A stretch of 64,000 nt of DNA. Source: Chlorokybus atmophyticus. Lineage: Eukaryota; Plantae; Mesostigma and Chlorokybus algae. The position numbers and the translations under genes are program-made. Below are positions 1-64,000 of this stretch, one piece after another. Location of the stretch: contig RHPI01001715.1 of assembly GCA_009103225.1 (NCBI GenBank), forward strand, positions 1 to 64,000, in the 5' to 3' direction. Position 1 is the first letter of the stretch. Each line of letters begins with the position of its first letter. The notes under the pieces were generated by a model, which was not told the origin of the DNA, made no database searches, and was given only the letters and a program-made list of their open reading frames with translations.

Positions 1-1153
1 CAATTATTCATGACCAAAACGTGTGAATATCCATTGCTTGTATTCAGGGCATTTGGCCTGAATAATCAGCAATCGTAACAGCGACGTCTGCAACCACGCA
101 AGTGGCGAGTTCACACATAAAACAGATGAGTATTCAGGGCAAATGCGCTGAATTTTCAGAAATTCGGGGGGTCCAGAATTACCGGTGGATGTTAGGCCGG
201 CGGTCGGTACAAACCGTACATGATAATATATACAAACACCCATCGTCAATCAGACTTGCATGCATCTGCTACACAGCCTCAGCCGCCATCGCTGGCGCTT
301 TCATTTGCCCAGCACTGCAAGCATTCCCGCCGTCCGCCCTGCCTAACCTGCCTGCGCTGGCTGCTGATGCTACGTCTTTCCATTGTCTTGCCCTGGGCTT
401 GCAAAGCCTGCGTCCTTACCCATACCGCGTGTTGCACAGGTGTGCTTTGCAAACTCGACACTACTTGCCCTTACCCGCCGTGCTGCCTCTGCCCCTCCCC
501 TCCCCTCCCCTCCGCCTTGCACCAACACTTAAATAGTGCACATAGGTTACTTAGTGCCCTTGCCCTTTTAGTTGAGCTGCCATTGCCCGTGTGCTTGCTG
601 GTGCTGCCTGTGCGTGCGTTGTGTCAACGTCTAGAAAGCATATGCATACTTACACGACCACCAGCATTTTACCCTCGTTCGATATCCTATATGTCGAGCG
701 TGGCGAACGAGTGTCGCGGCGACACGTAGGTCTCACTCGCTTCGCTCGTCGCGACATAAGCCGTGTCGCGGCCGAAACGAGTGCAAAATCATACTATTGA
801 ATGGGCCATGCGATATGGCCCTGCTAATCTTCACATCAATGCTCCTCCTCTAACACAGGTCGTCAGTGGAGAACTCTGAGTTTAAAATACGGCCTATGTC
901 GGTTGTAGATCGGACGGCTGCCATTAAATTTCGGACCAGACCAATTGATAAGTGCATGTGTAATTTCAAGTGCAAGGCAAAAAGCTCTGCGAGGACATCC
1001 CCGCATTGGCCGCCTTCACTGTGGCCGTTGTCGTCAACGCTTGGCCATGACAACTTGTCATGGACAAGCTGCCTGGTTACTGATGTTCGTGGGCCACTTC
1101 AATGCAGTTGAGACTAGAGGCTGAACACAAGGCGTTGTTGGGGAGGCGGGACA

Positions 1154-3908
1154 ATGGCGGGCGGCGGCGGCGGCGGCGGCGGCGCCTTGTTGCTGGCGTC
1201 GCCCTCCTTGGAATCCTGCTGTTTTAGTATCTCGCTGAGAGTCGCTGCCGCCCTCTCACAGCCGCAGCGTCGGCTGCAATGGCGAGGCCACAGTGGTTTG
1301 GCCACGGTGGGTGTGTCTCGCAGCCTCAAGCTGCGGCAACATAATCCAGCAGCGCTGATCAGTCATCGCCTGCGCTCTCAACGTGTGCTCATCACTTACG
1401 CCAAAGCGGAGGAGCGCACCGCAGCCGCCACAGCTGCGAACGCTGATCTGGTTGCATTCTGCTGCGAAGGACCGCTGCTGGCAAAGGTCAGTGCATGCCA
1501 GGTGCAAAACCTCCAATGCAGAAGCACAATACTGTCGATAATCCTTATTCTACACCTTTGAGGACGCTCCTGAACTCCACTTAGGTTGTTCACGTACAAC
1601 AACTTGCATCGTGTTGGCTGTCATTGTGTTGCTGTTTGTCAACTGCAGGTTGGGTTGAGCAAAGCGGATGTTGAGCGAGAGATCGGGACGTGGAAAAGCC
1701 TTGGCAGTCGATTGTGTGAGCAGCTGGGGTTTGACAAGGACGCGTTGAATGATGCACAGGTGCAATGCAAAACAACAGTGTGACGGGGCACATCGCTTCA
1801 CAAACATCTCAAGCATCCAAGTTGTAAGTATTGCACCTGTACCAAAGTTAAACTCTGTCACTGAATAGTGCTATCATACTGGCAGATGAGAAGAGTGTAC
1901 CAGTACTACCTCCCAGTTTTTCTGTGGGTGCAAAAGCAGCTTTGGAAGCACCGGTTGTCTTATGTCAATGGTGCAAGCACTGCCGGGCCAAACTCCGGTC
2001 CACCTCCCCCTCTCATGGTCAGCTCTGTTCTTCTTCTGTCCAGTTGTAATAACGAGATTGTTTTGGCACATTGTCTTAGACTGAAGCTGTGTGCATGTTG
2101 TGACAAGGTTGGAATCAGTGCACCGCAAGGGTGCGGCAAGACAACACTGGTCACCCAGCTGGAGGAACTCTTCAACTCCATCGGCTGGTACTGGCAAACA
2201 TTGCGCATGCGGTCTGGTATATGCTGCATACGCTGTCCGCACACAGTTGTTGACGCTGCAGTATTGTGAACATGCAAACACATGACCTTATTTTATCTGC
2301 ACCAACGCAGCCGTGCTGTGTCTGTATCAATTGACGACTTCTACCTAACAGCTACAGAGCAGGTACAGATCTCTGTTGGTACTCCCCTATCACCTGTTTG
2401 ATTCGTCGATTGCCATGTGTTCACATAGGCGGTCACTGATGGCATGCACTGCAGGCTAAGGTGGCAGAGACAAACCCGGGCAACAAGCTTCTCAAGGTAT
2501 GGTGGCTGTTGCAAAAGTACTTGGGGCACGCAACATAGTGCATGCAGCGCACAAGATTGACACATTTGCACTCGCGTGCATGCGCGCATGCACAATGAGA
2601 GAGCATGTCTGGTAATGTGTGCTGCAGGTTTGTATCGAGCATTCACCTATGTTGCAGTTGCGTTGAAACAATAAAATCCTACCACGATTCGTTGCGTTTG
2701 CCGAATGGGTGCCATGGTTTGGGAGCAAAGCCTGACTTGCGTAAGCAGCATGCAATCCAACTGTAGTGCATTGCAGTATCGCGGCAATGCTGGCTCGCAT
2801 GACTTGCGCCTAGGGATGGAGACACTGGCATCACTGCGTGCGCTTACAAGCCAAGGTGCGCTAACGTCACTTGCAGCATCTGTACACTTAAGGCCTCCAG
2901 ACTGAGACCAAAGCTGCTTGCTGCTGTTTGCAGTGGAACGCTTACCAGGCTGACTTGTACGCATTGCAGGCGCCACTACAAGGCTGCCTCGGTACGATAA
3001 GGTGCAGTTGTCAAGGTTGGGCCTTAGTAGTGATGTTTGACTTTGGTACCCGCTAGCCACACATGCATAACAGAAGTGCGTGCGTTGTGCAGTCTGTGAA
3101 TGGTGGACGCGGCGATCGTGCTCCCAAAGAGGCCTGGCCCGTTGTGACAGGCCCCGTAGAGGTACATAATTGCACTCGTTGTTCGTTCTAGCTTGGTACA
3201 AGTCAGTTACTCTCTGACAGTTACTTGACAGGTAGTTCTGTTTGAAGGTTGGATGCTCGGGTTCTCCCCCATTCCGTCGGCGGAAGTTGTAAAGGTTAAT
3301 TCTGAGGTGCGCTATATTGCTTGCTCGCCATGGTTACAAACTGCAACAGCAACTTGCCCGGTGGCTTGTGACCTTGCTAATTTTGCCGGTGCCTTCCAGC
3401 TGATGGCTGTTAACGCGGCACTGGGGGCATATGAAAACGCTTGGGATGTAATGGTCGATGCCTGGCTTGTCGTATGCGTGAAAGACCCTGAGTGGGTCTA
3501 CCGTTGGCGCCTACAGGTATTACACCTACTGCATGCACACTAGAAACCACTGGCCAGTTAAGTTGGCAGTTTCATGGCACAACACCAGGCTTAAACATGT
3601 TTCCTGTGGCATGACAAGTATCATCATGCTCAAATGCAGGCTGAGCACCAAATGAGAGCTGCAGGCAAAACTGGCATGACGGACGATCAGGTAAGTAATA
3701 ACAGTGTGCAGTGGTGAATGCAACGTCAAAAGTCTGCAACTTGTCAATGTCGGTACTCTGGACGTTGCAGGTGGCTGATTTCGTATCGCGGTTCATGCCT
3801 GCGTACCGCGCGTACCTGCCTGGACTGTACAAGCAAGGCCCGAAGACCTCACATGCCGAGCGGACTCTCAAGTTCAACATTGACGAGAACAGGAATCCCA
3901 TAACATGA
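1154..3908 (+). CDS. GLYK: D-glycerate 3-kinase, plastid-type, multi-exon
   Basis: Exons joined at GT..AG give a transit-peptide-like N-terminus, then DLVAFCCEGPLLAK, VYQYYLPVFLWV, P-loop VGISAPQGCGKTTLV (~2110), RAVSVSIDDFYLTATEQ, NPGNKLLK/YRGNAGSHDL, PRYDK, GRGDRA, VVLFEGWMLGF, WVYRWRLQ/AEHQMR and VADFVSRFMPAYRAYLPGLY...DENRNPIT* (TGA 3906-3908), collinear with plant GLYK as I recall it. Confidence 0.93.
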
Positions 3909-4573
3909 TCGCGATTGCATTAGCAAATGGTCAACTCTGTGCCAGTCTCTTCCAGACTATGCCAGCCATGCTTCTGTGTTGGGTAGCAATCACGATGCAT
4001 TTTTGGGTCCATCTGGCAGCTGTTTGGAGCACCACGAAGGATAATTCACAACTACTTTAGCTATACATAGCTACGTACACAGTGTCTGGAAAGTTGTTGT
4101 ACAAATACTGCAGCAGCACAAATTACGTGCGCTGTGTGATGGCACGCGACACACAACATTACCTCCATACACTGTCCGCGTCTTTGCCTCAGCAGTGCAA
4201 GTTGCAAACCCCACCTGGCCCCACCAACTCTATCTTCCAGCGCATGAACAGCACTGCTTTGGACTGGACTCCTCTGGAAGCCGTTGTGTCAGCAGCTGCT
4301 CGCTGCATCTGCATCAACCGGGCATGCCTTTTCATTCCTGTGCTCGAGTAGGGTAGAGGTGCCCTATTCGGCCACTCGCCCTAATTTGGCCACTCGGCAG
4401 TTTCTTGATGATATCTGCCTGACCCTTAGTCCAATCGCGGCCAAACTTTGTAGATAATTAGTACATACCGTGATACACCTCCAAACCAAGTTTCGCGTCC
4501 AACGGACATATGTGGCGCGAGATTTGAAATTTTGAATAGGGTTAGCAGCTACCTTCACGCGGGCTCATACACA

Positions 4574-4890
4574 CTATGAACTTTGTGATCTTGTAACTTC
4601 TGCAAATGAATACCAGATTGTATTCGGTCGTTTGCAGTGTTTTCCTACTGGTATAGAGAACTAATTTCCCAAGTTTCATGAAAAACAGTTGCAAAAGTTA
4701 GGTGTGCCACTCATGATCGATGCGCAAAGGGTAGCGTGAGTGCCTATAAACTTTGTGATTTCGTAACTTTTGCAAATGAATACCAAATTGTATGGGGTAT
4801 TTTGCAGTGTGTTTCTGTTGCTATAGAGAACTGATTTGCAAAGTCTCGTGACATTTGAAAAACAATTGCAAAAGTTAGCGGTGACACTTT
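4574..4890. repeat. Two-copy diverged direct repeat (~169-bp period) inside the pogo element
   Basis: CTAT(G/A)AACTTTGTGAT...GCAAATGAATACCA...TATAGAGAACT...TTGCAAAAGTTAG occurs from ~4574 and again from ~4743. Confidence 0.8.
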
Positions 4891-5288
4891 TTGGGTGATG
4901 CGTTAAGGTTTGTGTGAGTTGCGCAAAGTGTGTAATGTGGCATAGAGCGGAGGGGCAAACGCGCGAGCTGCTTTGTTGTTGCTGCTTTGTGAGTGCTGTG
5001 TAGGAGTTGTGGCTGCTGTGGTTGCACTGGGGGGGAGGGGGTAGGTAAGGTTGGGGGGGAGAGGGGGAGTGGCATACACGTGAGGGTGTGAGGCAGAGTT
5101 GAGGCCAGGTTTGCAATTGCATTGCAAGGGCTAGCTGCTGTGTTTGGTTGCTGCTGCCACCTTCTATCTCTGCTACACAAGGCTATGGTCATCACGAGCA
5201 CTAGGGTGAGTGGCTTGTTGGTTGCCCAACGTTGTGTCATCACTGCAGCATTGCTGCTCAGACCACCCAAGTTGAAGCATGTTGACTG

Positions 5289-7393
5289 ATGCCCATTGCA
5301 ACGCAGAGAAAAGAGTGAAAGTCAAGCCCCACACTCAAAGTGAAGCAAGGGCTACAAGAACTACGACGCCAGCATGGAGGACATCCACAGATCAGTGCTG
5401 GCCATCAAGCAGGGCTGTATGAGCGTCAATGAAGCACCGACTAACCTTGGCATCCCAAGGAGTTCCCTGAGACGCTACTGTGACAATCTCCACCTGCTTG
5501 ACAATTATAGGTGAGTGCTAGGTGCTTGGCATGCAATGCAACACTGTAACACATGCAAGCAACTGAATGCATGCTATGCAGGGGTGCTGATCATGCACTC
5601 TGTTTGATGAGGATGAGGAGAAGGACTTGGCTCAGTTTGTTATCAACCGTGACAAGTGTGGCAGAGGGGTCACGTGGACAGAGATTTGCATCGAGGCAGG
5701 GAAGAGGTTGGCAGGTGATGCACGTGCACCAATGTGTAAGAGAGGCATACGTGGCAAGAAGTGGTGACAAGGCTTCAAGAAGCGTAACAACCTCACCTCC
5801 CGCAAGGCTGAGGCATTGGACAAGCAAAGAAGATGTGCATTGAAGAGGGATGTGATCTACCATTACTTTAACTTCTTGGAGAAGGTTGTTGCAGAGTTGA
5901 GTGTTGGCCCGGAGAGAACAATTTCTGCCAACGAGGTGGGAGTGGAGCCAAACACAGCTGCTGCCAACCAGAGGGTAATCTGTGAAATGTAAGCACACTG
6001 TTGGTTCATACTTGCAGCGATGAATGCCATGCACAAAGCTGAGTCGCTTACACAGTTTTCTGCATGCAGTTGTGCACATTGGGCACAATGTGCTAATACC
6101 GGAAGTAAAGAGCACATTACGTTGATGGCAGTTTTGTGGTGGGGGCTACACCTTCCCTCCCTTGGTCATCATAAAGGGCAAACGCATGAATCAAGACTGT
6201 AAGGAATTCAGAGTACCTGGGGCGAGGTTTGCTGTGCAAGAGAACGCTTGCATGACCACTAAAATTTTTTAAGATGTGGATTAAATTGCTGGTCAAGTAC
6301 ATTCCACAAGGTGTGAGCCCTGAGAACCCTGCACTCCTAGGTGTGGCCGGCCATTATGGTCGCTACAACAGCAGCATGATTAAGTTTGCACAGCAACAAG
6401 GCCTGCACATCCTGATACTCCCACCCCATACCACCCATCGCCTGCAAGTCTTGGACGTTAGTTGTTTCCACCCTTTTAAAGAAGTCTACCGTAAAGTCTA
6501 CAGAGAGAGGTAAGACCTACAACCAGAACCTGACGAGAGGAGAGTTCCTGTCGCTGCTGGTTAGGCCCTAGCTTGAAGGTCTCACACCTGCAAACATCTT
6601 AGGAGGCTTTCGGGCTTGTGGTCTCTAGCCATTAGACAGGATTATGCTAGATAAGTACTTCACTCCCGAGGACAACACCATATTCAGCTCCATGCATGAG
6701 CTGCTGAATGCCATTGACCTAGAGGAGGCAGCTCCACAAACAGAGTCAGCACCAGGAGAGGAGCAAGGCAATGCAAGCACATCAGCTCCATAAGCAAGCA
6801 AGACCAAAAAGACAAGAAGCGCACACGAGGCATCGCCTTCGCTCATCTACTGACAAGCCGAGAGTTTGCAACACAACTGGCACAGAAGGACGCTGCAGCT
6901 TAGGAAGCAGCAGCTGCAGCACAGGCACTCAAGGCAGCAACAAAGTTGAAGCAACAAGAGGCAGCAGCACTAGCAGCTGAGAAGGCGACAGCAAAAGTGT
7001 TGAAGAAACAAGAGGCAGCAGCAAAAGCAACTGAGAAAGCAGCAGCAATAGAGTTGAAGAGGAAGCAAGCAGCACTGAAACGCGTGCAAAAGAGTGCAAA
7101 AGACAACAAGAAGCAAGCGGAGATGCAAGCACAAGAGAGAGAAGAGCAAGAGGTCCGCGAGGCAGAGGAGGCACATGCTGACCTCACAGCAGAGCAGAGG
7201 GCGAGAACAGCTCAGGAGGCGGATGCGCTGCTCAGGCGCTACGAGTGGAAAACCCTGCTGTGCAACAACCAGCTGGGGGTCCCACTGTAAAACTGGGCTG
7301 AAGACTTTGAGAAGAGAATGGTGGCGCCAAGGCCATACTTGGTTGAGGCAGCTAGAGAAGCGGGTGCACACTGGTAAGCCAGGCAGAGCGTAA
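5289..7393 (+). pseudogene. pogo-type DDE_1 transposase remnant with psq-like HTH and K/A/E-rich tail
   Basis: EDIHRSVLAIKQGCMSVNEAPTNLGIPRSSLRRY (HTH-like, ~5380-5480); HILILPPHTTHRLQVLDVSCFHPFKEVYRK (DDE_1 signature, ~6400-6495); many frameshifts and stops; charged coiled-coil ORF 6946-7290. Confidence 0.82.
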
Positions 7394-8151
7394 GAAGGCA
7401 GCATTAGGCATGTAGCATAGCTTGAGGCAGCGTTAAGCATGCACATGTACATAATCTATTCCAACACTTTGCCTACACAGCATGCAACCCCACACACACA
7501 TGCATGCATTATCTGCTTGTCGCCGCCCGCAACCTTGCAATAAACAACTGCTGTTGGCGGGCTGCTATGGCGGCAAGCTCCCGCCAAGATTGACTAGCTA
7601 TCATGCGGCTGACTCAGCCCATTTCGGAAATGGGCTGCATAGCTGCCTGTCAGCGCCGCACATAATCGCCTGCATCCCACCCGCCTGATGCCCGCCAACA
7701 CCACATGTCAAGCAATGCTTGTCGCGCTGACACAGGCGTTTTGAAGTGGCCAAATTAGGGCACGCGAACTTTTCCAGAAACAGCCTATCACCCCCTACTT
7801 TGGCACGCCATAGCACACGCATCACTTAACCAAAAATTAATATAACAGTATACACATGTAGCCTAGGTCTTAAGGAACAAGAAACATATATATTTCACCG
7901 CCATACAACCAACACAGCGCCCACACGCAGCTTAATACCTTAAAAATGCGCCAAATAGGGCAACTCTACCCTTCTCCCAATGCAGAGGTGCGACTCGATG
8001 ATGTTAGCGTTGCAGCTTTGAGCCATAGGTTCGTGTACGTATCGAGCGCCTGTCTAGCACGATGTGCAGTAACCTTGATTGCGCTTCCGAGGGCAACACA
8101 ACGACTTGTGCCACGTAGACTACGGCTGCTAGCGAGTTGAGGGTGCAAAAT

Positions 8152-8251
8152 GTCGACTGTCGGTACATGCGCACACGCGGTGGACGGCAATGTGCGCTGC
8201 CGGGCACCGCGATACGAACTGCCCCCGCGTGTGCATGTACCGACGGTCGAC
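8152..8251. repeat. ~27-bp-arm inverted repeat (hairpin), ~44-nt loop
   Basis: GTCGACTGTCGGTACATGCGCACACGCGG ... CCGCGTGTGCATGTACCGACGGTCGAC; one mismatch and a 2-nt bulge. Confidence 0.85.
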
Positions 8252-9659
8252 GCGAAGTGCAACGCCTACAAAATGGTGATGGTTGACAGCCTAACATCAT
8301 GGGTCCAAAATAACTTTAGAGAAGACGTGAGTCCGGAGCGCCAGCAACGCATGTTGTTGAGAGCGTACGTCAGTCCCGGCGACAGTATCGTCGTCGGCGG
8401 CGGTGGCGGCGGCGGTGCAGGCATGCTCGCAACTTCGGGGCATTGAGCTTCGTGGAGCACAGCGTATGTATTGAAGCTTCCTGCGTAAGAGGCATGCCAT
8501 GCCATTGCTGTTGTGCGTGTGATGAAGCGCCGGCCGGCCAGCGCAGTGCATGTCACTGTATTTTACAAGAGCACAGCAAGAGCTTGGGCACATGCATGCG
8601 CTGCACAACTAGGTGTCGTCAAGAGTGTTTGCGTATATTGAGTTTATGTTATGTTTGCGCAGTCACAACGGTGCAATGAATCAAGGTGTGCAAGCAGCAC
8701 AAGCAGCTAGCTTATAGTCACAAAAAGCGGCAGCGGATTCTGCTGGTTGCATATGTGGAAACCCCAGCTAGTTATACATGCAGCTTGTGGTGCGTATCAA
8801 GATGAGTGAAACATAACGAGTTGATCAACAGCACAAGGGCCCTGTAATGTGTTGCTTATTGTTTAGGCCAACACGCCATGCAAACTGCTTTAGTGTCCAT
8901 GTAATACTTCCTCTATGGAACATGCCAGCAAGCTGCTGCATGTTGCAATAAGCAACAGCTTGCTGGCGTCTTTGATAGCGGGAATTGTCGCTAAGGCTTC
9001 TAATTGTGAAGGAGCAGCTAGACTTAGTCTCTAGTAGAGCTTGCAGCTAACCCATCCTGACTTGCAGCTATACTTACCAAAGCTGCTACAGCAGCTTATG
9101 AAGCTGGTTGTGGAGTCGGGACATGCGTGCTTACTTCGCCAACTGCGCAGCGCGGTAATGATGATGGATGACAAGGCCGCGAGCACTCAAGTCGACTGAG
9201 CCCGCTGCCAGTGATAATTCTGACTTCTACCATGCGGTTGACATGGCTTGCTCCGAGCAAGCCAGCACGTCCGGCAGCGGCCACATGGACGATGCGCAAG
9301 ATGACCTTAAAAGGCCCGGCTTTGTTGTTGGAGGCATCGCGTCAAGACTCACGCATGGCGCAACCCCAACAGCAGGATCTGCCACACAAGCACCTGGACA
9401 CGCGTACAATGCCATTGCAATATTTGCACGGCATCGTGCGGTCTGAGCCCAGTTTGCTGCATGCTGGCGAGGTGGTTTCGCCTGCGCTAGTGAGGTTAGC
9501 ACACTCACAAAGCGCATACTACGGGCATCGAGACTCCTTGCTGCATGCAAAAAGTCTGCCCACCACTTCGAGCGCTGCCAAGGTAGTGTTGCATGTACAG
9601 TTGCAATTGTCGATGTTTTTAACTTGCTGCATGCTGTGCGCAATGTTAGCTAGTAAGTC

Positions 9660-9850
9660 CAGCCTCTGTACAGTTATCCTTGCAAAGCTAGGCACAAACT
9701 CAGCAACCGCTCAGCAGAGTCTTAAGAAGTGCTCGCAATCAATTATCTGCGCACAAACATCAGGTCCTAAGACCACAGCAGAAAGGAAGCGTGGGACATT
9801 AAGCCCAATGCTTCGGCTGATTCCTCGAGTGATCAAGCGACAGAGCACTG
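9660..9850. repeat. Diverged dispersed repeat, inverted homolog of 30352-30570
   Basis: Blocks GCTAGGCACAAACTCAGCAA, GCGTGGGACATTAAGCCCAATGC and GAGTGATCAAGCGACAGAGCA align with the reverse complement of 30352-30570. Confidence 0.7.
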
Positions 9851-12669
9851 TTATCAGCCACGTATCAAGCTGCAGGTTTTCACACAGACAATATAAGCTT
9901 TGCACGTTGCATGCTTATGGACTGGTATCATGTTGTGAGGTGCATGAAAACATTTCGGACATAAGCACCCACAAATCAAGGGCGTGGTTGGGCCTGAACA
10001 ACTTGCTGTTGACACAACTACTGACATGGCCATGCGCAGAGGGTGGTGGACTGTCTTGGACTTGTGCTTCTGTTCTCCGTGGCTGCGGGCGTGGTGTTTG
10101 CAGCAATTGCAGTAACCTTTATCTTATGCGTTTTGGAATTTCATAATGGTCGCGTTCCCCAAGGTGCAAATGTCATCCCTGAAGTCTGGCGGGGGATATT
10201 GTGGCGCTCATGCTGGTTTCGTATTCTGTTTGAGTTTACCGGCTCGAGCGCAAGGACAGGCCTTGTGCTCAAGTAAAGCTTGGTGTGTGGTGACTGCAGT
10301 GCATGTCAAAACATGGTGTGCTGTCCGTTTAATAAACATTCAATCTCATGACTGAAGACTCACGCGTAATAATTGGTCATCCTTGGCTTTTCACCGAACA
10401 AGTCAATACGTTATGTGTTGGGTTGCTGCTCATGTGGCTAATACACGGAAATGATTACTTTGGTTGATGGCGAGTATTGTCATTTGTGAAGACCTCAGGC
10501 CATGGGCATTATTGACCTCCCAGCCTCAATCATCATTGTGAAGTGATTGGTGTGAGTCGGGCGCCAGCAACACGCTTGAACGCGTGGATAACCCGGTGTG
10601 TATAGCGGACTACTACTTTTACTAGCAAGTTGACGTTGTCCAGCACATTCTTCAGCCCGGCTTGTCTGGCCAATTGTACGGGTATTATCCAACTACAATA
10701 TTGGCACGCAAGACGGCTAACATCGCTTCATATTGCTTTGTAGACCTTGACAGTTTTTCACGTCGCCTTTTCTATCCCCTTGAATTTAATGTTAGTGCTT
10801 GCTCGCGTTGGAGTTAGATGCATTCAATCGTTGAGCATCCTTGTTGCGGATCCTCGTTTCTGCCTCATACTACAGTACTGTACGTGTGGTGCTGAGTATT
10901 GCATTCGCATTCGGCGTCCATTTTCATTATATAATTTATGCCCGCAGTGAGAGTTCTTGCTTCTAGGTAGGTGGATAGGAGCATCAGTAGTTTTATATCG
11001 TTTGATACGTGCATTTTGTAAAGGCTGTTCAACACTAGCACTTCAAAATGCATACTTTCTGTCAGCATTGTGACGACGTCACCAAGGCTGACCGACTCAT
11101 ATCTGCGATGAAAATTAAGCACAAACGTTGCCGTGTATTTTCTATTAGCGTGCTTTGTTGTCCTTGCGTGTGTGTTGTGTGCATTATCCAGATTGCTCTT
11201 TGCATATGGGACTGCGCTAACAAGGGTTGTGCCATGTAGAAAGATGCAACCATGGGCCAATTGTAATTATATTAATATGTTGACGGTCGCTTTGTGTAGG
11301 GAAGCAAAGCTAATTGGGGTATATGTATATGGATTGAACGAATGAAGTCATTGTCAATTGTCCACATGATATATATATGATGCACACACAGAGTCCTGTA
11401 TGATAATGTTTGAGTTCAATGTCTGATGCGGTGTTGTTTGCAATGCGCATGCTATTGACGACATGTATGCACAAAAAAAATAACTTGAAGACGCAATCTT
11501 GGCATGGTTGATTGTGTGATGCATTGTTGATAGATTTTCATAAAAGCAATATACATAATCATATACGAATTGATTGCATGTTCATTGCAATTGATGCATT
11601 TAGCATAATGACATTGCTGTGTCGCATTCTGCCCTGACACCCGTGCTATGAACATTTTAGTCATGCCAATAATGAAAGTAAGCTTAAAAGGTCACGGGTT
11701 CACATACTAGTGCCACATGAGACTAGAATACCGGTAGCAGGTATGTAGCTTGTGCAATGCTTCATGCACATGTCAGTTTCGATTACATTGTGCGTGCAGA
11801 TTGGTTGATCTGTAAAACGTCACCAGTCAGGAAAACACGAGATGCTAGGGTGTTAAGTGACTTAACTTAACGCCGGTAAGTCCTCCGCTTGTCACGCGTA
11901 AACTTCCCGCCAGCTTTCGAACTCCAATTATTCAGCGTCCTTTCAAATGTCCACGACGCTGCGTGGCGTGTTGCAGAACCCGCTGGGCCTGTGCCACTAC
12001 TTTCGACAGTCTGTTCGACATTCCGAAAAGCACGGTTCTGAGAGTTGTAGTACGGCGGTGACACACTGAGATTGAGAGTGTCTCTGTGTCGCGCACTGCA
12101 GTTAGGGCTAAAGGTCGCAGTTGGGCAGCTGTACGACATTGAGAATTTTCCGGAGATAGGAGACCTTCCCCATACGTATCCCGCTGACTCGAGTAGCCAT
12201 TAGCATGGTAGTGGCTCACACGCCACGCGGCGTATCACGCGAATAAAGTTCACATGAATTTCACGCGTGGCATGCCTCCCGTATCCCCCGGCTAACCCTA
12301 GGCTGGTACTTTAGTCGAACTGAAGAGACCGCAGCTCCTCATGTCACATGAGCCATGTGGCACATGATGGGCCCTTGCCGGAGAGCCGCGGCTTTTTGAG
12401 GCCTTTGTGCCAGCGAGCTCAGGGGTGGTTCGTTGTTGTCGGGTATAGACGTAGCTAGGAACCCTGGCGGTGGCGGCGGTGACGGCAAGGGCGTTGAGGG
12501 CGAGGGCAGCGGCGTGAGCAGCAGCGTGGGCAAGCGAGGCTGCCGGTGCCGGTGGGCTACGGCTCAAGTGTCACGCCAGTTAGTGGCTAGGGTTTGCCAG
12601 TTGGAGATCTGCGGATTTCCGAGGGGTTGACGGGTGCGCTTCCCCCTGTGAGGTCGCCTGGCTCTGGTT

Positions 12670-15600
12670 ATGGGGGCGTTAGCGGCGGCGGTGTCCGGCG
12701 CGGGCACGCCGTCGTGCTCCAGCTCCACAGCTTCATTGTCGGGAGTGGCAGCAAGCTCTCGGCCGGTCTGTGTCACCAGACGGCCGCATGTGCAAATTCC
12801 ACGGCCCAGCTTCGCCAGGACCAAGTTGGTGCGCATGGCGAAAGCCCGCAGCAGGCGACATGTCAGGACAAGGGTTTCTGCGGTGTATGGCGCTGGTGAC
12901 AGGGAGCACGCGGGCAAACGTTCGTCAAGGTTACTTGCTGCGATTGCCTCCGCTATCATTGCAACGGGGGGCCTTGGTGTGACAGGAGCCCTGGCAGAAA
13001 AGGTAAATAAGCTATGGCAATGGCTGCATACTAGTTGTTCTGTGCTAGGAATTAATGAAGGGCCAGACGCAGCGCTGCAGACGGATCGGTATTACTTATG
13101 GCCGCCTTCACGGCACTAGTGCTCAGCTTGTGTTTATCATCGGCAGCAGCCCGCTGCAGACAGATGGATGGCCGGTTCAGTGGAAAGGCTCAACACTGCA
13201 GCTTGACATCAAGACAAAGTCGTTGCACTTCTATTTGCTCAATAGTGGTTAAGGTTTTGGCTCTTACGTGCATTGTGGCAGTGTTTTATTTATGTTGGCC
13301 AGGGGCAGTTTCATGCCAGTAAAAACTAGTTACTTGTTCAATCTGGTTGCCCGTTACATGTGCTGTACGAGCTGCCATGCAATGAAGCCCAAGGAGTTTC
13401 CGAATACAACGCGTTTCAGTGCGTTATATGCACATCGATGCGGGTGAAGCATTGCAAAGCATGTGAACCCTGCAATGACTGCCAGCTGCTTCTGCTGAGG
13501 TGCTGCAAGGTTTGTTGTCGGTAACATTTACTTTATTGCAGATACCGGGGATTCCTGACGAACCGCCACCGTTTGGCTTTGGATGCTGTTCATTTGACCC
13601 CCAAGACTTTGAGCCAAGAAAACCGTCATGGCCATTTAATACCATCAAGCGCGATAGCGGGGATGCACCCAACGCAAGCAGCAGTTCACCAGCTCCCACC
13701 ACTTCTGCAACTGTGACGCAGCAGGCAGCAGCTCCTACCACATCTTCTGGGCAATCTGTTGGTGATGTTCTAGGCACGTTGAGTATGTTTATCAGCCCGG
13801 CATTGGCTTTGGCATCCATTGTGTTCAGCTATGCTGGCCAGCAGAACAGCCTCAAGCTGCAGAGACAGCTTGATGCGGAAAAAGAGCTGCGCGCCATTTC
13901 TATGTCCCGGAAAGAGGTGCTGCAGTTTTCGCAGAGCATGTGTGCTCAGCAATGTTGTCTGTGCTGTACCGTGTTCGTCTGCCAATATGGAGTCAAGTAC
14001 AGGACAGGTTGTCATCGGCATTGACAGAGCTTTCCCTGAATGTGCAGGAAGAGGATGAGCTGTTGAACCGTTTCCGGGATCCATTACTTTGGGCAACAGT
14101 TGACCTACAAAACCGCATATACAGCATTGTGGAACACCGGTTGCTGCATACATTTTTCGACACCAAGCCTGAGGTGTGTATTGTCAAGGTCTGGTCAGTT
14201 GCTCCGCTCAGTGCTCGTTGTTAAGCAGTCTTGTTTGACTGCAGGCGCATCAACGGTACATTGTTAGCTACACGCTGTTCCTCATTGGACAGCTGTTTGG
14301 GTGGATGGAGATTATTAGGCGGGATCCTCGCTTTTTGGATTTGCGACGCACAGTCACAAAAAAGGAGTCAAACTTGTTGTTTGCAAAGCTCTTGGAAAAT
14401 GTTGAGTATGCATTCCTGAGTGAGGAGTACGATCCTTTGTTTCTGGTTTACCAGGTTGGCGGGCACTGCTTATGCTGGTCTCAATGTATTTATTGTTCCA
14501 GATCAACAGTGGGAAGTCTATGACTTACAAACACTTGTACGTTACAGGGCGAACAGCGCGGCATTGGTGAAATCATGCTGTGCAATCCGCAAAAAGAGGG
14601 GGCGATTGCAAGCATCATGGGCTTCTCTCAATTTGTGGTAAGGATACTGTTACTAGGAGTATAGACAATATGTCAATCACATCCGTCACACTTGACATGC
14701 GCAGTTGCCAGCACATGTTACTGATGCAATTTCTGCTACGCGCAGGCGAACATGGAAACAGACCCACAGTTCGGGCATTGGTTTGCAAGACTGAAAGAAG
14801 ATCTCATGTATACTGGAAAATGTGTCCCTGAGGAGCAGACCAAAATCCGCTTGAATCGTCTGATACATGTTCAGTGGGCGCTGATGGAGTTCTTGGAGCT
14901 TCTTGATCCTAGGGCGCAGGTACAAGGTTTGATGTTATCATTTGTGGTGTAATTATAGTCCAAGGTCTCATGCATGCACGCAGGTGGTCCCTCCTGAACG
15001 TCGCATATTCGTCACGGAACCAGAGCCTCTTGCTCAGCCTGTGGCAGAGGTTACAGAAAACATATCTTGCGAAGTGCCGCGATCACCCACCCCAACTACG
15101 GATCCTGCATTGGAGGTTGCAACGCTTGCAGAAAAGGCCTCAAGCTTGGACGTACCTGGCTTAAGTCTCAATGGGCATGACATTGCCGTCAACGGGGTGC
15201 ATATTAATGGAGAGCAGCCTACTGCAGCTGATTCAGCTGCTGCACCGGAGGGATGGCTTCAGGTGGGCACTTTCTTGGGCTACACAATGGTAAAGCGTAT
15301 TTGGTGATAGCTTGTGTTGGTCAACTTAGCATATAAGCAGGCTGCTTATGTTAGCTTCCATGTGGATCAGGATGTCCTCAAATGCAAGCCAGAGGAGTTA
15401 CCACAGTTGCCAACGATCAATGACACGATTCTGAAGGACGAGGTACATATTGTTGCGTGCACGGTGTATGACCTGTGATATCCTTGCCTTATGTGTCAGG
15501 GCAGCGCTGGCTGCATATCAGCCCAAGTGCTCAGGTTGTCTCACTTTGTGGCTTCTTTACAAGTGACGTTGCTGAGTATGCAGATTGCTGTCGATCTTGC

Positions 15601-15714
15601 AGGAAGAGCATCGAAATGAGCTGAAAGAACTCGCGCAAAGGTGCTCTGGAATTGTGGTAGAGGAGAGTTCAATCTTTCTATGATTGTTTGGAAAGGATGA
15701 TGACCGCCTCTTAG
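12670..15714 (+). CDS. Uncharacterised multi-exon protein; transit/thylakoid-signal-like N-terminus and a helical domain resembling uncharacterised bacterial proteins
   Basis: Exon 1 is S/R/A-rich and ends LLAAIASAIIATGGLGVTGALAEK|gt (~13001). Later exons give a TM segment (GTLSMFISPALALASIVFSYA), EDELLNRFRDPLLWATVDLQNRIYSIV, YTLFLIGQLFGWMEIIRRDPRFLDL, GEQRGIGEIML, METDPQFGHWFARLKEDL and RLIHVQWALMEFLELLDP. The 3' exons and stop are uncertain. Confidence 0.75.
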
Positions 15715-16975
15715 TTTGATTGAGGTATGCATGCCATGACTGCCACGCTTGTTGCCTCAGAACTGTGCACCGCCTTGTGTCTGATACTTCATCACCTGGG
15801 ACAGCTATATGGAGTGGTGGGTATCTGCGGTGCGCAGACACGGCTGTGTACGCATGTTTTGGCTCGTTGGTCTAGAGGATAGTACTGTACAGGAGTAGCT
15901 CGTATGAAGTATACACATTGAGTCCATATCTGGCCAATATTTGTCCAAGGTTGGGTGTAGAGTACCTGTTGCGTGTGTGTTGCATTACATTCTCAAGCAG
16001 TATGCGGGCAGCAAACCTCGGGGTATTGCCCGGTGGTACATTGCATTTCAGTAGGTTGGAATGTTCTGGTTATTGCATTGTAACACTGTCTGTTGGCTGA
16101 CTTGTGATAACATGCAGGGGTGAACTGATCAATCCTTTCACTATTCCACGCGTTAATTGCTTTATTATTGCAGGTATGCACGTGGACGGAGTATAGGTAG
16201 CAGAGAATGTACATTGTATGTCACACACTTTGTTTGGCATATTGCAATGCATTGCATTCTTTACACGCATCATTGTGCCTGAGTGTACCAGTGTTGAAAG
16301 TTATTGTACACATCTTCCATATACAAGCCCCCATTACACAGTAGCAACACGCAATTGAGTAGGCGTGTGTGAGTTGTAATGTTGTCAAATGTGACATCAG
16401 CATGCCATATTAATGATTTTAAAGTTAACTTACTGGTCATCATCGCTTTTGTCATGCATTAAGCGCACAAGGTAGGATTCGAGCAATAGCCAGGCATACG
16501 CACTAAGCAAACATAAAGCACATACTTTGCAAGCTATCCGGCAAGAGGCAAGCATTTTAATAAACATAGGGGCTTACAAAATTTTGTGCTCTATGTGCAC
16601 TTCTTAACAAACAATGCGAAACGGAAATGTATATGCATAGTGGCATGCACAGTTAGCAGCATACGATTTGCTCTAAGCACAAGTGGGGCGGGGCAACACG
16701 CAGTGGTGGCAAGTAGCAAATGTATAACCAACCTGAAGCACACAGGCAATGGAATTAAGGTCAGGTCTCATAGATAGTGCAACACAACAAAAATGCAGCA
16801 GCACAGCAGGGGGTGGGAGAGGTTAGTGAGTTGGGAGTGCTGTGTGGTGGTGTGCAAGTGGCTGCCGTTGCCGCCGCCACTGCCGTCGCCGCCGCCACTG
16901 CCGTCTTGTAGTTGGTCGCTAGCATGAAGCGTTAGACCCGTTTGTGACTCAGCTACCGGCTGCAGGCTCCCCCAC

Positions 16976-17556
16976 TGTCACGCCTACAGGGCAAGGCGTC
17001 TCAGAAGTAATTACTTATAGTTGTAAGTCAGGCTGTGTGAGGATACCGCTTCATGAGCATGTGCAGTGCTTGTGAGGCGTGCTCATGCACAGCCTGCTCT
17101 TGAGCCCATGCGGCCTTGGGCATCGTAAACTACACAAAGCATGAATAAGCTAGCATAGAGCTGCTCATTTGATGTAGCATAGCCTATGTCAAGGCTTGGC
17201 GACGCCACATCGATGTGACAAAAGTCACCTGGTGGTGCCATGCAGACCTAAGGTAAGGGATAAGATTGCCTTGTCTCCTGGTTGGTCAACACAAAGTCCC
17301 ACAATTCTATGATAGGCACGGAGCCTTACCATTGGTTGTGCTAGGTCGGAGGACAGGAGGGAGTACATATGGACACTGCCAACAGTTTGTTGGGTAACGA
17401 AGTCCGGAGGTGTTACTTAATCTTGTATGTGGGTAGCCTGGTGGTTTAGGGGGCCCTCCCCCATCCCATGGGAGGTGTGGTTATGAGCATTATTTGACAA
17501 GTGCTGCTGTACAGTGTTAAAGTCTGTTGCACACCACTGCAGGTACAGGTGTGACA
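16976..17556. mobile_element. Possible solo LTR (581 bp)
   Basis: Begins TGTCACGCCT and ends AGGTGTGACA (9/10 inverted match, TG..CA); no TSD (flanks CCCAC / GCGTC), so weak. Confidence 0.35.
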
Positions 17557-19046
17557 GCGTCACACCCACCACTCACAACCGGCAGCAAGCTAATTAGCAA
17601 TTAGTACATGCAGTCCCAACTCTGACACCTCTGACTTCAAATTTATGTGGCTTCAATACAATTCGACATCGCATGTCTCTGATCATGTATTGCAGGTACC
17701 AATAGTATTGCTTAACACACAAGTCTACACAAGTAAGTGGCATATGTTGGTGGTAGGTTGCATTACCATTGCACTGACTTATGTCAATATTGTGTTCAAA
17801 GCAGCATGCTGCACGTGTGTCTTTATATGCAATGCGTGTATGCTAGCTACAGCGTGTGTTTGTGCAGACGACCGAAAATAGCTGCAAACATTGCATTGCC
17901 ATACTTGTAGGTTGAAATGTACTCAACCAACCATGATTGTGACCACTTTGCATGCAAACTCAGATGGCTTTGCCGGCGAAAACCGATGGCGAGCAGATTT
18001 TCGTTTTGCAAGCTAGCCAATTCCAATTGTGTCATAACGTTGCACTACTATTGATACTCCAAGCCCTGTCACTATATCCTATGCATAGCCGCAATGACGA
18101 TCTTAAGCTATCGCAAATCACAATCAATAAGCCGGGGGGACTGCGAGCCCGGCTTGGCAAAATATCACGGCAAACAGGGTATTCTTATAATTCATCAGAT
18201 ATGCGCTTGGATATGCCAACAGTGGCTTTTACATTTGACACGGCAACACTGATGAATTTACAGTCTATGGCGCTGAAAGCGCTGCCGTTGTTGCAAAACC
18301 GTTCATGAGCGTCAACCGGTCATAGACGGCGTTGCAACAAGCCTTTGTGTGCCTTACACAGGTTCATAAATGTAACATATATGATATGGGACATATGAGG
18401 CATGAAGCTCCCCCTATGGCAGCAACTTTTGCTGCCGTAGCTTTGTATGTAAGGCGCCAATGTTACAATGAAGACTCCTACCTAAGTTTGTTGTCACTGG
18501 CGTGATGAATACACTTTTGCAACATTAGCTTTGATTTAAGTATTATAAGTCTTGGTTAAAAGGCTCCCTTCTAAATCCAAACGCTGTGCATCTATTTACA
18601 TGGTAGCACTTAATGAGCTTGAACAATGCGTCTTGCACTGGAGCTCGGTCGCTACAAGTTATGGTCCTTAATGTGACTTGAATCGCTTGTAAGCACTCAC
18701 CTACGGAAGCTTGAGTTTACCTTTCCGTATCGACGTTGTTGACTTTGTTGAATGTTGAAGTTAAAGCGTTGCTGCTGAGTCTTACGTAATGTGAATTGCA
18801 CTTTTTTCTTCGAATAAGTCATGTACTTGATAGTGTATGGTGTTTTACATTGTGCCCTTTACAGAGGAGCTTATCAAAACCGCTAAGCAAGCTTTCCCCA
18901 TGATAGTTGTGGAAAGCATGCTATAGCTGCAGCATTATATGCAAATGCTATGCCTGCATACCCTGTAATGCAGATGTATCTTTAATTGCCATCTGCAAGT
19001 CCTTGGTGCTGGTGCATAAGTTTGCCAAGCCACGACCAGCAAGTAA

Positions 19047-21914
19047 GTGGTGGTATTGTTACGAAAAACCTCTTCAGGCGGCACTGGCGCCAACAACAAC
19101 AACGACAAGTGGAAAGGCAAGGGCATAGCCGGCCCCTTCGACAGCGGTCAAGCCGTGGGCAAGCATAAAGCCAAAGTTGCCTCCGTCGTCCAAGGCACCA
19201 CCAGCCTGCACGGTGAGCTCGATGGGCTTCTCGCAAAAATCGAGGATTTACGCAGCCGAAGAGATGAGCTGGAGGACCTCTTCAATTACGACCATCACGA
19301 TTACACCGCCTGCACTGCCACCCACTTCACACGATTCGTGGGTGCCACACGCCGCTCTCCTCCTTGCTCTCCTCCTCGCTCACCATCTCACCCACTACCA
19401 AGCTAGTCTTTTTTTCCACCGGCGCGACGGCCACGGGGTGGTGCATCCCCCACTAAAACCACCCCAGCTCCCACAGCTAAAACCACCCCATGGGGAGCTG
19501 GCCAGCTCCCTCACCAGAGCAGCTGCAAGAGCAATGACAAGCTGAGTGGCGTGCGGCCATGTTCGCTATGCGGCCGCTACAGGCCCCGGCAGCCTCACTG
19601 CCGGACCTACAGATGCTCCATCAAGATGCGTGCCGAGACGCATTGCAAGCTATTCGACACCAACCCCAGCGGCTGACTCCTTCACCTCCCTCCAACTTTC
19701 TCGCCAGTGTTGAAGGGCACCCACATGGATGGGGCCAACTGCAAATGGAATGGCGCAACCTTGTTTGAGGCTGCGGCCCACATCGGGACTTGCCAAAAGA
19801 CGCCAAGGAACTTTTCCATAGGACTTAGGAGTTTGTTAGATAGTTGGCCCTGCCCTGCTGCATCCCACTGCATCCCACCTGGGCACAGGGCAAGGAATCG
19901 TTCTCCATTCGGAAACGTGAGATTTTTATGACGCTTTGAATGTACTGTTAGGGGATGTGAAGGGGGCGAGTTGGGAAGGTCTGCAGCTCATCGACCCGAA
20001 TGGCATCGTGCGTCGTGTGTTTCCCGCGCTTGCCAACTACATCAGCGATTTGCAGGTAGTGGGCATGCATGGTTGTAACCGGATGCAGCCTGCCAGCAAA
20101 CAGTGCATGGAGGATGTTGTCAGTAGAACATCTGAGTTTGTCGTGTTGTAGGAGACTGCCACACTCGCACGCACTGTGTCGGGCAACCAAACACGACATC
20201 CTTGCGATGTTTGTCTCGTCACCAAATCAGATCTGTTGGAGATGGATGAGGACCGGGAATTGAGAACCGAGGCCTTCTACACACCAGCAATACGTCAGCT
20301 GCGGGCGGACCTGCATAGCGGTGTTAGGAATGCACGCCAGACAGCCAAGGCTTTTAAAGAGCAGCACTCCATGCATGTCGAGGAGGTAATGGTCAAATTA
20401 CCGGCATTCGTGAGGATGAATGGCTTTCCGTGAAACCAGGCAATGTGGTTTGGCAACAGAATGCACTGTGGGGTTGGCGACAGTCGCGGGTGCCGGGAGC
20501 TGACTGCTACTCTCGTCTTGCCCCTGACGCAATGCATGTGCTGGGAGGCATCATTGACCACCTGCTTGCTGCTGTGTACGACGCCGCGAAGGAACGAATG
20601 CGTCCATCCACGAGACAGATTCTGCAGGCCAGGCACGTCTTTGGTGTTGCTTTTGTGTTGAACACAAAAGCCAACGACACGTGCTCACGAGCAAATGTGC
20701 ACAGGCTGAATGCATGCAAGGCGACTCTGCGGGTTTCGCACTTTAAGGCACCCACAAGCACAGTAGATTTCTTCCTGTCCGACCACTCCTTTCAGGTGGT
20801 GGAGAAAGTGGCGGTGCTGCAGCTGCTGCCGGTCCTCGCAGACGGTTTGCTGCTCGACAGTGAGGGCAACGATTTCTTCACCATTGCTGCCGCATCGCTT
20901 GCCCAATGGAACAAGAAGTTGCTCAAAGCGCATGAACACACAAGAGACCCTGACCACAGCCGACAACGAGCTGGCTGCCTTCATAGCTGCAGTGTTGCAT
21001 CCGCTACTGTCGTCATATTCTGCACAGAAGTCAGGTTGGAAGATCGAGAAGATGCATCAACTCACTCATTTTGGGCCGGCAATTGTCAGCATTGGACACC
21101 CTGATTGGTTCAGCGCCAACCGCATGGAGCAGACGCACGCCCAATATATAAACGGTGGGCGCGTGGTGGCAACAACCGGGACTACCAGGCACGTATCCTG
21201 AAGGCATGCAGCTGTGCGGAATATGTGAGAGAGGATGGCATGGTCGTGGATCCCGAGATGTGCTCGGTCATGGCGCAGGCGCGGCAGCAGTGCTGTAATG
21301 TCATGGAGAAGACGGACAAGTTGCTACGGATGGAGGTGCTGACAAGGAGGGAGTCCAGCCCGTACTGGAGCGGATCTGCGCGTAGCCGCCAAGTCGCCTT
21401 GAAGACTCCATTCGCCGACAAGCTGCCTGCCACCCTGGACAGCTGGTTAAGGAGGGAACAGCTGGAGTTGGCCGACGGGTGGCGTGCTGTTCGCGTGGTG
21501 AATGGAGGCGCAGCGGTGTACATGACATCAGGAGTCAGCATGGCGCGCGCAACTGGGATGTTCCATGGGCGGCCTTGGTTCTCTACACTTGAGTTGGAAG
21601 GTGATGAGAACGGTGTGAACGTGACGTGGTGGGCTCAGGCACTCCTTTTTCTGCGCGTGGTGGTGTGGGGTGGTAGCGGCGAGCGCGTGTGGAAGGAGGT
21701 CGTGTTTGTCCGCTGGTACACGAAGCTGGATGTGACGAGCGACACAAAGTGCATCGCTCTGGAATGGGAAAAGCGTCGAGGCGGTCCACATCTCGATGTC
21801 GTGACTCTGGAGCAAGTAAAAGGCATTGTCCAGCTGCTCCCCATGTTTGACAAGGACAGCGCCCGTGTACAAGAGGGCAAGTATTGGGTGAACGTTCACT
21901 GCACTTCCACGTGA
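19047..21914 (+). pseudogene. Plavaka transposase, copy A (intron-containing, frameshifted)
   Basis: GLQLIDPNGIVRRVFPALANYISDLQ, HPCDVCLVTKSDL, DAMHVLGGIIDHLL, HEHT.ETL, WKIEKMHQLTHFG, FSANRMEQTH and C-terminal RATGMFHGRPWFS...VFVRWY match the Plavaka (PF18759-type) pattern as I recall it; frameshifts near ~19925 and ~20945; 5' start uncertain. Confidence 0.82.
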
Positions 21915-22114
21915 CACGTGTACTTGTCTCACTACTCTGAGTTTGGAGCATATCAGTCAGATAGGCATTGCTAATCGTATGCTAAGACTTTTGCATGTGG
22001 ACGTGTACAATGGGCAGCTGTCACTGCACAACTGTCACCACAATCGAATGTGCCATGCAACATTCAACAATTAGTCCGGCGTGTGGCATTAAGCATCAAT
22101 ACAGTGCACCACAC

Positions 22115-23663
22115 TCAAGCCTCATAGTTCCATGACACAGGAGGGTAGTCACAGCGCATATCCATTGTTTCAAGCATGAGACGCCCTATGCACTCCGCCA
22201 TTGCGGGAGGAACTGCATTCGCTATGGAAACGGCCGAGGTCATCCATGGCACTCCCAGCGCTGTTTGCCACGCAGCAATGCCGCCCCTGGTGCTTGGAAG
22301 GCCATAGACCGGGTACATCTGCTGTGGCGCGTTTGATGTCACGATTGTTTTCTTCGCGCTAGCGGATAGGTGCGGCGATAGCAGTCCAACTGCCTTGCCC
22401 GCATGTGAGCAGTGTGCTGGTGGGGTAGCTACCACTGGCTATGTCTCAAACAGACGGTGTCGGAAAGTTGATAGGCCAAATATCGTGCCACAAAGGGACA
22501 GATTGGGTCTGAATGAGGAAGCTGCTCCTGGCACATTCTCAATCACAAACTTGACCTGGCTTGCAAGCAGCAGACGTTGGACGAGCGGTATCATATCCTG
22601 GTGTCTCCAGGATGTGCCATGTGCCGCCCGTTGAGGTGCCGGGATAGCACCTGAATAGGCCTGGCATGGTGGACTGGCCCAGATGAGCTCGTACTCGCTC
22701 AGCTCTCCTGCACTCAGGGTGCATACATCGCGGTGTATGAAGGGCAGCGGGTACTCAGAGGAGGGACTTATGTCCATCCCGGTCACGTCAAAGCCTGCGT
22801 GGTATAGACCGACACTGGCACCGCCACCGCCGCTGAATAGGTCGAGTGCCCTTCGTCTGCGTGTGCGTCCCAGCTTGTTGTCAGATGGCGTGTATGTGGT
22901 CAAGGCTGGCCGTGGTGCTGGCCAGGGACAAACAATGATGCCGTCCGGGCTTACTTTGCGACTGACGTTCTCCCCTCCGGCGCGCAGAACATGGCGTGCC
23001 CCGTCAACTGATGTGTACGCGAATACGCTGTGCCCTTTGAAGTTGATGGTTTGTGGTCGATCACCGTCATCGAATACTATACGGTGCTGCCCTGCAAAGA
23101 CATTTTCCATTGCACCATGCATATATGATGCGTCCTCAATCTCGCACGCCACGAAGCGATGCTGACCTGACGCTTGCTTGAATGATTCCACAACGCCCGC
23201 ATACCATTCCCCATCCAGCGGCCAATGCACCATGACACTCACACCGATCAGCTGCTCGCATCCCAACTTAACTGCGTTCCGCAGCCGATGCAGTGCGCTG
23301 TCCAACGGTCGATGGTCTGCCTCCTCTACAGCGGCCAGGGGATGGAACTGCCCACGCCCACACCGTGCAAGACTGCTCTGAATGCGACGACAGCTTCAAC
23401 ATGCATGAAATAAGCATACGCCCAACATAACATGCAGTGATGCGTCGCGGTCCACTCTTTGGGATTACCTCCACAGCATCCACCACCTGTCCACTAACCA
23501 CATGTCCCGGTGTTGTCCATGTGAAGAAGCGCATGGGTTCCCCTCGCCACTCGAAGCATGAGCGCGAGCACGATTCGCACACGCACTGCACGCAATGGAA
23601 AAACTCGGGTTCCTTGCACAGCACTTGGCCGAGGCGGCATCCAAGCATCCCCCGCATCGTCAT
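22115..23663 (-). pseudogene. Cys-rich + Tudor + phage-type C5-cytosine DNA methyltransferase, copy A (one premature stop)
   Basis: Motif I RALDLFSGGGG, IV WASPPCQAYS, VI FVIENVPG, VIII LCGTIFGLSTFRHRLFET, X NAVPPAMAECIG; Tudor LIGVSVMVHWPLDGEWYAGVVESF..GQHRIVFDDGD with a 75-nt intron; upstream CRL..C..EFFHCVQCVCESCSRSCFEW; TAG at 22439-22441 where copy B has GAG. Confidence 0.88.
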
Positions 23664-24312
23664 TTTCTTCGAGCTTCCACAGAATCAGCTCGACGTGCCG
23701 TATGACATACAGCCACTGCCAGCCAAAGCATGCCAAGTACAGCTCGAATGGTTTTACTTGCCACCCAGTATGTTTGCTCAGGTAGTGGCACACATCTCGA
23801 CCCGCATTAGTCAACATCGACAGGTATATCTGCTGCAGCAGGTCGAACTTCCGCTCCGCAAATAGCTCTTGCACATTGCCGGGTTGCTGCGGCAGCAACA
23901 GCACCATCATATCGAGGACGGCAAGGGGCAACAACGTACTACGGATGGCCATATCGTGTATGGGTTCCAACCACGGCCAATCCCCAGAGGTCTGTTTAGA
24001 CCGCATTCTCCACGTTTGCTCCCACTTATTGCAAACTTTCGTCACCCACCTCGAGGCATGCCGCATGCGGTGATGCAGCGCGTCTTGGGCGTACTGTAGG
24101 GTGATCAACTCCTTTGCACTACGAGTCAGCCCCCCAAAGCGTCTGCGCGTCGGTGCTTTGAGCTTAGGCAGCTCGTGCCGCACCGGCTGTCTCTCTGGGC
24201 GATGCTGAGCAGCTACTTGACGCTGTAAACCCGCCTGTGCCTACTCAGGACACACAGTCAGCCCCAGTGAGGCTTCAAGGCGCTGTGCTTCTTCTAATGT
24301 TGTAACGATGCC

Positions 24313-27240
24313 TCACCTTTCCTTTTTTGGTCCTGTCAGCGTCCTTTGTTCCAACAACCTTCTTTTTTTTTTTTTGTCACCCTGCACATCCTGGCAGGCG
24401 CTCTCCGTGGCACTGTCACTCAGAGGAGGTAAGGCGTTATCTTCTTGCTCCACAGCCTTGCGCTTGTTGGTTGCCTCCCGTTCCTCCACGACCTCATGTT
24501 GCTTCATGAGGTCGAGCATGAAGCCTTTGTCTTTCAGCGCAGCTTTCAGGACACCTCGATCAATCTCTTTACCAACAAGACAGGCTGGGATCAATGTGGC
24601 AAGCTTAGAGGGAGAGGGCGAGCTACAGCTGCTTCTTGATGGAGATGCCTCCGGATGGTCAGAGTGCGGTGGCAAGTGAGTCTCCGCGGCAGGAAGGGAG
24701 GGTGCTGAATTGGGATTGCGAGCATGTGGCTGTGGTTGAGGGGAGGCAGGATGTGCAGAACACTCGGCTACTTCTTGCCTAGCACACGAAGGCGAGGCCT
24801 GAGGCGTTGGCGCAGCACTCTGGGTCACAGCCGGTGGTAGCGGGGAATTGGCAACGCCATTCCGCCACTCTCCGATCAGGTGTGTTACCTCCGGTGGCAC
24901 TTCATGCATAGGCCACGACCACTGTTCGGTGCTTGCAGGCTTGAGGAGCCAAAAGTGTGCTTCTGGCTCATCAGAAGCAGTGTTGCCCACCACCAGGACT
25001 GAGTTGGGGGCTTCTTTATTTCCAACCCACACTGCGCTGCCGGGCCGTGGCACCCACTCCCCATGCTCGCGCTGAACGGTCACGCAGCCAATCAACAAGC
25101 CCAGCTTGTTGGCAAACATGGTCATCTGCAGGTGCTCGACGTACACATCTTTTCTCCGCACGATCTGTCGCACCTTGGCCATGGCTAGGTCAATGTTGCA
25201 GTTGATATCAGCCAACATGGTCGCAGGCAGTTTGTCGTAATACTGCGCCATCTCTCCCGCGGCACCAGTGGCTCTGCAGAAGTCTAGAATTCTGCTCGCC
25301 ACGCCTGCATCGACAGCCTTAGCGGTGATTTTGCGGAGAGTGTGCCCCCTGTCGTCGTCGTCCATGGTGTCCAGCATGGCCCAAAATCTGCTCGAGCTGG
25401 GGCACTTGTGATCATCCAGGACACTTTGCGCTATGGATGGCCTGGCGCGAAATACACAATGGTAGAAGCAATTACCACCCGCTGGCGCATTGAAGTGGTC
25501 CCATGAGGCGAGCTGGCCACCTAGCATGACTGATGGCCGTATGCGGGTTGCGGCCAGCTCCTCTGATGACTCGCTGGCAGGTGGTGACCCCTGCTGCATG
25601 CGCATACAGCACTGACATGGTGTGTCCAACTGTGGACGGCAAGAGTCACAGTGACTGATAAAGTACCTGAGTTTGGGGCAGACTGCCGGCTTCAACTTGC
25701 AGCGGGTGGGGTAAGGTAGGTGCAGAAGCCACATCGGTTGTTGCATTGTGCTGTGGTCTCGCCGGTGGCGGCAAGAAGGATTGTTGCCCCGCAATCACCG
25801 GTGCTGCTCGTGGAGGAGATGGCAGTGCACGAAGGACTGGTGCCGCGGAAGGTGGTTGCGCTCTGGCTGGGAGGGGAGCAGGAGCTGCAGGTGAGACCAC
25901 TTGTACATGCAGCAAGGGGGGCTGTATACAGGACCCAGGATAAGATGGCTCACAATGTTGCAACAGGACGAATATAAGCTTATGCAGTGCCTGACGCATT
26001 GTTACCAAGGCACGAGCATAAAAGACAACGACTTACCTCAATGGTCCGTGGGCTGCATGGAGCAGGGGAAGCCATGGGGGCTGACAAGGTGGTATTGGCT
26101 GCACTCTCCCCGCCACCCTCGATGGCAGACTCGTCACGGAGCTCGTGAGCCATGGGCACATCATGCGCCACTGCCCCAATGGACATGTCGGGATTCAACA
26201 GGCCAACATGCATGTTAAACTGATGCCGCATTGCCGCCGCGCCCATCAGCAAGTGGGATTGAAGGACCAGTTGATGGGATTGAATCCAGGCTTGCATAGG
26301 AGCTCCAACAGGACCTAGTGCACTGTGGTGCTGTCAACCAATTACATGTGGGTTAGCTGCATGCTTGCGACACTGCAAATGCAATAGTCAACTGCGTCAC
26401 ACCGTTAGCAGTTGGTTGCTTCGAACAGTCACCTGCAGCATTGCTGCTTGATGCACGAATGATTGCATGGACTGCGTCATTGCTGGTTGATGCACTATTG
26501 GTTGAATGCCGGACGAATGGCCACGCGCTCCTGTGCTCAAGCCCAGCCTACTTCGTTTGGCACGCGCGCGCGCCTTCGCACGCTTACGCACATCCTAGCA
26601 TGCAAAGGTAGGCATGCATTGGAGCCGACATTGCAGTCAACATGCACAACGCGATTGGCAACAACATACCGCCGCCAAGCTCTGTCTATCTGCTCTTGCT
26701 TCCGCAATGTCGGCTTGACTGTAAGGTGGGTATGGGTGAATGGAGGCCTGCAGCCACACTACATATATCACATGGACTGCGCTAAAAAACAAATTGCTCT
26801 TGCAAGGAAATGCATGTGACTGTTGAGCGTACCTCTGCATTCCTTTGTGCTTGTTCCCACAGCCGCAATTGGTCCCGCATGGTTCTGACAAGGGGCTCTA
26901 AGGACTGCAGCTCTTGATCCAGTCCTTGTTGCAGAAAGCGAGCCACCAAGCAGCTCTCTGTGTGAAGATGGTCTTTAATGGCTTGCCTGCTGGTTTGTCC
27001 AATGTTGGTGATGCATGTTGGACAGCCCCATTGCTGACGCCTGCCACGATCCATAACGTGGCGACCGGTAGTAGCTGGCTTCGCTGCTTGAACTCTTACG
27101 ACCACAACTTCTCGCAAGATGTGCCACGCCGCCGCCGCCGCCGCTGCCTCCTCCGACTCCTGGTCCTCTGCCTCCTAGTCGAACCCAGGCCCATCAAGCC
27201 TGACATTCGACCCGTCATCGACCTGGTGCCCCTGCGTGCC
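24313..27240 (-). CDS. OTU-family cysteine protease (deubiquitinase-like) gene, copy A, multi-exon; may continue through 23700-24250
   Basis: OTU core ~24945-25500: FNAPAGGNCFYHCV (DGNCFY in copy B), LRKITAKAV, VYVEHLQMTMFANKLGLLI, His box EAHFWLLKP; upstream WGCPTCITNIGQTSRQAIKDHLHTESC (Zn-finger-like, ~26950-27030); downstream KRK/KKKKRR basic motifs. Exon structure 5' of 25800 uncertain. Confidence 0.7.
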
Positions 27241-27681
27241 ATCATCCGGCCATCAATGAAGCGTGTTTGGGTGAGTGCACGCTAACTCCCATTTGGGCTG
27301 ATCGAGTAATGCCTCTGTCGTACCATGGATGGTATGACAGAGCCATTGTACGGCAATCGCTGGGGTTGGACGAGAGATGCCTATGTCGTATCATAAATGT
27401 TACAACACAACTATTCGTACAACCATTGTTACCAATGGTTGTACGAAGCATGGATGGCACGAATGCATAAGTCGTACCATCAAGTATTAGTCGTACCATC
27501 AACCATAGGAGCAAGGACGCACTACAAGTGCGACTCTAGTGCGGGACTCTAAACGTTCAAAACCGCCTCATTTTCGTTTTCGCGCCTCGTACATTCGGGC
27601 GGGCCAACCGGCAGCGGCAGCGTTGGAGGCGGCAGCGCCACTATCAGCTAAACAGGCGGCACCCGACTATCAGTTGGAGAG

Positions 27682-29526
27682 ATGCCTCGTGGTCCATCCG
27701 TAAGTGCACCTCGTCGTGGAGGTCGGCGCCAGTTGTCCACATTGCCCCCAGTGTTCAACCAGGCAACCGTCGCCAACCAATCGCAGCAAGACCCCGCGCT
27801 AAGGCCCAGCACATTACAACAACTCCACCTGACACCGCAGTCGCAAGGGCAAGCTAGAATGCATGCGTTCTTGATGCACTGTGCACGTTGCTTCTTGCTC
27901 AACTTCTAACTTAGATGCTTGCTTCTTTCATGACTAGCACAGTGACTCACTACATGCGTTCTGGATACACTGTGCACGTTGTTCTTCTTTTGCAACTGTG
28001 AGGGTTGCATCTTTTATGGCTGGCAGCATGACTCATGTGGTTGTGCTTGCAGAGGGTCGATTGGAACCCCCAACCTCAACGCATTTGGCCGTGACGTGGC
28101 AACCTCGGCTGTCAGCAACCCTTCCCCAAGCAATTGGAAGATTGGCAACGAGGTAAGCACTGTGTGACACTGTGACACTGTGTGTATGCGTGTAACGGAT
28201 TGTTCTTCTGTGGACAGCATTTGCGAGATGCCGTCGTCAAAATCATAAACGGCCACTGGGTAGAGAGCCACGTTTATCCCAAGGAGGACACTATTCGTAA
28301 CGTCATGTGTCAGGTGCTATGAATGCTTCATGACCGCACTGCACCGTGACACTGACCAACCTGCCCGTAACAGGTAGTTGGCTTCGACCATGACAACGAG
28401 GCCGATGCGGCCAACTTCTATGAGGTGTACTGGACTCCCAAGGAGTGCCCCTTCCACTGGAGTGTCGCCCTGAAGAAAGCTACGCAGGTCCGGTCTGAGA
28501 ACGTCACCAAGATCAAGCATGTCCTTAAGAAGGAGTACAGGTGGACACTGTTTAACAGCGACAAGCGCAAGTGAGTTGGGTCCCTCACCACCATGTCTGC
28601 TATGCAACACTACCTTCTTACTCAGCCTCCATACACACGTACTCATCTCGCCTATTGTAACCGATTCAATCAGGCACATCGACGCCCTAATGGACCCCGA
28701 GACCCAAAAAGCCCAGATGCGCAACGCGCTCCAAAGTAAGTCACAGGCACTATTCTAGCCTGGTGCAGGCTCAACTTGAACTATCTATTTCGTGACTAAT
28801 GCCTTGTCGGTATGACTGTCGCAGACAAGTCATGGCGGAGATTGGAGGTGACCGACACTGCAGACCCGGAGCGGAGGAGATACATCCATGAATGGGGCAA
28901 TCCCATAATCTGGCAAATGATCGTGCAATGCTGGTCTTATGCCGTCACTACACCTGGTCGCCGGCAGCTGAAAGTCAACCACCTCGCATACCTGTTGCTT
29001 ACGGTGAGCACTTTGAACTCCATCATTTGCTAATGATGGAGTTCAGCAATTCAGGAATGCTGTAGCCCCAAACTACAGGCTTGCAGACGCGTTGCAGTGA
29101 ATATTGGCTTTCGATGCCACTAAGACATGCCTGTAAACTACGCAGGTGGAGCGCATCCTAAAGGGCAAGGATGGAGACCCTCTCCTAGCTCCCAGCATAG
29201 ACACACATGAAGAGTACCTCAGCGAAATCAACACCATGATCATGTCAATGAAGCGGGAGATGAGGCAACGGTACGCAGCCCTCCAGCCATTCACCCTTGT
29301 GAAACGCCGCACTGCATCTTGTGTCAAATACCTGAAAGATCCCAATCGGCGCCGGCCGCAAGAGACAGCAGCTCGTGACCCGCTCGCTGAGGCAGAAGCG
29401 GCATTTGATTGGCTGGCACAACCGTTTGAGGAGGAAGAGCAAGCTCCGGCGTCTCCTCCACAGGCCCCAGCGCGTGGTGCTTTGTTCCGTAATGACGAGA
29501 CCAGCGATGATGGAGAGGAGCTGTAG
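27682..29526 (+). CDS. Uncharacterised multi-exon passenger gene of the Plavaka element, copy A
   Basis: GT-AG-bounded open exons: HLRDAVVKIINGHWVESHVYPKEDTIRNVMCQ, VVGFDHDNEADAANFYEVYWTPKECPFHWSVALKKATQ, HIDALMDPETQKAQMRNALQ, KSWRRLEVTD..EWGNPIIWQMIVQCW, VERILKGKDG...SDDGEEL* (TAG 29524-29526); divergent from the OTU gene; no family recognised. Confidence 0.6.
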
Positions 29527-29904
29527 CGCAGTTGGTAGTCCGTTTAGCTGGTAGTGTACATAGCTACAAGGCTCTTGTGACTGAGTGTTGTGCATCTTAA
29601 ACCAGCTCAGTCAATCGTCATTATTCTCATGCACATCAGTACTTGCATCCCTATGATGTACAACGGAACTGCATTCGAGTCACATAATCAAACTACAAGC
29701 CTTGGGAAGTGACTGAGAGACACTGTACACATTTCAGGTACATGTACACAGCACAGGCACATAATAATGCTGGAAGTCAGTGACAGTCGCGTGTAGTCAA
29801 GCTATGCAAATACATATGACGACAGTTAGGCATTAGTCACCTTCAGTTGTTAAAGAATGCCTTTATTTTTGTCGATAATTACCTAGTTGGTGCTTGTGAA
29901 TTAG

Positions 29905-30200
29905 GCTTGGTCGCCTGCGCTGATCTGGTGTGTAACCTGCAGGTGCCTGTCACATAGGCTAAGTCACCTAAGTAAGACTGATGTGTAACTTACAGGTGCC
30001 CGTTGATTAGTTGTAGTCACCTAATAAGGCCTGATGTGTAACTAACAGTTGCCTGTAAATTACACAAAGTCATTTGTTAAGGCCTGATGTGTGACTAACA
30101 GGTGCCTGTTAATTATATATAGTCACCTGTTAAGGCCTGATAGGTAACTAATAGGCGCCTGTTAATTAGGCATAGTCAACTGTTAAAGACTAAATTGTAA
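29905..30200. repeat. Subterminal tandem array (~53-bp unit, ~5-6 copies), Plavaka copy A
   Basis: Unit approx. GGCCTGATGTGTAACTAACAGGTGCCTGTTAATTATATATAGTCACCTGTTAA, ending ~150 bp inside the terminus. Confidence 0.85.
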
Positions 30201-30351
30201 CAAAAAGGGCCTCATAGTAACGGAAGTTACTGTTAGGTCCCTGTATCAAGATTACAGGTGGCCTGAGCCACGACAATCTAAATTGATGTCCTCAGGTGCA
30301 CGGCCGTTGCCAATATTTAGTCGGCCGGCAGGGAAAACATATTGCGACGTG

Positions 30352-30570
30352 GTAACGATGCTCTCTCGCTTAATTACTCCGGAAATTCAAGGCATTGGGC
30401 TTAATGTCCCACGCGCTTTCTGTTGGCATGTCTAGATGTTGTGGTTGCATGACTTGATCTCTATGCGCAAAATAGCAACAGTAAGCATCTCGGCGGTGAG
30501 CAGCTTCAAAGAGCATTTGCTGAGTCTGTGCCCAGCATCGCAAGCAACTACTACTGCAGAGGGTCGTGAT
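30352..30570. repeat. Diverged dispersed repeat abutting the Plavaka A terminus (inverted homolog of 9660-9850)
   Basis: Alignment with 9660-9850 runs up to the base next to the ..GCGACGTG terminus. Confidence 0.65.
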
Positions 30571-30739
30571 TCAATAGTTTACATTGCGCACATGTGAAAA
30601 GTTCAGAACAACGACAATCGCAACTTCAACTTGTGCATGCAAGCTTACCTTGGCAATGCTCGGAGCAGGGGGCAGAGTTTCACAGCCATTGTGCAAATAC
30701 TATAAATCCCAACTCCGAACAAATATTCATTGCTTAATG

Positions 30740-30950
30740 CCAACTCCAGTGAGAAATCATTACATATTACTTTCAACTCACCAAAACACCTTGCTGTGTT
30801 TTTGATTAAGCCCTAAGAGTGAGTGAATATTCATTACCAAACCATAAACACCTGCTAGTAATTTTAACTACGTTTTAAGTGTGAGTGAATGTTCATTACC
30901 GAATCAAAAACACCTGCTAATAATTTTAACTAAATCCCAAGTGTCAATGA
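30740..30950. repeat. AT-rich tandem repeat (~61-bp unit, 2-3 copies)
   Basis: GTGAGTGAAT(A/G)TTCATTACC..A..A.AAACACCTGCTA.TAATTTTAACTA repeated from ~30820 and ~30880, with a degenerate copy upstream. Confidence 0.75.
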
Positions 30951-31249
30951 AAGATCAGGCTACTGCACTGCATTTATGCTAATAAATGTGTTTATTAATT
31001 CTATACAAATTTTTACACAAGCCGCTTAACTATAACTACCCTACTGCTCGTGCGGTTGTCAAGCCCCGTGTGGCACCTCTGCTTCCAGACCATTCATCAG
31101 TCTTTGTAGTCGTCTTCTCAAGCTGTCTGCCTCTCGAGAACAAAACCGAATACTTTAAAGCTGCGCGCCATACAACGACATGTAGTTGCTCAGCACATGT
31201 CAACCCACATGACTGTGTCATGCACGCACTTTCAACTTGAAAGCATAGC

Positions 31250-32954
31250 TGAACACTTATATCAGTTGTATCTGTTGAAATATCGGCGCGTTTTGCACGA
31301 TTAGACCAGCTTGTAGCCCATTTATAAAATTTTCCAAATAAACCATGACAAACAGCCCGCACGCAACTCTATCTTGCTGCTGAGGGACCTTCACGAGCCA
31401 GTGTGTCAACGCTTGCCAACCAAACGCATGTGCATGCATCAAATCAGGCTTGTGACAAGATGTGGGTGTAGCATCATCACTAGTGCAATGCATCGTGTGC
31501 TACCTGCGGTACAGTAAGCTAGACCTGCTCTGGAGAATATCGTCGCTGCGAGGCACTTCCATGCTTTCTGCCGCACATATAGTCAATATAAGCGCGCATG
31601 GTCTGTCAACGTTGCGATGCAAGCCAAGTGAGTCGAGATGCACGGGTAAGCGCGGTGTGTTGCTTCCAAAGTCGGTAAAGATTGCACACGAGTAGCAGGC
31701 TTCAGTGAGTCCTGTGTACACAATCAGAGTGATGCCATAGTTTTTAGCACAGCAGCAATGCAGCAAGGCATATAACCTTGACGCTTATTCTCATCGCGTA
31801 TCTGGGTTGAAAATCACTCTTAAGAAGTCCTTAACAAATGGATCACTCTCCCACCTGTCTATCCAATGATTGCTCGTGTGCCAGCTATCTTGTTCATGGC
31901 AGATTACGATCTTGGTGTAGTAATGCGGGTTAAACAACTTCATGTGAATGCTGTCAGCTCTACCCAAGAGCTCCTCTTCCCTGTGTCTGTGCGCACGTGA
32001 TACGTACATATCAGACACACGAATAACACCGACCCGAAAAACCTCATACCTGCGAAAGAAGTGGAGGATGGTATCATTGAGCACTTGTCTGCCATCCAGC
32101 AACCTTTTGTCCGTTTTGGACACTGGCACCGCATCACATGCACCAAGGTAAAATGAACAACGGCTGCGGCATTAGCGGCTGTGGGTTGCTAACAAGTCCA
32201 TCCAGCGCCATGATCTCATCATCACTGCTCACGAGGTCCACAATTGCCGCAGCCATCGCAGCTGTTGATTACAATCGTCTTCTGCATCTTCATCATCAAT
32301 TTCTATCGCGAGTGCCTTTGCAGCCATAGATGGTTCAATTACCCAATGAAGACCACAACGAAAATGCACAAGGTCACACAGCAGCTGACCGTTGTTAGCC
32401 TCATCTCCGCACTCTTCAATGCTGTCTTGACCCCCAATCTCCGTAGATGGTTGTGAAACCATACCACTGCTGCTAGGCATAGAATGACGAGCGAGACTTT
32501 TTGTTGGAGGCTGTGCAGGAGCACCCCCTTCTCCGTATGCAGCACATTGCGAGCGCATGATTTAAAGCATGCTGCCAATAGCATGCCGTCGATAGAGGCT
32601 GTTTGGGCACGTCGCACAGATTTGCAAAGCTAGTTCGTTGCAGCTCCTGACATGGCACCTATGTTCGGAAGATCACAATTGAGATCGATATTTTTTTTTG
32701 TCAGTACAGTTCAAAGCACTTGCTGCGATATTGTTCACTTACTTATGCCTAGGGCACTCCAAGTGATCACCTTCCACAGGTGGTAGTCTGACACATCGCC
32801 CGTGGTAGCTTTGCCAACAACTTTCGACATCGCAGCCGAATATGATGCCTCCATCCTTACAGACAAGCAGTGCTCTTCGTATTTTCGCTGCTAATTCATC
32901 CAGCTCCAGCCTCGGTCTCATCCTGCAAATCAATTCTCTGATTCTCCATGTCAC
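31250..32954 (-). pseudogene. PHD-C5HCH-like zinc module + Ulp1 (peptidase C48) SUMO-protease gene, decayed
   Basis: (C)LVCKDGGIIFGCDVESCWQSYHGRCVRLPPVEGDHLECPRHK|intron|CHVRSCNELALQICATCPNSLYRRH (32570-32880); Ulp1 motifs LLDGRQVLNDTILHFF, LFNPHYYTKI, PVHLDSL and VPQQQDRVACGLFVMVYLENF (31310-32130); stops and frameshifts. Confidence 0.78.
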
Positions 32955-33029
32955 ACAACAGATCGTGTATCAGGGCATCACAATTACGAAGAGTACCCCA
33001 TGTACTCAAAATGTCATGGCATGTGCTCC

Positions 33030-36000
33030 ATGACACCTCACTCGAGGCGCTGTTGCTTTTGTTTTCCCAGTATACAACCGTTTTGTATACTGGGAACCTG
33101 ACACCGAGTATACAAGACGGTTGTATGTGATGCCAAGACTAATGAAACGTAAGGACAACAAATCCATTCATGGACTAATCTGACCTCACCGGAGTGTCGC
33201 GGTGCTTGTCTCTGCGCATGAGACTGCGCCTGTCTTTTACAAGTGCTACTGTTGTTTTGTCGTTATATGGATCGATACCCTTAAACCACTAAACCTTTAC
33301 CTGCAGGCAAGCGGGCACATGTATAAGCTAATTCTGCTCTACTATCATTACTACACGCGCAAAAACAAATACAACACAACTACTTACGAGGTTGCAGTCA
33401 AGGTAGGTTGTTTATGCAAAGAGCGGCTTGTCTTTACGTAGTATGACAAAGTCCCAACGGTGCTGCACTTGCTTGCTCATGTACCACCTCGGCTTGAGTA
33501 GCTAGTGCTCCCAACCGACACTTTAATAGCAAACGATTGCACCCTGCCATACCAGTGGACCTTTTTTGGTCGGTCATCCGCCTCACGCCCAACGATGAAC
33601 ATGCCGCAGTCCATGGTGCGGAGCTTTTTGTCAGCTTCCTCAGCTCTCAACTAGCTAATATCTTTGTAACGTGCTCGGTAGTATTGCAATATGCGCTTTG
33701 AAAAGATAGGACCGCTTAACAGTTTGTGCACGTGCTTTGTAAGCTCCTTGTAAGGTCCACGCCATTGATGCCGCTCAGTCATGTGCTCCATATCACTAGT
33801 CGGCACATTCCCTTTTGCTTGAGCCCGTTCACGTGCCTTCCATCTCTTGTCCACCTCCCGGCTAAACTTTCTGAATTGCGTGACAACCCCGTTACACAAG
33901 TGTCGTATGTGATGCATTGACATACGACACAAAACAATTCCTAAAACAGCGTACTCATAGCATCTTGTACTTATCGTCATTCTTTGTCAACCACCACTCC
34001 AGCTCCTGTCTTGTCTTGCTATCCTTGGCAAACTCAACACGGTGTTTACGCCTGCAGAGCACATAGTCATCATTTCGCTCCTTGTCCGATCGAAGACTAA
34101 TATCCGAGATAATTTTCTTCAGCGAGTCCATATAAGTGTTCAACATAAGTTGTAGGGAATATTTGCAGCAATAACATGCCTTTGATGCATGTCCAACAAC
34201 GAAAACAATAGAGAAGGAGGTTGCACGAATAATATAGTTGACCCAGACAAGACTTGCCGTTGGCAGATGCTAGTTTCCACATGTTGCCCAGAAAAAATCA
34301 TCCTCTTCACCCACTGCATAAACCGTTCATGCGCCCACTCCCAGTGGTCACGCACAGAACCGAGCCACATGCATTGCTTCCGTAAGTGACTAAGCAGGTG
34401 CAGCATCATAGTGAGAGAGGTCTTCGGGAAGAACAGCTCCATCTCAAATTGTATCTCATGCACAAGCACCTGCATCGAATAATGCAAGTTGCGCATGCGA
34501 TAAAAACTTAGCATACGTACGGGAGTAATGGAGCCATTGGATAATTCAACCGCGGTTCTTTACGGTGTGAATGCTTCACCTCCAATGCTATCATCCTTTA
34601 ATAATTGTTACACAGTTTAAAGATTGTATTCTTCTGATGTTCACCTATATCTTGTGCAAAGAGCTGCACGTACTGAAAACCCACCAACCACAGGTTGTGT
34701 TTGTCGCGCGATTTTATCAAACCTATGTGTGCACTACTTTTGACTTGCTGTGTACAGCAATTCCTTATTAAGACATTCATTTGCTTCAGAAGCAGTGCTG
34801 CACCATGCCTACTGTCTCACTTAAGTGCTTCGTGAAAGATTGGAGTTTAGAGCCGAAAGTGCTTGACACTCTCACGCACGAGAGTAGTTTCTCTACCAGC
34901 CCTACATCCATGATAGCCCTACATCCATAGAGCCTGAGGTTTCACCTTGACGACTACTTCCTTTCTATCTACAACCTTCATCTCTGTCTGCAGCGCTCAG
35001 CACAACCATCATCACCCAAAGGCACAAACTGCGTGTGCACATCACACACGTCGCATAAGCTGGCCATATGTAAAGGGAAGGTACATCAATTACCACAAAT
35101 CGACTGTAAAAGCACCAAGTCTTTTGTGGTCGAGTGGTTTGTGACATTGGTCATCGGAGCTTGAGACCCGGGTTCGATTCCTGCCTCGCACACGAATTCC
35201 GCGGTCGTTGTTTCTCGATCCAATAATCGTAAATGGTCACTTTATGAGTGCCATCATCGATGGGTCGCGACTTGCCTAATGGCAGTCGCGCCGAACTGAC
35301 CAGTTTAGTCGGCGCGGCAGGGCGCGACCTGCCTATCGCGGCGACGCGACCTGTGGGGCCGGCAGCGGCGCGCTATGCGCGCGCTGACCGGTTTGGGCCT
35401 AGATTGGCCGGTCCTTGGATGGTGGGGCCGGTGACCGACCCTAAATCAGACCCCTGGGAAGATTCCCCAGCTGATGGCCGCCAGCTGCCGAGGACGTCAG
35501 CGTTCTTAAGTGGGGGAGAATGTAACGGGAAGGTACATTAATTACCACAAATCGACCATAAAAGCACCAAGTCTTTTGTGGTCGAGTGGTTTGTGACACC
35601 ATACCTCTAGCGAGAGGTCTGGCATGCGACCTTGCTACCGCAGATCTTCTCTTGTCTCGTCGCTGTCGCGCAAGCTAGCAAGCAGATTGGCCAAGTTGGT
35701 TGCCAGGGCAAAGATGTGCATGGGGCCAACCACATGACCCTTGTTGAATTGTTGTAAAAGCAGCCAATATGGAAGATTGTGATAATTGCTCAAGCCAATG
35801 ATGCTAGACGACTTGCAAAAATGTCTCTTGCAATCAATCAATTGAATGCTGGCTTTTGCGTGATGTCATCGCATACCTGTGTGTATGACATCCATTGCTT
35901 CAAGCTGTGTCACATTGCTATCTTCAGCACTATTGCTTAAGCAATGAGTTGATATTGCTTACCAATACACGCTCTCCGCAGTTCGCAATGGAGGTGCATG

Positions 36001-38590
36001 TTTGAGTTCTGGCTTGTTGCCAATGCTCGTCAGTGCGGTAAGAATGGTCATCTGGTATGCAACGATGGTAGTCTTGGTAGACTTTCTTCAGGAGGTTTAC
36101 ATGTTCTACGCGGCACTCGCATTTTTAACAGCCAAGAATGGCTCCATGCGCCATCTGCATGGCAGCTTTGGCAAGAGCTGCACAACCACAACTACATCTC
36201 AACAATCTTCATTGCGGGGTAGTTGCAAACACCTAGCTACACGAACACCAATGGCATTTCGAACCTAGACAATCGTGGATGACAATCTCCAAAATGGATC
36301 TGCACTTGAAGACTTCAACATGGTGACTGTCACATATTTCAATACCTGAACAATACCAGCAGTGTTAAAGTCCACAACCGTTGAAGATGAATGATGCTAC
36401 AACATGTGCCCAAGGCTGCCTAACTGGTCAATGATTGGCTTCACGTAAGCCTGGAGATTTTTTGGCTGCTTGGGAGCAGGTAATATTGCTGCTATAAAGG
36501 TAGTGTCCATCTTGTGCATATTTACATTTAGCAGGTTCGACACTAAAATTGTGACAACCTAAAATTCATAGTTCCTTGCAAGTCAAGAAACACCTTACTC
36601 ATTTGTACAGTCTCACACCACTTTGAGCATACGGCAAAAAACGAACTTCAATACCTTTGTGCGGATCTCTAAATGGGCTCATCTCGTTAATGAACATTGC
36701 TAGCCGTACATTGCGTGATTCTGTAGCAAACCGGTTGTAGTGTTCTTCAGTGTCCTTGAACATTGGCGAATCTGAGAGCAGCAAGGACACGCGGGGCTTA
36801 CAACCAACTGCCCCCAGCTGACCCGCCAACACATTCACACATGCACAAAAGCACCAGGCAAGGATGCTAAGGACTTACATACTGCCCCAGCATCTCACCA
36901 ACACGCTTCCGACAAACACAAACACAAACACAAGGCAGGACGCCAAGGTCTTACGTGCCGCCTCAACGTCTCACCAACACATTTATGCATGCAAAAAAGC
37001 ACAAGGCAAGAACACACACTGGGGTCTTACATGCCGCCCCAGCGTTTAACCAGCAATCCACGCACACACAAACACAAGTCCTACAGTCATAAAACAGTTG
37101 TGCCTCACTTAACATTTAACTTGTCAATGCGATTGACATATTACCGTGTGTAGATCGCATAATCCCATCCTGACTGCACTTTGTGTGCGCCGTCATCTCC
37201 GCAGCCACTGTAGGCTTCAGGTACAAAGATCTCAATGCAGCAGGTAAGTAAAAGTAGCGTGCAGTTTCCCATGCAACTTGTCTACCTCAAATGTTTATGT
37301 GGCGAGGTGTTTTGCAGTCTGCAAGGCATCAGTTGATTGCTCGCTCATGGGTCACACAGTGACCGTGCAACTGCAAAGGAAATGCAACAACTGCTCACCT
37401 TTGCAAAGTTTCCTCCTGACATATCCCCAATACATCATATGATCACACGTACACGCGTCGTACGCTTGGAAGCCCATGTTTAGGCTTGCAAGGCGATTCA
37501 TGACCTCTCATATGGGTCCTAGCATCTTGTTTGTCTTGGGCAAAACAACATCACGCATCAACCTGTCGCACACACCAACCACTTGGTAATTTGAACATGC
37601 ACAATGCAGCGAGGTCGTGCGTTCTATTTATAAAACTCTGCGCTAGCATCACCTCAGCACTTTGTTCATGAAGTTGAAAGGTATTCAATGTAGTTGAGCC
37701 AAGACAAGTAGCACCATGGAAATGCCCATAGGGGTTGTGCGTGAACCGGCAATAACGGGGTTAGTTGCATTGTCCAACAGCGCAGCATTCACATCGTCAA
37801 GCAGTAGTGCATCAGTACCGCGTGGATTAATTTCCTGCTCAAACTCCACATTGGTTTGGTAGTACAAATCTTGGCTAGGGTCGTCTTCAACTTGCTCAGG
37901 ATTTACTTGCTTTGCAGTTGAGGGGAAGTGCGCTTGAGTGTCAAGCGCACTTGCAGCAGTGGATTTGGTTGTGGGACCTTAATGCTCTGGCGATACTTGA
38001 TGGTGCCCTTCCCCATCATCATTCACAGGGCGTCCTACAGTGCACACTGCAGCAAACGGCACATGAACAATATGCAAAGCTAGCAATGATGAACATACAT
38101 ATGGAGTCAGTTCATACCTCTTGGGTGTAAGTGTGCCTGAGATTTGCAATAAGATGCAACGCTTGTTTGCAATGGCGTGGCTGGTTTAAGGTAAGAAGTT
38201 ACATAAATCCCCGCATGAAGTTGCTGAGTAACCTTTCGGATGTCAGCTAAAACATGCAAAGTTTGTCATTAGCCTGTTGATTTCATAAAGGGAGCCGCAT
38301 TATGTGATGTATTACCTGACATCATGATGGATGATGCAGCAGCAACAGCAGCATCAGCTTCTACAAATTTTTCAGGAGGAAGATAAGAACGGTACATCGG
38401 ACAAACAGCTTTTGGAGTTCCACTCCACATTCTAATGCCATGGTACTCTTGGTTTTCACGTCTAATAATGTGTTTATATGTCAACACTTTGCTCCCTCTG
38501 CAATCCTTGCAAAACACCTGCGGTGGTAGCTCATCTTGCAAGCTGTTGACACGAGTGAGTGTTCTGTTCCTGCAGTCAGCATGCAAAGCG
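33030..38590 (-). pseudogene. CACTA transposase (Transposase_21 / DUF4218 / DUF4216 regions), heavily decayed, interrupted by TRIM-1
   Basis: ATNPVIAGSRTT..VLPKTNKM..MGFQAYDACTCDHMMY (37400-37780); FATESRNVRLAMFINEMSPF (~36680-36740); ILPAPKQPKNLQAYVKPIIDQL (~36420-36490); MLHLLSHL..WLGSVRDHWEWAHERFMQWVK (34300-34420); KKLRTMDCG..HWYGRV (33540-33630). Confidence 0.85.
35069..35598 (+). mobile_element. TRIM-1 (530 bp; 78-bp LTRs)
   Basis: LTRs 35069-35146 and 35521-35598 (TGTAA..GTGACA); PBS-like TTGGTCATCGGAGC 35147-35160; PPT AGTGGGGGAGAA before the 3' LTR; TSD CCATA both sides; no coding capacity. Confidence 0.93.
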
Positions 38591-38849
38591 CAAAGGCACC
38601 ACCGATGATGCCGCTGCCGCTGCCTTTTCGCACTTCTCGGCGCAAGTGTGATAAGGGTTTAAATCGATACAACTCAGATCAAGCCCCGAGTCCAATCCGG
38701 ATGTGCTCCGAAATTTGCGTACCTACTCCTTTTTTTCTTCCATGCATTAGCTATTAGGGTTTGTGTGGCAGGTAGCGTGGCGGCAAAATGCTCGGCGGCA
38801 AAGTGTGCAATTTCCGCAAAGCATACTTGGTTAGGAACGTCAACTTCAA

Positions 38850-39890
38850 GCGATTGCGTCAGCATGAAGATAAGTGCAAGCTAGTCAGTGACCAGTATGG
38901 CCCATGATGCCTGCTGGCACCACACAAGGCAAGGGGAGACAATGTGAGGCAATGCAGACTGCTGGCACGATGCATGAGGTTAGAGTTCTTTTTAGTGGAG
39001 TGCACTTGCCTGCAGTGCTCGCTGTCCAAGTTTGAGTGGGACGAAGAGCCTATGGACCACCGGCCTGGAGCATATTAGGATGGGCATGTGTGCAATGTGA
39101 TTTAACATAAACTTGCGCGCAATGGTCGCGTCAAGTCCATTGCAAGCGAAGATGTTCACAACACGGTAAGCTGAACTGTCCTTGCACGCAGGAAAACAGC
39201 ACTCCCAGACATAAACAACTCACTCGTGACTGTTAAACGGGGGATGCGGTAGTCAATGCAATTAATGTTATCATGATACTTACTGCTTGGCGGAAGGAGA
39301 TTGTTGATGAGGGGCAGTCTTTAGTAGCATGCTGCGCTGTGGTGTATTGGCCTGGGATGAGCATTTCGTGTGCAGGCCGCATCACTTTTTATGCCAACAC
39401 AGGTATATATGTTTGCATATATTGCAGAATTTTTGATGTACATGTGCGCGTTCACGCAAGCACTGGCTCGGAACCATACCATAAAGTACGACGAATATAA
39501 TGAAGACCTACGACTGCACCACATCTTGATAAAGAACTGGAACATGGTAGTTGTGCGTGAGGGTTACGACATGCAAGATGTCCATGCAGTGATGGTTCAA
39601 GTTGGTGATTAAATTTGTTTGGAACTGCAAAACATGCCTGGTCGAGAGCTCGTTGGCCCAAGCCACCACCCATTATGATAACTCGCACACCATGCGACTC
39701 AAGCGAAAGATGTTACAGGCAGCGCGCACTAGATCTCTTTTGCGGCGCTGGTGGCCATGAATATGTACGGGGCAGGGTTTGATGTTGAGAGCATCGACAA
39801 CAGGCCACAACCGTCATACCCATTCAGGTTTTGCCAGATGGAGGCAATAGACGCTGATCTGTCCGCATATGATGCAATGTGGGCATGGTG
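38850..39890 (+). pseudogene. Third, divergent Cys-rich + Tudor + phage-type C5-MTase gene (3'-truncated)
   Basis: CRLLARCMRLEFFLVECTCLQCSLSKFEWDEEPM (38953-39055); LVACCAVVYWPG..AGRITFY|phase-1 intron|..RNHTIKYDEY (39321-39500); WPKPPPIMITRTPCD..RQRALDLFCGAGG, frameshift, MYGAGFDVESIDNRPQPSYPFRF..YDAMWA (39655-39887). Confidence 0.82.
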
Positions 39891-39944
39891 ATTGTGGTTG
39901 ATGCCCAGAATGCAAGCCAGGGATGTTGCTGCTTTGGCCCGTTA

Positions 39945-40474
39945 TGTAACGGGAAGGTACATTACATTACCACAAATCGACCATAAAAGGACCAAGTCTC
40001 TTGTGGTCGAGTGGTTTGTGACATTGGTCATCGGAGCTTGAGACCCGGGTTCGATTCCTGCCTTGCACACGAATTCCGCGGTCGTTGTTTCTCGATCCAA
40101 TAACATCGTAAATGGTCACTTTATAAGTGCCATCATCGATGGGTCGCGACTTGCCTAATGGCAGTCGCGCCGAACTGACCAGTTCAGTCGGCGCGGCAGG
40201 GCGCGACCTGCCTACTGCGGCGACGCGCCCTGTGGGGCCAGCAGCGGAGCGCTATGCGCGCGCTGACCGGTATGGGCCTAGATTGGCCGGTCCTTGGGTG
40301 GTGGGGCCGGTGACCGACCCTAACAAACCCCTTGGGTAATTCCCCAGCTGACCGGGCAGCTGCCGAGGACGTCAGCGTTCTTAAGTGGGGGGGAATGTAA
40401 CGGGAAGGTACATTACGTTACCACAAATCGACCATAAAAGCACCAAGTCTTTTGTGGTCGAGTGGTTTGTGACA
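39945..40474 (+). mobile_element. TRIM-2 (530 bp; 79-bp LTRs)
   Basis: LTRs 39945-40023 and 40396-40474; same PBS, internal sequence and PPT as TRIM-1; TSD CGTTA both sides. Confidence 0.93.
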
Positions 40475-41729
40475 CGTTAGGTTACTAAAGGCTATCAAGG
40501 TGAGGAAGCAGCCAGCAAAGAAAGGCACCAGCGCACGCGGGAGGGGCCGTGGAAAGGGAAGCAGGGGGGTTGGGAAGGGCAACCGGGGCGGTCGTGGGCG
40601 ACGCAGCAGGAATTAGGCATCAGCACAGGGTAGGACATTGTGGTTGCTGCGGTACAATAAGGTAGCATACATGGCAACAATACTAAACGAGATTTGGGGC
40701 CAGCTAACATTTAGCTAACCTTATCAAAAACATTCACGGGCTTTAGCCGGATGTTGTGCAGAGTTATGCAGAGTGATGCAGAGTGATGTCAACTTCCCCA
40801 ACTCACCGCAAACAACCTTGCACTAGCAGTTAATGCAGAGAGTTTATTGCCAATATCGGCTGGTATGTTGAACGTTGCAATCAAAAGGGCGGCGGGCTGA
40901 ACAAAATGTGTATCTTTAGGTCACCCACATTGTAAGTATTTCCACCTGCATGGTTACATCTTTAGAACAAGCTACCGGTACCGGTAGCCGGTACTTATAT
41001 ACCGGTATGAATATATACAAATATACCGGTAGTGCTGATGTATGCAGCTGTTGGTGCATGCGTGGCGGAACGTGAGACAATCGAGGTAGTTGCTGTAAAG
41101 GTTATACTACTTTGAAACGCATCGCAGGGGTGTCTTGTTTCGTTTGGTCAGTCAGTACATGTCCGCGCACGTTTGAAACTCGGCGATGGAGTAGTGAACC
41201 GCCTATCATTACGATCTTTTTATATATATTTTTGCCGCAAACTGCAGCCACAATGGCCACAATGGTTGGTTTTGGTGTCAGATAAACCTGTCAACGTGCA
41301 CACATGCCATGAGCTTGGTTTACCAGGCTTGTGATGTGCTGTTTTCTTGGCTAGCAACAAGGTAGGTAAAGCGGCATTTGTATGCATGTTCTGTCCCTGT
41401 CGTTGCTTTGTCTAAGCTGGGCATGCCCCTTCAACTGCATGCCCAGCTTAGACAAGGCTGTTGCATGCAAGCATGGATGCGCAACACACACACAAGAACA
41501 CAGCAGTGCAAAGTGCATGCAATCGACAGTTGAATTGATACTAATCCCTTTAACGCGTGATCTATCCAGCAATTATTGAAGAATTTGGCCAAAACCAAGT
41601 TCAAGAATAGGCGATACCAATATTAATGCACACCTTTTAATTCACCTTAATGGCAGCTGAATACCAAATTAAATTATAACTAAGGCAAGAAAGGAGGTAG
41701 AAAACGGTACCTCGTTTGCCATTAGGTGC

Positions 41730-43515
41730 CCAACCAAGTTACAGCTGGATCTCAAACCAAGTTGTGGTCAAAGCCAGACTGTTGGGGGGCCATTTCTACC
41801 GGTGAGGCGCCGAATCCGCTGAAGATGTGCTCAAGGTACGCCCGCGTCACCGTGGATGTATTATTTAGTAACATTATCAACTCCACCCACTTGCTGAGGT
41901 GTTCGATGGCGACAAGTATGTATACGTTGTCGCGGCGTGTGATGGGCAGCTCGCCTGCAAGGTCCATGCTGCACCAATATACAAGCCCCATGATGGGCAA
42001 GGGATGCAGCTGAGGGTGGCGATGTGAAAAGCTTGCCCGGATGCAATCGCAGGACCTACACTGTCTGAATACTTCCGCGACATTGCGTGCAAGTTCGTCC
42101 CACCAATAGTCACCACGCACCATATTGGCAGTGCGATTCATGTCGAAGAACCAAAGCTGGTGATGCAAGTTAGCGATAATAGACGCCCGGCGGTTGATGG
42201 GGGAACCTCCTACACTGACCATCGCTTATGACGCGCCATGGAGCGTCATTGTCCCAGGTGTAGTTACTTGCGCGGTGCTACGCGCGGTCAGTTGTCTTTT
42301 GGTCTAGCCTAGCAGGCAGAGCCGGTCCGGTCTTAATCAGCTGCAAGCCACGCTCATTTGTCCAAATGTCCCCTTCACTTGTAGGGGGTATGGTGGCCCA
42401 GAGCATTGGGTTGCGGGCCTCCGTGCGTATGCCGGCTGCCATGACCAACTATGATGGCGCGCTTGCGAGGTGTGTTGCCGTCGTATCGGGCGTCAGTGGC
42501 GTCCACTATAGCGGGATTGGGGTTGCGACTCAAGCCATCGGCACCGGTGTTAACAATGCCTGGCTTGTGGGTAATAGTAAGGTCGTATACTTGTAGCAGC
42601 AAAGCCCAACGCGCGTGCTTGCCAGTGAGTTGATTGCTCGTGAGTAGCCACTGCAGGGGCTGGTGGTTAGTGACCTGCTCAAAATGTAGCCAAAGAGAAA
42701 TGGCCGAAAGAACTAAATGGCCCAAAAAGCACGCTGCTCCCCTCCGGGGAAGGCTTCATAGCTGCTATAGTTAGCTTCCGCCGCATTATTGCTCCTATTG
42801 GCGTAGGCAATGACTTGTTCCTTGCCTTCGCCGTTCTTCAGGCAGAGCACCGCACCCAGCCCAAGCCGGCTCCAACTGATAATGAGTATGAAGGGCTTGT
42901 TGTAGGCAGGGCGCGCCAGGATGGGAGCCGACTGCAGGTGGCCTTTCAACGCCTCTAAGGCTTGCTGCTGCTTTGCTTCACCCCAATGCCAAATGATGGC
43001 TTTCTTCAACAGGGCATTGAGGGGTTTGGCCAACGTGGAGACGTTGAGCACAAACCTTTGGTAATAGTTGGCAAGATCAAGGGAGGCAACAAGACGGGAG
43101 ATGTCCGTGGGTGGTGGCACCTTCAGCAACGCATCCATTTTTGCCTGCTGCACCAGCATTCCATTGGGGACGATGAGGTGGCCGAGATATGGAATCTTGT
43201 CACGTACACTTCTCAAGGTGTGCCGTGAGCCCGTGCTCCTTTGGTCTGTGCAACGCCTTCTTGATGTGCTGCGAGTTCGCTTTAGCAGTGTGGCTAAAGA
43301 TGAGGATGTCATCGATGTAGCACCTGAAATTGTCCAGCCCATTAAGGGTTATGTCCATTACGCGTTGGATGACAGCAGGTGCGTTCTTCAATTGAAAAGG
43401 CATAACCTTCCATTGATACAGTGTCCGCTTGCCCCAAAAAGCGGTCTTGCACTTGTCCTCCGTCTTGATGCCAATGAATCCCAGAGCGCATATCCATCAC
43501 CGAAAAGTACTTGCA
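41730..43515 (-). pseudogene. Gypsy pol, 3' part: RT, RNase H, integrase (truncated)
   Basis: MPFQLKNAPAVIQRVM..CYIDDILIFS; LQSAPILARPAYNKPFIL..GLGAVL..VIAYANRSNNAAEANYSSYE; YWWDELARNVAEVFRQCRSC; CSMDLAGELPITRRDNVYILVAIEHLSKWVE. Confidence 0.9.
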
Positions 43516-43680
43516 AGTACTGGTGGGGCGCGCAACCCGCCTGCGGCGGCGGCAGCGTCCTAGCCAAGGTTTTCGCGGGCATTGTTGTGGGGGGCGTCTG
43601 ATGTGGGCTCTTCCCACACCCGGCCGCCTGCCCACCAGCTAGGCATCTTAGATCCGCGCCTACATCGGCGGATCCGTACC

Positions 43681-45303
43681 ATGGTCAACGCCGACGATCC
43701 GGCGCAGGTGGGTGAGCTGATGGATGACGATAAGACGGAGGCTATGCATACCGCCCTCTCTTCTACTCATCCGTCCTCCCCACCCTCTCCCCGCACTTCT
43801 CCACCTGTCTCCGACGGTGGACCGCCTCAGGCCGGGGCTCCCCCAGCGAGCTCCGGCCCGGCTTGGGTTGCATTCGATCCCCGGCATCCTGCCGGCCGAC
43901 CTGCCCCGAGCACCAACGACACGCTTGCTGGGGCCTCCACCGGAGGCCCTCTCCCAACAGCTGAGTTCCTTGATGCAGTTGTTGCTGGTTGCATGGATGC
44001 GTCCTCTTTTACACCCACCATGCTTGAAGAGCACGAGTGCTTGTCCTTCACCGTGGATGCTCCCCTATTTGATAGGTGGCAATCAGTGCTGAGCTCTCGT
44101 GCACTGGTGTTTTCATTCCCGTTTACACGTGCTCTCAAGTCAGCCACGAGTGTTAGGCTTGCGTGGTTGCAGTTAGTGTGCACAGACAGCCAGTCGACCA
44201 GAATGTTGATTGCTGCACACCCCGTTGCAAGGACTGGCGACGTGCAATGCATTTTTGCATCTGCATCAGGTGCATCTGCAACACAAGTGCTCGCGCGGGC
44301 TCAACGCAACTTGCTCCCGAAGTGCGGGGGCCAGCAAGTTCGGGTCCAGCGGTGGGGGGAGGCTTCCACGACGAGGGATTGGATATCCTTCCTTGGCATG
44401 CGTCCGGAACTGCTCCCCTTCATCCGAGCGGTGATTCAACGTCGGCAAGATTGGCCATCCTCTGCAGAGCGGTCAGTCCGGCTCTACCCCACCCTTTGAG
44501 ACTTCCAGCACGCGCTATGCCTTCCACCCGCTGCCAGGCGCTGTCGTGCCCAAGAAGCTCGCGTTCTGTGTGCCAAGAGAAGGGGGATGGATCACATACA
44601 CGGTGGACGTAATCACACCTTCCTCCCCCCCGCTTTGCTTTTACTGCAAGCGCCCTGGGCATACTCGCGCGAGGTGTCCGCACACTCCAGCTCGAGGTGC
44701 GCAGCAGCCTCCGGCTCATCCTGCTCCTCCGCCACCTCACACATCGCTTCTCCACCCACTCAGGCAGGTGATGCGCAGGGGGGTGTTGCTCCTCCAACGA
44801 CCGGCGACAGCGGCACTCTCTTCGCCCCCGCTGTTGCGCTGCCACCCCACACCTCCACGACTACTCAGTCCGCGGATGGCTGGCAACGAGCCACACGTAA
44901 ACAGAAAGGTGCGGGGCGCCAGGAGGCAGACACGCCCACCACCCGCGCACAGCAATCACACCCTCCTGCTGCTCGCTCCTCAGCTGTTCAGCCGTCCTCC
45001 CCATCCCGTCCTGCACACACCCCACGCTTGGAGTCATGATACGAGATGGTGGAAGAGGATCAGCACGCCGCAGCGCAGCAGGAAGCATCCTCTCCTGTGA
45101 AAGCGCCTCCCACTCCCGTACTTTCAGATGTGTTGGCCCCGCTACTCGCAAAACTCGGCGTTGATATGGGGGAGGGGGAGTTCGATGCGGTTTACGCTGT
45201 TCCAATGCTGGGCACGGGCCTCACCGCTCCTATTGGCCCGGCACAGCTGCTGCTGTCCAATGTTGGCCAGATTTCTGGCCTGAGGGTGGAAGCTATAGCC
45301 CGT

Positions 45304-45335
<32 letters not shown>

Positions 45336-46626
45336 NNNNNNNNNNNNNNNNNNNNNNNNNNNNNNNNNNNNNNNNNNNNNNNNNNNNNNNNNNNNNNNNN
45401 NNNNNNNNNNNNNNNNNNNNNNNNNNNNNNNNNNNNNNNNNNNNNNNNNNNNNNNNNNNNNNNNNNNNNNNNNNNNNNNNNNNNNNNNNNNNNNNNNNNN
45501 NNNNNNNNNNNNNNNNNNNNNNNNNNCCCCCCCCCCCCCCCCCCCCCCCCGCCTGGTCATTCAGTGTCGGAGGAATGGCTGTTGGAAAGGTTGAGCTCTC
45601 CGCTGCAGGCGCTTGGCTACTCCCCGAGCGGAGGTTTGGCGGCGACTGCGCAGCGCTCCATGCTCTCATGCTTTCGCACTTCGAGGCAATGGGCGCCGCC
45701 GCACCAAGCTCTACATCATGCAGGTCCTGCCAGCAGACGTGGCCTCGTTGTCCATCCCGCTCACCCCGGCTCAGCGCTGGGTGTCGCTGGACGAATGGGA
45801 GCTGGCACTGAAGAACCGAGCGGCTGGCCGGACAGCCACCCTGGGTCTCACATTTCTTGCTGCTTTTCATTCATGGAGAGCGGCCCTTTTGAGAGCGCCC
45901 ACCCCATCAGGCGCGACCCCCTCGTCAAGCTCTGTTGCGCGCAGCTCGGTGGCTAGGCAACTCATTTCTCCCCCCAAGCTTGCGAGCCCGGAGCAGCCCC
46001 CGCACAGGCCCGTTTTGCCTGCCCCACACCCGGTGCAGGCCTGTGCGAGCTTCATGTCCCCGGAGAAGCCCCCCCCCGCGTGCGGTGCGCTCGGTGATGG
46101 TCGTCCTCAGATGTCAAGACGGGGAGTGGTGGCTAGGCCTTGGCAGGTGCCCCCAACCCTCTCCCACCCCCTTCGCTCTCGCAAGCTCAGAAGACGTTGC
46201 GGAGGAGCCCCACCTCCGTCACCTCGTGGCAAGGGCTTTACAACTCCCGGAAGACGCTCCGTGGGAGGAGTGGGAGGCTGCCACCAGCGTGCTGACTATG
46301 CGCATGCAAGAGGATCAGATCCAGCGCTACGTGGTCTGGGTGCTGACGGTGCCGGAATATGTACACGACAATGGTGATGGCGAGGTGGTGTGGGCGAATG
46401 TGCGTAAGCTTCCGTGGGCGGCGGGAGGGTTGGAAGCGCTGGTCGGCTCGATCACTGCGTCCGCGCTTGGCCTGTTGCGCTCGCAGGCCCCCAAGCTCCT
46501 TCCGCTGCCACGCAACGCCGACGCCTCGCTGAGGGAAGCTCTCCAGGGGGCGCCAGCGGACCCGCAGGAGATCTCCCTTGAAGAGCTGCTGGGGGTTCTC
46601 CCGCAGGGGAGCTCATCCGCAACACC

Positions 46627-46630
<4 letters not shown>
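43681..46630 (+). pseudogene. LINE ORF1 (gag-like, zinc knuckle), frameshifted, spans an assembly gap
   Basis: CFYCKRPGHTRARCP at ~44635; Pro/Ser-rich linkers; the final open segment 45935-46630 ends in TGA overlapping the ORF2 ATG (ATGA, 46627-46630). Confidence 0.7.
45305..45550. other. Assembly gap (N 45336-45526) flanked by poly-C
   Basis: 191 N bases with C homopolymers on both sides. Confidence 0.95.
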
Positions 46631-51130
<4,500 letters not shown>

Positions 51131-51402
51131 ACGCTCTTAGCCGAAGATAACTCACTCCGCAGGCTAGCTGCTTAGTAGTTCACTTGTAATCTGATACGTG
51201 TCTCTTCTCCTCCCGCTTGTTTGCTTGGTTGTTAATTGGTTTTTACTTAGTTGTTACTTGGTTGTTCTCCTCTGGTTAACCGCTTGGTAGGCAATACCCA
51301 GCATCTACAGATAGGCTCTATTAGTAACTGGTTCCTCAACTTTGCTTGTCTTTATTGATGTAATCCTATGTTGGGCTTTAAAAAAGGAAAAAAGTACTTG
51401 CA

Positions 51403-51810
51403 GGTGCCTATGCTATTGAAGATCTCATTAGGTGTATACATGCGGTAACGATCTAGCACAGTGTGGTTGTTGAGGTTGCGATAGTCACCGCACGTGCGCC
51501 GCTGCGTTCACTGTCCTTATTCATCTTTTAATAGGCAGGATGGTGGCGGCTGCATATTGTGTGCTGCATGCTGCTTCTTCAATGAGTCCTGCGTCCAGCA
51601 GCTTCTTGCGGTTGATTTCAATAAGCTTCATCTCAATCTTTGCCAACGAGAGGTGCTTGTAGAAGATAGGCCCAGGTGTATCCAAGTCGATAGTGAATTA
51701 ATGAAAGTTGCACTTGCCCAAGTCCTTAAGTGAATGTGCAAACTGTGTCTTGTGCTCTTTAAAGAGGGACTTTTACTTGTCCTCGACGTTGCTGGAGGCC
51801 ATACAGCCAA
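51403..51810 (-). pseudogene. Gypsy RT, 5' part (upstream of the LINE insertion)
   Basis: LLDAGLIEEAACSTQYAAATILP..CGDYRNLNNHTVLDRYRMYTPNEIFNSIGT. Confidence 0.85.
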
Positions 51811-52039
51811 TGCGCCAACATTCTTGCTCTGGTTGTAGCGTAGTGAGGGATGTCCAGTGCTTCTTCAAGTGCTTAAAGCTCGACGCCGTGAATCGCCATG
51901 GAGACGAATTGTGGGTCCCTGGTTTCTGCAGGCTCTTGCCCCCNATCACACCCCCCGCGCGTTTGGCCGAGGTGGTTAACACGGCCAATATCTGTTTCAA
52001 AGGGCCAAGCATGTCTCCAGCAATCAAATCATGTTTTGG

Positions 52040-52965
52040 GTCCATGGCTCAACCAAGCAGCTCTCGGCAATCGCATTTTGCCCGCTTGGGAGCATGTGTG
52101 ATGGCACTCGGCCAAAATCCCTTGCCAACTCGCGCTCAGTGGCCAAAGGTTTACAAAGACAGTTAAGATTGACATCCCAAACCATCCCAATGTTGCCATT
52201 GAGAAACGAATGTGAGCCTGGATATGCCACAGATGATGAGAAGGCATCCATATGACGATTAACCTTGTTGCATTGGTGAAAGTACTTGTAGTCTGGCCAA
52301 GTTAGCGATTGGGGTGTAGCAACATGAACCAATATGTCTTGCATAAATAGGCCAAGAGGCCTAACAGACAGAAGTTGCGCTGCTGTTAAGTCTTCTATCT
52401 TGGCAAAGCTTGTCCACTTGCTGCGCAACCGGTAAGCACAAGAGCCATGAGCAGCAGCGTCGATTACCACGGGTGCGTCGAGCACCGTGCAAATGTCTTT
52501 GTAGTCGGCACGCACATTGCCGTGTTGATCATCTTGAGCACAGACGTTCTCAAGAATGTATGCAGGAGGTCTGTCAGATTGCTGCTGGTAAAGTGTATGT
52601 GTGATACGAACCTACTCCCAAAACAACTTGGACCTGGAGCTTTGCAGGCTAAGTCCTTTGCCTGCGCGTGAGTGCCCTTGACATTCCCATCCGGCTACGA
52701 TGAGGTCAATCCCCCCCCCCCCGTGCCGGCAGGTGTTCCCCTATGATGAGGCGGATGTTCTAAAGCAAGGTACAGAGGCTGCTTGCAGTTACGGACGAAT
52801 GTAGCAGTGGGAACCTTTGGCGCTTCTAAAGCAGGTAGTAAGACACTGCTGTCTGTGCTTGCGGGCTCGGGTCGCAGTAGAAGTACTAATTGGGATGCCC
52901 ATGCTCAGCACAGATGCCAATCCACTGCCGACCCCTCCAAACAAAATAAACACAGTGATGCCGCT
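52040..52965 (-). pseudogene. Retrotransposon-embedded C5-cytosine methyltransferase domain, decayed
   Basis: GITVFILFGGVGSGLASVLSMGIPI (motif I, 52890-52965); IDLIVAGWECQGHSRAG (IV, ~52660-52710); PAYILENV (VI, ~52545); DAAAHGSCAYRLRSKWTSF (VIII); PLATERELA.GF..RELLG*AMD (X). Confidence 0.85.
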
Positions 52966-54605
52966 GCGACGCCGCTATGGTGTCCGATACATTGAGGCAA
53001 GGTGCAGTTGGTGAAGAGGATTACCAGGCACAGGGGGGGAGGTGACCGGAAAGGTTGCCACGCGGGCCGCAATGGCTTGCGCGAGCCGGCGGCGCTGTGC
53101 GGGGTCTTGCTTGGCTAATTCACGAGGAGCCTCGGTTTGTGGAGCGGATGTGTTGCCACTCACTCTAGAACGTTAAGTACTTTGCGCAGCATCAATGGTG
53201 TTCAACTCCGCATGTGCTGTTTGTGTAAGTCCCCTGAAGAACGAGTGCAAGGATGCCATATAATTGTATGAGTAAATATTCTGTGTGCTTCTTAATGACG
53301 CAGCGCACACGTCTCTGCATCATCCTCATCATAGCGAACATTGCGGTCTATTAATTCCGCATCACACTCATCTTGCCAGTGCCGAAGGCCGTCGTCGTAG
53401 CCGAGCTGATGTGCGGTCAATGACGACCGTGTTCAGTTGGACATCCATGGGGGAAACCGAAACCAATAATCAGCTGCCTTGCTGGTGAGGCGAGGGAGTC
53501 TTACTCTAGTGTAGTCTTCCAACCGTGTGACAGGACTGACAAAGAGGTCAGGATGGAGGGTGTCATCTGACTCTGATGAGCCATACAATGAGGCGGATGA
53601 GCCGAGAATCAGGGATGCCTTGTCCAAGTGCTCGGAGTATATTTCATGGTCCCTCGCGGCGTGTGATCTGCATGCGCAGCTGGGTTATGCCCTGAGTGCA
53701 AGCACCTCCCCAGCCACATGGTCGGCTGGGGAAGGGGGTGGTGTTAAGCAGCAATTCCTATGGCAGGGTGCTTGCGTATGGGTGGGGTAGGCAGTCAGGC
53801 AACAATTCTTCTTCATAATGGGCGCCGTATTGAGCAGCACCTGCGCCCCCACCCCCCCTCAACTCGAGCACGAAGTGTGTCGTGCAAACGTTTGCGTGAA
53901 GGCAATTCAGCGGCTCTGCGAGCACCATGTAGCAACTTGGACGTCAGAAGCAAGTACAACTCCCTCTGGATCGTGGACTCTTGCCGCTGCAACCAGTCGC
54001 GCACATCATGATCGGCTTGCGTTTGCGAAGTCCACTGTGAAGCGGTATATTTGTTAGCTCAAAGCGGCATTGTTGGCTAGCACCAATGGCTGAGTGCAAG
54101 TCTTCATCTTTTTCAAAGGTGCATGGTTCTTTGGACGACAAGTAACGTGGCAGGAAGAGCCTGGTGGCCTGGCGTGCATGTGCGGCTCTGGCAATGGTGA
54201 GCGGCATGTTCTGATGCACCTGCTACTCGTATGGCCTGCATGGCGACCTTTAAAAGAAGCAATGTTGGGTTCCAGCGAAGCCAGATATGTGTCTCTCCTT
54301 CAAATCGCTTTTCAGCTCGAGCTCCAAGCTAGCTGAGGCGATGTAGTTGAAGTGATGTGCGCAAACGTGTACACGCGCGCGTGTACTGCATTGCCCCGCG
54401 GGAGTTAATGCTCATGTTGCCTTGCGCAGCTTGAAGTTGCGCGATCTCTCTCGTATACGTCGCAATATGTTTTCCCTGTCGGCCGACTAACTATTGGCAA
54501 CGGCCGTGCACCTGAGGACACTAATTTAGACTGTCGTGGCTCAGGCCACCTGTAATCTTGATACAGGGACCTAATAGTAACTTCCGTTACTATGAGGCCC
54601 TTTTT

Positions 54606-54905
54606 GTTACAATTTAGTCTTTAACAGTTGACTATGCCTAACTACCAGGCGCCTGTTAGTTACCTATCAGGCCTTAACAGGTGACTTTATATAATTAACA
54701 GGCACCTGTTAGTCACACACCAGGCCTTAACAAATGACTTTGTGTAATTTACAGGCAACTGTTAGACATCAGGCCTTATTAGGTAACTACAACACATCAA
54801 CGGGCACCTGTAAGTTACACATCAGTCTTACTTAGGTAACTCAGCCTATATGACAGGCACCTGCAGGTTACACACCAGTCCAGCGCAGGCGACTCAGCCT
54901 AATTC
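54606..54905. repeat. Subterminal ~53-bp tandem array, Plavaka copy B
   Basis: Reverse complement of the array at 29905-30200. Confidence 0.85.
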
Positions 54906-55269
54906 ACAAGCACCAACTAGGTAATTATCGACAAAATAAGGCATTCTTTAACAACTGAAGGTGACTACTGCCTAACTGTCGTCATATGTATTTGCATAGC
55001 TTGACTACACGCGACTGTCACTGACTTTCAGCATTGTTATGTGCCTGTGCTGTGTACATGTACCTGAAATGTGTACAGTGTCTCTCAGTCACTTACCAAG
55101 GCTTGTAGTTCGATTATGTGACTCGAATGCAATTCTGTTGTATATCATAGGGATGCAAGTATTGATGTGCATGAGCATAATGACGATTGACTGAGCTGGT
55201 TTAAGATGCACAACACTCAGTCACAAGAGCCTTGTAGCTATGTACACTACCAGCTAAACGGACTACCAA

Positions 55270-56301
55270 CTGCGCTACAGCTCCTCTCCATCATCGCTTT
55301 GCTTGTTATTACGGAACAAAGCACCATGCGCTGAGGCCTGTGGAGGAGACGCCGGAGCTTGCTCTTCCTCCTCAAACGGTTGTGCCAGCCAATCATATGC
55401 CGCTTCTCCTCAGCGAGCGGGTCACGAGCTGCTATCTCTAGCGGCCGGCGCCAATTGGGACATGCTTGATTCTCAAGGACAAGCTTGATCTTGGTGGCGT
55501 AGCTTTCTTCAGGGCGACACTCCAATGGAAGGGGCACTCCTTGGGAGTCCAGTACACCTCATGGAACTTGGCCGCATCGGCCTCGTCGTCATGGTCGAAG
55601 CCAACTACCTTTCACGGGCCAGGTTGGTCAGTGTCACGGTGCAGTGCGGTCATGAAGCATTCACAGCACCTGACACATGACGTTACGAATAGTGTCCTCC
55701 TTGGGATAAACGTGGCTCTCTACCCAGTGGCCGTTTATGATTTCAACGACGGCATCTCGCAAATGCTGTCCACAGAAGAACAATCCGTCACACACATACA
55801 CACAGTGTCACAGTGTTACACAGTGCTTACCTCGTTGCCAATCTTCCACTTGCTTGGGGATAGGTTGCTGACGGCCGAGGTTGCCACGTCACGGCCAAAT
55901 GCGTTTGGGTTTGGGGTTTCAATCGACCCTCTGCAAGCACAACCACATGAGTCATGCTGCCAGCCATGAAAAATGCAACCCTCACAGTTGCAAAAGAAGA
56001 ACAACGTGCACAGTGTATCCAGAACGCATGCAGTGAGTCACTGTGCTAGTCATGAAAGAAGCAAGCATCCAAGTTAGAAGTTGAGCAAGAAGCAACGTGC
56101 ACAGTGCATCAAGAACGCATGCAGTCTAGCTTGCCCTTGCGACTGCGGTGTCAGGTGGAGTTGTTGTGATGTGCTGGGCGTTAGCGCGAGGTCTTGCTGC
56201 GATTGGTTGGCGACGGTTGCCTGGTTGAACACTGGGGGCAATGTGGACAACTGGCGCCGACCTCCACGACGAGGTGCACTTACGGATGGACCACGAGGCA
56301 T
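55270..56301 (-). pseudogene. Copy B of the unknown passenger gene, internally deleted (~0.8 kb)
   Basis: Matches A 27682-28520 and 29340-29526; junction near 55460-55500 with rearranged filler. Confidence 0.7.
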
Positions 56302-56861
56302 CTCTCCAACTAATAGTCGGGTGCCGCCTATTTAGCTGATAGTGGCGCTGCCGCCTCCAACGCTGCCGCCGGCGGTTGGCCCGCCCGAATGTACGAGGCG
56401 CGAAAACGAAAATGAGGCGGTTTTGAACGTCTAGAGTCCCGCACTAGAGTCGCACTTGTAGTGCGTCCTTGCTCTTATGGTTGATGGTACNTTTTATGCA
56501 TTCGTGCCATCCATGCTTCGTACAACCATTGGTAACAATGGTTGTGTCGTAACATTTATGATACGACAGAGGCATCTCTCGTCCAACCCCAGCGATTGCC
56601 GTACAATGGCTCTGTCGTACCATCCATGGTACGACAGAGGCATTGCTCGATCAGCCCAAATGGGAGTTAGCGTGCACTCACCCAAACACGCTTTATTGAT
56701 GGCCGGATGATGGCACGCAGGGGCACCAGGTCGATGACGGGTCGAATATCTGGCTTGATGGGCCTGGGTTCGACTAAGAGGCGGAGGCGGCGGCGGCGGC
56801 GTGGCACATCTTGCGAGAAGTTGTGGTCGTAAGAGTTCAAGCAGCGAAGCCAGCTACTACC

Positions 56862-57685
56862 TGTTGTGATTCGGACACTACTAACCATGCATGGAGTTGG
56901 TGCAAGCACAAGTACACACACTCTACCAGAGCATACACACAAGGCTGATCCAAAAGGCTTTCTAAGGATTACAACAAAGTCATACCGCGGGCTTTTATAC
57001 CCGGCAGTTCTGCACCTGTCTATTCTAGAAGCCACCACGACTTCTACACTCAACCGATTCCTGCGCTCTAAGTTGCACCACGTAGCTACTTTCAAGAGCT
57101 TTCCAACAAGCTATGACACGCGCCATACAATGACGTAACCACCGAGCTACAACGTTTCTTCTACAGCGCCTGGAAGTCTTCAGACTCCGGACTCGACTCC
57201 GCGCCTGGAACCTTCTCGACTGAAGTCCTCGCCTGGACCTTTCTCGACTGGAACCTTCTCGCGCCTGAATCTTCTCGCGGCTATTCTTATCCACAGGGCA
57301 AGCTGACCGGATACAAGAATATCCTCAACACTCCCACGCGGGCAGCTTGGCCTTTAACACCTTCGATGCCAACTCCTTGCGTACTTATGCGCGACGAACT
57401 CCCACGCCATCCTTTGCTCTTCCAACCATCGTGAAGACACTTCCAGCAGCTCTCATGAGCGTCTCCTTGAAGCTCTTCACTTGCACACCCTTGTTAAAAC
57501 TCTCATGGTCATTTGCATGTGCTCCCACGTGCTCACTCTTGGCAACGTCCTGCACAACACCACCACCATGCTTCTCCTTCTTGTCCTTGATGATGCCAAC
57601 GCCCTCTATAGCTCCCACGGGCTCAGGAACTGCATCTTCAACCTTCTTGAAACCCTCAGCAACCTCCACACGTGGAATCACAACA
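56862..57685. mobile_element. Solo-LTR-like insertion (824 bp)
   Basis: Perfect 11-bp inverted ends TGTTGTGATTC / GAATCACAACA; 5-bp TSD CTACC; absent at the equivalent site in copy A (~27065); internal short CGCCTGGA/TTCTCGACTG repeats. Confidence 0.85.
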
Positions 57686-59143
57686 CTACCGGTCCCGACG
57701 TCATGGATCATGGCAGGCGTCAGCAATGGGGCTGTCCAACATGCATCACCAACATTGGACAAACCAGCAGGCAAGCCATTAAAGACCATCTTCACACAGA
57801 GAGCTGCTTGGTGGCTCGCTTTCTGCAACAAGGAGTGGATCAGGAGTTGCAGTCCTTGGAGCCCCTTGTCAGAACCATGCGGGACCAATTGCGGCTGTGG
57901 GAACAAGCACAAAGGAATGCAGAGGTACGCTCAACAGTCACATGCATTTCCTTGCAAGAGCAATTTGTTTTTTAGCGCAGTCCATGTGATATATGTAGCG
58001 TGGCTGCAGGCCTCCATTCACCCATACCCACCTTACAGTCAAGCCGACATTGCGGAAGCAAGAGCAGATAGACAGAGCTGGGCGGCGGTATGTTGTTGCC
58101 AATCTCGTTGTGCATGTTGACTGCAATGTCGGCTCCAATGCATGCCTACCTTTGCATGCTAGGATGTGCGTGAGCGTGCGAAGTCGCGCGCGCGTGCCGA
58201 ACGAAGTAGGCTGGGCTTGAGCACAGGAGCGCGTGGCCATTTGTCCGGCATTCAACCAATAGTGCATCAACCAGCAATGACGCAGTCCATGCAATCATTC
58301 GTGCATCAAGCAGCAATGCTGCAGGTGACTGTTCGAAGCAACCAACTGATGACGGTGTGACGCAGTTGACTATTGCAATTGCAGTGTCGCAAGCATGCAG
58401 CTAACCCACATGTGATTGGTTGACAGCACCACAGTGCATTAGGTCCTGTTGAAGCTCCTATGCAAGTCTGGATTCAATCCCATCAACTAATCCTTCAATC
58501 TCACTTGCTGATGGGCGCGGCAGCAATGCGGCATCAATTTAACATGCATATTGGCCTGTTGAATCCCGACAGGTCCATTGGGGCAGTGGCGCATGATGTG
58601 CCCATGGCTCACGAGCTTCGTGACGAGTCTGCCATCGAGGGTGGCGGGGAGAGTGCAGCCAATACCACCTTGTCAGCCCCCATGGCTTCCCCTGCTCCAT
58701 GCAGCCCACGGGCCATTGAGGTAAGTCGCTGTCTTTTATGCTCGTGCCTTGGTAACAATGCGTCAGGCACTGCATAAGCTTATATTCGTCCTTTGCAACA
58801 TTGTGAGCCATCTTATCCTGGGTCCTGTATACAGCCCCCCTTGCTGCATGCACAAGTGGTCTCACCTGCAGCTCCTGCTCCCCTCCCAGCCAGAGCGCAA
58901 CCACCTTCCGCGGCACCAGTCCTTCATGCACTGCCATCTCCTCCACGAGCAGCACTAGTGATTGCGGGGCAACAATCCTTCTTGCCGCCACCGGCGAGAC
59001 CACAGCACAATGCAACAACCGATGTGGCTTCTGCACCTACCTTACCCCACCCGCTGCAAGTTGAAGCCGGCAGTCTGCCCCAAACTCAAGTACTTTATCA
59101 GTTACTGTGACTCTTGCCGTCCACAGTTGGACACCATGTGAGT

Positions 59144-59370
59144 TGTTACAGCCCACTTGACCACAAAAGACTTGGTGCTTTTATGGTCGATTTGTGGTAA
59201 TTTGATGTACCTTCCTGTTACATTACAACAACGACCGCGGAATTCGTGTGCAAGGCAGGAATTGAACCCGGGTCTCAAGCTCCGATACCAATGTCACAGC
59301 CCACTCGACCACAAAAGACTTGGTGCTTTTATGGTCGATTTGTGGTAATTTAATGTACCTTCCCGTTACA
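59144..59370 (-). mobile_element. TRIM-3, minimal 227-bp derivative
   Basis: LTRs 59292-59370 and 59144-59222; PBS TTGGTATCGGAGC; 69-bp internal region without PPT; TSD TGAGT; empty site in copy A at ~25620. Confidence 0.92.
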
Positions 59371-60999
59371 TGAGTGCTGTATGCGCATGCAGCAGGGGTC
59401 ACCACCTGCCAGCGAGTCATCAGAGGAGCTGGCCGCAACCCGCATACGGCCATCAGTCATGCTAGGTGGCCAGCTCGCCTCATGGGACCACTTCAATGCG
59501 CCAACGGATGGTAATTGCTTCTACCATTGTGTATTTCGCGCCAGGCCATCCATAGCGCAAAGTGTCCTGGATGATCACAAGTGCCCCAGCTCGAGCAGAT
59601 TTTGGGCCATGCTGGACACCATGGACGACGACGGCAGGGGGCACACTCTCCGCAAAATCACCGCCAAGGCTGTTGATGCAGGCGTGGCGAGCAGAATTCT
59701 AGACTTCTACAGAGCCACTGGTGCCGCGGGAGAGATGGCGCAATATTACGACAAACTGCCTGCGACCATGTTGGCTGATGTCAATTGCAACATTGACCTA
59801 GCCATGGCCAAGGTGCGACAAATCGTGCGGAGAAAAGATGTGTACGTCGAGCACCTGCAGATGACCATGTTTGCCAACAAGCTGGGCTTGTTGATTGGCT
59901 GCGTGACCGTTCAGCGCGAGCATGGGGAGTGGGTGCCACGGCCCGGCAGCGCAGTGTGGGTTGAAAATAAAGAAGCCCCCAACTCAGTCCTAGTGGTGGG
60001 CAACACTGCTTCTGATGAGCCAGAAGCACACTTTTGGCTCCTCAAGCCTGCAAGCACCGATTAGTGGTCGTGGCCTATGCATGAAGTGCCACCGGAGGTA
60101 ACACACCTGATCGGAGAGTGGCGGAATGGCGTTGCCAATTCCCCGCTACCACCGGCTGTGACCCAGAGTGCTGCGCCAACGCCTCAGGCCTCGCCTTCGT
60201 GTGCTAGGCAAGAAGTAGCCGAGTATTCTGCACATCCTGCCTCCCCTCAACCACAGCCACATGCTCGCAATCCCAATTCAGCACCCTCCCTTCCTGCCGC
60301 GGAGACTCACTTGCCACCGCACTCTGACCATCCGGAGGCATCTCCATCAAGAAGCAGCTGTAGCTCGCCCTCTCCCTCTAAGCTTGCCACATTGATCCCA
60401 GCCTGTCTTGTTGGTAAAGAGATTGATCGAGGTGTCCTGAAAGCTGCGCTGAAAGACAAAGGCTTCATGCTCGACCTCATGAAGCAACATGAGGTCGTGG
60501 AGGAACGGGAGGCAACCAACAAGCGCAAGGCTGTGGAGCAAGAAGATAACGCCTTACCTCCTCTGAGTGACAGTGCCACGGAGAGCNGTGACCCAAAAAA
60601 AAAAAGAAGGTTGTTGGAACAAAGGACGCTGACAGGACCAAAAAAGTTAAGGTGAGGCATCGTTACAACATTAGAAGAAGCACAGCGCCTTGAAGCCTCA
60701 CTGGGGCTGACTGTGTGTCCTGAGTAGGCACAGGCGGGTTTACAGCGTCAAGTGGCTGCTCAGCATCGTCCAGAGAGACAGCCGGTGCGGCACGAGCTGC
60801 CTAAGCTCAAAGCACCGACGCGCAGACGCTTTGAGGGGCTGACTCGTAGTGCAAAGGAGTTGATCACCCTACAGTACGCCCAAGACGCGCTGCATCACCG
60901 CATGCGGCATGCCTTGAGGTGGGTGACGAAAGTTTGCAATAAGTGGGAGCAAACGCGGAGAATGCGGTCTAAACAGACTGGTGTGGGCGTGGGCAGTTC

Positions 61000-62229
61000 C
61001 ATCCCCTGGCCGCTATAGAGGAGGCAGACCATCGACCGTTGGACAGCGCACTGCATCGGCTGCGGAACGCAGTTAAGTTGGGATGCGAGCAGCTGATCGG
61101 TGTGAGTGTCATGGTGCATAGGCCGCTGGATGGGGAATGGTATGCGGGCGTTGTGGAATCATTCAAGCAAGCGTCAGGTCAGCATCGCTTCGTGGCGTGC
61201 GAGATTGAGGACGCATCATATATGCATGGTGCAATGGAAAATGTCTTTGCAGGGCAGCACCGTATAGTATTCAATGACGGTGATCGACCACAAACCATCA
61301 ACTTCAACGGGCACAACGTATTCGCGTACACATCAGTTGACGGGGCACGCCATGTTCTGCGCGCCGGAGGGGAGAACGTCAGTTGCAAAGTAAGCCCGGA
61401 CGGCATCATTGTTAGTCTTTGGCCAGCACCACGGCCAGCCTTGACCATATACACGCCATTTGACAACAAGCTGGGACGCACACGCAGACCAAAGGCACTC
61501 GACCTATTCTGCGGCGGTGGCGGTGCCAGTGTCGGTCTATACCACGCAGGCTTTGACGTGACCGAAATGGACATAAGTCCCTCCTCTGAGTACCCGCTGC
61601 CCTTCATACACCGCGATGTATGCACCCTGAGTGCAGGAGAGCTGAGCGAGTACGAGCTGATCTGGGCCAGTCCATCATACCAGGCCTATTCAGGTGCTAT
61701 CCCGGCACCTCAACGGGCGGCACATGGCACATCCTGGAGACACCAGGATATGATACCGCTCGTCCGACGTCTGCTGCTTGCAAGCCAGGTCAAGTTTGTG
61801 ATTGAGAATATGCCAGGAGCAGCTTCCTCATTCAGATTCAATCTGTCCCTGTGTGGCGCGATGTTTGGCCTATCAACTTTCCGACACCGTCTGTTTGAGA
61901 CAGAGCCAGTGGTAGCTACCCCACCAGCACGCTGCTCGCACGCGGGCAAGGCAGTTGGACTGTTATCGCCGCACTTGTCCGCTAGCGCGAAGAAGACAAT
62001 TGTGACATCAAACGCGCCACAGCAGATGTACCCGGTCTATGGCCTTCCAAGCACCAGGGGCGGCATTGCTGCGTGGCAAACAGCGCTGGGAGTGCCATGG
62101 ATGACCTCGGCCGTTTCCATAGCGAATGCAGTTCCTCCCGCAATGGCGGAGTGCATAGGGCGTCTCATGCTTGAAACAATGGATATGCGCTGTGACTACC
62201 CTCCTGTGTCATGGAACTATGAGGCTTGA
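61000..62229 (+). CDS. Tudor + phage-type C5-MTase, copy B (open frame; catalytic PC changed to SY; Cys-rich 5' exon deleted)
   Basis: KALDLFCGGGG, WASPSYQAYS (TAC 61678-61680 replaces TGC), VIENMPG, RHRLFET, NAVPP; 75-nt phase-1 intron 61178-61252 in the Tudor; 625-bp deletion just upstream (A 23365-23989, junction ~60979). Confidence 0.85.
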   Translation, partial: HPLAAIEEADHRPLDSALHRLRNAVKLGCEQLIGVSVMVHRPLDGEWYAGVVESFKQASGQHRFVACEIEDASYMHGAMENVFAGQHRIVFNDGDRPQTINFNGHNVFAYTSVDGARHVLRAGGENVSCKVSPDGIIVSLWPAPRPALTIYTPFDNKLGRTRRPKALDLFCGGGGASVGLYHAGFDVTEMDISPSSEYPLPFIHRDVCTLSAGELSEYELIWASPSYQAYSGAIPAPQRAAHGTSWRHQDMIPLVRRLLLASQVKFVIENMPGAASSFRFNLSLCGAMFGLSTFRHRLFETEPVVATPPARCSHAGKAVGLLSPHLSASAKKTIVTSNAPQQMYPVYGLPSTRGGIAAWQTALGVPWMTSAVSIANAVPPAMAECIGRLMLETMDMRCDYPPVSWNYEA

Positions 62230-62432
62230 GTGTGGTGCACTGTATTGATGCTTAATGCCACACGGCGGACTGATTGTTGAATGTTGCATGGATCATTCGA
62301 TTGTGGTGACAGTTGTGCAGTGACAGCTGCCCGGTATTGTACACGTCCACATGCAAAAGTCTTAGCATACGATTAGCAATGCCTAACTGACTGATATGCT
62401 CCAAACTCAGAGTAGTGAGACAAGTACATGTG

Positions 62433-64000
62433 TCACGTGGAAGTGCAGTGAACGTTCACCCAATACTTGCCCTCTTGTACACGGGCGCTGTCCTTGTCAA
62501 ACATGGGGAGCAGCTGGACAATGCCTTTTACTTGCTCCAGAGTCACGACATCGAGATGTGGACCGCCTCGACGCTTTTCCCATTCCAGAGCGATGCACTT
62601 TGTGTCGCTCGTCACATCCAGCTTCGTGTACCAGCGGACAAACACGACCTCCTTCCACACGCGCTCGCCGCTACCACCCCACACCACCACGCGCAGAAAA
62701 AGGAGTGCCTGAGCCCACCACGTCACGTTCACACCGTCCTCATCACCTTCCAACTCAAGTGTAGAGAACCAAGGCCGCCCATGGAACATCCCAGTTGCGC
62801 GCGCCATGCTGACTCCTGATGTCATGTACACCGCTGCGCCTCCGTTCACCACGCGAACAGCACGCCACCCGTCGGCCAACTCCAGTTGTTCCCTCCTCAA
62901 CCAGCTGTCCAGGGTGGCAGGCAGCTTGTCGGCAAATGGAGTCTTCAAGGCGACTTGGCGGCTACGCGCAGATCCGCTCCAGTACGGGCTGGACTCCCTC
63001 CTTGTCAGCACATCCATCCGTAGCAACTTGTCCGTCTTCTCCATGACATTACAGCACTGCTGCCGCGCCTGCGCCATGACCGAGCGCATCTCGGGATCCA
63101 CGACCATGCCATCCTCTCTCACATATTCCGCACAGCTCCATGCCTTCAGGATACGTGCCTGGTAGTCCCGGTTGTTGCCACCACGCGCCCACCGTTTGAT
63201 ATTTTGGGCGTGCGTCTGCTCCATGCGGTTGGCGCTGAACCAATCTGGGTGTCCACTGCTGACAATTGCCGGCCCAAAATGAGTGAGCTGATGCATCTTC
63301 TCGATCTTCCAACCTGACTTCTGTGCAGAATATGACGACAGTAGCGGATGCAACACTGCAGCTTTGAAGGCAGCCAGCTCGTTGTCGGCTGTGGTCAGGG
63401 TCTCTCTTGTGTGTTCATGCGCCTTGAGCAACTTCTTGTTCCACTGGGCAAGCGATGCGGCAGCAATGGTGAAGAAATCGTTGCCCTCACTGTCGAGCAG
63501 CAAACCGTCTGCGAGGACCGGCAGCAGCTGCAGCACCGCCACTTTCTCCACCACCTGAAAGGAGTGGTCGGACAGGAAGAAATCTACTGTGCTTGTGGGT
63601 GCCTTGAAGTGCGAAACCCGCCGAGTCGCCTTGCATGCATTCAGCCAATGCACAGCTGCTCTTGAGCACGTGTCGTTGGCTTTTGTGTTCAACACAAAAG
63701 CAACACCGAAGACGTGCCTGGCCTGCAGAATCTGTCTCGTGGATGGACGCATTCGTTCCTTCGCGGCGTCGTACACAGCAGCAAGCAGGTGGTCAATGAT
63801 GCCCCAGCACATGCATTGCGTCAGGGGCAAGACGAGAGTAGCAGTCAGCTCCCGGCACCCGCGACTGTCGCCAACCCCACAGTGCATTCTGTTGCCAAAC
63901 CACATTGCCCGGTTTTACGGAAAGCCATTCATCCTCACGAATGCCGATAATTTGACCATTACCTCCTCGACATGCATGGAGTGCTGCTCTTTGAAAGCCT
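62433..64000 (-). CDS. Plavaka transposase, copy B, 3' portion (5' part outside window)
   Basis: Open frame 62433-63905 with IIDHLL, HEHTRETL, KMHQLTHFG, SANRMEQTH, RATGMFHGRPW; lacks A's ~20945 frameshift but has a small indel near DAMH (~63805). Confidence 0.82.

Follow-up and report, generated by a model that had tools for sequence, protein, structure and literature searches.

A Plavaka/CACTA-type DNA transposon carries an accessory gene with a Tudor domain and a compact phage-family C5 methyltransferase

Transposon-borne methylases, retroelements that combine a methylase with a reader domain, and an adenine methylase in a Plavaka element are already known (PMC5890265, PMC12730594, PMC8885841, PMC11244446 and bioRxiv preprints); the comparisons made here hold for the available portions of these and the other sources cited. 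EpiLTRs (bioRxiv 10.64898/2026.05.21.726589) resemble our locus in that a mobile element encodes a cytosine methyltransferase and a histone reader. However, they are LTR retrotransposons with a chromodomain, a DNMT that is sister to DNMT4, and an adenine methylase in addition, whereas our element is a DNA transposon with a Tudor domain in the same frame as a phage-family enzyme. SymbioLINE-Dnmt, SymbioDIRS-Dnmt3 and the charophyte Dnmt3 retrotransposons (PMC5890265) also carry a C5 methyltransferase, for which self-methylation has been proposed; they differ in being retroelements with mostly host Dnmt3-derived enzymes, and no reader domain was found in the available text. The giant Plavaka PAG2 of the red alga Bostrychia (bioRxiv 10.1101/2025.02.11.637652) has chromatin-modifying accessory genes, including a DNA methylase, but that enzyme acts on N6-adenine and is joined to a SET writer, and the available part of the preprint contains neither a C5 enzyme nor a Tudor domain. 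TET/JBP-bearing fungal DNA transposons, Plavaka among them (PMC12730594), are CMCT transposons with a cytosine-modifying enzyme; theirs is an eraser, whereas ours is of the writer type. The N4CMT protein of bdelloid rotifers (PMC8885841) is a foreign methyltransferase fused to a histone reader, a "histone-read-DNA-write" design, but it makes 4mC, uses a chromodomain, and is a domesticated host gene that marks transposons. Orphan DNMTs in print generally lack companion domains (PMC12344493). In our literature search, neither a phage-type C5 enzyme fused to a Tudor and carried by a DNA transposon nor an MBD-insert family came up; members of the clade could be present in supplementary DNMT trees (PMC12344493 and bioRxiv preprints). 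A preliminary description of this locus had claimed that it is without precedent in Plavaka. Given the red-algal methylase, we narrow this claim to the combination of a Tudor domain with a phage-type C5 enzyme in a DNA transposon, which is apparently undescribed.

The DNA that we analyzed, referred to here as the window, is a stretch of 64,000 nucleotides from Chlorokybus atmophyticus. It contains two inverted copies of an element of at least 10 kb: copy A at 20348-30350 and copy B, which is truncated by the end of the window. They share 92-97% identity in five blocks. In both, a transposase and the Tudor-methyltransferase gene lie tail to tail in the same order, in agreement with the earlier view that the gene is transposon-borne. 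The transposase matches the Pfam Plavaka family at E 1.4e-4 and 21.7 bits, under the curated cut-off of 26.3, and its Atlas neighbors at 0.95 include a Plavaka cluster. By definition, CMCT transposases have a C(2)C and an H(3-4)H motif ahead of their last Glu (PMC12730594), and both can be read from translations of the window transposase. In copy A, putative introns lie at 20056-20151 and 20386-20439, and no 5′ part of the transposase was recognized. The single visible end of the element, at 30350 in copy A and 54457 in copy B, is not clearly of the CA..TG or TGT..ACA type; a search for terminal inverted repeats of these types with a 2-5 bp target duplication found no partner or left terminal repeat in the window. 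The locus is a multicopy Plavaka/CACTA-type DNA transposon that carries a Tudor-plus-methyltransferase accessory gene.

Features of the element and of its accessory gene, with positions in the window
Feature	Positions	Strand	Remarks
Transposase, Plavaka/CACTA-type (CMCT), C(2)C and H(3)H motifs	19921..21914	+	Frameshifted in copy A
Compact C5 cytosine methyltransferase domain, copy A	22115..22850	-	Motif I 22846, catalytic Cys 22666, ENV 22540, R-x-R 22462, motif X 22219
Tudor domain, RDM15/PDS5C type	23020..23263	-	PDB 7DE9 match
Putative intron, 75 nt, GTCAGC..TTTGCAG	23092..23166	-	In frame, stop-free; degenerate tandem duplicate of next 75 nt
Putative intron, 91 nt, GTAATC..TTCAG	23378..23468	-	Joins Cys-rich frame to Tudor frame, phase 0
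Cys-rich exon	23469..23644	-	No family assigned; 5′ part lost in copy A
Deletion junction of copy A	23644..23648	.	Several hundred extra bases in other copies
Upstream coding exon	23649..24234	-	Likely same gene; in copy A, frame differs from that of Cys-rich exon
Long ORF, weak OTU-protease-like Cys motif	24317..25794	-	Candidate 5′ exon via 82-nt intron 24316-24235
Subterminal tandem repeats and end common to copies A (30350) and B (54457)	29925..30350	.	Copy comparison
Copy B, inverted	54457..64000	+	Tudor-methyltransferase frame 60973-62229 open, but without catalytic Cys or pocket Trp
Transposase frame of copy B	63914-62433	-	

We then considered the enzyme. C5 motifs I, IV (SPPCQ), VI (ENV), VIII (R-x-R) and X had been reported in a compact domain, and we located all of them, in this order, in the frame of copy A; copy B is without the PC. 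Copy A keeps Cys244, which is present in 65 of 66 aligned rows, along with E286, R312 and R314. Pfam DNA_methylase (PF00145) matches at E 7e-6, and the phage profile phrog_363 matches over the whole domain at E 2.3e-25, with 301 of the 316 matching phage records covering at least 80% of it. Mycobacteriophage Sheen gp59 and Gordonia phage Kamaru gp76 are examples of this family, whose 30 listed phage rows show 35-39% identity over 91-96% of the domain, but the phage enzymes stand alone and form a sub-clade separate from ours. The remark that the domain has almost no target recognition domain is borne out: the loop between motifs VIII and X is 76 aa long, compared with 60-65 aa in six plain relatives. 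A structure model built from copy B and 20 relatives (pLDDT 86.8) aligns with M.HhaI over 222 positions (Z 18.0, rmsd 3.9), indicating an M.HhaI-type fold. The model matches host DNMTs with a similar Z, but structural identity to them is only 11-20%, and solved DNMT2 and DNMT1 give profile E values of at least 1e-4, compared with 35-41% identity to phage-type proteins. Judged by similarity alone, this is a C5-fold enzyme of a compact phage family, unlike the host DNMT1, DNMT3, CMT and DRM enzymes, as had been claimed. Formation of 5mC is its likely, predicted activity; our literature searches found no published activity for this compact phage C5 family. Residues 302, 313 and 331 of P0001 (Cys, His and His), near the target loop, are conserved in 54-60 of the 66 family rows and could form a metal site.

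Ahead of the methyltransferase lies the segment described as a PDS5/MSH6-like Tudor domain, and this assignment holds. Of 16 matches in the PDB, 7DE9 ranks first (E 1.4e-5) and Tudors of 53BP1 come next. In copy A, a single stop-free frame on the minus strand, 23395-22442, spans the Tudor-like segment and the first part of the methyltransferase; it meets an in-frame TAG (22441-22439) ahead of motif X and then runs on to 22115. The Tudor and methyltransferase exons plausibly form one gene, as had been proposed. Pfam Tudor families match weakly (two matches, E 0.10 and 0.12), Atlas gives 0.78 for the Tudor region, and a single-sequence fold of it is uninformative (pLDDT 38.9). When the Tudor exon was used in a word search, none of 8 candidates matched. 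In the available account of 7DE9, the Tudor of Arabidopsis RDM15/PDS5C binds H3K4me1 via W616, Y623, Y641, D643 and D645, and H3R2 via Glu647 (PMC8184781). RDM15 differs in being a host RdDM factor without a methyltransferase. With the 75-nt segment skipped, W616, Y623, D643 and D645 are kept in the window Tudor and Y641 is replaced by Phe, the pocket positions mapped from the alignment being Trp 23224, Tyr 23203, Phe 23074, Asp 23068 and Asp 23062. The aromatic cage with two Asp residues appears only when this segment is skipped or looped out. Since Glu647 is replaced by Pro, the mark bound may differ from that of RDM15.

The gene probably extends further upstream. Its start had been placed near 23663, and this is not where it begins. 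Contigs assembled from two public runs, X1, which may be the source sample, and X3, from another study, depart from the window at 23644 and return at 23648 with at least 363 and at least 168 extra letters, so copy A has lost sequence at this junction and the gene likely has more exons upstream. Downstream of the junction, the codon model prefers the frame of the Cys-rich exon (+9.1 versus +2.2 bits), for which the best Pfam match is a RanBP zinc finger at E 0.18. The 91-nt intron that joins this exon to the Tudor frame is firmer than the 75-nt one because the frame changes across it and it has a stop inside. Exon 23649-24234 has no Pfam or PHROG match. The long ORF beyond it matches viral OTU domains in the PDB at E 0.9, which makes its OTU-like motif a weak lead only; in copy B, the corresponding OTU-like ORF lies upstream of the gene at 59354-60655 on the plus strand. 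Both exons may belong to the Tudor-methyltransferase gene. The ORF is out of phase with the next exon in copy A, and an extra base at 24364 is present in most of the X3 depth and in all of the X5 depth. Contigs of run X5, which is RNA only by guess, are unspliced across the 23166 donor (by 15 nt) and across most of 24316-24235; we give this no weight for or against splicing.

Sequence and structure comparisons establish that the gene is linked to the transposase, that Tudor and methyltransferase share a frame, that the enzyme has C5 motifs and a C5 fold, and that the reader segment matches Tudor domains. With a probability of about 0.5, we propose that the product of intact copies is a C5 methyltransferase that is guided by its Tudor and would mark cytosines within or close to methyl-H3 chromatin, benefiting the element. 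The enzyme would have come from a phage-family sub-lineage already adapted to eukaryotic chromatin, as its relatives with an MBD insert, one of them in a giant-virus genome, suggest. A host Tudor would have taken over the targeting role, and splicing out the 75-nt segment would rebuild the methyl-lysine pocket. We predict that the protein binds methylated histone H3 and methylates cytosines close by. The histone mark read would be H3K4me1, which in land plants lies on gene bodies. The short target loop would give loose sequence specificity. Marked new copies may then resemble tolerated host chromatin, a benefit of the kind proposed for DNMT-bearing retrotransposons.

A different role for the same gene is rather unlikely, but fits some of the data. 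The protein could be a targeting or anti-silencing hub whose Tudor steers the element or the transposase to marked chromatin. Its methyltransferase fold would then bind cytosines, flip them or carry out other C5 chemistry, and leave no lasting 5mC pattern. Chromodomain-guided insertion is known for chromoviruses (bioRxiv 10.64898/2026.05.21.726589, available part), and the upstream exons suggest a larger, multidomain protein with a weak OTU-like motif. The cytosines of the element also show no motif-specific decay: we looked for a footprint of self-methylation and found no element-specific motif in the C-to-T differences between copies. C/T differences between A and B affect 7.6-7.7% of TCG and TCA compared with 1.0% of GCA (p 6e-7), and a control repeat has the same TC bias (6/9), which is likely host-wide. 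Against this role, copy A keeps the SAM-binding motif, the catalytic Cys, ENV and R-x-R, and the accessory gene is separate from the transposase and convergent with it.

Both copies of the gene are broken. Copy A has the premature TAG and the deletion junction near the start of the Tudor; in copy B, SPPCQ has become SPSYQ, the pocket Trp has become Arg, and the counterpart of 23989-23365 is missing. Between the two we counted 8 synonymous and 23 nonsynonymous or stop changes. They are decaying, in a pattern like that of neutral decay. These changes, together with the deletion and the likely upstream frameshift of copy A, are what would be expected if a captured viral gene and host exons were passive cargo, decaying and with no current function. 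We consider this unlikely because the lesions are private to each copy. The stop at 22441 is absent from copy B and is a sense codon in all of the depth of X1 and X3. Moreover, although identity between the enzyme and its kin has fallen to about 40%, its invariant residues are retained, as is the pocket of the Tudor. In our 39-row tree, the window enzyme sits on a branch of length 0.91, and the retention of its features over such a branch points to long purifying selection. An X1 contig, 20956-23472, spans the transposase, methyltransferase and Tudor with no gap listed within the gene. It has 36 differences, 13 of them beyond those listed, and we found no copy that is intact end to end. The 349 X3 contigs on the element stretch fall into four likeness bands (126, 140, 53 and 30), which suggests many copies of mixed age.

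A further alternative concerns the 75-nt segment of the Tudor, a domain in which a eukaryotic intron had been described. If the segment is left unspliced, a Tudor with a duplicated hairpin would bind another ligand or none, and the enzyme would be unguided. In favor of this, the segment is in frame and without a stop, scores as coding (+8.4 bits), and duplicates its neighbor with 8 of 25 residues alike, the sole such window among 70,700 pairs. Its boundaries and composition say otherwise. It begins with GT and ends in TTTGCAG, and its GC content is 0.49 compared with 0.57-0.60 in the flanking exons; its donor, GTCAGC, is also found at the start of an intron in a host gene, at 2018. In the alignment with 7DE9, query residues 3-40 pair with chain residues 8-45 and query residues 61-71 with chain residues 41-51. 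This offset change of 25 codons is the length of the GT..AG segment 23166-23092, and once it is skipped the fit to RDM15 is gapless. Duplication of an AGGT site is, furthermore, a recognized route of intron gain. Taken together, the segment is probably an intron, a conclusion that draws on its ends and on the RDM15 fit, and an unspliced Tudor is correspondingly improbable. The 75-nt tandem duplication of the Tudor hairpin (23167-23018, minus strand) is a possible case of intron gain by this route.

To place the enzyme among its relatives, we searched by words and exhaustively. The top word match (P0002), at 196 bits the best of 461 matches among 1,794 candidates, has an MBD inside its target loop. 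The exhaustive search gave 3,267 matches, of which the best 150 are listed. In a domain scan of 30 representatives of these 150, chosen as long or two-stretch matches, 3 had an MBD, 1 had a zf-CW, and none had a match to a Tudor family. The six proteins of the MBD group share an "IP..R..G..W.H" stretch with the window enzyme, and its C-terminal tail is also found in five of them. Nine more relatives have a longer insert that, compared together with its flanks, matches the insert of the MBD group (HH probability 94%, E 1e-7), and a further relative with a longer insert lies in a giant-virus MAG (L236:9887-10987); its giant-virus label rests on the GVMAG name of the contig, and the ATPase of this contig has no A32 match in Pfam. 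An MBD-like insert is absent from the target loop of both window copies. Scans of viral contigs found no genomic context for the six closest kin, and in the generic scans, with 80 loci each listed, the top matches were plain short enzymes.

The tree (LG+G4) was built from 39 rows of the 66-row set; copy B was excluded, as were two long rows, the 20 random ones and 4 more. It places the window enzyme as sister to the MBD group (94/81) within a 20-row clade (95/93), in which 3 rows have no insert and 17 rows form a group (92/88). The same wider clade appears in a quick tree of all 66 rows (SH-aLRT 95). In a FastTree of 285 rows, the window enzyme groups with four of the six MBD rows and one actinophage-type row, and the MBD group is split. 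The preliminary description had called the enzyme actinophage- or prophage-type. The phage family stands, but a direct actinophage or prophage source does not: in the 39-row set, grouping the window enzyme with seven actinophage-group rows (Sheen, Kamaru and actinobacterial ones) as one clade is rejected by the AU test (p 0.0025). Its nearest kin are not actinophage-like, as had been thought, but the MBD-insert relatives, including that of the giant-virus MAG. Two other placements inside the 20-row clade are not rejected (AU p 0.26), and the MBD insert may have been lost or never gained (AU p 0.257). The ancestry of the enzyme likely passed through giant viruses, as this phylogeny suggests. 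That the locus is instead an integrated giant-virus remnant with the transposase as a chance neighbor is very improbable: the relative in a giant-virus MAG, a Pithovirus protein as the best viral fold match and the entry of viral orphan DNMTs into eukaryote genomes (PMC12344493, available text) would suit it, but no viral marker gene was found among the ORFs scanned, the introns are of the spliceosomal type, and the gene was copied together with the transposase.

A more specific history is tentative. A small phage methyltransferase may have become a read-write enzyme of eukaryotic chromatin by gaining an MBD in its target loop in giant viruses and their kin, which would allow a 330-aa protein to read and spread 5mC; in this transposon the MBD would then have been swapped for an H3K4me1-reading Tudor, and the enzyme would now write 5mC on gene-body chromatin. 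The product would be a mobile, minimal, reader-programmable de novo methyltransferase. If true, eukaryotes would have a route to new histone-guided 5mC writers that leads from phages through giant viruses to DNA transposons, and this would be a case of a transposon exploiting a gene-body histone mark. This methyltransferase lineage occurs with three different readers, MBD, zf-CW and Tudor, and its catalytic core, about 240 aa long, could serve as a compact part for epigenome editing if it tolerates the exchange of readers.

Several further observations concern the family and the window. P0002, P0136, P0137, P0138 and P0141, the P0139 group and the giant-virus MAG protein of L236 are compact C5 methyltransferases whose target-recognition loop holds an inserted MBD or MBD-like domain; one has a CW zinc finger. 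P0132 and P0133 are long proteins in which a diverged methyltransferase of the same family lies ahead of retroelement-like sequence, with reverse transcriptase and RNase H matches in P0133; they are possibly a separate capture. In the window, the intron-rich host gene at about 1150-3910 is presumably a plastid-type glycerate kinase, and domain-family scans gave no family match for it. It lies among LINE, Gypsy and CACTA debris. The window is eukaryotic, and this gene together with the plant-type Tudor suggests a green-lineage host. A fragment with an ILENV motif at 52024-52611 (minus strand), which we take to resemble a piece of a retrotransposon DNMT, had no match in Pfam, NCBIfam or PDB. A second CACTA-like element (31260-34559, minus strand) adjoins copy A, with DUF4218 at E 3e-8 and a piece of a Ulp1 protease at E 0.005. 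Within the element, another intron-bearing gene lies before the subterminal repeats at 28371-29526 (plus strand). About 800 bases of copy B (56860-57680) are absent from copy A, and a short repeat family occurs at 35067-35599, 39943-40475 and 59144-59371, with two 80-nt pieces within copy B only.

Follow-up and report, generated by a model that had tools for sequence, protein, structure and literature searches.

A stretch of 64,000 nucleotides of Chlorokybus atmophyticus DNA (contig RHPI01001715.1), referred to here as the window, carries at 38953-39885 on the plus strand an interval that is colinear at the protein level with a Cys-rich/Tudor-like/C5-methyltransferase gene located on a Plavaka element at 22115-23663 on the minus strand. 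This interval, hereafter the fragment, is probably the relic of a CACTA-lineage paralogue of that mobile accessory gene, lying next to a dead TNP2-type transposase. The broader proposition sees in the Tudor-like/C5-methyltransferase gene a true mobile accessory gene that has moved among DNA-transposon lineages of this alga, at least CACTA and Plavaka, and here the balance tips only slightly in favor. To this proposition the locus adds one thing, an old independent paralogue next to a transposase of a second family, and this speaks for an ancient, repeated association and against a single recent capture.

The window consists of repeat-rich eukaryotic DNA and contains a large element in two copies of opposite orientation that are 97% identical, one at 20348-30350 and the other at 64000-54457. 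A transposase exon of this element at 19921-20148 on the plus strand has Plavaka (PF18759) as its best Pfam match, with 21.7 bits against a cut-off of 26.3, and no Pfam match was obtained for the other exons of the Plavaka-type transposase. Each copy of the element carries a version of the methyltransferase gene, the one in copy 1 serving as the reference gene throughout:

22115-23663, minus strand: reference gene of Plavaka copy 1, with exons 23663-23499, 23377-23167, and 23091-22115, comprising 450 codons.
60980-62229, plus strand: the same gene in Plavaka copy 2, with exon 1 lost.

The first intron of the reference gene is 121 nt long, and a 75-nt phase-1 intron lies in its Tudor-like region. 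The enzyme ORF matches the Pfam DNA_methylase profile with 26.1 bits against a cut-off of 22 and keeps the motifs PPCQ, VIENV, FRHRLFE, and ANAVPP; a PDB sequence search with this ORF was blank. Judged by their lesions, both Plavaka copies of the gene in the window are disabled. In copy 1 the reading frame is cut short by a TAG at 22441-22439, a codon that reads GAG in copy 2 (..RLFET-stop-PVV.. versus ..RLFETEPVV..), while copy 2 has suffered a 625-bp deletion, corresponding to 23365-23989 of copy 1, that removes exon 1, as well as changes of PPCQ to PSYQ and of ENV to ENM. The two versions of the methyltransferase gene are 91% identical in protein and 97% identical in nucleotide sequence, a relationship that suggests relaxed constraint.

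The homology between the fragment and the reference gene is distributed over a series of colinear pieces, which are listed below together with the intervals that separate them and the evidence for each:

38953-39075, plus strand: Cys-rich module, homologue of exon 1 (CRL..C..EFF..C.C..CS.S.FEW..EPM), from tblastn.
39079-39165, plus strand: candidate vestiges of the last part of exon 1, of a collapsed intron 1, and of the beginning of exon 2 (GHV ... LARNGR), from short colinear matches and reading of the DNA.
39300-39402, plus strand: first half of the Tudor-like module (VVYWP....AGRI), from local alignment with the reference Tudor region.
39403-39460, plus strand: putative 58-nt GT..AG interval in phase 1, from direct reading of the DNA.
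39461-39609, plus strand: second half of the Tudor-like module (H.I.YDE...), from colinearity and local alignment.
39654-39755, plus strand: linker WPKPPP..TPCD together with motif I of the methyltransferase (RALDLFCGAGG), sharing 19/35 residues with the reference.
39756, plus strand: frameshift site inside motif I, from comparison of spacing.
39757-39885, plus strand: methyltransferase region past motif I (YGAGFDVESIDNRPQPSYPFRF...YDAMWA), 18/48 identical to the reference, with identity to family members reaching 60%.

Over the alignable residues the fragment and the reference gene are 47% identical (56/119), and no nucleotide-level similarity was found between them. An earlier sequence-only reading of this DNA had claimed homology of all three parts, and for two of them the claim is borne out by significant matches. 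The Cys-rich block at 38953-39054 shares 19 of 36 residues with reference residues 9-44 (tblastn E 3.6e-7), and the linker and motif I region at 39654-39885, including YGAGFDV and PQPSYPFRF, gives a joint E of 2.9e-11 against a 13.6-kb subject, or 1.5e-10 with the full window as subject. Taken alone, the Tudor part (39300-39402 plus 39461-39609) is weak, with a local alignment score of 33 and p 0.033 against 5000 shuffles, and is credible mainly because it is colinear between the two significant blocks. The assignment of 39079-39165 to the end of exon 1, intron 1, and the start of exon 2 is likewise tentative, this block being without significance on its own; its match of LARCGR with LARNGR covers 5 of 6 residues. 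The same reading had placed a phase-1 intron at the equivalent Tudor position. A phase-1 GT..AG interval does occur in both genes, although that of the fragment is putative and agrees in position with the 75-nt intron of the reference (23092-23166) only to within 1-3 residues.

Within the enzyme part, the FxGxG SAM-binding loop of motif I of the C5 methyltransferases (PF00145) is present as DLFCGAGG at 39732-39755, followed by YGAGFDV. In a blastp comparison of the methyltransferase piece with 150 family members, all except one were matched (149/150), with E values down to 3e-19. These observations support the fragment as a true old paralogue of the three-part gene, neither a chance match nor a recent Plavaka copy.

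The name Tudor for the middle module is to be read as a lead only, resting on motif resemblance and a language-model search, without Pfam support. A Pfam search with the reference ORF and the pieces of the fragment yielded no match to a Tudor-clan profile at E values up to 0.1, and in the language-model search the clusters closest to the reference region were those of the Tudor clan (PTM_DIR17_Tudor, Spin-Ssty, and Agenet), at a score of 0.75, which is at lead level. Comparison of the putative aromatic cage aligns HWPLDGEWYAG of the reference with YWPGMSISCAG of the fragment; the W-Y pair is gone in the latter, and the DGEWY motif of the reference is thus not retained in its Tudor-like region.

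The fragment is a pseudogene, the decayed 5' half of a Cys-rich/Tudor-like/C5-methyltransferase gene. An in-frame TAG at 39076-39078 directly follows the Cys-rich block, and an in-frame TAA at 39103-39105 (..ATTTAA CAT..) occupies the place of the intron 1 acceptor CAG of the reference (..ATTCAG, then AGC..), intron 1 itself being almost wholly gone from the fragment. Further downstream, both usable frames are closed by stops, a TAA at 39610-39612 and, in the downstream frame, a TGA at 39606-39608, so that continuity needs either a frameshift or an implausibly short intron of 44 nt. An intron of this length bridging the stop at 39610 is unlikely, since the reference lacks an intron at this point and the remaining intervals are 58-121 nt long. 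Inside motif I, the spacing from GAGG to YGAGFDV is 10 nt in the fragment versus 15 in the reference and the family (as seen in members P0010, P0011, and P0015), which indicates a 5-nt frameshift.

Homology ends at 39885, where ..YDAMWA is followed by W and TGA, just before the expected motif IV (PPCQ). The catalytic Pro-Cys of motif IV (PCQ) is absent from the fragment, as are motifs VI (ENV), VIII (RxR), and IX-X, and reference residues 265-450, the remaining 40% of the protein, have no match anywhere in the window, including the sequence past the terminal-repeat element (TRIM) that lies to the right. Lacking the catalytic cysteine motif as well as motifs VI-X, and interrupted by several stops, the fragment could not give a product that functions as a methyltransferase. 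The sequence-only reading had mentioned neither the broken state of the gene nor its stop before the catalytic motif, and had spoken of a conserved system; this is not supported by the fragment, because a dead 5' half is silent on the conservation of function.

The sequence to the left of the fragment is occupied by the decayed genes of a CACTA block, both on the opposite strand:

33654-38658, minus strand: decayed CACTA/TNP2-type transposase in many ORF pieces, from Pfam and ORF order.
31039-32969, minus strand: second gene remnant of the CACTA block, from Pfam.

The identification of the transposase relies on a DUF4218 match at 34143-34559 (34 bits against a Pfam cut-off of 27), on two Transposase_21 pieces within 36400-36874 (20.8 and 13 bits, each below the cut-off of 28.6), and on the order of the ORF pieces, which follow one another on the minus strand between 38658 and about 33650 in the manner typical of TNP2-type transposases. 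At 36826-37078 about three tandem 76-nt units, probably intronic or decayed sequence, separate the N-terminal ORFs of TNP2 from the pieces of Transposase_21. The second gene remnant includes an NSD-type PHD finger at 32742-32969 (PHD_NSD, 24.2 bits, cut-off 23.9) and a weak match to Ulp1 protease at 31260-31499 (Peptidase_C48, 17.3 bits, below the cut-off). The window holds a single CACTA copy, and a word search with the DUF4218 ORF in public protein sets, which do not include the proteins of this genome, was blank.

The upstream-most ORF of the transposase occupies 38272-38658 and the fragment starts at 38953, so the two lie head-to-head about 300-400 bp apart. Two earlier suggestions are confirmed here: with DUF4218 above threshold and this divergent spacing, the fragment is indeed head-to-head with a CACTA transposase, and the transposase beside it belongs to a family different from that of the reference gene, as the CACTA-type and Plavaka-type transposases have no BLAST match to each other. 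The G+C content of the fragment (0.48) agrees with that of the CACTA genes (0.45-0.48) and not with that of the Plavaka element (0.53-0.57), which places the fragment in the same old AT-enriched block as the CACTA genes.

The boundaries of the element are less clear. The fragment had been described as lying inside a candidate CACTA end, and this was not confirmed: a comparison of 30200-31300 with 38660-41800 gave no inverted pair at or above 16/20, and CACTA and TAGTG words are present around the block with none of them pairing. More generally, no long inverted repeats, LTR pairs, or target duplications delimiting a CACTA element were found around the block, and a search for CACTA termini enclosing the gene, suggested as a check, came out negative. 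On the left side the CACTA block abuts the Plavaka terminus at 30350; on the right side the continuation of both the element and the gene is missing, and the right CACTA end may simply have been lost. The insertions recognized around and within the block are as follows:

39945-40474, plus strand: TRIM with an 80-nt terminal direct repeat and the duplication CGTTA, from repeat comparison.
35069-35598, plus strand: second TRIM, 94% identical to the first, with the duplication CCATA, within the transposase gene, from repeat comparison.
41755-43348, minus strand: Ty3/gypsy remnant (Integrase_H2C2, rve, RNase H), from Pfam.

By its own repeats and duplication, the TRIM at 39945-40474 is evidently an independent later insertion, and its role as the cause of the truncation is ruled out by the intact 5-bp duplications that both TRIMs keep. 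To its right follow 1.3 kb of unassigned sequence and then the Ty3/gypsy remnant, for which no LTR pair was detected and which may or may not mark the point where the CACTA element was interrupted. The TRIM family itself is characterized by 80-nt terminal direct repeats (TG..CA), which are 95-96% identical within each element, by a tRNA-like stretch, and by two copies of 530 bp; a third version of 228 bp, at 59144-59371, is inside Plavaka copy 2 and absent from copy 1.

Several other features of the surroundings were recorded. The 330 bp after the terminus of Plavaka copy 1 (30342-30680) have an inverted diverged paralogue 20 kb away at 9551-9869, with 65% identity by blastn, a mean column identity of 77% by MAFFT, and an abrupt boundary at 30342/9869; the Plavaka end has TTGCGACGT as its last 9 nt, which recur at this pair as TTGATACGT. 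A run of 191 N, either a gap or a masked stretch, lies in a poly-C tract at 45305-45550, and another poly-C tract, roughly 184 nt long, is found at 50074-50257, both within a region of LINE-like reverse transcriptase ORFs (RVT_1 48493-49032). Additionally, an open frame of 195 residues at 52027-52611 on the minus strand contains ..PPAYILENV.. and ..AYRLRSKW.., resembling motifs VI and VIII of C5 methyltransferases; it gave no Pfam match at E values up to 0.1, no PDB match, and no BLAST similarity to the reference gene.

The relationships of the enzyme part were explored with an exhaustive protein search using the reference enzyme ORF, which returned 3441 relatives, the best of them 47-56% identical and over the enzyme part only. 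The relatives found in these public protein sets, which lack this genome, are viral and prokaryote-type methyltransferases, all without a Tudor module, and scanning metagenomes with the Cys-rich alignment gave no match. The nearest relatives in the tree (P0003, P0004, P0005, and P0008) have a methyl-CpG-binding domain (MBD) within or just after the enzyme, and two of them, P0005 and P0008, stand in dense arrays with genes for topoisomerase II, ribonucleotide reductase, an mRNA triphosphatase, and TBP-like proteins, so that their contigs look like giant-virus contigs. The more distant relatives are phage-like. At four metagenomic loci (L001, 10001-10843; L002, 9239-10534; L003, 1064-2359; L004, 2028-3050), the enzymes closest to the catalytic domain are virus-like methyltransferases on contigs with giant-virus hallmark genes; their MBD either interrupts the enzyme between motifs VIII and IX or is the product of the adjoining gene, so that writer and reader are combined on this enzyme scaffold in another way.

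The short motif I core of the fragment is 55-60% identical to viral and bacterial homologues and only about 45% identical to the reference. From this lower core identity the reference lineage looks to be the faster-evolving one, and the pattern is to some degree also compatible with a catalytic domain that was acquired separately. A tree forcing the fragment and the reference together was not rejected (lnL +32 over the free quick tree, p-AU 0.91), although with about 60 columns for the fragment the tree support for this grouping is weak. The stronger argument for a single fused-gene origin is provided by the Cys-rich module, the Tudor-like module, the WP.P.P linker, and the intron-like interval that the two genes have in common.

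The reading as a CACTA-lineage relic has to be weighed against several other origins. The fragment might be the remnant of a separate insertion, of a diverged Plavaka-like or other carrier, that landed by chance beside the start of the CACTA transposase and was mostly deleted afterwards, and the lack of detectable CACTA ends, the survival of only half a gene, and the setting amid transposon debris, in which pieces of TRIM, Ty3/gypsy, and LINE-like type are nested, would all suit this history. It is nevertheless considered unlikely, as no Plavaka-like sequence flanks the fragment, its base composition is that of the CACTA block, and its start is set in a tidy divergent arrangement only a few hundred base pairs from the first transposase ORF. 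An origin as a decayed host gene or an endogenized giant-virus segment, not as transposon cargo, is brought to mind by the occurrence of the nearest methyltransferase relatives in giant-virus-like contigs (with topoisomerase II, ribonucleotide reductase, and mRNA capping enzyme); these viral relatives, however, have an MBD in place of Cys-rich and Tudor-like modules and no WP.P.P linker, whereas the fragment has all the extra modules and the intron-like interval in common with the transposon-borne gene, and no viral genes lie nearby, which makes such an origin very unlikely.

The order of the modules, with the reader parts first and the enzyme part missing, would also be expected of a shortened working gene in which the Cys-rich and Tudor-like reader had been domesticated without the enzyme. 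Two stops (39076-78 and 39103-05) upstream of the Tudor part, the loss of DGEWY, and the lack of any long open frame render this extremely improbable. As for a chance resemblance, the Tudor block with its p of 0.03 might by itself be dismissed in this way, but two independent colinear blocks at E 4e-7 and 3e-11, which also answer the earlier doubt about the significance of the similarity, and the matches to 149 of the 150 family members, with E to 3e-19, reduce its probability to almost nothing. The best explanation would accordingly see in the fragment the remains of the CACTA family's own accessory gene, diverging head-to-head from the transposase, with two TRIM insertions and a truncation following. 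We infer that the gene was once part of a CACTA element.

How the gene came to reside beside two transposases is a further question, for which the sequence-only reading had envisaged an old cassette, either exchanged between two lineages or co-inherited by them. The age of the relationship stands, the paralogue being 47% identical in protein and devoid of nucleotide similarity, but what the two elements have in common is a single gene and not a multi-gene cassette, since no further genes common to the Plavaka accessory region and the CACTA block were found within the window. Between the two routes, exchange or capture fits better and co-inheritance poorly: the genes are 47% identical, yet the transposases are unalignable and the arrangements differ, the gene being oriented tail-to-tail with the transposase in Plavaka and head-to-head in the CACTA block. 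The gene would thus have reached the two transposon lineages by capture or exchange and not by descent from a common ancestor, an argument that unequal evolutionary rates could blur.

For intact members of the family, a mechanism can be proposed in which the transposon makes the methyltransferase and the Tudor-like module tethers the enzyme to marked chromatin, whereupon the element's own DNA or its surroundings would be methylated. This might damp the expression of the element and lead to tolerance by the host, or it might tie transposition to the hemimethylated state just after replication. If intact copies behave in this way, DNA transposons of this lineage would write cytosine methylation themselves under the guidance of a chromatin mark, which would be relevant to the negotiation of silencing between transposons and their hosts and to the routes by which eukaryotic genomes acquire viral methyltransferases. 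The dead fragment is unusable for functional tests of these possibilities.

Compared with known systems, the CACTA block resembles plant En/Spm (CACTA) elements in having Transposase_21 and DUF4218 regions and a second gene on the same strand, and differs in that no CACTA termini or subterminal repeats were recognized. Classical En/Spm is not known to carry a methyltransferase. The small C5 methyltransferases of giant-virus type (L001-L004) are 49-54% identical to the reference and have IIPA.QR..HG..W.H..LIP and a C-terminal ..YPP..Y in common with it, but they are without Cys-rich and Tudor-like modules, have an MBD, and occur in dense virus-like arrays with no transposases beside them. A search of open-access text turned up no published account of CACTA or Plavaka elements that carry a Tudor-fused C5 methyltransferase.

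Mobile elements encoding cytosine methyltransferases have been reported among the retrotransposons of Symbiodinium and Klebsormidium, for which methylation of the element's own DNA was suggested (de Mendoza et al. 2018, PMC5890265). Those enzymes are DNMT3-type or otherwise eukaryotic-type and lie within retrotransposon ORFs, and that article makes no mention of Tudor, whereas the present enzyme is compact, of viral/phage type, and encoded by its own intron-bearing gene with DNA transposases beside it. In the red alga Bostrychia moritziana, giant Plavaka elements of 17-19 kb carry the chromatin- and DNA-modification genes PAG1-3, which are also found in other transposon families, most copies being degenerate (bioRxiv 10.1101/2025.02.11.637652). 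The PAG genes encode N6-adenine methylase/SET and ParB/2OG-oxygenase proteins, in contrast to the Tudor-fused C5 methyltransferase described here, and the two elements of the window have no further accessory genes in common.

The closest parallel is offered by the TET/JBP dioxygenase genes, which are carried by 11 fungal DNA-transposon lineages including EnSpm/CACTA and Plavaka, with inferred transfers between lineages (Kojima 2025, PMC12730594). In both cases a DNA-modification enzyme is an accessory gene on several cut-and-paste transposon lineages; the fungal cargo is an eraser of 5-methylcytosine in fungal hosts, whereas here it is a writer, a C5 methyltransferase fused to a Tudor-like module, in a copy that is dead and whose CACTA ends were not found. 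Together, the fungal TET/JBP genes and the red-algal Plavaka accessory genes provide published precedents for the transfer of accessory genes between DNA-transposon lineages, and a 5-methylcytosine writer on cut-and-paste transposons, if confirmed, would be the mirror image of the fungal eraser cargo.
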